The notes beneath the pieces were generated by a model, which was not told the origin of the DNA, made no database searches, and worked only from the letters and a program-made list of their open reading frames with translations. From Desulfobia sp. (lineage in GTDB: Bacteria > Desulfobacterota > Desulfobulbia > Desulfobulbales > SURF-16): a stretch of 35,015 bases of DNA. Positions 1 through 35,015 of the stretch are shown here, one piece after another. The DNA lies in NCBI GenBank assembly GCA_041641775.1, contig JBEPXR010000005.1:1-35015 (forward strand). The letters run 5' to 3'. The position numbers were made by a program, and so were the translations under genes. How positions within the stretch are numbered: position 1 is the first letter of the stretch; every line of letters starts with the position of its first letter.

Positions 1-1
1 C

Positions 2-532
2 GATAATCGCCGGCCGGTGAATTACGAGTTGCGGCGCCTTCTGTTGACCGAGTTGCAGACCGGGTTTTCGTCCGGAGAGAGAAACAACCTGATCAGGGAC
101 ATGGTGGACAATATTGAGGACGGCAGAATTAAGCTTTATCTGACCTGGAGAGTCATTGATTTCAGAAGAAATCAACCTGAAATCTTCCAACAGGGCCGGT
201 ATCTGCCTCTTGAAGTAAATGGACCCCTTTCAGAGCATATCTGCGCCTTCGCCCGTTATTCGGAGGACGGCATGATTATAGCAGCCGTTCCTAGGCTGCT
301 GGGCACTCTTCTGGGCAGCAACCATCCGGCACCCCTCGGAGACGAAGTGTGGGGGGAGACAGGGATAAACCTGCCGGAGGAATTCAGTGGTACCGGTCTC
401 ACCTGTCTGATGACCGGGGACGAGAGGCCGGTTCGAGAGATGGACGGGGAAAAATGGCTGCTGGCTGCGGACATTTTTTCATCCTTTCCGGTTGCACTTC
501 TTTACAGGTTACCGTTGTCAGAAGAAGTTTGA
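2..532 (+). CDS. treY: malto-oligosyltrehalose synthase (TreY), C-terminal fragment; the 5' end lies outside the window
   Basis: The frame is open from the window edge. Codons 2-16 read DNRRP ahead of the GTG listed at 17, so the gene is truncated by the window. DNRRPVxY...RRLL and the following GRIKLYLTWRV...ICAFARY region match what I recognise as the conserved C-terminal part of GH13 TreY. treZ and treT lie in the same window. Confidence 0.8.
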   Translation, partial: DNRRPVNYELRRLLLTELQTGFSSGERNNLIRDMVDNIEDGRIKLYLTWRVIDFRRNQPEIFQQGRYLPLEVNGPLSEHICAFARYSEDGMIIAAVPRLLGTLLGSNHPAPLGDEVWGETGINLPEEFSGTGLTCLMTGDERPVREMDGEKWLLAADIFSSFPVALLYRLPLSEEV

Positions 533-604
533 ATCGAGAATGATCTTTTGTACACTTTTGGATACAGAGGGGCAAAATTCCAACCAGCAAAACGGGATGA
601 GATA

Positions 605-3600
605 ATGAAGAAAATCTTAATAAATAATCTCAAAGCCGTTATCCTTGATCTGGACGGCGTGATGACCGATACCGCCATGCTCCACGCCAGAGCCTGGAAA
701 GAGACCTTTGATGATTATCTCTCCGGGCGCTCCGGGGAATACTCCCCCTTTTCTCTGGAGCGGGATTATCCTGAGTACGTGGATGGTAAGTCCAGGCTGG
801 ATGGAGTGCGTGATTTTCTCTCCTCCCGGCAAATTGAACTCCCCGAGGGCGGTGAAGACGATGAGCCTGGAACGGAAACTGTTCAGGGACTGGCTGCCAG
901 CAAAAATGCCCTCTTTCTCGATCTCCTTAAAAAAGAGGGTATAAGCCCCTTCCCTGATGCAGTGGAGTTCATCCGGCGTCTGCGGGAGAGCGGACTGAAG
1001 GCAGGCCTGGTATCAGCAAGTCGCAATGCCGGCCGGGTTTTGGAAGCCGCCGGAATCAGTGATCTCTTTGATGTCCGGGTGGATGGCGAGGTTGCCCATA
1101 CCATGGGATTGGCAGGAAAGCCTGCCCCGGACATCTTTCTGGAAGCAGCCCGACAGCTTGGTGTGGAGCCCGAAGACAGCGCCCTTGTGGAGGATGCTGC
1201 GGCAGGAATCGAGGCTGCCCGGAGAGCCGGCTTTGCCAAGATTATCGGGATAGCCCGCCAAGGCAATGATTACCGGCTTGCCCAAAAAGGGGCGGAAATC
1301 ATTGTTGAGAATTTCGGTCAGCTCTGTTTTTTTTCCAGAGATATCCCGGCTGCTCAGGCAGCCAGGATACTTGGGGAGGCGGGGGACAGGGAACCTGTTC
1401 TTTTTCTGGATTATGACGGTACCCTTACTCCCATCGTCGAACGCCCCGATCAGGCCCGGCTTTCCACCAGGATGCGCTCCCTGCTCAAGCGTTTAAGCAG
1501 GGATATGACCGTTGCCATATTTTCCGGCCGGGATATGGATGATCTGAAGAAAAGAGTCAATGTTGATTCGGTCTATTACGCCGGAAGCCATGGCATGCGC
1601 ATACAGGGACCGGGTATCGAGGCCTGGGAGCATCCTGAGGCCCGGAATGCGAAGCCGGCCCTGAAAGAGGCGGCGCAGCAATTGAGAGAGGAACTCGGAG
1701 AGATTCGGGGAGTCGAGGTTGAGGAGAAATATTATTCCCTGGCCGTCCATTTCCGGAGAGTGGACTCGGACAGGAAACCTGATATCAAAGAAACCGCTGC
1801 CAGGATAGGCCGGGAGAAAGGGTTGCGGGAGACGGGTGGCAAAGAGATAGTGGAGCTGCGCCCTGACCTGGACTGGGACAAGGGAAAGGCGGTGGGCAAG
1901 TTGAGGTCCATACTGGGAATCGACTCTGAGGCGTATTTTTCTGTTTTCATTGGCGATGACCTCACCGATGAGGACGGATTTGACGCGGTCAGTGAAGAGG
2001 GTGCTGGTATACTTGTAGGCTGCCGGCGGGTCACCAATGCCCGCTACCGGTTGGAAAGTTATCGGGAAGTAGGGGTCTTTCTTGAACTTTTGACTCAATG
2101 GGATCCGATACATGATGAGTGGACCCTGGTCTACAATTCGTACAACCCCGAGGAGGAAAGTCTGCGTGAAGTTATCTGCGCTCTGGGAAACGGCTGTTTT
2201 GTTACCAGGGCCGCCGCTCCGGAAACCAGGGACGACGGCCTTCACTATCCAGGAACCTACCTGGCCGGGGGATACAATCGACTGACAACCGAGATCGAGG
2301 GACGTGAGGTCGAGAATGAAGATCTGGTGAATCAAGTCAACTGGCTGCCCCTGGCGGTCAGGGCAGAGGACGGAGAATGGCTCCATATTGACACGAGCAC
2401 GATACTCTCCTTCAGGCAGGAACTGGACTTGAAGGGCGGGGTGCTCAGGAGACATATTCGTTTCCAGGATCAGGCTGAGAGAATTTTCTCCTGGCATGAA
2501 CGGCGTCTGGTAAGCATGGATGCCCCCCATTACGCCGCCCTGGAAGTGGAGATTACCGCGGAGAACTGGGCCGGAAAGCTGGAAATCTGGTCGGCTCTTG
2601 ACGGTGATCTGGTCAATAACGGAGTAAGCCGCTATCAGGATTTGAACAGCCAGCACCTTGAGGTTGTTATGGCGGAGGAACGGTCTCAGGATTTGAGCCT
2701 GGTCCATACCAGGACCAACCAGTCCAGTCTGGAAGTGGCGGTCTGCAGCCGTACCCGATTCTATGACGGGAAGAAAACATTGACCCCCGAAAGCCGGAAG
2801 GAGGGGAGTGGCGCTTCCACCTCCAGAATTTGCGTGCTTTCAATAGAGCAGGGTAGCAGGATAACGGTCGAAAAAATAGCAGCCCTTTACAGTTCCAGAG
2901 ACCGGGCCATAACGGAGCCGGTAGCCGAAGCCTATGGGGCGGCAAAACGTGCCCCCCGTTTTCAGGCCCTTCTCGAAGATCACTGTCGGGCCTGGAGGCA
3001 CCTTTGGGAGGAATGTGATCTCAGGATTTCCTGCCAGGATGGCAGCGAAGAGACCCTCGTCAAGATGAGGTTCAACATCTTTCACCTCATCCAGACCAGC
3101 TCGCCTCATATCATCGATCTCGACGTGGGAGTTCCGGCTCGGGGCTGGCATGGTGAAGCCTACCGTGGTCATATTTTCTGGGATGAACTCTTTATTTTTC
3201 CCTTCCTCAATTTCCGTCTGCCCATTCTGACCCGTTCACTCCTGCTTTACCGTTTCAGGAGACTGCCTGCCGCCCGCAGAGCTGCGGCAGCCACCGGAGC
3301 CAAGGGCGCCATGTATCCCTGGCAGAGCGGTAGTGACGGAAGAGAAGAAACCCAGACCCTGCATCTCAATCCCCAGTCAAATCGGTGGATTCCGGATAAT
3401 TCCCATCGGCAGCGCCATATTAACAGTGCCATTGCCTATAATATCTGGCGCTACTATGAGGCAACCGAGGACAATGAGTTTCTCTATTACTACGGAGCGG
3501 AGATTTTGCTGGAAATCGCCCGTTTCTGGGCAAGCATAGTTAGCTATAACGAGTCGCTGGACCGCTATGAAATCAAAGGGGTTATGGGACCGGACGAATT

Positions 3601-4546
3601 CCACACGGCCTACCCTGACCATGACCCGGAGCAGGAGGGAGGAATCGATAACAACAGTTATACCAATCTTATGACCTGCTGGGTCCTGCACAAAGCCTGC
3701 CGGGTCACTGAACTGCTGCCCAATGAGCGCCGAAGCCGGATTTTTGAAGATATAGGCCTCAAGGAAGAAGAGATTAAAAAGTGGGACGAGATCAGTCGTA
3801 AGCTTAGAATCGTTTTTCAGAAGGGAGGGATAATAAGTCAGTTTGAGGGGTATGAAAAACTCGAAGAACTGGATTGGGATCACTACCGGGAGAAGTATGG
3901 AGATATCCAGCGGCTGGACCGGATTCTGGAAGCAGAAGGGGATACGCCCAACCGCTATAAGGTGGCAAAACAGGCTGATGTTCTGATGCTCTTTTATCTT
4001 TTCACGGCTGATGAATTGAGCTTTCTCTTTGAATACCTGGGATATTCGTTTGATTCCCAGTCCATACCAGAAAACATCAACTACTACCTGCAGCGAACCT
4101 CCCACGGCTCCACCTTGAGCAGAGTCGTTCACAGCTGGCTTCTGGCCCGTACAGATCGGCAGGGATCCTGGCAGTTATTCCGCGAGGCCTTGAACAGCGA
4201 TATTCATGACATCCAGGACGGTTCCACTGCAGAGGGCATCCACACCGGTGCAATGTCCGGCACGGTCGATATAATGAATCGCTGCTATACGGGTCTGGAA
4301 ACCAGTCTGTCTACGCTGCATTTTAATCCTCAGCTTCCTGCGGATGTAAAATGTCTTAATATGAATCTCCGTTACCGTGAAAATAAACTGGCGGTGGAAA
4401 TCAACAGGCACTGGCTGCAGGTGGAGAGTTCCTCCAGTCTGAACCGTCCGGTGGGAATTTCCTACCGGGGAGATGCCCGGAAGCTTGCCCCCGGGGAACG
4501 GATTTATTTTCGGCTGGTCGGTGACAGTCAGAACGGAGAAGGATAG
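605..4546 (+). CDS. three-domain fusion: beta-phosphoglucomutase-like HAD + trehalose-6-phosphate phosphatase (OtsB-like HAD) + GH65 disaccharide phosphorylase
   Basis: The listed ORF begins at TTG 548. I prefer ATG 605 (MKKILINNLKAVILDLDGVMTDT). The beta-PGM motifs present are DLDGVMTDT, LVSASRN, AGKPAPDIF and EDAAAGIEAA. The OtsB motifs are LFLDYDGTLTPI, AIFSGR, DKGKAV and GDDLTDEDGF. The GH65 region includes WHGEAYRGHIFWDELFIFPF and a long alpha/alpha-toroid-like C-terminal part. It is one uninterrupted frame. Confidence 0.85.
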   Translation: MKKILINNLKAVILDLDGVMTDTAMLHARAWKETFDDYLSGRSGEYSPFSLERDYPEYVDGKSRLDGVRDFLSSRQIELPEGGEDDEPGTETVQGLAASKNALFLDLLKKEGISPFPDAVEFIRRLRESGLKAGLVSASRNAGRVLEAAGISDLFDVRVDGEVAHTMGLAGKPAPDIFLEAARQLGVEPEDSALVEDAAAGIEAARRAGFAKIIGIARQGNDYRLAQKGAEIIVENFGQLCFFSRDIPAAQAARILGEAGDREPVLFLDYDGTLTPIVERPDQARLSTRMRSLLKRLSRDMTVAIFSGRDMDDLKKRVNVDSVYYAGSHGMRIQGPGIEAWEHPEARNAKPALKEAAQQLREELGEIRGVEVEEKYYSLAVHFRRVDSDRKPDIKETAARIGREKGLRETGGKEIVELRPDLDWDKGKAVGKLRSILGIDSEAYFSVFIGDDLTDEDGFDAVSEEGAGILVGCRRVTNARYRLESYREVGVFLELLTQWDPIHDEWTLVYNSYNPEEESLREVICALGNGCFVTRAAAPETRDDGLHYPGTYLAGGYNRLTTEIEGREVENEDLVNQVNWLPLAVRAEDGEWLHIDTSTILSFRQELDLKGGVLRRHIRFQDQAERIFSWHERRLVSMDAPHYAALEVEITAENWAGKLEIWSALDGDLVNNGVSRYQDLNSQHLEVVMAEERSQDLSLVHTRTNQSSLEVAVCSRTRFYDGKKTLTPESRKEGSGASTSRICVLSIEQGSRITVEKIAALYSSRDRAITEPVAEAYGAAKRAPRFQALLEDHCRAWRHLWEECDLRISCQDGSEETLVKMRFNIFHLIQTSSPHIIDLDVGVPARGWHGEAYRGHIFWDELFIFPFLNFRLPILTRSLLLYRFRRLPAARRAAAATGAKGAMYPWQSGSDGREETQTLHLNPQSNRWIPDNSHRQRHINSAIAYNIWRYYEATEDNEFLYYYGAEILLEIARFWASIVSYNESLDRYEIKGVMGPDEFHTAYPDHDPEQEGGIDNNSYTNLMTCWVLHKACRVTELLPNERRSRIFEDIGLKEEEIKKWDEISRKLRIVFQKGGIISQFEGYEKLEELDWDHYREKYGDIQRLDRILEAEGDTPNRYKVAKQADVLMLFYLFTADELSFLFEYLGYSFDSQSIPENINYYLQRTSHGSTLSRVVHSWLLARTDRQGSWQLFREALNSDIHDIQDGSTAEGIHTGAMSGTVDIMNRCYTGLETSLSTLHFNPQLPADVKCLNMNLRYRENKLAVEINRHWLQVESSSSLNRPVGISYRGDARKLAPGERIYFRLVGDSQNGEG

Positions 4547-4675
4547 ATGGCGTTGTGATCGCTTCTTCCGGATTTTTTCGGCAGAGGGCGTGTTCCCGCC
4601 TGAATGCAGGTCGAAGAAACTTTATACACCGCTTAATGCGGAAGTGGTAGGAGTTATTTAGCCAAGGAGAAGATC

Positions 4676-5362
4676 ATGAATCCGGAAAGACATGAAGGAA
4701 CACAGGCTGTTGATGAGAGTGTTTTTGAAATTAAGGATTGTGCGCTGATAGCCATAGCCACGGGAGAAAGTGCTGCCACCTTGAAAGAGCTTCTCAATGT
4801 GATCAGCCATATAACGTCTGCCAGCATTTACCACCATTTCTGGGGAGGACTGCTTCTGCCCCGCTTTGAAGAACGGGAATTCAACAATGATTTTGCTTCC
4901 TGGGCCAAGCGGAAGCTGGATGACGATAAACTTGCCGAACAGCTCGCCCTGATCTCGCCCACTGATTATCCCGATCTGGACGCACTGCGCCAGGCACTTA
5001 TAGATGTCATCATGGAAAGAATGAATGAGTACGACTGCCTGCCCTGGCTCCCTGCCTCGACTGAACTGGAGTTTCTCCGTTCTCAGATTGTGGTCTTTGA
5101 TACCCATGTACGGGTGACCAGACCGCGGGAGCTGGCCGATGTCATTCCTGATCTGTCGCCCAGTACGATCTTTTATCATTTTATCGACTCCCGCAGGAGG
5201 ACGGCCGATGGAATCGATGATTTCCGGGCCTGGCTTGCCAACTGGGAGGAGTGCAGCGGCCTCTGCAACAAGTTGGCCGATATAGATCCCTATTTCGATA
5301 CCTTAAACAAACTGAGAAGCCAGATTACTGCAGTTTTTACTGATTTTTTCAAGGGGGGATGA
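4676..5362 (+). CDS. conserved hypothetical protein, DUF5752-like, apparently partnered with TreT
   Basis: ATG 4676 follows AAGGAGAAG. The stop lies 6 nt before the treT start. No catalytic motif is recognisable. The DUF5752 assignment is from memory of similar TreT-adjacent proteins, not from a search. Confidence 0.55.
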   Translation: MNPERHEGTQAVDESVFEIKDCALIAIATGESAATLKELLNVISHITSASIYHHFWGGLLLPRFEEREFNNDFASWAKRKLDDDKLAEQLALISPTDYPDLDALRQALIDVIMERMNEYDCLPWLPASTELEFLRSQIVVFDTHVRVTRPRELADVIPDLSPSTIFYHFIDSRRRTADGIDDFRAWLANWEECSGLCNKLADIDPYFDTLNKLRSQITAVFTDFFKGG

Positions 5363-5368
5363 AAAGAT

Positions 5369-6610
5369 ATGACCAGTCTTCTTGATGCGTATGCCCAGGT
5401 TGCCGGGGGTGATTCCATAAGGCACCTGCAGCAGCTTTCCGAGCCGTTGCAGGGAATGAAGGTCGTTCACGTTAATTCCACCAGACTGGGGGGAGGAGTG
5501 GCCGAGATTCTCACCAAGCTTGTTCCTTTGACCAGGGAATTGGGGATTGATGCCCATTGGGAGGTGATTACCGGTGACGAGGATTTTTTTCACTGCACCA
5601 AGTCCATGCATAATGCTTTACAGGGAATGGCCGCCGATATTCCAGCCAGGCTCCTGGATAAATACGTTGAAATCAATGCCCGGAATGCCGAGGAGCTCAG
5701 GTCCACCCTGGAGGAGGCGGATTTTGTCTTCATCCATGATCCCCAGCCGGCCGCTCTGCTGCACTTCTGCCCCGATCGCAAGGGCACCTGGGTCTGGCGC
5801 TGCCATATAGACGCCAGCCGTCCCTACCTGCCGGTCTGGAAGTTTCTGAGACAGTATATAAGACATTACGACGCCAGCATCTTCTCCCTGGCTAAATTTT
5901 CCCAGTCCCTGCCGCATGCCCAATACATTATTCCGCCAAGTATAGATCCCTTAAGCGATAAGAATATCGATCTAAGCAGGGAGGAACTCCAGAAGATAAG
6001 CAAGAACTACCAGCTTGAGGAGAAGCACCCGCTGCTCGTCCAAGTCTCCCGATTCGACCGCTTCAAGGACCCAATCGGGGTCATCAGGGCCTACCAGATG
6101 GCCAAACGCTTCATGCCCTCCCTTTACTTGATACTGGCCGGTGGGGAGGCGACCGATGACCCGGAGGGCGCTGAAGTGCTGGGCGAGGTGAGGGAAGCGG
6201 CGGCTGGCGATGACTCCATCCAGATCCTGCTCCTCCCTCCGGATGCTCACCGCATCGTCAACGGACTGCAGCGGATGGCCGACATCGTCATCCAGAAATC
6301 AACCAGGGAAGGCTTCGGCCTCACCGTTACCGAGGGAATGTGGAAAGGAAAGCCGGTAATCGGAGGAAATGCCGGCGGGATAGCCCAGCAGGTCATCGAT
6401 CACCAGACCGGCTACCTGGTTAATTCCCCGGAAGGAGCAGCTTTGCGGATCCGTTATCTTCTCCACAATCCCGGTAAGCTGGAGGAGATCAGTATCAAGG
6501 CCAAGGATTTCGTCCGGGAAAATTTCCTGCTCACCCGGCAGTTGCGTGAGCATTTGACTCTGATCGTGGGCATGCTTCACGGAGCAAGGGATCGTATCGT
6601 TTTGGGCTGA
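5369..6610 (+). CDS. treT: trehalose glycosyltransferring synthase TreT (GT4 family)
   Basis: Blocks match archaeal and bacterial TreT as I recall it from Thermococcus litoralis: HVNSTRLGGGVAEIL, FHNALQG-like MHNALQG, HDPQPAAL, WRCHID, PPSIDPLS, QVSRFD and REGFGLTVTEGMWKGKPVIG. Confidence 0.9.
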   Translation: MTSLLDAYAQVAGGDSIRHLQQLSEPLQGMKVVHVNSTRLGGGVAEILTKLVPLTRELGIDAHWEVITGDEDFFHCTKSMHNALQGMAADIPARLLDKYVEINARNAEELRSTLEEADFVFIHDPQPAALLHFCPDRKGTWVWRCHIDASRPYLPVWKFLRQYIRHYDASIFSLAKFSQSLPHAQYIIPPSIDPLSDKNIDLSREELQKISKNYQLEEKHPLLVQVSRFDRFKDPIGVIRAYQMAKRFMPSLYLILAGGEATDDPEGAEVLGEVREAAAGDDSIQILLLPPDAHRIVNGLQRMADIVIQKSTREGFGLTVTEGMWKGKPVIGGNAGGIAQQVIDHQTGYLVNSPEGAALRIRYLLHNPGKLEEISIKAKDFVRENFLLTRQLREHLTLIVGMLHGARDRIVLG

Positions 6611-6617
6611 TGGTATC

Positions 6618-7508
6618 TCAGCTGTGGCTTTTTCCCGCAGCACTCTTAAAACCGGCCACCAGATCGAGAAGTTCGCTGGTAATCACTGACTGGCGCAACT
6701 GCCGGTAGTCGCCCCGCAATTCTTCGAGATGTTCTTTTATGTTTTTCTCCGCCTGCTGCAGGGACTGCAGACGGCTGGCCTGTTCACTGGCCAGCGACTG
6801 GGCCTGGGCCCTGAAAATGGCGACAAACAGAAACTGCCGGATGAGATTGCTGACCATCCTGTCGGCGTCTTCGGCAAAATATGGTAAACAGCGGCTGGGC
6901 CAGGGACGTTCGGTCAACTCCTGCAATTTCCGGTGGCCGAGGGGGAAGAGGGGAAGATGCCGGGGTTGGGCCGTGCTGCCGGTCTGTTCATGGTAGTTGA
7001 AGAGCAGGTCGATTTTATCCCTTCCCCCACTTTCGCGCCAGGAGGAGATCTCCAGGACTATTTCCATGATGTGGCGGTTTATTCCTTCGATGGAGCCGGG
7101 GGACCAGAAGCTTTTTATGATGTTATAGCCTTCGCTTTGCAGACGGTTTCGGATTCTGGCCCCGGTAACCAGCAGGGAAACCCCCTTCTCAGGGAGGGTT
7201 TCCCCTTTTATCTTCTGGAGAAATTCCACCAGTTTTTCATTGAAACGACCGCAGAGGCCCTGGTCGGAGCCGAAAACAACCAGCAGGTGTCCTCCCTCCT
7301 GTTTTCTCACCTGCTTTCTGGTAGACTCGGCTTCATTGATTACAGCGGAAAGACCTTTCTCAATCGTTTCCAGATAGGTATCCAATGAGCCGGCCGCCTC
7401 TTCATACTGATGGATATTGACCGCAGCCATAGTTTTCATGGTCTTGACAATGGACTGGAGTCCGGTTGCGGTACTGATTTTTTTTTCCAGTTGATGTAAG
7501 TTGGCCAT
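6618..7508 (-). CDS. atpG: N-type F-ATPase gamma subunit
   Basis: The N-terminus is MANLHQLEKKISTATGLQSIVKTMKTMAAV and the C-terminal coiled helix is ITSELLDLVAG. It is the last gene of the atpDCQRBEFAG-ordered operon. Confidence 0.9.
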   Translation of the reverse strand: MANLHQLEKKISTATGLQSIVKTMKTMAAVNIHQYEEAAGSLDTYLETIEKGLSAVINEAESTRKQVRKQEGGHLLVVFGSDQGLCGRFNEKLVEFLQKIKGETLPEKGVSLLVTGARIRNRLQSEGYNIIKSFWSPGSIEGINRHIMEIVLEISSWRESGGRDKIDLLFNYHEQTGSTAQPRHLPLFPLGHRKLQELTERPWPSRCLPYFAEDADRMVSNLIRQFLFVAIFRAQAQSLASEQASRLQSLQQAEKNIKEHLEELRGDYRQLRQSVITSELLDLVAGFKSAAGKSHS

Positions 7509-7521
7509 TTTTGTTGCCGGG

Positions 7522-9060
7522 CTAGTTGTCCTCTTTATTTTCCGTTTCCAGCAGGCCTGCTTCTTCTAAAGCATTGCGGCTGATGTTAATCAGCCTGTCC
7601 TGCCGATCCTCACTCAGTTCCTCGTCACCGGAGATGGATGATCTGATTTCCTCTGCCTGGCTTTCCAGAGCCTTGCGGATTTCGTTCTCGGCCTTGGCCA
7701 TATCATCAAGGTCTATCTCATCAAAAAGACCTCTGTTCAGAATCAGCATGGTAACCACCTGCTCGTAATCTTTTCTGGGATTGTAGCGATGCTGGCGCAG
7801 CAGCTCCCGGAGGCGTTTTCCCCTTTCCAGAGCCTGTCTGGTTTTTTCGTCGAGTCGGGTGGCAAACCGTGAGAAACTTTCCAGTTCCTCGAATTGGGAG
7901 TAGGACAGCTTAAGCTCGCCCACCAGGCCTTTAAACGCGGGCCTCTGCGCCTTGCCGCCCACCCGTGATACCGATCTGCCCACATCTACCGCCGGCAGCA
8001 TGCCTTTGGAAAACAGCTCGGGAGAAAGATAGATCTGGCCATCGGTTATGGAAATGAGGTTCGTGGGTATGTAGGCGGAAAGATTCTGCTCTTCTGTTTC
8101 AATGATCGGCAGGGCGGTGAGAGAGCCGCCGCCCTTGTCATTACGCAGGTGGGTGGAGCGTTCCAGAAGCCGGGAGTGGATATAGAAGATATCACCGGGG
8201 TAAGCTTCTCTGCCCGGAGGATGCTCGAGGAGCAGGGAGAGCTCCCGGTAGGCCCTGGCGTGTCTGGTCAAATCATCATAGACGATCAGAATATCCTTGC
8301 CCTCTTTCATGAAATGTTCCGCGATGGAAGTGGCGGCATAGGGCGTAATAAACTGCAGACCGGGACCTTTTTCACCTCCAGCCACCATAACGATTGTGTA
8401 TTCCATGGCGCCATTTTTCTCAAGCTCATGGATGACTCTGGCCATGGCCGATTCTCTCTGTCCTATGGCGACATAAATGCAGATGACGTCCTTGCCCTTC
8501 TGGTTGGCTATGGTGTCAAGGCCGATTGCGGTTTTGCCGGTCTGGCGGTCTCCCAGGATGAGTTCCCTCTGGCCTTTTCCCACCGGAATAAGGGTGTCAA
8601 TAACCTTGATTCCTGTTTCCAGAGGCGAGGAGACCGGAGCCCGATCCATAATGGCAGGGGCAGTTCTTTCAACTGGCAGGCGTTCGTCGGTATCCAGCGG
8701 CCCCCTGTTATCCAGTATCTCTTCGGTTGCGGTAAAGACTCGTCCAAGTAAACCCGAACCTACGCCTATATCAACGACCCTCCGCAATCTTTTTACTTCC
8801 ATGCCCGCCCGTATGCTGGTGGAATGACCGAGCAGAATCAGTCCGACACTGTCTGCTTTCAACGTCGCCACCATGGCCCGTGTGCCGTCTTCGCACTCCA
8901 CCAGTTCCTCAAAACCTATTGACCCGAGTCCGGCAGCCCAGACAATGGGGCCGGTTACGGAAGTTATATGACCGGTATCCTCCTGTTTTATTCCTGTCTG
9001 GTGCGAAGATATGGCTTTATTGAAAGCCCTTTCCTGATTTTCCCTGGTTTTTTCGAGCAT
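7522..9060 (-). CDS. atpA: N-type F-ATPase alpha subunit
   Basis: Carries Walker A GDRQTGKTAIGLDTI, plus ILIVYDDLTRHARAYRELSLLL and PGREAYPGDIFYIHSRLLER. Confidence 0.95.
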   Translation of the reverse strand: MLEKTRENQERAFNKAISSHQTGIKQEDTGHITSVTGPIVWAAGLGSIGFEELVECEDGTRAMVATLKADSVGLILLGHSTSIRAGMEVKRLRRVVDIGVGSGLLGRVFTATEEILDNRGPLDTDERLPVERTAPAIMDRAPVSSPLETGIKVIDTLIPVGKGQRELILGDRQTGKTAIGLDTIANQKGKDVICIYVAIGQRESAMARVIHELEKNGAMEYTIVMVAGGEKGPGLQFITPYAATSIAEHFMKEGKDILIVYDDLTRHARAYRELSLLLEHPPGREAYPGDIFYIHSRLLERSTHLRNDKGGGSLTALPIIETEEQNLSAYIPTNLISITDGQIYLSPELFSKGMLPAVDVGRSVSRVGGKAQRPAFKGLVGELKLSYSQFEELESFSRFATRLDEKTRQALERGKRLRELLRQHRYNPRKDYEQVVTMLILNRGLFDEIDLDDMAKAENEIRKALESQAEEIRSSISGDEELSEDRQDRLINISRNALEEAGLLETENKEDN

Positions 9061-9135
9061 AGTAGTATGAGTTTGGATTTTCCGAATGCGCTGACGGCCG
9101 CACCTGCAGGAGCTCAGGCCGAGGGTATATGTTTT

Positions 9136-9894
9136 TTACCGGACAGTCTTCTCCAGCTCCTTTTCGAGACGTTCCTGGAAATCGTCCAGGTAGCGCCTCA
9201 GATGCCAGCCCACTTTTCTCCCCTCAACTGTCACGGTGATTCCGGCCAGGAGGTCGGGATTGGTCTCGAAATGCACTTCCACCCCTCTGCCGCACAATTT
9301 TTCGAGATGTTCGCTTACCTGCTCCTGCAGGGCAGGGGATAAATCCCTGCTGCTGTCAACCTGGAGATCATCGAGTTCTTTCTCCTTTAATGAACTGAGA
9401 ACCTTCTTGTCCGGATCGGTGCTGGTCTTCTCCAGGAACAGCCTGACCATCTTCTCTTCAAAATCATGATCCGCAAGTTCCCGGAAGGCATTCCGGCTGA
9501 GTCTCCCGAATTCTTCGGCAATAGTCCGGCTGGTGTGCACGAGAAACTGTTCCTTTTCTTTCTCGAGTTCCCGCTGCCACTTGTGACGGGCCTGTTCTTC
9601 TTCGCTTCGGACTTCTGCGGTCAGACGCTGCCGCAGTTCTTCAGCTTCCCTGCTGGCCTCCTCCAGCTTTTGGCGGGCTTCCTGGTCCGCCTTCTTCTGA
9701 AGAGACTGATAGCGTTTTTTTTCTTCTTCAGCCGCTTCTCTCTCTTTTCCGGCCTCCTCAAGCCTTTCGTTTACCTTCTCCTGTCTTTTGTGCATTGCCC
9801 TTAATACCGGGGCATAGAGAAATTTTTTCAGGAGCCAGATCAGTATGAAGAGATTAAGGATCTGGACGGCTGCGGTAAACAGGTCGACACTCAT
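9136..9894 (-). CDS. atpF: N-type F-ATPase b subunit (long form)
   Basis: It has a single N-terminal TM helix (LFTAAVQILNLFILIWLL) followed by a long, highly charged coiled coil. It shares an ATGA overlap with atpE. At 252 aa it is longer than a classical b subunit, and no delta gene is present. Confidence 0.8.
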   Translation of the reverse strand: MSVDLFTAAVQILNLFILIWLLKKFLYAPVLRAMHKRQEKVNERLEEAGKEREAAEEEKKRYQSLQKKADQEARQKLEEASREAEELRQRLTAEVRSEEEQARHKWQRELEKEKEQFLVHTSRTIAEEFGRLSRNAFRELADHDFEEKMVRLFLEKTSTDPDKKVLSSLKEKELDDLQVDSSRDLSPALQEQVSEHLEKLCGRGVEVHFETNPDLLAGITVTVEGRKVGWHLRRYLDDFQERLEKELEKTVR

Positions 9895-10169
9895 CCGCCG
9901 CTTGCCTTTACCGCGTGATTCCAGATGGGATTGGCAAAGATCAGGATCATGGCGATGACAAAAGCGTATATGGAGGTCGATTCGATCATGGCCATGGAGA
10001 CAAACATTGTTCTGGTAAAGGTGCTGGTCTGATCCGGCTGTTGGGCCATGGAGCGCAGGGCAGCGGCAGCGGCCATTCCCTCCCCGATTGCGGCGCCGAT
10101 GGCGCCGAAGCCGATGGCCAGGCCGGCCCCGAGGACTGAGCCGAAGCCGATAATATCAAGAGACGTCAT
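9891..10169 (-). CDS. atpE: N-type F-ATPase c subunit (rotor ring proteolipid)
   Basis: Two-helix hairpin with the loop RSMAQQPD. Helix 2 carries IESTSIY and helix 1 carries IGEG. Confidence 0.9.
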   Translation of the reverse strand: MTSLDIIGFGSVLGAGLAIGFGAIGAAIGEGMAAAAALRSMAQQPDQTSTFTRTMFVSMAMIESTSIYAFVIAMILIFANPIWNHAVKASGG

Positions 10170-10870
10170 GATGATCCTCCTTGAATAGAGTTATTGGTTT
10201 CATCTTCCGTTTTTTTCATGGCTGTAGCAATATAAACTGCTGCCAGCAGGGCAAAGATGTAAGCCTGTATTACTCCGGTGAGGAGTCCCAGGAGCTGCAT
10301 GATCACAGGGATGACCAGAGGGACGATAACCATGAGGACAAGTATGATCACCGTTGAACTCATGACGTTGCCATAAAGCCGCACGGCGAGCGCGAAGGTC
10401 CTGGTGACATCACCGAGAATATTAAAAGGCAGCATAAACGGAGTGGGCCGTATGTACTGTTTGAGATAACTGGCCAGAGACTGGCTTCGGAGACCGTAAA
10501 CCGGAACGGCCACGAAGACGACGAGCGCATAGGCAGCCGTCGTTGAAAGCGAACCGGTTGGCGGCTGAAAGAAGGGAAGGATGCTCAAGATGTTGGAGAC
10601 GAGGATAAAAAGAAAAAAAGTGCCGATAAGAGGAAGGAAAGGCCGCGGATCTCGATGGGTTACCTCTTCGATATGGTCGTTTATACCCTTGACGATCACT
10701 TCCAGGAAATTCTGCCAGCTGGAAATATCCGTTGTACTGCTTAATCGCCGGCTGATAAGCCAGGACCCTCCCACCAGCAGGGCCATGATCAACCAGGTGA
10801 AAATCAGAGTGGCATTTATTTCTCCCCAACCCCACTCCAGGTAGACGTATTGATCGGGAGAATACTTCAT
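10166..10870 (-). CDS. atpB: N-type F-ATPase a subunit
   Basis: Polytopic membrane protein with the conserved stator arginine in LAVRLYGNVMS. ATGA overlaps occur at both ends. Confidence 0.9.
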   Translation of the reverse strand: MKYSPDQYVYLEWGWGEINATLIFTWLIMALLVGGSWLISRRLSSTTDISSWQNFLEVIVKGINDHIEEVTHRDPRPFLPLIGTFFLFILVSNILSILPFFQPPTGSLSTTAAYALVVFVAVPVYGLRSQSLASYLKQYIRPTPFMLPFNILGDVTRTFALAVRLYGNVMSSTVIILVLMVIVPLVIPVIMQLLGLLTGVIQAYIFALLAAVYIATAMKKTEDETNNSIQGGSS

Positions 10871-11139
10871 GGCTTGATCTCCTTTTTCATTTTTCGCAGC
10901 CAGAAAAAGCGGCTCACCGTAAAACCTGCAGCCAGCAGAAGAAGGCGCTGCCAGTCATGGTCGGCCAGAAGATAAAGAGCTGCGATCAGGATTGAGACCC
11001 GGAACAGAAAGCTTGAGATCAGCCACCCCATTCTGTTATCTTTAGTGCTAACCCTCCAGAGAGTGAGATAAAGTCCGCTGAAGTAGAAAAAACCCAGGGT
11101 GGCCCCACTAAACAGCATCAGCGGTGCAGTGATAATCAT
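10867..11139 (-). CDS. atpR: N-ATPase accessory membrane protein AtpR
   Basis: The listed ORF (to 11304) is trimmed to ATG 11139, which overlaps the atpQ stop (ATGA). The 90 aa product has about 3 TM helices (MIITAPLMLFSGATLGFFYF...). Position and size match AtpR of N-ATPase operons. Confidence 0.75.
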   Translation of the reverse strand: MIITAPLMLFSGATLGFFYFSGLYLTLWRVSTKDNRMGWLISSFLFRVSILIAALYLLADHDWQRLLLLAAGFTVSRFFWLRKMKKEIKP

Positions 11140-11432
11140 GACTCTTCCCTCCCATGTTTGGTTATCCAGTGCCAGGCCACCAGGCAGCCTATCGCCAGAC
11201 CCACGATGAGACCGGTTATGGTCCAGGATGTCTCGCTTCTGTGCAGGGTGTCGAGCCACCTTCCCAGCAGAGTGCCCAGAACCGTGGGGATGGCCACGCT
11301 CCATCCCACCGTACCGAAAAGGCCCAGACCGAAAAAAAACGATTCCTGCTTGTGCTCTTCAGCTTCAAGCCTCTTTCTGCATTTTTCCTCGATAATTTCA
11401 GGCAGTTTTTCCTTTTTTTTCGGATCAGGCAT
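11136..11432 (-). CDS. atpQ: N-ATPase accessory membrane protein AtpQ (AtpZ/AtpI-like)
   Basis: 98 aa, with a Lys-rich N-terminus and then two TM helices (FFFGLGLFGTVGWSVAIPTVLGTLLGRWLD). It occupies the atpQ position between atpC and atpR. Confidence 0.75.
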   Translation of the reverse strand: MPDPKKKEKLPEIIEEKCRKRLEAEEHKQESFFFGLGLFGTVGWSVAIPTVLGTLLGRWLDTLHRSETSWTITGLIVGLAIGCLVAWHWITKHGREES

Positions 11433-11482
11433 AGGAAAGTGACCTCGCCGATAAAGTTGAATTTTGTCGTTGTGTCTGGTTT

Positions 11483-13725
<2,243 letters not shown>

Positions 13726-13729
<4 letters not shown>

Positions 13730-14937
13730 TTTTTGATCTCACCTGCCCGGGTTAAGGCGAATTTTGCCCCCAGTGGACCGATAAATTCGAAGATAATGGA
13801 ACTTGCTGAAATAATGGTCAGGACCTGGCTGCCGATCAGTTCGGTCCCTCCCGTAAGCTCGGCCAGCTCCTGTTTTGCCAGGAGGGCGAGACCTATAGCG
13901 ACCCCGGCCTGGGAGAGGATACCGAAGCCGAGATATTTGTTTATCTTTTCATCCATGCCTCCGAGTGTTCCGCCAAGCAAGGCTCCCCCTGTGAGGCCTC
14001 CGGTTCGGCTTACGACATAGATGATTCCCACCATTCCTATGGCCGGCAGGGTGGCAACATCCAGATGGAGTCCGGCCAGTCCGAAAAAAAGGATGAAAAT
14101 GAGCTCCATGATATTCTGGAGCGGCTTGCGAACTTCTTTGACCAGATAGTCTTTATTGGTGTTGACCAGAATAAATCCTGTCATCATGCAGGTGAGAATA
14201 AGGGAAAGATGCCAGCGTTCGGCAAGACCCGTCCCCAGGAAAACGGCCATGAAGATGGCGATAATTATGTCTTGATCACGGTCCAGCCAGTGGATCAGCA
14301 GCGTAAAAAAAGCACCGATGACTCCCCCTAACAGGAGACTGGAAAGTACTTCCTTGAAAGGGTGCCAGAGTGCGCTGATCTGGAAAGCGGGACCGGCTGC
14401 TTCGCCCGGGGTAAGCAGTATCTTGACACTGAAAAGGGTCAAACTGAAGATAATCACCGCTAGCCCGTCATCAAAACCCACCACTGCATAAAGGGTTTTG
14501 GTGAGTTTGCCTTTGGCCCGGTATTCCTGAATGACGGCCACGGTGCCAGCCGGGGCGCTGGCTGGCGCCAGACCGCCGAGGAGAAGGGCGAGAGCCAGAT
14601 TATGACTAACCAGATATACCGCGGCTGCCACGAGGAGAAATGTCATCAGGCATTCAGTTATTATCAGAAATACGATCCCTGAACCAAGCCTTCCCAGGGA
14701 AGAAAGTTTCAGCTCTGAACCAATAATAAAGGCTATAAATCCCAGAGAGAGCGTGGTCACGAAGGAGAGATTGTCTGTCAGCTCTCCTGGAAATAGATCG
14801 AGAAAGCTGGGACCTAGCAGGACACCTGCCGTCAGGTAGCCGATAAGGGCAGGCAGGTTCAGGAGTCGGGCCAGCCTGCCGCAGAAATAGCCGGTAGTAA
14901 TGAGGAGGGCGACAGCGGTTATTGCGGAAAAATTCAT
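13726..14937 (-). CDS. CPA2-family monovalent cation:proton antiporter (Kef/NapA-like membrane domain, no KTN domain)
   Basis: The N-terminus is typical of the Na_H exchanger family: GRLARLLNLPALIGYLTAGVLLGPSFLDL. About 12 TM segments. I prefer ATG 14937 (MNFSAITAV...). The listed ORF extends to 14994 and the start is uncertain. Confidence 0.8.
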
Positions 14938-15075
14938 ATAGCCCGTTACTTGTTTGCTGTTGGTGGTCCATGGCTGCGTCAGCCGCCAGACCATAACAAA
15001 TACATTGGAATCTCAACTTCCATCTTATAAAATGTGATAAATGCAGTATAGAGGAAATTTAAAGGATGTGGCGAT

Positions 15076-16917
15076 ATGGCTCTTCACTTTCACCATGAAA
15101 TGAATTTTGGTCCCCATCTCCTTCCGGAGGGTGGAGTCTGCTTCCGGCTTTGGGCTCCCAGCGCGGAAAAGGTGGATATCGGTCTCCAGCTGAACGGTCG
15201 GGACCAATGGCAGACTCTTACCATGGAAAAGGGAGAGTCCGGCTGGTTCCGGCTGACCATCGGGGAAGCCGGACCTGGTGATCTGTATTGTTTCCGGATT
15301 GATAACGGACTCTGGGTTCCGGACCCGGCCTCGCGTTTTCAGCCGGAAGATGTTCATGGTCCAAGTGAGGTTATTTCTCCCGGGTTTTTTACCTGGAATG
15401 ATCTGTCCTGGAAGGGGAGACCCTGGAGTGAAACGGTATTGTACGAACTCCACGTTGGCTCTTTCACTCCGGAGGGAACTTTCCAGGGTGTGGAGTCACG
15501 CCTCGATTACCTGGCGGAAATCGGAGTGACCGCGGTGGAACTCATGCCGGTGTCAGCCTTTCCCGGCAGCCGCAACTGGGGGTATGACGGGGTTCTTCCC
15601 TTTGCTCCTGAAAGCAATTATGGCCGGCCGGAGGATATGAAAAATCTCGTCCAGGAGGCTCACAGACGGAAGCTGATGGTCTTTCTCGATGTCGTGTACA
15701 ATCACTTCGGCCCCGAGGGTAATTATCTGCATGCCTATGCCAAGCCCTTTTTCAGCAGCCGCCATGAAACGCCCTGGGGTGATGCTATCAATTATGACGG
15801 CTCCGACAGCGAAACAGTCCGGGATTTCTTTATCCAGAATGCCCTGTACTGGCTGGAAGAGTTTCACCTTGACGGCCTGAGATTTGACGCAATCCACAGC
15901 ATTTACGATGATTCAGAGCCGCATATTCTTAAGGAAATTGCCGAGGCGGTTGACCTGGGGCCGGGAAGAGAGAGAGAGATTCACCTGGTTCTGGAAAATG
16001 ATAACAATGAAGCCCGGTACCTGGAACGTGATGCAAAGGGGCGTCCTTGCTGGTATAAGGCACAGTGGAACGACGATGCCCATCACTGTTTTCACTGTCT
16101 TCTGACAGATGAAGGAGACGGATATTATCAGGACTACCATGGAAACGCCCTTGATTATCTGGGTCGATGTCTGACCGAGGGATTTGCCTACCAGGGCGAG
16201 CCTTCACCTTTCCGTGGAGGAAAAATAAGGGGGGAAAGCAGTACGCATCTCCCTCCCACCGCTTTTGTCAATTTCCTCCAGAATCACGATCAGGTGGGAA
16301 ACAGAGCTTTTGGAGAAAGGTTGATTCGTTTAACCTCCAGGAAGCCTCTGCGGGCGGGGATCGCCCTTCTGCTGCTGGCTCCTTCCATCCCCCTGCTCTT
16401 CATGGGCGAAGAGGCGGGAGTGACCAATCCTTTCCCGTTCTTCTGTGATTTCGGGGCTGATCTCGCTCCTCTGGTCACCGAAGGACGCCGTCGTGAATTT
16501 GCCGAGTTCGAAGCCTTCAAAGACCCTGAGGTCCGCAAAACCATTCCCGATCCTGCTGACCCAGCAACCTTTCGGGATGCGGTGCTGGATTTAGGCAGTC
16601 CTGACCAGGACAGCCGGGAGTGGCTGGATTACTACCGCTATCTCCTCGATCTCAGGCACCGCCTGCTGGTTCCTAGGCTCGGGCAGATTGTGCCGGGCAA
16701 GGGGGAATACCAGGTAGTGGATTCCAAAGTCCTTCTGGCATCCTGGCCCTTTCAGGATGGAGTGGTCTGGAGACTCTATGCCAATCTCGGTTCCGAGAAT
16801 TATGGGAAGATCGAGATGCCTGCTGCAAAGCTGATTTTCAGTACAGCCGGAGAAGAAACCTCAGGAGACGGGGTGCTACCGGCCTGGACGGTTTCCTGGT
16901 TTCTGGATAAGGAATGA
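15076..16917 (+). CDS. treZ: malto-oligosyltrehalose trehalohydrolase (GH13)
   Basis: GH13 regions are present: DVVYNH, GLRFDAIH, HLVLEND and FLQNHDQ. The N-terminal domain GGVCFRLWAPSAEKV is typical of TreZ. An alternative start is ATG 15100. Confidence 0.9.
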   Translation: MALHFHHEMNFGPHLLPEGGVCFRLWAPSAEKVDIGLQLNGRDQWQTLTMEKGESGWFRLTIGEAGPGDLYCFRIDNGLWVPDPASRFQPEDVHGPSEVISPGFFTWNDLSWKGRPWSETVLYELHVGSFTPEGTFQGVESRLDYLAEIGVTAVELMPVSAFPGSRNWGYDGVLPFAPESNYGRPEDMKNLVQEAHRRKLMVFLDVVYNHFGPEGNYLHAYAKPFFSSRHETPWGDAINYDGSDSETVRDFFIQNALYWLEEFHLDGLRFDAIHSIYDDSEPHILKEIAEAVDLGPGREREIHLVLENDNNEARYLERDAKGRPCWYKAQWNDDAHHCFHCLLTDEGDGYYQDYHGNALDYLGRCLTEGFAYQGEPSPFRGGKIRGESSTHLPPTAFVNFLQNHDQVGNRAFGERLIRLTSRKPLRAGIALLLLAPSIPLLFMGEEAGVTNPFPFFCDFGADLAPLVTEGRRREFAEFEAFKDPEVRKTIPDPADPATFRDAVLDLGSPDQDSREWLDYYRYLLDLRHRLLVPRLGQIVPGKGEYQVVDSKVLLASWPFQDGVVWRLYANLGSENYGKIEMPAAKLIFSTAGEETSGDGVLPAWTVSWFLDKE

Positions 16918-16957
16918 AGACGAGGTGTTAATGTCCTGCAGACGGAGGATACTGAGT

Positions 16958-18610
16958 TCATACCGCGCACTGGATGCTTCCCAGACGCCGGGAGAGAAGG
17001 AGGTTTTCCCTGTAGTCCACCGGCACGGTAACCAGTGAGGGACGGTTGGCTTGAAAAGCCCTATCCAGGGCTGGCCGCAGTTCATCGGCATTTTCCACCT
17101 TTATTCCCTGACAGTCAAAGGATTCGGCCAATTTGACGAAGTCCGGATTGCTGAAATCGGCCCTGGTATGGCTGCCGAAATGGATCTCCTGTTTCCATTC
17201 GATCAAACCATAAGCCCTGTCCTCCCAGATCAGGACAACCAGATTCAGCCCCAGTCTCCTGGCTGTCTCCAGTTCCTGGAGATTCATTAAGAACCCACCG
17301 TCGCCGCAGAGGGCCAGTACTCTTCGGTCGGGGTGAACCAACTGCGCTCCGATGGCTGCGGGCAGGGCGAAGCCCATGGAGCAGAAACCATTGGAAATCA
17401 GGCAGGTATTTGGCCGGTCGCAGTGGTAGTATCTGGCCGTCCACATCTTGTGGGCCCCCACATCACTGACCAGGATATCTCCCTCACCCATAACCTCTCT
17501 GACATCCCAGATTATCTTCTGCGGCCGGATGAGCCCCCTGGACTTGTCGTCCTTGTACTGTTGGAAGTCTTCCAGCATATTTGCGCGCATTTCCTGCTGG
17601 GAGGAGAGATCGAATTCAGGGAGGCCCCTTTTCTCCAGACCCCTGTTCATCATTTCCAGATTCTTCCGGAGATCACCCACAACTTCGAGGTCCACCCGGT
17701 AGTAATCGTCCGCTTCGGCAGGCAGAAAGTCCAGATGAAGGATTTTGACCGGACGCAAGCATTGATTCCAGATGGCCGGGGGATACTCTACCAGGTCATA
17801 GCCGAGGGTAATGACGAGGTCCGCCTCGTTGACCGCATCCCAGGTAAAATCCCTGGTCTGCAGACCAATGGTGAACAGGCAGTATGGGGATTTTCTGGGA
17901 AGCACCCCTTTGCCCATGAAGGTGCTGACCACTCCGATTCCGGTTTTTTCAGCAAATTGCTGAAGGGCTGAAGAGGCCCGGCCGCGGATCACACCATTGC
18001 CTGCCAGGATAATCGGTTTCCGGGAATTGAGGATGAGGGTGAGGGCCTGGTCGATGACTTCACTGTCTGCTGCCGGTGGCTTGGCAGGATGAAGGGGAAT
18101 GGGCTGGTTGTCCACCTCCAGGGCAGCGATATCGTCGGCCAGTTCAATGTGACTGGCCCCGCTTTTCTGAGTCTGGGCCTGCTGGAAGGCCTTCCTCACT
18201 ACTTCCGGAATGTTGCGGGGATGGCGGATGGGTTGAGCCCATTTGGTGATGGGACGAAACAGCCCGACGACATCCATGCTCTGGTGGCTCTCTTTGTGCT
18301 GGCGGGTTGAGTCGGCCTGCGCGGTAATGACTACCAGGGGGGACCGGTCCATGTTGGCGTCTGCCACCCCGGTTACCAGGTTGGTTGCTCCTGGGCCTAA
18401 GGTGCCCAGACATACTCCGGCCTTGCCAGTCAGTCTGCCGTAGGCATCTGCTATGAAAGCGGCCCCCTGTTCATGGCGGCAGAGAATGAACTGGATAGCC
18501 GAATTTTCCAGGGCTCTCAAAAAATGGGCGTTTTCCTCACCGGGCACCCCGAAGATATATTCAACACCTTCATTTTCAAGGCATTTGACAAACAGTTCCG
18601 AAGCTTTCAA
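16958..18610 (-). CDS. thiamine-diphosphate enzyme, acetolactate synthase large subunit / AlsS-like
   Basis: N-terminus ELFVKCLENEGVEYIFGVPGEEN, plus GTLGPGATNLVTGVADA and the TPP motif GDGGFLMNLQELETA. The apparent start codon is TTG at 18610, with AGGA 4 nt upstream. No in-frame ATG lies near it. Confidence 0.85.
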   Translation of the reverse strand: MKASELFVKCLENEGVEYIFGVPGEENAHFLRALENSAIQFILCRHEQGAAFIADAYGRLTGKAGVCLGTLGPGATNLVTGVADANMDRSPLVVITAQADSTRQHKESHQSMDVVGLFRPITKWAQPIRHPRNIPEVVRKAFQQAQTQKSGASHIELADDIAALEVDNQPIPLHPAKPPAADSEVIDQALTLILNSRKPIILAGNGVIRGRASSALQQFAEKTGIGVVSTFMGKGVLPRKSPYCLFTIGLQTRDFTWDAVNEADLVITLGYDLVEYPPAIWNQCLRPVKILHLDFLPAEADDYYRVDLEVVGDLRKNLEMMNRGLEKRGLPEFDLSSQQEMRANMLEDFQQYKDDKSRGLIRPQKIIWDVREVMGEGDILVSDVGAHKMWTARYYHCDRPNTCLISNGFCSMGFALPAAIGAQLVHPDRRVLALCGDGGFLMNLQELETARRLGLNLVVLIWEDRAYGLIEWKQEIHFGSHTRADFSNPDFVKLAESFDCQGIKVENADELRPALDRAFQANRPSLVTVPVDYRENLLLSRRLGSIQCAV

Positions 18611-18671
18611 GTAATCCTGTTTCCTTCTGTTTTACCGCGGTAAGGTAGAAATTTTATTTTATTTAAATATC

Positions 18672-19021
18672 TCAGGCTGCTTTCAAGAGTTGACGGCCGG
18701 AACCTTGGTCGGAAGTATTCACAATAACCACTTCGATATCGGGAAACAGTTTCCTGGCATAATTTTTCAGCTCTCTGCCCCCCCCAAATCGGAGAGATGA
18801 GGATCTGCTATAACCATGTCAGCCTTTGATTCCTGCAGCATGTCAATAGCTTCGACCCCGCTGGCGGCTACCTGGCAGTGATAGCCATGAAACCTGAGAA
18901 GATTGGCCACCATACAGCGCCAGTTATCGTTTTCACCGACAACAGGAATGCTGAATTCGTTTTTCGACCTATCCGCATTCGCTGGGCAAAATCTTCTTTC
19001 CGCCATTTTCTCTTTCCCCAT
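18672..19021 (-). pseudogene. degenerate or frameshifted CheY-like receiver domain gene
   Basis: The listed ORF ends at 18767 just after a G8 run (C8 on the plus strand, 18778-18785). The adjacent frame then reads RELKNYARKLFPDIEVVIVNTSDQGSGRQLLKAA* to 18672. That is the expected alpha3-beta4-alpha4 continuation of the receiver fold begun by IPVVGENDNW...ADMVIADPHLSDLGG. Even when repaired, beta5/alpha5 are missing. The start is uncertain (ATG 19021 or 19006, GTG 19057). Confidence 0.5.
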
Positions 19022-19043
19022 TTTTGGTTTTATCTTGTGATTT

Positions 19044-19496
19044 TTATATATAAGCACCTCTAACGATTATATTTTTAAGCTTAAATATCTGTCTGGGGTC
19101 GAGCCTTGAAAAACGTATGCCGTAACGCATCCGGAAGCAACCCTGATATCTTCCGGCAGGGAGAGCCGGGATCCTGTGTTCATAAACAATCATTGAGTCG
19201 AGGTCGGTTTCCATAATTTCTCCCCTCTCGAACAGCAGGTCAAGGGTCTCTTCAGGTATGCCAAAGTTATGAGGATCTGTTTCCCGGCCTCTATGAAGAA
19301 GAGACAGGAAAGAAATTCCTCCAAGACTTATATCAAGAACCTGGCCATAACTTTTTCCCCGGAAGGCCATGATTTTTCTCTTGCACTGAAAGCGGCGATA
19401 GATTCGTCTGCTGTCTTGATAGTCAGAACTGGAGGTGTAGAAAAAATCAGCAATGGGAACCTGTTGTTTACTGGTGGATTGGCTGAGAAAGTGCAT
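19044..19496 (-). CDS. PilZ-domain protein (putative c-di-GMP receptor), paralogue 1
   Basis: RRIYRRF (RxxxR) is followed by LDISLGGISF (DxSxxG). It is clearly paralogous to the ORF at 23676-24113. Confidence 0.8.
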   Translation of the reverse strand: MHFLSQSTSKQQVPIADFFYTSSSDYQDSRRIYRRFQCKRKIMAFRGKSYGQVLDISLGGISFLSLLHRGRETDPHNFGIPEETLDLLFERGEIMETDLDSMIVYEHRIPALPAGRYQGCFRMRYGIRFSRLDPRQIFKLKNIIVRGAYI

Positions 19497-19730
19497 TAAT
19501 TTTTTGAAGGCTGATACCGGTAAATTTTTCTTCTGATCATATCTATTTTGATTATCATTAAAGATATCAATTTAAAAAAAGTTACTTATTTTATTGCTCA
19601 GGTTGTTTTTAGGATGTTCTCATGTCAACAGCTCTATCTAAATGATTAGCTGGCAATTAAATATTTCTCTGGAGCTCATTATTCGGGAATCATCGCGATC
19701 TCTTTCTGTTTTCAGAAAAGAGGGATTAGT

Positions 19731-19770
19731 TTTAAAAACATAAAGACCCCGCCTGACCTTCAGCGGGGCC
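19731..19770 (-). terminator. rho-independent terminator downstream of the 102-aa gene
   Basis: Minus-strand hairpin GCCCCGCTGAAGGTCAGGCGGGGTC (CCCCGC/GCGGGG core plus TGA/TCA extension), followed by TTTATGTTTTTAAAA. Confidence 0.7.
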
Positions 19771-19846
19771 TTTCCTTTCTATTGTATCTCGCGTGGTTGA
19801 GAGATTTTACTGCATGCAGACAATGCGCCTTGTCCACGATATCTCT

Positions 19847-20155
19847 TTAGCCACCGAAGTCATAGTCGAAAAGCACATTTTGGGCGTCTTTCCACCTCTT
19901 GTTGAGGTCGTCCATTTTGGAATTGATCTCCTCACGCTTGGGATTCCATTCTGTGGGGCACTGGGTCTGGAGTTCGTTAATGCGTTCTTCGAGATCAGAT
20001 ACCAGAATGTTGAGTTCCCCGATATGCTTGAAGACCTTTTCTTTATCGCCGGTGGGGAGCTGTTCCATTTTGCGGAGATAATCGTAGAGTTTGGCTTTCC
20101 AGCCGGTCAGCTCGGCGTTGACGTTACTGCAGTAATCCTTGACTTCCATTGCCAT
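19847..20155 (-). CDS. hypothetical small coiled-coil protein (102 aa) with two Cys
   Basis: A strong AGGAGG lies 8 nt upstream of ATG 20155, and the gene has its own terminator. The helical heptad-like sequence contains Cys9 and QCPTEW and ends in DYDFGG. I recognise no family. Confidence 0.6.
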   Translation of the reverse strand: MAMEVKDYCSNVNAELTGWKAKLYDYLRKMEQLPTGDKEKVFKHIGELNILVSDLEERINELQTQCPTEWNPKREEINSKMDDLNKRWKDAQNVLFDYDFGG

Positions 20156-20190
20156 AGTTATGCCTCCTGTTTTTCATTTTTTCTCATTTT

Positions 20191-20226
20191 CGATCCTGAA
20201 AAAAGCTGGGTCGTGCATCAGGATCG
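20191..20226. repeat. perfect 9-bp inverted repeat (CGATCCTGA-N18-TCAGGATCG) in the leader/promoter of the 102-aa gene
   Basis: Read directly from the sequence. It lies 36-71 nt upstream of the start codon at 20155. Confidence 0.6.
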
Positions 20227-20496
20227 AGCCTTCTTAACGATATTTACAGTTTATGGAAAGATCTTTATGAAAGTCAATGGCAAAATCGGAATAAAATGTG
20301 ACCGGGAAAGGATTGATGCTTGATTGATGGAGAGAGAGCAAATGATGGTTGGTGATGATTGGGAATCTTTTTTCTTCTTCAGACCTCATGAACCTCGGTT
20401 GCGAGGTGTGTCTGAAAGAGAAGGGCGGCTGAAATCGGATGGGCGCCAGGATCCTGCGGACCAGAAGAGGTGTGATCCCCTGTTTCAGGGAACTGA

Positions 20497-20535
20497 AAAA
20501 CGGACCGGTCACGAAAATGTATTCCGGTCCGTTTT
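20497..20535 (-). terminator. rho-independent terminator after the DsrC-like gene
   Basis: 12-bp arms AAAACGGACCGG / CCGGTCCGTTTT. On the minus strand the stem is followed by a T run. It lies 23 nt downstream of the TAA at 20558-20560. Confidence 0.8.
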
Positions 20536-20557
20536 CTCTTCAGTGAGGTCGTTCACC

Positions 20558-20914
20558 TTAGCAGCATTCCTGCATAATATAGTGGTCGCCCCGGACGTTG
20601 GCGAACTCGATGCCGTCAAGCTGGGGAAGACCGGCGAGCTTCCAGGCAAGCATCGGGTTGACGAACTCTTCATTCAGGCATTCCCGGGGTTTATCCAGGT
20701 TTTTGCAGACATAATTGAGAATCGGAAAAAAGTTGAATTTCTGATAGTATTCGCGCATGAAGCGGATAATTTCCAGTTTGTCATCATCGAGAGGAGCCAC
20801 TCCTTCCCTCTCGGCAAGTTTGCGGGCTACATCCACGTCCCAGTCTTCTGAATTAACCAGAAAGCCTTGATCGTCGAGTTCAACATTTTTGTTGCCAACC
20901 TGAATAGTTTCCAT
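20558..20914 (-). CDS. DsrC/TusE-family protein with a non-canonical C-terminus
   Basis: Trimmed to ATG 20914, with AGGAGG 7 nt upstream. VELDDQGFLVNSEDW, IIRFMREYYQKF and KLAGLP align with DsrC (EVDEDGFL..., IIDFLQDYYKK, KMAGLPKPTGCV). The tail, however, reads QLDGIEFANVRGDHYIMQECC. Confidence 0.8.
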   Translation of the reverse strand: METIQVGNKNVELDDQGFLVNSEDWDVDVARKLAEREGVAPLDDDKLEIIRFMREYYQKFNFFPILNYVCKNLDKPRECLNEEFVNPMLAWKLAGLPQLDGIEFANVRGDHYIMQECC

Positions 20915-20976
20915 ACTCTGTCCTCCTTTTATAGCGCATGTAGTACTTTTAAACAATTTGTTTCCCGATCTCGGAA

Positions 20977-21321
20977 TCAGGATGAAGAACCCGGGTCGGT
21001 CTTTCCGCTCGACAAGCCCAGATTATCCATCATATCTTCAACTTCGTCAAAACCTTCCTGATAAAGTTTCTGCTCATCAGGAGCCAGATGCTGCAGCAGC
21101 CGCAGGAATTCTCCGGCATGCACCCTTTCCTCATCGGCAATATCAATAAGCACGTCCCGGGCCAGCGGATCATCGGTGCTTTCGGCCAGCTGCATATATA
21201 GCTGGATGGCTTCAAATTCGGCGGCTATGGAGAAACGGACAGCTCGAATCAGTTCTTCTCTGGTCAGTTTGCGATCGTTCTTAAGTCCGGCAAACGGATT
21301 TCCGAAATCAGGCATATTCAT
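20977..21321 (-). CDS. encapsulated-ferritin-type (EncFtn) ferritin-like protein
   Basis: REELIRAVRFSIAAEFEAIQLYMQLAESTDDPLARDVLIDIADEERVHAGEFLRLLQHLAPDEQ parallels the EncFtn domain as I recall it from the Pyrococcus furiosus fusion (KEELMEILRLAIIAELDAINLYEQ...DVAREEKAHVGEFMALLLNLDPEQ). The metal ligands are present: an E..E/Y block and EExxH. An AAGGA positioned for ATG 21315 suggests the start may be 21315. Confidence 0.8.
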   Translation of the reverse strand: MNMPDFGNPFAGLKNDRKLTREELIRAVRFSIAAEFEAIQLYMQLAESTDDPLARDVLIDIADEERVHAGEFLRLLQHLAPDEQKLYQEGFDEVEDMMDNLGLSSGKTDPGSSS

Positions 21322-21454
21322 TCCTTTACCTGAACAGGTAGTTGAACTGCAGAGTTGATGGGATAAAATCTGAGCAAGATAATTAGGTTGTCCCTGTCCG
21401 CACCCGATGCAGGTTCGGCAGGCCCGTCTCTATCCTTATTTTAGGAAAAATTTT

Positions 21455-21470
21455 CTATTGAGGTCAATAG
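21455..21470. promoter_or_regulatory. candidate operator: 7-2-7 palindrome CTATTGA-GG-TCAATAG in the divergent intergenic region
   Basis: A perfect inverted repeat read directly from the sequence. It lies between the EncFtn-like and apgM genes. No cognate regulator is known. Confidence 0.3.
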
Positions 21471-21531
21471 GAAATGATAGCTCAGTGGTTAATCTATCCC
21501 GGTTTTTCTCCGTGCCCGACAAAGCAAGTTG

Positions 21532-21560
21532 TTGACTTAAGCTCTGATTTTCTGTAACAT
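21532..21560 (+). promoter_or_regulatory. candidate sigma70-type promoter for apgM (TTGACT-N17-TAACAT)
   Basis: The hexamers and 17-nt spacing were read from the sequence, about 83 nt upstream of GTG 21643. This is prediction only. Confidence 0.35.
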
Positions 21561-21642
21561 TTTCAATATGATTGCCTCTCTTTAGAGGGGTTTGTCCTTT
21601 TACCCTTTTTTCTCGCAATTTTTTGCATAAAGGATGGACTAA

Positions 21643-22959
21643 GTGAAAAACAGACGCAGCTGTGTTCTTATATTACTGGACGGGCTTGGCGATCGTTCCC
21701 ATGACGAGCTTGGCGGACTCACACCTCTCCAGGCTGCCCGTACTCCTGCTCTTGATTATCTGGCCGCCAGGGGAGCCAATGGTCTTTTTCATGCTAGTAC
21801 TCCCGGTATGGCTTTGCCCAGTGAAAATGCCCATTATGCCATGTTCGGCTACCAGGAAGACGAGTTTCCGGGCCGTGGTCTTCTCGAAGCCCTGGGAGCG
21901 GGGGTCACTGTGGATGAGAAGACAGTGGTCATGCTCGCTCATTTTGTCTCTGTTAATCTCCGGGGCAATATCCTGGAATTGGCTGCAGACCGTCCTGTGG
22001 CCACAGATGACGAAGTGCGGAAACTGCTTGACGCCCTGCCCTTTTCCCGATCCGCTCCGATTTCGGTTGCCTACCATCAGACCAAGGGCCTGGATGGGAT
22101 CTTGACCATGCGGGGGAACGTCTCTGCCCTTATTACAGACGTTGATTGTCTGCAGATCGGCTCTCCCCTTATTGAGCCCAGACCATTGAGGGGCTCTGAA
22201 GACGATCATGCCGCCCGGTCAACGGCTGCTGCTCTAAAAGATTATCTGGCCTCCTGTTTTCAGAGGTTGGACAAACACCCCGTAAACGCAAGTCGGAAAA
22301 AGAAGAGACTTCCCCATGTGAATGCCCTGGTGACCCAGAGACCCGGAAAATGGCGCGAGATCGAATCCTTCTCCAGCAGATGGGGACTCAGGGGGCTTTC
22401 CGTCTCGTCAGGTATCATGTATCATGGTCTGGCCAGATTCCTGGGGATGGATTTGATGACGGCAACCGACAGCGGGGAGCCGGGAAATGATCTGGCTGAA
22501 AGGTTGAAGAATATTCTGGTGATGAAGGCGGACTACGATTTTTTCCATGTTCACAGCAAGGCCCCTGATCAGGCCGCTCACACCAAGAACCCGATGGAAA
22601 AGGTCAAAGCCATAGAATCTCTGGACCACGGTATAGGGAAGGTCCTGGATTTGTTTTTGGATCAGGAAACGGTGCTGGTTATTGCGGCGGATCACTCGAC
22701 TCCCAGTTCCGGCCCCCAGGTGCATTCCGGTGAAGAGGTTCCAATATCGGTGAACGGGCCGGGGATCAGAAAGGACCGGGTGGAAGTCTTTGATGAGGTG
22801 AGCTGTGCCCAGGGTTGTCTGGGCCAGACCAGGGGAAAGGATTTCATGCCCATGGTCCTGAACTGGCTGGATCGGGCTAAACTTCATGGATTGAGGGATA
22901 CCCCGGATGACCAGCCCTATTGGCCCGGCAGGAGGGAGCCTTTCACAATCGGGGAGTAA
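21643..22959 (+). CDS. apgM: cofactor-independent phosphoglycerate mutase, archaeal type (ApgM-like, alkaline-phosphatase superfamily)
   Basis: VLILLDGLGDRSHDELGGLTPLQAARTPALDYLAARGANGL is the typical ApgM N-terminus. HSKAPDQAAH and AADHSTP are metal-site blocks. The start is GTG, because an upstream in-frame ATG at 21634 runs into TAA. Confidence 0.8.
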   Translation: MKNRRSCVLILLDGLGDRSHDELGGLTPLQAARTPALDYLAARGANGLFHASTPGMALPSENAHYAMFGYQEDEFPGRGLLEALGAGVTVDEKTVVMLAHFVSVNLRGNILELAADRPVATDDEVRKLLDALPFSRSAPISVAYHQTKGLDGILTMRGNVSALITDVDCLQIGSPLIEPRPLRGSEDDHAARSTAAALKDYLASCFQRLDKHPVNASRKKKRLPHVNALVTQRPGKWREIESFSSRWGLRGLSVSSGIMYHGLARFLGMDLMTATDSGEPGNDLAERLKNILVMKADYDFFHVHSKAPDQAAHTKNPMEKVKAIESLDHGIGKVLDLFLDQETVLVIAADHSTPSSGPQVHSGEEVPISVNGPGIRKDRVEVFDEVSCAQGCLGQTRGKDFMPMVLNWLDRAKLHGLRDTPDDQPYWPGRREPFTIGE

Positions 22960-22974
22960 AGGGAGACTTATTTT

Positions 22975-23535
22975 ATGGCACAAGTTGAGACAGGAGTCAT
23001 CCATGGTCGGTTTCAGGTGCTCCACAATGATCATCTGAAATACCTTCTGGCCGGCAAGGCGAACTGTCGGCACCTAGTTGTGGGAATAACCAATCCCGAT
23101 CCCACTCTGACCGGAGAAGATGAAGCCGACTCCTCCCGAAGCAGCAAGGAAGCAAACCTTCTTACCTATTATGAACGACACCGGCTGGTCAGAGAATCGT
23201 TGCACGAGTCGGGTGTGGGGCTGGAAGAATTCTCCGTGGTTCCTTTTCCGATAAATTTTCCGGAACTCTATGTCTATTATGTTCCCCTGGACGCCGTTTT
23301 TTACCTGACCATCTATGATGAATGGGGAGAAAGGAAGCTGAAAATGTTCCGGGAAAGAGGCCTGGAGACCGAAGTTCTGTGGCGGAAACCGCTCCCGGAA
23401 AAAGGACAGAGTGCATCGCAGATCAGAAAGCAGATGACAGAGGGGGGTCCCTGGCAGGATATGCTCCCTTCGGCCTCCGCGAGACTCCTGAAGGAATTCG
23501 GCTTGGTGGAACGGCTGCGCTCAATCAGAAGTTAG
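22975..23535 (+). CDS. cytidylyl/adenylyltransferase-superfamily protein, NadM (NMN adenylyltransferase)-like
   Basis: GVIHGRFQVLHNDH corresponds to the GRFQPxHxGH motif, with D in place of G. SASQIRKQM corresponds to the SxTxIR motif. It starts 15 nt after apgM, with GGGAG upstream. Confidence 0.65.
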   Translation: MAQVETGVIHGRFQVLHNDHLKYLLAGKANCRHLVVGITNPDPTLTGEDEADSSRSSKEANLLTYYERHRLVRESLHESGVGLEEFSVVPFPINFPELYVYYVPLDAVFYLTIYDEWGERKLKMFRERGLETEVLWRKPLPEKGQSASQIRKQMTEGGPWQDMLPSASARLLKEFGLVERLRSIRS

Positions 23536-23675
23536 GCTGCGGAAGTCTGCAGAAGTTCCCGACGGTCAGAGTCTGCCAGTCAAGTCACACTGCCAAAAAC
23601 TGACTGCTGACAACTGCTGAATTGTTTCCACCGCAATGGCGCCGGAAAAGCGGGAAAAAGGCAGGGCAGGTGAGA

Positions 23676-24113
23676 TTAGAAATAGGTCCCTTTAAGGATG
23701 AGACTTTTTATCTTGAAATACTGTTTCGATGACAGGCCGGTGAAACGAACGCCGTAATACTTACGGTAGCAGGAGGTCTTGATTTCATCTTCTCTGACGG
23801 GAACGTGATAGGTATAGACAACTTCCACCGGGAGATCGGAGACGGTAACTCCCTGCTGCTGGTATACTACGTCCAGTTCTTCTTCCTTCCCAGTTTCGTC
23901 CACCTCAGCATACCCGGCGTCGCGGGTAACGGCCGAGAAGGAGAAGCCTCCGAGACTTATATCCTCGAGGCTCCCGTATTTGCTGTCATAAAAGACCATC
24001 AATCCCCTCCTGCAGGGAAAGCGCCGGTAATTCCTTTTTTCTCCCCGGCTTCCCCTTCTCTCCATATAGTAGAAGTTTGTGCGGAGGAAGTTTGTAAGGT
24101 GCCGTCTTTTCAT
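23676..24113 (-). CDS. PilZ-domain protein (putative c-di-GMP receptor), paralogue 2
   Basis: KRNYRRF followed by EDISLGGFSF. The N-terminal NFYY, the C-terminal YGVRFTGLS...FKIKSLILKGTYF and the overall length parallel the ORF at 19044-19496. Confidence 0.8.
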   Translation of the reverse strand: MKRRHLTNFLRTNFYYMERRGSRGEKRNYRRFPCRRGLMVFYDSKYGSLEDISLGGFSFSAVTRDAGYAEVDETGKEEELDVVYQQQGVTVSDLPVEVVYTYHVPVREDEIKTSCYRKYYGVRFTGLSSKQYFKIKSLILKGTYF

Positions 24114-24575
24114 GAGAGGATATTTCTGTGTGGAATTTTGTATGGCTCATTCCACCCGATGGAGCATGACAGGTGGAGGTGATTTTCTGGCTTGGTTAAT
24201 CGCTTTATTGAGAGAATTCGGAAGCGCGTTCAGTCAGCAATGTATTGTAAAATAATATATTTGTTAGCTACTTCAATCAAGCAATAAAAATCTACGGTTA
24301 GCGATTTCCGTTCTGTGTTCATTGTAACTGATTAATTTAGCTGAAAATAGTTATTGGAGCATTTATTACCGGGCTCGGAGGAAAATCCTGTTCCCCAAAT
24401 CAGAACCCTGATCAGGCCTATGGATTCAGTGGAATCTATCGGTATTATCACTTTGACAGAGCCTTCCGGCCATAGCAAGGTAGAGGGTTGAATCAGGCGG
24501 ATAAACGGTAATTTCATAAAATTCTTGAAGTTCTTCAGCAGGCTTTGGTTGGTCAATAGAGCCAGGAGGGGATCT

Positions 24576-25193
24576 ATGGTGAAGAAAGTGGTCGACTGCC
24601 GGGGGATGAACTGCCCTGAACCCGTTCTGCGTAGCCGAGACGCCCTTTCAGCCATAAAAGAAGGTGTCGTTGAGGTTGTGGTGGACAACGATGGTTCCAG
24701 GAACAACGTAGAGAGATTTGCTGCCGGTCAGGGCTGTCAGGTATGGTCTGATAGAGAAGGGGATGATTACAGGATACGGATTACGAAGTCGAGGGAAGAC
24801 CAGCCTGCTTCCGGGATATCACCGGAAGCATTTTGTCGTCCCGCCGGACTGGAAGGTGGAGGGCTTGTTTATCTCATCACCTCCAACAGCATGGGGCGAG
24901 GGGATGATGAGCTGGGCTGGGGACTGATGCAGACTTTTATCCACACCATCAGAGAAGTGCAGCCTCTTCCAGCCAGAATATTTTTTTACAACAGCGGCGT
25001 ACTCCTTACCTCCAGAGAATCCGGCTCCATCAAGATCTTGAAGGAGCTGGAAGAAAAGGGAGTGGAGATACTCTCCTGCGGGACCTGTCTTGATTACTTC
25101 AACAAGACTGATTCCCTGCTGGTCGGTGGCCTGACCAATATGTATGCCATTCTGGAGAGCATGGTCAAGGCCGACAAGCTTGTCAGTCCTTAA
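24576..25193 (+). CDS. yedF: YedF-type sulfurtransferase-like protein (TusA-like domain + DsrE-like domain)
   Basis: Trimmed to ATG 24576, with AGGAGGG 5 nt upstream. TusA motif CRGMNCPEPV. The C-terminal domain contains LITSNSMGRGDDELG and SCGTCLDYF, as in the YedF selenium-metabolism family. Confidence 0.8.
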   Translation: MVKKVVDCRGMNCPEPVLRSRDALSAIKEGVVEVVVDNDGSRNNVERFAAGQGCQVWSDREGDDYRIRITKSREDQPASGISPEAFCRPAGLEGGGLVYLITSNSMGRGDDELGWGLMQTFIHTIREVQPLPARIFFYNSGVLLTSRESGSIKILKELEEKGVEILSCGTCLDYFNKTDSLLVGGLTNMYAILESMVKADKLVSP

Positions 25194-26008
25194 CGGACTC
25201 CCCGCCGTTTCGGTCTGACCTGGCCTATCCGGTCGATAAATCGTTTAAGGACCGTAAAATACATCGCTCCCGTAATCTGGAAGATATCGTTGTGTCCCGC
25301 CCCGGGAACTATCTGGAGCTCTTTTTGACGGGCCGGACATTCAGCATGGAGTAGGGAGCCATTGGCCAGCTCAACCAGGTCGTCTTTTTGGCCGTGGATC
25401 AGGTAGACCGGACAGGTAACCATTCTCATCTTGTCCAGATTGCGGAAACAGTCGTTTTCCGTAAGAGAGGATCCCCCGACATCGACTCCTATGTTTTTGA
25501 ATACCGGCAGGGTCTCGGCGAAGGCGGAATCCAGAAGCAGTCCCTTAACGGTTTCCGGGTAAAGAGCTGCCAGTTCTATGGCCGGGGCCGAGCCCAGGGA
25601 TCTGCCCATAACCAGAAGCGGCCCGGAACGGCTCATCTCCGCCAGCCTTTTACCAACTGGCTTTAAAATGAGGTGGGCATCGTTCATCATGGCGGTGGCG
25701 GTGGGAACCCCGGTGCTCAGCCCGTAGCCCCGATATTCCACGGCAATGAAAGACATGCCAGCACCTGTGAAGCCGGAGGCGGTATCTTCATAATCGGCAA
25801 CCGTTTCTCCGTTACCATGGAAAAAGAGGATATTGACGGCTTCCTTACCCTCGGCCATGTGGTAGCGGAGATGTATTTGTTCACCGTCCGGGGTGTCGAT
25901 TATCTGATCCTCCTTGGAGGGGGCAGGGTTTTCGGCCCTTTGGGGCTGGAAGATAAAGGCCAGGTACTCCGGCCTGTCCATTTTTTCGTAGCTATAGGGT
26001 GATTCCAT
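25190..26008 (-). CDS. alpha/beta-fold hydrolase
   Basis: Oxyanion-region FFHGNG, nucleophile elbow GRSLGS, IHGQKDDLV (Asp) and GAGHND (His). Its stop overlaps the yedF stop within TTAA. Confidence 0.8.
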   Translation of the reverse strand: MESPYSYEKMDRPEYLAFIFQPQRAENPAPSKEDQIIDTPDGEQIHLRYHMAEGKEAVNILFFHGNGETVADYEDTASGFTGAGMSFIAVEYRGYGLSTGVPTATAMMNDAHLILKPVGKRLAEMSRSGPLLVMGRSLGSAPAIELAALYPETVKGLLLDSAFAETLPVFKNIGVDVGGSSLTENDCFRNLDKMRMVTCPVYLIHGQKDDLVELANGSLLHAECPARQKELQIVPGAGHNDIFQITGAMYFTVLKRFIDRIGQVRPKRRGVR

Positions 26009-26060
26009 TATCAGTCCTCGAAGAAAGTGCTGTTGTCAGACTTTTTTATGCTGCAGGTTG

Positions 26061-26786
26061 TCATGAACTGCGGGTATCGGCAGCGGAACCCGTCCGGATT
26101 GATTCTTCCTGCTGCAGACGATTCAGGGCCTGTCTGGCAAGCTGGCCCACGGTGGTGGTAAAAAGGCTGCGGTTTTCATAAAGCGTGATTTGGGCTTCCA
26201 GGTCGATGAATTGCTCCAGGTGGGGAGCAGCTTCAGATATTCCCAGGATGCCGAAGTTCCGGCAGGCCAGTCCCGCGACCCGCAGATCAGGAGATTCGAG
26301 ATAGGTGGTCAGGTAACCGTCGGCATCATACTTCAGGAGCAGCTCCGGCCGTATCGATCCCAGCCGGCCTAAAGCCCACATAAGACCCTGCTGCTGGACA
26401 GGATGCTCGAGAAAATTTTCCTCCCGCATGTAGGAAACAAGCAGGTTGCTGTATTCCCTGGCCAAGTCCTGATTAATCGCCAGAATTTCCCCCATGGCTT
26501 CAACCATTCCCCAGCCTATCCCCCCTGATTCCTCGTTCAGATTCCATAGGATGCGTCTCATCATGACCCGGGCCGATTCCATATCTTCCCGAGCCAGCCT
26601 GTGCATCAGTTCACCCATCAGGGACACGGCATGCCATTTTTTCTTTTCATCCGTATTGTACAGTTCGGCCATCAGGGTGGAGATTGTTTTTTTAAGAGGA
26701 TAGTCGGCAGTTGCCCGGAGAGTGTGATCCAGATCGTCGTCCGCCAGAAGGGACTTCAAATTTTTTTTGATCTGTCTTTCCTGCAT
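26061..26786 (-). CDS. HEAT-repeat-like hypothetical protein (resembles the DVU0298 family)
   Basis: All-helical repeat sequence. WGMVEAMGEI and ALGRLG are HEAT/PBS-lyase-like. The family name is from memory only. Confidence 0.5.
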   Translation of the reverse strand: MQERQIKKNLKSLLADDDLDHTLRATADYPLKKTISTLMAELYNTDEKKKWHAVSLMGELMHRLAREDMESARVMMRRILWNLNEESGGIGWGMVEAMGEILAINQDLAREYSNLLVSYMREENFLEHPVQQQGLMWALGRLGSIRPELLLKYDADGYLTTYLESPDLRVAGLACRNFGILGISEAAPHLEQFIDLEAQITLYENRSLFTTTVGQLARQALNRLQQEESIRTGSAADTRSS

Positions 26787-26833
26787 GCCCGTTTTGTCTG
26801 TTGTTATGCCTTCAGCTGATAGCGGGATTCCAT

Positions 26834-26865
26834 AAAAAAACCGCCGAATAATGCGGCGGTTTTTT
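26834..26865. terminator. bidirectional rho-independent terminator after the ferritin gene
   Basis: A7-CCGCCG-AATAATG-CGGCGG-T5, read directly from the sequence. It lies 56 nt downstream of the ferritin stop on the minus strand. Confidence 0.85.
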
Positions 26866-26921
26866 GTACCCGGAGCTCAATCGGGTTACCCTTTTATCAG
26901 ATCGGGTGGAAGTCCGGTTGT

Positions 26922-27434
26922 TTATTCCCCCTTAGCCGGAGGAGTGAAAACTCTTTTGCCCAATTCCTGGTCCAGGGCAAACAGTCCGCTTTTGTCGTCT
27001 CCGATGAGGCGAAATTTGCCGAGCACATCACCGGCGGTGGCTTCTTCTTCAACCTGCTCCGAGACAAACCACTGCAGAAAGATATGGCTGGCATGATCCT
27101 TTTCTTCCAGGGCAAGATTGACCAGGTCGTTGATCAGGGAAGTAACTTTTTCTTCATGTTTGAGAACCTCCTCGAAAACTTCCAGAGGGTTATCCCAATC
27201 GGTCCGGGGCTGGTCGATCGCCAGCATTATGGCCCTGCCGCCCCGTTCGTTAATAAAATCATATATCTTGATGGCATGGTAGAGTTCTTCCTGGGCCTGG
27301 GCTCTCATCCAGTTGGCGCAACCCGGAAGACCAGTGGATTCGAACCAGGAATTCATGGAAAGATAAAGATAGGAAGAAAAAAGTTCCCAGTTGACCTGCT
27401 TATTAAGAGCTTCGGCCATTTTTTCACTCAGCAT
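26922..27434 (-). CDS. ftn: non-haem ferritin (Ftn)
   Basis: Ferroxidase-centre blocks NWELFSSYLYLSM, QEELYHAIK, EEKDH and LQWFVSEQVEEE. The length is 170 aa. Confidence 0.9.
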   Translation of the reverse strand: MLSEKMAEALNKQVNWELFSSYLYLSMNSWFESTGLPGCANWMRAQAQEELYHAIKIYDFINERGGRAIMLAIDQPRTDWDNPLEVFEEVLKHEEKVTSLINDLVNLALEEKDHASHIFLQWFVSEQVEEEATAGDVLGKFRLIGDDKSGLFALDQELGKRVFTPPAKGE

Positions 27435-27481
27435 GATTCGTTTTCTCCCAATGTAATTCTATAAGGTAATATCCAGTCATT

Positions 27482-27892
27482 TTATTGATTGTCTTCGACT
27501 TTTTGGCATCCTGGGCACACCCCTCTGAATTCAAGGGAATGACCGGTTATCCGGTAGTCAGTGCTTTGCTGGGCTTCGCTCTCAAAGTCGGTGTTAAACG
27601 AGACATCCAGGTCAGCAACTTTGCCGCATTCCTGACACCTTACGTGAGGATGACTACTGGTGTCTGCATCAAACCGCTTCTGGGTGCCTCCCACATTGAT
27701 TTTTTGGATTATTCCGGCATCGGAAAGGAGTTCAAGATTGCGATACACCGTGCCCAGGCTTATCTTGGCCATTTTGTCGCGCACCATGTAATAAAGATCA
27801 TCCGCCGTAGGATGTGTCTTGACCTTGCTCAGGGCGTCAAGGATGATCTTCCTTTGTTTGGTCATCCTGATTATGGGGCTGTCTCCGTTCAT
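27482..27892 (-). CDS. Fur-family metalloregulator (Fur/PerR/Zur; subtype not resolvable)
   Basis: TKQRKIILDAL...HPTADDLYYMV...ISLGTVYRNLELL is a winged helix. HPHVRCQECGKV and CPGC form the structural Zn site. It lies 47 nt upstream of ftn on the same strand. Confidence 0.85.
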   Translation of the reverse strand: MNGDSPIIRMTKQRKIILDALSKVKTHPTADDLYYMVRDKMAKISLGTVYRNLELLSDAGIIQKINVGGTQKRFDADTSSHPHVRCQECGKVADLDVSFNTDFESEAQQSTDYRITGHSLEFRGVCPGCQKVEDNQ

Positions 27893-28014
27893 AACGACTT
27901 TCTTATAGTTTTATTTTTAATGAACTCTGCCTAAAATTTTGACAGGGCAATTCGAATGTACCAGAATAGTAATGCAATTGTATCATAGCAACTGTTTCTT
28001 GACAAAGAATTACG

Positions 28015-28056
28015 GCAATGATAATTCCTATAAAATAAATAATAATTATTACTACT
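28015..28056. promoter_or_regulatory. candidate Fur-family operator(s) in the fur-ftn / fprA divergent region
   Basis: A perfect 12-bp palindrome TAATAATTATTA lies at 28040-28051. AATGATAAT at 28017-28025 resembles a Fur-box half-site. TTGACA at 27999-28004 is followed 15-17 nt later by GATAAT/TAATTC. Confidence 0.4.
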
Positions 28057-28259
28057 AAAGTCAATGGGCTAATTCTTATCCCCTGTATACTCGTAGATAG
28101 TAGCTAATTTTGCCAGACTTGCAAGAGTGTTTTTGAAGGGGCAGCTTCAAATATAGCCATGTCTGCCGTCCATCCAGGCTGTTTTGATTCTGGAGAGAAT
28201 GATAACTTATTGATATATTAAGGTAAAATTGTGTCGTCTTAACGTAACAGGAGGAATCT

Positions 28260-29459
28260 ATGAAACCGATAGAACTGATGAAGGATATTTACTGGGTCGG
28301 AGCTCTGGACTGGTCCCTGCGGGACTTCCATGGATATTCCACCGAAAAGGGATCAACCTATAATGCTTATCTGATCATAGATGACAAGATCACCCTTGTA
28401 GATACGGTCAAGAGCAGCCATAAGCTGGACCTTGAACACCGGATACGCAATCTGATCGATCCCAGAGAAATAGATTATATCGTGGTTAATCACGTGGAAA
28501 TGGATCACTCCGGCTCCCTGCCCGAGATGGTCGAACTGATAGAACCCGAAAAGATAATCTGTTCAAAAATGGCTCATAAGGCTTTGGTCCAGCACTTTCA
28601 CCAGGAAGACTGGCCCTATGAGATAGTCGAATCAGGAAGTGAATTGAGCCTGGGGAGGAAGACCCTTTCCTTTTTGGAAACCAGAATGCTGCACTGGCCA
28701 GACAGCATGTTTACTTATGTCAAGGAAGACAAGCTTCTTTTCTCCAGTGACGCCTTTGGTCAACATTATGCCACCAGTGAGCGTTTCGATGATGAGGTGA
28801 ACAATACGGAACTGATGCACCAGGCGGCTAAATACTATGCCAATATCCTGACACTTTATTCTCCCCTGGTGGAAAAGCTCCTTAAAAAGGTGGCGGAAAT
28901 TGGTCTCGATATCAACATGATAGCCCCTGATCACGGTCTTATATGGCGCGGAAATCCCGGTCAGATAATTGATGCATACGACCGGTGGAGCAGCCATGAG
29001 AGCCTGGGCAATGTCCTGGTGATCTATGATACCATGTGGGAAAGTACGGAGAAGATGGCCAAGGCGGTGGCTGACGGTATTGAGGAAGAAGGAGTCAGCA
29101 TCCAGCTTTTTAACTTGAAGGTCAATCATCGTAGTGATGTGATGACCGAGGTCCTCCAGGCCGGGGGGATAGTGCTTGGATGCCCTACACTCAATAACGG
29201 CATGCTGCCCAGGATGGCGGATTTTCTCATGTACATGAGGGGGCTGCGTCCTGCCAACAAGGTGGGAGCCGCCTTCGGCTCCTTCGGCTGGAGTGGTGAA
29301 TCGGTCAAGCTCTTGAACGAGGCGATGGAAGAGATGAAGTTCGAAATCATCGATCCGGGAATAAGGGTCAAATATGTCCCCGGTCACGAGCAGCTCAAGG
29401 AGTGCCGGGAGTTGGGCAACCGGATCGCCAGGGAAATAAGGGGAAGGCAGGAGCAGTAA
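28260..29459 (+). CDS. fprA: flavodiiron protein (FprA / rubredoxin:oxygen oxidoreductase type)
   Basis: The metallo-beta-lactamase-like domain carries the diiron motif HVEMDHSG. The C-terminal flavodoxin domain carries VLVIYDTMWESTEKMA. AGGAGGA lies upstream of ATG 28260. Confidence 0.9.
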   Translation: MKPIELMKDIYWVGALDWSLRDFHGYSTEKGSTYNAYLIIDDKITLVDTVKSSHKLDLEHRIRNLIDPREIDYIVVNHVEMDHSGSLPEMVELIEPEKIICSKMAHKALVQHFHQEDWPYEIVESGSELSLGRKTLSFLETRMLHWPDSMFTYVKEDKLLFSSDAFGQHYATSERFDDEVNNTELMHQAAKYYANILTLYSPLVEKLLKKVAEIGLDINMIAPDHGLIWRGNPGQIIDAYDRWSSHESLGNVLVIYDTMWESTEKMAKAVADGIEEEGVSIQLFNLKVNHRSDVMTEVLQAGGIVLGCPTLNNGMLPRMADFLMYMRGLRPANKVGAAFGSFGWSGESVKLLNEAMEEMKFEIIDPGIRVKYVPGHEQLKECRELGNRIAREIRGRQEQ

Positions 29460-29504
29460 ACTATGACTTCTTCCGAATGAAAAACCTGCCCCCTCACTTA
29501 AGAG

Positions 29505-29538
29505 GGAGAGAGGCACGAAGGTTATCGTGCCTCTCTCC
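29505..29538. terminator. perfect 14-bp hairpin between convergent fprA and DUF1634 genes (probable bidirectional terminator)
   Basis: GGAGAGAGGCACGA-AGGTTA-TCGTGCCTCTCTCC, read directly from the sequence. There is no clean T tract on either side, so the intrinsic-terminator call is tentative. Confidence 0.5.
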
Positions 29539-29586
29539 TGTCAACCTTCTGAATACAGAAATCCGCTTATTCCGCCGACATCCCGG

Positions 29587-30030
29587 TTAGTGACCGCCGC
29601 TGACAAGTCCGCTGGCAGCCAGTAACAGGATAAGTACCTCCAGAATGGAAAGTCCTGCATAGAGCTTATCACCTTCCTTGATCAGGGTCGGGACAATGGC
29701 GATGTAGCAGAAAATGGTTACTGCGGCCAGGAAGGCTATCCCTATGAGATTGAGGTAGTCACCGTGGCTGACCAGGGACAGCCAGTTCCACTGGTCCGGA
29801 GTCTCTTCAATGGCATCGTAGTTGGCGGTAATTGCCTGCAGGTATTCATGGGCAGGCATTGAGTAATACTGGTCCAAATCCTGAACCGGTATGGCGGGTT
29901 TCATAATACCGAATACATAAAGGGCGAAGAAGACGAATAAGATAACCATGCCGATCTTCATGCCGATATCGAGTATGTTGCCATACAGGACCTGCTCTTT
30001 GGTTGCTGTTGTTGCATTTGCTTCAGCCAT
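29587..30030 (-). CDS. DUF1634-like membrane protein (usual partner of TauE/SafE permeases)
   Basis: 147 aa with about 4 TM segments. It lies 35 nt downstream of the TauE-like gene. The family assignment is from memory of this gene pairing. Confidence 0.6.
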   Translation of the reverse strand: MAEANATTATKEQVLYGNILDIGMKIGMVILFVFFALYVFGIMKPAIPVQDLDQYYSMPAHEYLQAITANYDAIEETPDQWNWLSLVSHGDYLNLIGIAFLAAVTIFCYIAIVPTLIKEGDKLYAGLSILEVLILLLAASGLVSGGH

Positions 30031-30065
30031 AATTTTTCCTCCTGATATGCGTTGATCCTGTCTTT

Positions 30066-31151
30066 TTAGCCTATCATGTCTGCAGCCGGATGGACAGGGG
30101 AAGCTGCGGCAGGCTGAATCTGTTCAATAACTTCGCTGTGATGTTGAGGCTCGTCTGCAGCCATATTTTTTTCCTGATAGGCGCTCCAGCCTGCCATCAG
30201 CGATTTGATTCCGGCAAAAAGAAGGATCGCTATAACTACCCAGCGGACAACAACCGGCTTGGTTACCTTGAGAAGGCGTACACCGATAAAGGAACCGAGC
30301 ATGATACCGATAACCGAAGGAACGACCATCATGGGAATAATGCAGCCGTTGGTGAAATACGTCCAGGCCGCGGAGGTATCGGTGATACTGAGCAGGAATT
30401 TGCTGGTTGCTACACTGATCTTGATGGGAGCGCCCATTACCAGGTTTAGTACCGGAACGTTGGCCCAACCCGCTCCCAGACCGAACATTCCGGCAATCAG
30501 GCCTATAAAGATGAAGAGAAAGAGCCCCAGAGGGGTGCGGTGAATTTTCCAGTCAATCTCCTGGCCGCTGCTCTGGTCGGTAAAGACACCGAAGATTCTC
30601 ATGGAGGATGAAAGGGCATCGGACTTGGGAACATCGGGTACTTCTGATTTTTTGGCGGTGACCATAACTACGACAATGAACATGATGACAATGCCGAGCA
30701 GGCCCTTGGTCAGGTATTCGGGCATGCCCAGTCCCAGCTTGGCCCCGAGAATGGCGCAGGTCGAAGCGACAAGTGCAACCGGTATGGCCAGACGCAGGTT
30801 GGCCATTCCAGACCTCAACAGGCCGGGTCCTGCGGCAAGTGCTCCTGAAAGGGCGACCAGCAGGCCGGCCCCCCTGACAAAGTCCATGTGGAATGGGAAA
30901 AAACTGAAGCTGCCGATAATGGGGACAAAGAGAACACCTCCACCGACACCTCCCAGCACAGCAAAGATACCCATTACAAAAGTAATGATGAAAAGAATGA
31001 GGGGCCAGAACCACCAGGCATACTCGCCGGTGGCCGCGGCCGTCGCAGCTGCGGCTTCAGGCCCTCCGTTTGCAGCCAGGGCCAGGGCCGGCAGGAGAAG
31101 GAGAGAGCCTGCCAGGGCCAATCCTCCCGTCTTCATGATTTTTGGTAACAT
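30066..31151 (-). CDS. TauE/SafE (DUF81) family anion exporter, with N-terminal signal-like segment
   Basis: Gly-rich TM repeats GGVGGGVLFVPI and GLGAGWANVPVL are typical of DUF81. The N-terminus MLPKIMKTGGLALAGSLLLLPALALAANG looks like a signal peptide. GGAGG lies upstream of ATG 31151. Confidence 0.8.
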   Translation of the reverse strand: MLPKIMKTGGLALAGSLLLLPALALAANGGPEAAAATAAATGEYAWWFWPLILFIITFVMGIFAVLGGVGGGVLFVPIIGSFSFFPFHMDFVRGAGLLVALSGALAAGPGLLRSGMANLRLAIPVALVASTCAILGAKLGLGMPEYLTKGLLGIVIMFIVVVMVTAKKSEVPDVPKSDALSSSMRIFGVFTDQSSGQEIDWKIHRTPLGLFLFIFIGLIAGMFGLGAGWANVPVLNLVMGAPIKISVATSKFLLSITDTSAAWTYFTNGCIIPMMVVPSVIGIMLGSFIGVRLLKVTKPVVVRWVVIAILLFAGIKSLMAGWSAYQEKNMAADEPQHHSEVIEQIQPAAASPVHPAADMIG

Positions 31152-31634
31152 TAATAGTTCCTCCTTTTAAGGCTGATCTTTTACTCTGCCCCCTTTCCAC
31201 CGGCGGACCAATCCCTTATCATTTCGAGCGAAGGGAGGATTCTATTCTTGGGGCGGTCAGCCCCCTTCAGCTTCCTCGCTTCGACCTAAATGACAGTTTT
31301 TGACGGATTTCCCTGAAACGGGCGAAATGCTAAGCGCACCGATTGCCGAAAATTGCGGCATTGGAAAGCCGGGGCTGGAAAAGGTGAGTGCAGAGTCCGG
31401 TTAATAATGAGAATTTCCCACTTGCTTTACCCCGTTGAAATAAACTACTAAGACATAATGCGACCTGCTATTAATTTCAAGGGGAAATAAAAAAAACTTG
31501 TCCAGTTGCATAGAGTGGTGAGGAAGTAATCCGGGGAATAAAAAGAATAAGCAGTGATTAGCGGATTACCGGGCCGGGTTGCAACCGGAAATTCTCCTGC
31601 GGATTTATATCCAGAGCATGAATACGAGGTGCCT

Positions 31635-33092
31635 ATGGAAGACGATAGTATTAATGAACTGATAGAGACGGTGGCGGAATATGTCCGGGAAGTCGATACA
31701 CCTGTAGTCGATCTGATCGCCGTTCAGAGCAGGGATCCCTACAGGATTCTCGTCGCTACCATTCTTTCGGCCCGGACCAGGGATGGAGTGACGGCAGAGG
31801 CCGCGAGCAAACTGTTTAGGGAAGCTCCTGATCTGAAGCATCTGGCAAAACTTTCCAGAGGGAGAATAGAGAAGCTTATTTATCCGGTCGGATTTTTCAG
31901 AAACAAGGCCGGATATCTGAAAGAGCTTCCCGAATCCCTGGAGCAGTTCGGGGGTCGGGTTCCCGGCGAGGTTGAGGACCTCATGCGTCTTCCCGGGGTC
32001 GGACGTAAAACAGCTACCCTGGTGGCCGCCGTGGCCTTTGAGAAAGATGAAATATGTGTTGATACCCATGTTCATCGGATCATGAATATCTGGGGCTATG
32101 TGGAGACCGGGACTCCTTTTCAGACAGAAAAAGCCCTGCGGGAAAAGCTGCCGAAAAAATACTGGAGGACAATTAATTCCAATCTGGTCAAATTCGGTCA
32201 GGCCGTATGTAAACCGGTGGCGCCTCACTGTGACAGGTGTCCCGTCAATGCCCTCTGTCCCAGAATCGGGGTGACCCCAAGGCGCCCTCCTACCCGTGTG
32301 TCCAGTAGACAAAAATCCAGTCTCACGCTGATTTCCTGGAATGTCAACGGCGTCAGGGCGGCGGCCAAAAAAGGATTCAGAGAGGTAATAGAAGAAATCT
32401 GTCCCGATGTTGTCGCCATTCAGGAAACCAAGGTCCAGGAGGATCAGCTTCCGGAAGAACTGGCGCAAATACCGGGCTACTCATCCTATTGGTTTGGAGC
32501 GGAAAGAAAAGGGTATTCCGGCGTAGCTGTCTATACCCGTCTGGAACCTCTCCGGGTACTTAAGGGATTGGAAGAGGAGGATTTCGACCGGGAGGGAAGG
32601 GTGCTCACCCTGGAATTTGAAGACTTCTTCCTGGTCAATGTCTATTTCCCGAACAGCGGTGAAGGTCTCAAGCGTCTGCAGTACAAGCTGCGTTTTGATG
32701 AAATCTTCCTCTCCTATGTTGAGAAACTGCGGAACCGGAAATCCGTGGTGATCTGCGGGGACTTTAATGTGGCCCACAAGGAGATTGATCTTGCCAATCC
32801 GTCGAGAAATGAGCATAACGCCGGTTTTACCCAGGAGGAGCGTCTGTGGATGGATAACTTCCTGGCTTCCGGGTTCGTTGATACCTTCCGGATGTTCACC
32901 GAGGGAGCTGGGCATTATACCTGGTGGAGCTACCGGTTCAATGCCAGGTCCAGGAATATAGGCTGGCGTATCGATTATTTCTGTGTCGATGAAGCCAGCA
33001 GGGATAGAGTGGAAGGCAGTTTCATCCTGAATCAGGTGATGGGATCAGACCATTGCCCGGTTGAGCTGAAATTCGCCGTCCGGAGGCCGTAA
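31635..33092 (+). CDS. fusion of endonuclease III (Nth, HhH-GPD/FeS) and exodeoxyribonuclease III (Xth, EEP fold)
   Basis: I prefer ATG 31635 (GAGG upstream); the listed ORF starts at GTG 31554. Nth motifs: LVATILSARTRD, LPGVGRKTATLV, VDTHVHRI and CKPVAPHCDRCPVNALC. A Pro/Arg/Ser linker follows. Xth motifs: LISWNVNGVRAA, IQETK, GDFNVAH and GSDHCPV. Confidence 0.85.
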   Translation: MEDDSINELIETVAEYVREVDTPVVDLIAVQSRDPYRILVATILSARTRDGVTAEAASKLFREAPDLKHLAKLSRGRIEKLIYPVGFFRNKAGYLKELPESLEQFGGRVPGEVEDLMRLPGVGRKTATLVAAVAFEKDEICVDTHVHRIMNIWGYVETGTPFQTEKALREKLPKKYWRTINSNLVKFGQAVCKPVAPHCDRCPVNALCPRIGVTPRRPPTRVSSRQKSSLTLISWNVNGVRAAAKKGFREVIEEICPDVVAIQETKVQEDQLPEELAQIPGYSSYWFGAERKGYSGVAVYTRLEPLRVLKGLEEEDFDREGRVLTLEFEDFFLVNVYFPNSGEGLKRLQYKLRFDEIFLSYVEKLRNRKSVVICGDFNVAHKEIDLANPSRNEHNAGFTQEERLWMDNFLASGFVDTFRMFTEGAGHYTWWSYRFNARSRNIGWRIDYFCVDEASRDRVEGSFILNQVMGSDHCPVELKFAVRRP

Positions 33093-33099
33093 TCTCTTT

Positions 33100-33858
33100 T
33101 CATTTTATCAGTCTGCGCTTCAGCAGAACGGCAGCAAGCGTCGTGGCTGCAGCTGCCCCCAGGCAGACCGCTGTGACCTGCAGGGGCCAGACGGAGGTGA
33201 ATTCACCGTAACAGAACGCTCTGGCCAGATTCACCATCGGGGTAAGAGGCAGAAACTGGAGGATGAAACCGGTTGTCTCCGGCAGGCTGTTGAGAGAATA
33301 GAATATGCCTGAAAAAAGAAAGAGCGGGGTCAGGAAGAGGGAGACGAAATAGTTGAAAAACTCGTAGCTTGCAGCCAGGGAGCTCATGATCAGCCCCAGG
33401 GCGGCAAACATGAGTCCCTCGATAAAAAGGATCGGTAGAAAAAAGATGATCCATCCCGAGGGAATCAGACCGAAGAGGGGAAGGGCCAGGAGCATTATCA
33501 CCCCGGAAAGCAGGCCCTTGCAAGCCCCCCAGATAACCTCTCCTACCGCCAGTTCGGTGGCGGAAACCGGGCTCATCATAATGCCGATAAAGGTGCTCTG
33601 GGTGGCCAGCCTTGTATAGGAGCCATAGGTGGCTTCAAAAGCGGCGCTGTACATCACGGCTGAAGCGGTGAGGCCGGGAGCAATAAACTGCAGGTAGTTG
33701 TGTCCTTCTATTTCAGTGATGGTCCGACCCAGACCGTATCCCAGGGCCAGAAGGAAAAGAAAAGGCTGCCCCAGGTTGCCGATCAGACTGGCGATCATGT
33801 TTTTGCGCCATACTTTGGCGTTGCGCCGGGTTACCCTCAAGGCACCGATCAGTTTCAT
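33100..33858 (-). CDS. ABC-2 type exporter permease (NodJ-like)
   Basis: Six-TM ABC-2 pattern. The N-terminus WRKNMIASLIGNLGQPFLFLLALGYGLG is typical of the NodJ/YadH group. It lies downstream of the ABC ATPase. Confidence 0.8.
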   Translation of the reverse strand: MKLIGALRVTRRNAKVWRKNMIASLIGNLGQPFLFLLALGYGLGRTITEIEGHNYLQFIAPGLTASAVMYSAAFEATYGSYTRLATQSTFIGIMMSPVSATELAVGEVIWGACKGLLSGVIMLLALPLFGLIPSGWIIFFLPILFIEGLMFAALGLIMSSLAASYEFFNYFVSLFLTPLFLFSGIFYSLNSLPETTGFILQFLPLTPMVNLARAFCYGEFTSVWPLQVTAVCLGAAAATTLAAVLLKRRLIK

Positions 33859-34006
33859 TACAGTATTCTCTTTTGTTTTTTAAATATCCTGCGTGGCTGG
33901 CATTATTTGCCAAAAAAATAAATCGTCTCTTGTTCTTGTTTCCCGGACATTGAGAAAGTGGGTGACGGCTCGAGGGCCTAATTTCAATTTCGATTTGGAG
34001 TAATCA

Positions 34007-34933
34007 CTATGCTTCCTGCAGAGATCTGCCGGTCAGTTGGATAAAGAGGTCTTCCAGATTAGCCGGGCGGCGCAGCCAGGTGTCACTCTTCCTGACTTTA
34101 TCCTCCAGTTCGGCGCATTGCCTGCCCGTGTAAATGAAGAGACCGTCAGTCACTCTTTCTATGGTGGCCTGGCATTCCCGGGCTATGGCCTCCAGCTTCT
34201 TCAGGTTTTCAGGCCGGTCGTGGACCTCAAAGACGTCAATGCCCACCATGTCGGTTATCAGTTGCTGGGGTTCCCCCTGGGCCACGATTTCTCCGTGGTT
34301 GAGAACCACCACCCGGTCGCTGAGCCGGGAAACTTCGTCCATATAATGGCTGGTCAGCAGCATGGTTACTCCCTTGTCTTTAAGGGACTGCAGTCGCTGC
34401 CAGATCAAATATCTGGCCTGAGGATCAAGGCCCACTGTCGGTTCGTCCAGAATCAGAAGCTCCGGCTCATGGATCAGGGCCCTGGCCAGCAGAAGCCGGC
34501 GGCGCTGACCCCCTGACAGGTGGTGAATTACTTCATGCCGCCGGTTTTCCAGGGCAAAGAAATCCAGTAATTCTCTGCTTCTTTTCAGGGCCGCTTCCAA
34601 GGACAGGCCATAGTAAGAGCCGTAGGTCTGGAGATTTTCCTCCACGGTCAGGTCGGGGTCCAGCGTATCTTCCTGTGGTGAGATTCCGAGACGCGACTTG
34701 ACCTGTTTTTCATTGCCGGGAACCGATATCCCCAGGACCTCAAGTTCACCCGAAGTTATGGTGGCAAGGCCGAGCAGCATATTGATGATGGTGGTCTTCC
34801 CAGCCCCATTCGGCCCCAGCAGTCCAAGACATTCACCCTTGTTGACGGTGAAGTTGACCTTATTGACCACGGGCTGGCCGGAGTAAGTCTTTACCAGATC
34901 AATGGCCTTGATTATATGTTTTTCGGTGGACAT
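34007..34933 (-). CDS. ABC transporter ATP-binding protein (NodI/DrrA-like)
   Basis: Walker A GPNGAGKTT, signature LSGGQRRRL, Walker B LLILDEPT and an H-loop TSHYM. The first listed codon (34936) is TTG, and the adjacent ATG at 34933 is the more likely start. Confidence 0.9.
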   Translation of the reverse strand: MSTEKHIIKAIDLVKTYSGQPVVNKVNFTVNKGECLGLLGPNGAGKTTIINMLLGLATITSGELEVLGISVPGNEKQVKSRLGISPQEDTLDPDLTVEENLQTYGSYYGLSLEAALKRSRELLDFFALENRRHEVIHHLSGGQRRRLLLARALIHEPELLILDEPTVGLDPQARYLIWQRLQSLKDKGVTMLLTSHYMDEVSRLSDRVVVLNHGEIVAQGEPQQLITDMVGIDVFEVHDRPENLKKLEAIARECQATIERVTDGLFIYTGRQCAELEDKVRKSDTWLRRPANLEDLFIQLTGRSLQEA

Positions 34934-35015
34934 CAATTGGCCGTTGTCATTAAAGGAGTAGAGAGGAAGATCTTCAGTCCCCGAAGAAACATTTCCACCG
35001 AAATCGCTGTAAGAA

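Follow-up and report, generated by a model that had tools for sequence, protein, structure and literature searches.

What is the role of a single polypeptide that joins a beta-phosphoglucomutase (beta-PGM), a trehalose-6-phosphate phosphatase (T6PP) and a glycoside hydrolase family 65 (GH65) phosphorylase? A gene of this kind lies at 605–4546 on the forward strand of the window, the whole 35,015-nucleotide stretch of Desulfobia sp. DNA analysed here. The listed ORF covers 548–4546 (+) from a TTG start, and the ATG at 605 gives a product of 1313 aa without internal stop. Pfam recognizes a HAD hydrolase (residues 10–211, E 1e-28), a Trehalose_PPase (residues 267–484, E 4e-54) and the GH65 domains, and more than 100 full-length homologues share about 50% identity with the protein. 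These domain and motif matches are far beyond chance. The single three-domain polypeptide described by the first-pass annotation is therefore borne out, and all the motifs that it listed for the two HAD domains were found.

Domain 1, a beta-PGM-family HAD (residues ~10–241; 632–1327, +), carries DLDGV at 15, SASRN at 137, GKPAPD at 171 and EDAAAG at 196. It retains the nucleophile D15 and the acid/base D17, together with H27, R64, S137, S139, R140, N141, K172, E196 and D197. It passes TIGR02009 (169 bits, cut-off 153). Its best solved relative is 8h5s (E 4e-55), which has the same cap insertion and whose D27/D29 numbering fits Mycobacterium tuberculosis Rv3400, a protein with reported beta-PGM activity in vitro, the deletion of which leads to a 30-fold rise in beta-glucose 1-phosphate (beta-G1P). 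When domain 1 is aligned to the beta-PGM of Lactococcus lactis, the catalytic residues are kept and an R is found in place of K117. This replacement and a score of 120.6 bits with the bPGM equivalog TIGR01990, under the NCBI cut-off of 189.4, count against the synthetic route considered below. Domain 2, a T6PP of the HAD-IIB type (residues ~262–498; 1388–2098, +), shows DYDGTL at 269, (F)SGR at 306, (DW)DKG at 423 and GDDLTDED at 450. It passes the T6PP equivalog TIGR00685 (170 bits, cut-off 68) and has as best solved relative 5gvx (E 8e-48), the working T6PP OtsB2 of M. tuberculosis. Its catalytic residues D269, D271, T273, S307, R309, K426, D451, D452 and D455 are all present; neither HAD domain has lost its catalytic residues, as announced by the first reading.

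The GH65 part comprises an N-terminal beta-sandwich (residues ~503–765, including D573; 2111–2899, +; PF03636 on residues 510–765, E 7e-62, and alignment to 3wiq), an (alpha/alpha)6 catalytic domain (residues ~822–1221; 3068–4267, +; PF03632, E 3e-131) and a C-terminal domain (residues ~1236–1289; 4310–4471, +; PF03633, E 4e-7, 30 bits for a cut-off of 22). Its residues were mapped through a HMMER alignment to CsKP (3wiq), with residue roles taken from PMC11442529 and the specificity motif from PMC8537180. The phosphate site is complete (R846, Y853, S1169, T1170, H1213) and the -1 subsite is made of F858, W859, D860, K1122 and Q1123. The GHIFWDE block, presented earlier as a catalytic signature of GH65, does occur at 855 but corresponds to the -1 subsite (CsKP F342/W343/D344) and does not include the catalytic acid, which is E998 within GPDEFH. 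The positions equivalent to CsKP 64/392/394/402/416/585 are D573, Q907, G909, Q917, D931 and E1111, i.e. DQGQDE, exactly the motif published for trehalose 6-phosphate (T6P) phosphorylases (PMC8537180). A Caldithrix enzyme, first predicted from this motif, proved able to form T6P from beta-G1P and glucose 6-phosphate (G6P) (PMC8537180). The best structure match is 9lb6, which acts on T6P (434 bits, vs 311 for kojibiose, 204 for glucosylglycerol and 172 for maltose phosphorylases). Judged from these residues and scores, the GH65 domain belongs to the T6P-phosphorylase (TrePP) type and is not a maltose, nigerose or kojibiose phosphorylase. The comparison with characterized phosphorylases, a check named beforehand, thus favours the T6P type.

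Relatives of the fusion were found in at least 590 species genomes of bacteria and archaea, where one to three genes encode them and beta-PGM, T6PP and GH65 almost always follow each other in this order. In 80 loci and the window (B, beta-PGM; T, T6PP; G, GH65), the arrangements include 16 one-gene B-T-G, 23 BT+G, 9 TG, 4 B+T+G and 3 T+G, and B+G and BG arrangements devoid of T6PP also occur; these linkage frequencies are biased upward, as the 80 loci were picked by similarity to the full-length query. Of 120 diverse homologues, 119 retain all 34 of the catalytic and specificity positions checked, either unchanged or with conservative variation. The recurrence of fusion or adjacency across phyla makes joint action of the three activities likely, as had been proposed, and renders an exclusively catabolic role improbable. 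The hosts are not sugar users and are largely non-saccharolytic. Among them are obligate chemolithoautotrophs (Nitrosococcus halophilus, Thioalkalivibrio), the module gene standing alone in N. halophilus and T. nitratireducens, as expected of a self-sufficient pathway. Two other loci belong to ethane-oxidizing archaea, in cultures of which trehalose was reported to reach up to 75% of the extracted metabolites and added trehalose was not consumed.

In the window, the fusion gene is embedded in a context of trehalose synthesis, not uptake. The 3' end of treY (malto-oligosyltrehalose synthase; 2–532, +), cut by the window start and with its frame open to the window edge, lies 73 bp upstream; its product aligns with the 160 C-terminal residues of TreY models (E 4e-40). 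A DUF5752 gene (4676–5362, +; PF19027, E 2e-76), homologous to orfY of Thermoproteus tenax and matching PDB 4cso, "ORFY protein, transcription factor" (E 2e-16), is found 130 bp downstream of the fusion. It is followed after 7 bp by a treT-type gene for a GT4 trehalose glycosyltransferring synthase (5369–6610, +; PF21269 TreT_GT1, E 2e-56), which matches the structures 6zj4 (E 8e-120) and 2x6q (E 2e-102) and scores 379 bits with NF041139 TreT, under the cut-off of 775. A treZ gene (malto-oligosyltrehalose trehalohydrolase; 15076–16917, +; TIGR02402, 684 bits, cut-off 539) lies further downstream. The window contains no otsA, and no PTS or sugar ABC importer was found in it or recurring among the 80 loci. 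The fusion is probably one of several co-encoded routes for the synthesis of trehalose, a compatible solute, in this host. That TreY/TreZ and TreT are already available there counts against a synthetic role for the fusion.

Taken together, the reaction 2 G6P + H2O → trehalose + 2 Pi has the strongest support among the readings of the protein, with about an even chance of being correct. The fusion would be a cytoplasmic, self-contained, trehalose-forming enzyme working without nucleotide sugar, and its action could be viewed as follows. Domain 1 would turn a small fraction of G6P into beta-G1P. Domain 3, acting in the synthetic direction, would join beta-G1P to a second G6P to yield T6P and Pi. 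Domain 2 would then split T6P irreversibly into trehalose and Pi, pulling the two reversible steps forward. The fusion might keep beta-G1P and T6P, scarce or harmful intermediates, near the next active site. The direction of flux, the use of G6P as sole substrate and this channelling are what we infer. Hydrolysis of each G6P yields approximately -13.8 kJ/mol and that of trehalose approximately -12 kJ/mol; from these general values, the net reaction would release about 16 kJ/mol (approximately -16 kJ/mol). Such a G6P-only route saves one ATP equivalent per trehalose relative to OtsA/OtsB. Its rate could be poor, owing to the low equilibrium level of beta-G1P relative to G6P. Our search of the literature found no paper on a natural route from two G6P to trehalose. 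In vitro cascades of TrePP and beta-PGM as separate enzymes gave T6P in 55–80% yields, and the TrePP step has been termed "nearly irreversible" in the direction of T6P in one paper. The computational comparisons that could have overturned the first-pass annotation (type of GH65, residues of the HAD domains) all came out in its favour. Its interpretation holds for the domain types, the recurrent linkage and the synthesis context; the architecture itself is already catalogued, as the OtsB1/Rv2006 type, in hundreds of genomes where it is annotated "trehalose-phosphatase".

The same three activities could instead serve at a T6P branch point beside a separate OtsA, T6PP finishing the synthesis while TrePP and beta-PGM convert surplus T6P back into G6P; this would relieve an accumulation of T6P or, alternatively, stop synthesis after an osmotic downshift. 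We consider this unlikely, although 7 of the 80 loci do harbour an OtsA-type (GT20-T6PP) gene, at most 70 bp from the module and on the same strand in five of them and nearby in the two others; a second source of T6P would be redundant there, which fits such a turnover role. TrePP and beta-PGM are moreover an established catabolic pair in Lactococcus, and the arrangements lacking T6PP agree with their working in this direction. The other 73 loci have no OtsA nearby, as is the case of the window, and the genes of N. halophilus and T. nitratireducens stand alone. In addition, a phosphatase and a phosphorylase acting on one substrate from one chain would be futile if unregulated, and the TrePP equilibrium favours T6P formation.

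A somewhat less probable reading retains the synthetic direction but changes the carbon source: beta-G1P would be supplied by a further GH65 phosphorylase using maltose, kojibiose or sugars derived from glycogen, and beta-PGM would make the G6P acceptor from it, converting products of alpha-glucan breakdown into trehalose. Cascades of maltose phosphorylase, TrePP and beta-PGM do exactly this in vitro, and the window gene lies between treY and treZ, which belong to a glycogen-to-trehalose route. A second GH65 gene is found near the module in two loci and is absent from the window and from most loci, and the module gene is alone in autotroph genomes. The beta-PGM equilibrium favours G6P, so that either carbon source is chemically possible; the G6P-only route and this one are not exclusive.

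The closest counterpart in the literature is OtsB1 of M. tuberculosis (Rv2006/MT2062, 1327 aa, DosR regulon), which has the same length class and the same order of HAD, T6PP and GH65 domains. A 2024 review terms its function unknown and reports that it lacks T6PP activity and that its mutant shows no clear phenotype; persister-like bacilli also formed as usual in the mutant. The window protein might be, as has been assumed for OtsB1, a classical catabolic TrePP/beta-PGM with a non-catalytic T6PP-like domain, either regulatory or a decayed remnant. Mycobacterial homologues, one of them named after MT2062, align over query residues 11–1302 with 44–45% identity and are located among USP, nitroreductase and DosT-like kinase genes. 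Their beta-PGM domain is truncated or decayed in many copies and the T6PP nucleophile is lost in a few (Asn in the M. gastri group), whereas the three domains are all intact in the window protein. They carry SQGPDE at the GH65 specificity positions instead of DQGQDE (Rv2006 itself was outside this comparison). These differences, and the remark in a 2024 preprint that no data accompanied the published claim on activity, weaken the negative results on OtsB1. The window protein and 119 of the 120 diverse homologues retain all T6PP catalytic residues, the equivalog model is passed, and neither the window nor the loci provide a route from trehalose to T6P (PTS), in hosts that are largely non-saccharolytic; a catabolic enzyme with a dead T6PP is thus very improbable.

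Least probable of all is an action of GH65 on unphosphorylated sugars, as a phosphorylase of trehalose or kojibiose (the alternative left by the first-pass annotation), maltose or nigerose, or as a hydrolase: a 2026 survey called archaeal and sulfate-reducer homologues "TreP/MalP" from a Pfam match alone and a kojibiose hydrolase model matches partially (175 bits, far under its cut-off of 800), but the motif is not TRIGPP (trehalose phosphorylase), EEAPxx (kojibiose phosphorylase) or KV[MF]NES (maltose phosphorylase), the closest structure acts on T6P, and the intact phosphate site has Ser/Thr where hydrolases have their catalytic base.

The proposed synthetic route recombines elements of known systems. 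The L. lactis pathway (PTS, TrePP of GH65, EC 2.4.1.216, and PgmB) involves the same two activities with the same GH65 signature and phosphate site; in the window, the enzymes are fused, a T6P phosphatase is added, no PTS or sugar importer is nearby and the proposed direction is opposite. OtsA/OtsB (TPS/TPP) and the fused TPSP share the T6P intermediate and a last step catalysed by a homologous T6PP domain, and the fusion of T6P-forming and T6P-hydrolysing activities is a familiar theme, GT20-T6PP fusions being seen among the loci. However, OtsA makes T6P with a GT20 from UDP- or ADP-glucose, whereas the fusion would use a GH65 phosphorylase and beta-G1P. In the in vitro cascades (maltose phosphorylase and TrePP, with or without beta-PGM), TrePP is also synthetic and beta-PGM interconverts beta-G1P and G6P, with yields of 55–93%; these are artificial mixes of separate enzymes, called "new-to-nature" (2026), which start from maltose and end at T6P. 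Between the treT-type gene and treZ, the opposite strand (6618–14994, -) carries an alternate (N-type) F1Fo ATPase operon in the order beta, epsilon, a, b/delta, alpha, gamma (Pfam ATP-synt families; TIGR03166 "alternate F1F0 ATPase epsilon", 114 bits, cut-off 100), preceded on the same strand by genes for a CBS-pair protein and a CPA2 cation:proton antiporter (Pfam CBS, Na_H_Exchanger).

The fusion gene lies in an ORF of the + strand that begins at a TTG codon (548..4546) and, read from the ATG at 605 (605..4546), encodes a protein of 1313 aa; the alignments of homologues retrieved by protein search begin at about residue 8. Five Pfam domains follow one another on this ORF: a HAD hydrolase (residues 10-211), a Trehalose_PPase (residues 267-484) and the GH65 N-terminal (PF03636, residues 510-765, E 7e-62), catalytic (alpha/alpha)6 (PF03632, residues 822-1221, E 3e-131) and C-terminal domains (PF03633, residues 1236-1289, E 4e-7), these three above their cut-offs. 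The fusion of beta-phosphoglucomutase (beta-PGM), trehalose-6-phosphate (T6P) phosphatase (T6PP) and GH65 phosphorylase described by the first-pass annotation is thus correct, and each motif that it quoted is found where it had been placed. Only the use of GHIFWDE as the GH65 signature has to be amended: this block is present but binds the sugar at the -1 subsite, and E998 in GPDEFH, which is also present, is the catalytic acid. The nearest named relative is a partial protein from Desulfobia sp. (78% identity).

The closest structures to the GH65 domain are 9lb6 and 9lb7 (434 bits), followed by those of kojibiose phosphorylase (311 bits), glucosylglycerol phosphorylase (204 bits) and maltose phosphorylase (172 bits). 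The entry 9lb6, probably the enzyme of Feng et al., was deposited as a 'trehalose-6-phosphate hydrolase', yet its sequence includes the phosphate site of a phosphorylase. The residues of the domain were mapped by alignment to the kojibiose phosphorylase CsKP (PDB 3wiq), and their roles were taken from a 2024 review of GH65 (PMC11442529). The catalytic acid (E998, CsKP E483) is present, and both the -1 subsite (F858, W859, D860, K1122 and Q1123; CsKP F342/W343/D344/K596/Q597) and the phosphate site (R846, Y853, S1169, T1170 and H1213; CsKP K/R330, Y337, S631, S632 and H675) are kept, T1170 replacing a serine as in 9lb6; this phosphate site takes the position that the catalytic base has in hydrolases. 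Because these three sets of residues match the roles known from phosphorylases, the domain would be a phosphorylase and not a hydrolase. De Beul et al. (2021) described specificity by six positions (CsKP 64, 392, 394, 402, 416 and 585) and predicted a T6P phosphorylase (TrePP) from its DQGQDE motif before confirming it. Read from the CsKP alignment, the corresponding residues of the fusion protein (D573, Q907, G909, Q917, D931 and E1111) spell exactly DQGQDE, which is kept in most homologues, position 64 varying among D, S, C and T. The domain is consequently a predicted TrePP (EC 2.4.1.216; T6P + Pi <-> beta-G1P + G6P). Invariant among homologues and different from CsKP, H920, N922, R937 and H938 are candidate ligands of the 6-phosphate. 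The domain matches neither EEAPxx, the motif of kojibiose phosphorylases, nor KV[MF]NES of the maltose and TRIGPP of the trehalose enzymes; motif, phosphate site and ranking of the structure matches rule out a kojibiose, maltose, nigerose or trehalose phosphorylase as well as a hydrolase. The trehalose or kojibiose phosphorylase initially considered as an alternative therefore has both the DQGQDE motif and this ranking against it.

The first domain scores above the cut-off of the beta-PGM/YqaB subfamily (TIGR02009, 169 bits for a cut-off of 153) and under that of the beta-PGM equivalog (TIGR01990, 120.6 bits for 189.4). The low equivalog score is accompanied by a cap insertion of about 20 residues that the beta-PGM of L. 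lactis lacks and that is also present in 8h5s, a 260-aa 'beta-phosphoglucomutase' that is by far the best solved relative of the domain (E 4e-55). The domain carries D15 and D17 (DxD nucleophile/acid), H27, R64, S137, S139, R140, N141, K172, E196 and D197; all the reference residues of the L. lactis enzyme (H20, R49, S114, S116, K117, N118, K145, E169 and D170) are aligned in it, and the sole change among the catalytic and phosphate-binding residues is Lys117 to Arg (R140). The entry 8h5s was taken to be Rv3400 of M. tuberculosis, with which its D27, D29 numbering fits; Rv3400 is reported to be a beta-PGM in vitro, and its deletion or the D29A mutation raises cellular beta-G1P 30-fold. The second domain exceeds the cut-off of the T6PP equivalog (TIGR00685, 170 bits for 68) and harbors the four HAD-IIB motifs (I-IV), i.e. 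DYDGT (269-273), SGR (307-309), K426 and GDDxTDED (450-457). Its best solved match is 5gvx (E 8e-48), the structure of OtsB2 (catalytic domain compared), which is the functional T6PP of M. tuberculosis.

These three activities would make up a synthetic route from two G6P to trehalose: domain 1 would convert G6P to beta-G1P, the GH65 domain would condense beta-G1P with a second G6P to T6P and Pi, and the T6PP domain would then release trehalose and Pi. Taken together, the first two steps, both reversible, would be near balance, and the irreversible step would be that of the phosphatase. The hydrolysis of G6P and that of trehalose yield approximately -13.8 and -12 kJ/mol, respectively, so that the net route would amount to about -16 kJ/mol. 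In vitro, TrePP and beta-PGM together give a good yield of T6P, and one group describes the TrePP step as nearly irreversible towards T6P. Carrying the three activities on one chain would help, as little beta-G1P is present at equilibrium and T6P had better not escape. Conversely, a T6PP is out of place in the Lactococcus-type scheme, in which T6P delivered by a PTS is processed by TrePP and beta-PGM, since a phosphatase would undo the uptake. Unlike that catabolic system, which is associated with sugar uptake and has no T6PP, the fusion includes a T6PP domain, and no PTS or sugar importer was seen in the 35-kb window or among the recurrent neighbours in 80 homologue loci. The synthetic route passed computational checks that could have sunk it and is hence favoured: judged from sequence, it is the best available explanation, with about an even chance of being right. 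It would be a new version, built from known enzymes, of the theme of T6P synthase and phosphatase. We found no description of the three-enzyme route as a natural pathway in the literature, nor any publication joining TrePP, T6PP and beta-PGM or placing a fused TrePP in trehalose biosynthesis; a review from 2025 on T6P metabolism counts TrePP as degradative only.

More than 100 full-length three-domain homologues with about 50% identity were retrieved by protein search from Desulfobulbaceae, Chloroflexota, Nitrosococcus halophilus, Thioalkalivibrio and others. When each species was represented by one genome, at least 590 relatives were detected, in Actinomycetota (many Mycobacterium), Bacteroidota, Planctomycetes, Nitrospirota, Gemmatimonadota and Chlamydiales as well as in the archaea Ca. 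Argoarchaeum, Ca. Ethanoperedens and a Methanomassiliicoccus MAG. The arrangement of the genes was compared in 80 loci plus the window, the loci being ranked by similarity to the full-length protein, which biases the counts. The three domains are encoded by one gene in 16 loci (window included), by a beta-PGM-T6PP gene followed by a GH65 gene in 23 and by three separate genes in four; nine loci carry a T6PP-GH65 fusion and three a T6PP gene plus a GH65 gene, and the T6PP is absent from seven, where beta-PGM and GH65 are separate (five loci) or fused (two loci). With few exceptions, beta-PGM comes first, then T6PP, then GH65. Despite the biased counts, three activities that have fused and split repeatedly and independently in this way are a classical indication of a common pathway, and the three-domain fusion is no accident. 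An in-frame stop between the beta-PGM-T6PP and GH65 genes was considered as a read-through signal and rejected, the frame being shared in about one third of the split loci, as expected by chance. Thirty-four catalytic and specificity positions are kept or conservatively varied in 119 of 120 diverse homologues and are invariant in all 12 sequences spanning the family.

In the window, the fusion gene is preceded at 73 bp by the 3' end of treY (+ strand), cut by the window edge, and followed at 130 bp by a DUF5752 gene and, 7 bp further, by a treT-type GT4 gene (4676..6610 for the two, + strand). The solved structures matched are those of TreT for the GT4 protein (E 8e-120 and E 2e-102) and that of Thermoproteus tenax OrfY for the DUF5752 protein (4cso, labelled as a transcription factor, E 2e-16). 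In T. tenax, the orfY-treT pair reportedly belongs to the 'unidirectional TreT' operon for trehalose synthesis; this archaeal pair is conserved in a Desulfobulbaceae-like bacterium and in a Syntrophaceae MAG (locus L051, 249..2141). A literature search on DUF5752/PF19027 found no papers. A complete alternate (N-type) F1Fo ATPase operon (6618..14994, - strand; beta, epsilon, (small ORFs), a, (c), b/delta, alpha, gamma), whose epsilon subunit scores above the TIGR03166 cut-off, converges on the trehalose cluster, a CBS-pair protein and a CPA2 cation:proton antiporter being encoded upstream on the same strand; treZ (15076..16917, + strand) follows it. The location of this operon directly between trehalose genes suggests a salt-stress island. 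The genes around the fusion speak for trehalose synthesis and ion homeostasis rather than for the catabolism of sugars. Promoter and terminator counts in window 1..7000 are at or below the shuffle expectation. Farther away, a 512-aa ORF (31554..33092, + strand) joins a HhH-GPD base-excision glycosylase to an Exo_endo_phos domain (ExoIII-type AP endonuclease), which brings two successive steps of base-excision repair together in a single chain.

The genes orfY-treT, treY and treZ are not obligatory partners of the fusion: among the 80 loci, the orfY-treT pair recurs only in L051, and treZ-like matches occur in five, exceeding 40% identity in L009 and L047 only. Their association with the fusion is local to this genome. 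Recurrent neighbours are instead a PEP synthase-like gene (10 loci), a GT20-T6PP gene (seven loci) and PfkB kinase genes (seven loci); mycobacterial modules are flanked by genes of USPs, nitroreductases and DosT-like kinases. In five loci (L001, L016, L020, L021 and L042), a gene of about 800 aa related to PEP synthase or pyruvate phosphate dikinase directly adjoins the module. The presence of PEP synthase neighbours in several unrelated lineages hints at a link with gluconeogenic hexose phosphate supply.

Other readings of the fusion have to be weighed against the synthetic route. The module might be a T6P branch point downstream of OtsA, with TrePP and beta-PGM acting as a return path, as the adjacency of OtsA in seven loci would allow; such a scheme would face a futile-cycle problem, and many fusion genes stand alone, as seen for N. 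halophilus and T. nitratireducens in their complete genomes, which makes it unlikely. A somewhat less probable variant, compatible with the synthetic route, keeps the same chemistry and has beta-G1P supplied by another phosphorylase. A catabolic enzyme with a dead T6PP domain is very improbable, the T6PP residues of the window protein being intact, and a GH65 domain of other specificity, contradicted by the DQGQDE motif, is the least probable of all.

The architecture of the fusion, HAD-T6PP-GH65 on one chain of about 1300 aa, is also that of OtsB1 of M. tuberculosis (Rv2006, 1327 aa), a likeness drawn through mycobacterial homologues and the size given in a review rather than from the Rv2006 sequence itself. 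A search with the M. gastri homologue returned no M. tuberculosis protein among the 120 matches listed. Part of the link is the UniProt description of Rv2006, which we take to agree with this architecture. According to a 2024 review, T6PP activity belongs to OtsB2 alone, loss of otsB1 causes no obvious phenotype and the function of OtsB1 is unknown; a 2024 preprint states that OtsB1 was never characterised biochemically and that the claim of no activity was published without data. In our residue survey (L018, L020, L021, L024 and L034; proteins P0121-P0240), the mycobacterial motif at the GH65 specificity positions is SQGPDE; many copies, of about 1210-1245 aa, lack some 100 N-terminal residues and the beta-PGM catalytic residues, and in the M. 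gastri group the Asp nucleophile of T6PP is replaced by Asn. These decayed copies all keep the GH65 catalytic and phosphate-site residues, and nearly all of them carry SQGPDE. Such differences point to domain decay or a putative change of function within Mycobacterium, and because of them, intact fusions need not share the negative results obtained in M. tuberculosis. The window protein is a new, fully intact member of this catalogued but functionally unexplained family, hundreds of whose genes are at present labelled 'trehalase', 'TreP/MalP' or 'trehalose-phosphatase'.

The hosts fit the synthetic route, being obligate chemolithoautotrophs, sulfate reducers, many CSSed MAGs and ethane-oxidising archaea. 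The CSSed names presumably stand for Cock Soda Lake sediments. Ca. Argoarchaeum ethanivorans (L002) and Ca. Ethanoperedens thermophilum (L004) encode full beta-PGM/T6PP/TrePP fusions with 48% identity to the window protein. In cultures of ethane-oxidising archaea, trehalose accounts for up to 75% of the extracted metabolites and added trehalose is not consumed; a 2026 survey of these archaea labels their GH65 genes 'TreP/MalP'. We tentatively propose, with slightly less than even confidence, that the family, mycobacterial OtsB1 included, is a natural single-polypeptide trehalose synthase using two G6P, no nucleotide sugar and ATP only for hexose phosphorylation, and thus a further biosynthesis pathway, spread over at least 590 species of bacteria and archaea. 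Energy-limited autotrophs and anaerobes from saline or soda habitats may favour this route, and part of the trehalose that alkane-oxidising consortia hold in large amounts could stem from it. If so, nature already runs a coenzyme-free route to T6P and trehalose, which a 2026 biotechnology paper calls 'new-to-nature'. One ATP equivalent per trehalose would be saved compared with OtsA/OtsB, a saving that counts for organisms with little energy to spare and a cytoplasm filled with osmolyte. The proposal would also provide a testable function for OtsB1, a dormancy-regulon protein, correct the labels of hundreds of genes and offer a compact single-gene part for trehalose engineering. If the proposal is wrong, the joint retention across phyla of a phosphatase and a phosphorylase for one substrate would still need explaining. 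On the contig of the closest full-length relative (L081), genes for an encapsulin shell protein (Linocin_M18, 19376..20569) and an EncFtn-like cargo also lie a few kb away from the fusion, to which both are probably unrelated.

Follow-up and report, generated by a model that had tools for sequence, protein, structure and literature searches.

A two-carboxylate, Na+-type ion site in the c subunit of an N-ATPase operon from Desulfobia sp.

The window analyzed here is a stretch of 35,015 nucleotides (positions 1 to 35,015 of contig JBEPXR010000005.1, assembly GCA_041641775.1) from Desulfobia sp., and its source genome is a MAG of 369 contigs that is 83.6% complete. It contains a run of eleven genes, all on the minus strand, in the order CPA2, CBS, beta, epsilon, AtpQ, AtpR, a, c, b, alpha and gamma. 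Seven of the ten junctions in this run are overlaps of 4 or 8 nt. Trehalose genes and the CPA2 antiporter flank the ATPase operon. The genes of the run, together with the ribosome-binding site of the c subunit gene, are listed below.

13726..14994, minus strand: CPA2-type cation/H+ antiporter (PF00999, E=1.5e-26)
13265..13729, minus strand: CBS-pair protein (PF00571)
11869..13272, minus strand: atpD(N), beta subunit, 467 aa (alt_F1F0_F1_bet is the best NCBIfam model at 714.5, its cut-off of 752 not being reached)
11483..11872, minus strand: atpC(N), epsilon subunit, 129 aa (PF02823; TIGR03166 at 114.3, above the cut-off of 100.1)
11136..11432, minus strand: atpQ ("gene 1"), 98 aa (PF09527, E=2.8e-16; TIGR02230 at 96.9, above the cut-off of 46.7)
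10867..11139, minus strand: atpR, N-ATPase-specific small membrane subunit, 90 aa (PF12966, E=4.1e-19; TIGR03165 at 56.9, above the cut-off of 55.5)
10166..10870, minus strand: atpB(N), a subunit, 234 aa, with the stator Arg164 in LAVRLYGN (PF00119, E=1.4e-43; TIGR03306 altF1_A at 312.4, above the cut-off of 302.1)
10176..10182, minus strand: Shine-Dalgarno sequence AAGGAGG, 6 nt 5' of the c subunit start and within the 3' end of atpB
9891..10169, minus strand: atpE(N), N-ATPase c subunit, a two-helix hairpin of 92 aa plus stop codon
9136..9894, minus strand: atpF(N), long b subunit, 252 aa (PF00430 over residues 8-119, PF00213 OSCP over 171-243; TIGR03321 is the best NCBIfam match)
7522..9060, minus strand: atpA(N), alpha subunit, 512 aa (alt_F1F0_F1_al best, 727.2)
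6618..7508, minus strand: atpG(N), gamma subunit, 296 aa (alt_F1F0_F1_gam best, 277.7)

The traits that define N-ATPases are the operon order, the presence of atpR, the lack of a delta gene, a delta-like tail on the b subunit, and occurrence always as a second enzyme (PMC2881411). The order found here, atpD-atpC-atpQ-atpR-atpB-atpE-atpF-atpA-atpG, is that of N-ATPase operons. Neither the ORF map nor the Pfam searches revealed a separate delta (OSCP) gene in the operon, and the C-terminus of the b subunit is a delta/OSCP-like segment. "Alternate F1F0" NCBIfam models ranked top for a, b, alpha, beta and gamma; for c and epsilon, another NCBIfam model scored just above the "alternate F1F0" one. 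The a and epsilon subunits passed the "alternate" cut-offs, as AtpQ and AtpR did those of their family-specific models, and c, b, alpha, beta and gamma fell slightly under the NCBIfam "exception" cut-offs. Because of the gene order, the presence of both AtpR and AtpQ, the lack of a delta gene, the OSCP-tailed b subunit and the NCBIfam models, we assign these genes as a complete N-ATPase operon, with the c subunit belonging to an N-type rotary ATPase. The beta subunit has intact Walker A, GER, Walker B and DNIFRF motifs. For atpC(N) we set the start at the ATG overlapping the stop codon of beta. The AtpR product carries Arg residues within its hydrophobic segments, and its 90-aa gene call is also present on another assembly.

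Among species-representative genomes we examined the 80 beta loci nearest to that of the window; they come from over a dozen phyla (60-71% identity), and all have the gene order seen here wherever the contig is long enough. In a control search of 14 named genomes, AtpR gave a match in M. acetivorans only. Among 30 relatives of the source genome AtpR was present in 13, including both same-genus genomes, and three genera were split, one of their two genomes having it and the other not. Such patchiness is expected of a mobile accessory operon and fits a history of gain and loss. The GC content is flat over the window (0.44-0.56) and carries no island signature. In a maximum-likelihood beta tree the terminal branch of the window beta subunit had a length of 1.61 compared with a median of 0.38, and the lineage is a divergent member of the N-ATPases. 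The closest beta relative in the genome collection is from a Desulfurivibrionaceae MAG, at 71% identity.

CPA2, CBS and atpD are linked by overlaps of 4 and 8 nt and are translationally coupled. The antiporter sequence includes VVGFDDGLAV, with a DD pair of the kind found in electrogenic antiporters of the NhaA/NapA type. Sixty other N-ATPase loci had 3 kb or more of sequence upstream, and none of them has a CPA2-CBS pair beside atpD. In one Methylococcales MAG, whose beta subunit falls with that of the window on the tree, there is a homologous pair 8.8 kb upstream. We considered this neighbor as a clue to the coupling ion and rejected it, as it fits Na+ or H+ equally.

The ATG of atpE(N) overlaps the atpB stop codon as ATGA, and an identical 92-aa gene call is present on a separate public assembly. 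We regard the start codon as supported because the Shine-Dalgarno sequence, the ATGA overlap and the independent gene call agree. The product matched Pfam PF00137 (ATP-synt_C) at E=2.5e-19. Among the NCBIfam models, PRK13468 scored 120.4 and passed its cut-off of 116; alt_F1F0_F0_C (TIGR03322) was a close second at 117.2, under its cut-off of 130.85. Helix 1 reads GAIGAAIGEGMAAAA and helix 2 reads SMAMIESTSIYAFV. An AF2 model, built from an input alignment of 27 homologues, gave a hairpin with helices at residues 3-42 and 48-79 and a mean pLDDT of 83.9. Foldseek searches with this hairpin returned c-ring chains alone, with non-significant E-values of 0.04 or above. Such E-values are expected for a helical hairpin of 92 aa. 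The Foldseek result adds nothing to the sequence alignment of the c subunit.

The helices contain the strings AAIGEGMAAA (helix 1) and AMIESTSIYAF (helix 2), and the residues of the ion site are Glu30, Met61, Glu63, Ser64, Thr65 and Tyr68. The codons of the two motifs are as follows.

10080..10082, minus strand: Glu30 codon, second carboxylate in helix 1, equivalent to E32 of F. nucleatum and Q32 of I. tartaricus (HMMER alignment to 3zk1)
9966..9983, minus strand: Glu63-Ser64-Thr65-Ser66-Ile67-Tyr68 codons, the ESTxxY motif of helix 2 (sequence and HMMER alignment)

A first-pass annotation of this DNA, made by eye, had placed a Glu at the helix-1 Gln position and reported the helix-2 Glu-Ser-Thr and the downstream Tyr as present. 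Alignment to the structurally characterized c-rings, which it had proposed as a check, bore out both statements. A phmmer search against all PDB chains matched the F. nucleatum chain 3zk1 at E=2.3e-15, pairing query residues 6-83 with residues 9-85 through a single one-residue gap that lies N-terminal to the site. The paired residues are E30 and E32, M61 and V63, E63 and E65, S64 and S66, T65 and T67, and Y68 and Y70, and the spacing between the two glutamates is 33 residues in both proteins. The c15 ring of Spirulina (2wie) and the chloroplast c subunits aligned without any gap, with E30 on their helix-1 Gln. Glu30 therefore falls on the binding site, not off it. The Na+-site pattern is complete, with the helix-2 Glu, Ser at +1, Thr at +2, Tyr at +5 and the helix-1 Glu at -33. 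The pattern of the H+-selective N-ring, with a hydrophobic residue at +2 and no Ser at +1, is not matched, the window having S64-T65.

Na+ binding by the F. nucleatum ring was established by X-ray crystallography and biochemistry (PMC3692424). In 3ZK1 the Na+ ligands are Glu32 O-epsilon, Val63 O, Glu65 O-epsilon, Ser66 O-gamma and one water, which is itself bound via Thr67 O-gamma and Ala64 O; Glu65 is hydrogen-bonded from Tyr70 and Ser66, and Glu32 stays protonated throughout, leaving Na+ as the sole ion moved (PMC3692424). The ligand set of the window c subunit is identical, with the carbonyl oxygen of M61 in place of that of V63, and the identity over the hairpin is 42%. The two proteins differ in their context: the F. 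nucleatum ring belongs to a canonical F-type synthase, has 11 subunits (c11; 3ZK1/3ZK2), an ARQPE loop and a GxGxGxGxG helix-1 pattern, whereas the window c subunit is N-type, with an AQQPD loop, the pattern AxGxAxGxG and a helix 1 that is one residue longer in its N-terminal part. The AQQPD loop is invariant among N-type c subunits, and F-type c subunits have ARQPE. In the one-carboxylate c11 ring of I. tartaricus (1YCE; phmmer E=3e-13), E65, S66, T67, Y70 and the V63 carbonyl are conserved, but the helix-1 ligand is Gln32 instead of Glu30.

Two-carboxylate sites had also been described in the first-pass annotation as known from Na+-binding rings and from N-ATPase rings, and there are published examples of each, the F. 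nucleatum ring (PMC3692424) and the c17 ring of B. pseudomallei (PMC5376962). The same annotation cited the latter as coupled to H+ rather than Na+, in agreement with the original report of predominant H+ selectivity by NCD-4 labelling (PMC5376962). Labelling of that ring was abolished at pH 9, and Na+, Li+ and Cs+ slowed it partly and non-specifically (PMC5376962). The B. pseudomallei enzyme is likewise an N-ATPase and shares with the window Glu30 in helix 1, the helix-2 Glu, the Tyr at +5 and an a-subunit Arg at position 164. Its site consists of Glu30, Glu61, Thr62, Met63 and Tyr66 (PMC5376962). It thus has E61-T62-M63 where the window has E63-S64-T65, and its helix-1 pattern is AxGxAxAxG in contrast to AxGxAxGxG here.

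The H+-selective N-ring of B. pseudomallei is often quoted as a ground for distrusting the motif. Judged from its residues, it is an incomplete site and not a counter-example to the full motif, because its water-holding Thr is missing and the Ser ligand is replaced by Thr. Absence of even a single Na+ ligand goes together with lost Na+ specificity (PMC2881411), and the H+ selectivity of B. pseudomallei agrees with this rule. The first-pass annotation held that ion specificity cannot be read off the motif. This stands in so far as the coupling ion is provable by biochemistry alone; the argument drawn from B. pseudomallei does not stand, as that ring reads E-T-M..Y. The motif is more informative on the ion than that annotation allowed, because the ligand set of the window equals that of the Na+-binding F. 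nucleatum ring.

The six-position pattern E-M-E-S-T-Y was present in all of the 120 closest database homologues (58-98% identical), and because of this invariance we do not regard the motif as a chance occurrence. The pattern was also found in the same-genus, same-family and same-order relatives examined, which fall in the Thr class. To this we added a survey of c subunits from 72 N-ATPase operons across phyla, the window included. E...M-E-S-T...Y was present in 52 of the 72, the Thr position was I, V, M or L in 18 (about a quarter) and Ser in one, and one further operon reads ELESTY. Position 30 was Glu in 66 and Gln in 5 of the 71 operons other than the window, and all five Gln30 c subunits also lacked Thr65. 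On the maximum-likelihood beta tree, position 65 changed between Thr and a hydrophobic residue at least 10 times when well-supported branches only were counted. Position 65 is thus a labile switch in the N-ATPase family, a lability that was remarked on qualitatively in 2010 (PMC2881411), and the window c subunit falls, by its residues, in the Thr class. From the names of the taxa alone, we have the impression that the Thr65 class is commoner in marine-named taxa and the hydrophobic class in soil- or freshwater-named ones; Cocleimonas and Methylophagaceae are exceptions.

The residue next to the Thr is less usual. Position 66 is Ala in 104/120 close homologues and 69/71 family representatives, and Ser in the window. 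Other rare c-subunit residues in the window lineage are Ala26 (elsewhere Pro or Ser), Phe51, Met55 and Ile82. We consider all five to be fixed and not errors, because they are common to the same-genus genome L090.

The source genome also encodes other rotary ATPases. A canonical Fo (AtpI-like, a and c subunits), distinct from the N-type enzyme, lies on contig C246 (1-2446), and a V/A-type ATPase cluster (I-K-E) lies on contig C11 (756-3179). With the canonical a and c and the V/A-type I, K and E in the same genome, the N-ATPase trait of always being a second enzyme is found here as well. In the canonical c subunit, GQ...IETFTIY, a Phe occupies the Thr (+2) position, and by the same ligand rule this subunit is of the H+ type.

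Most likely, in our view, Na+ binds to the ring and the enzyme uses ATP to export it from the cell, a reading that we hold with reasonable though far from complete confidence. The c hairpins would assemble into a ring with an ion site at each subunit interface. Glu63 would be the carboxylate for the transported ion, with Ser64 O-gamma and the Met61 backbone carbonyl as further ligands. Glu30, we infer, is probably permanently protonated, giving a hydrogen bond to Glu63 and one oxygen to the ion. Thr65 would hold the coordinating water and Tyr68 would lock Glu63, as in the solved Na+-bound c11 ring of F. nucleatum. Powered by ATP hydrolysis in the head (alpha3-beta3), gamma-epsilon and the c-ring would rotate past the a-subunit Arg164 and expel Na+, and the canonical H+-type F-ATPase of the genome would make ATP. 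A large ring is plausible by analogy, because AxGxAxGxG lies between the GxGxGxGxG of the c11 ring and the AxGxAxAxG of the c17 ring. N-ATPases with the full ligand set were predicted to be Na+ exporters (PMC2881411). The N-ATPase of a halotolerant cyanobacterium, Aphanothece halophytica, is reported to have raised salt tolerance and to have coupled Na+ to both ATP hydrolysis and synthesis. Several points count against a Na+ exporter. They include the rare substitutions beside the site (Ser66, Ala26), the long beta branch and the sub-cut-off NCBIfam scores. Further, by our own thermodynamic reasoning, a ring of at least 17 subunits would have a high ion/ATP ratio, limiting the gradient that the pump could build.

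The ring could instead be coupled to H+, which we think improbable. The enzyme would then be an ATP-driven proton pump, and the CPA2 antiporter would turn the H+ gradient into extrusion of Na+ (or K+). The co-transcribed antiporter fits a H+ pump equally well, and a H+ pump and a cation/H+ antiporter joined in one operon by overlaps of 4 and 8 nt would form a coherent module. The only N-type ring characterized in isolation, the c17 ring of B. pseudomallei, is predominantly H+ selective despite its two carboxylates (PMC5376962), yet it lacks the Ser and Thr ligands (T62-M63), both of which the window retains. Na+-type rings can also translocate H+ when Na+ is scarce (PMC2881411). On the other hand, the F. 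nucleatum ring, with the same full ligand set, binds Na+ (PMC3692424). Coupling to H+ would moreover leave unexplained why Ser and Thr are invariant in 120/120 close homologues when roughly one N-ATPase in four has I, V, M or L instead of the Thr and the position has switched at least 10 times.

It is likewise unlikely, as we see it, that the ring binds Na+ in an enzyme that serves chiefly as a stand-by ATP synthase, working at low sodium-motive force through a very large ring. In vesicles, the cyanobacterial N-ATPase is reported to have both made and hydrolyzed ATP with coupling to Na+, a 2026 preprint argues for about 20 c subunits and possibly two stators, tuning the enzyme to about 50 mV, and the helix-1 Gly/Ala pattern of the window resembles that of the c17 ring. 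Against a synthase role, N-ATPases are always second enzymes, and M. acetivorans grew and made ATP as before when its N-ATPase operon was deleted (PMC2881411). The Desulfobia genome already has F-type and V/A-type enzymes, and the osmoprotectant genes and antiporter nearby suggest salt stress, not energy conservation. A last possibility departs furthest from known systems, and we give it very little credence: that Ser66, whose hydroxyl would lie one turn from Glu63, and Ala26 retune the ion affinity or the ring size, and that this fast-evolving N-ATPase and the CPA2 antiporter translationally coupled to it make up a dedicated ATP-driven Na+/H+ circuit whose properties differ from those of characterized N- or F-type rings.

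How to read the stress locus around the gene, with its trehalose genes, antiporter and N-ATPase, depends on the coupling ion. If the enzyme exports Na+, as we favor, the locus would be a salt-defense module. More generally, sequence-based ion calls for N-ATPases with a full E...ESTxxY remain reasonable, because the sole published H+-selective N-ring lacks the Ser/Thr ligands. The combination of a helix-1 Glu with ESTxxY occurs in about 1% of PF00137 members, mostly N-ATPases (PMC2881411), and the window has the helix-1 Glu and the ESTxxY motif that Dibrova, Galperin & Mulkidjanian described for N-ATPase c subunits in 2010 (PMC2881411), as well as the AQQPD loop of the family. The two-carboxylate E...ESTxxY site of this N-ATPase c subunit is the one they described, and is real but ordinary; beyond the point on B. 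pseudomallei, the window adds one more example of it. It differs from N-ATPases generally in its long beta branch, its genus-specific c residues and the CPA2 and CBS genes added upstream.

Of the other rotary ATPases in the genome, the K subunit of the V/A-type cluster is a 150-aa double hairpin with a Gln in hairpin 1 (PSSQTIY) and a single Glu in hairpin 2 (IVEGFAVF). The canonical c subunit has a signal-like N-terminal extension of roughly 30 residues. At the end of contig C246, after the c gene, the first 74 residues of the same a subunit recur, and an identical canonical c gene opens contig C89 (2-292), followed by unrelated genes. The arrangement on these two contigs reflects either a tandem duplication of a and c that the assembler collapsed or an artefact of the assembly.
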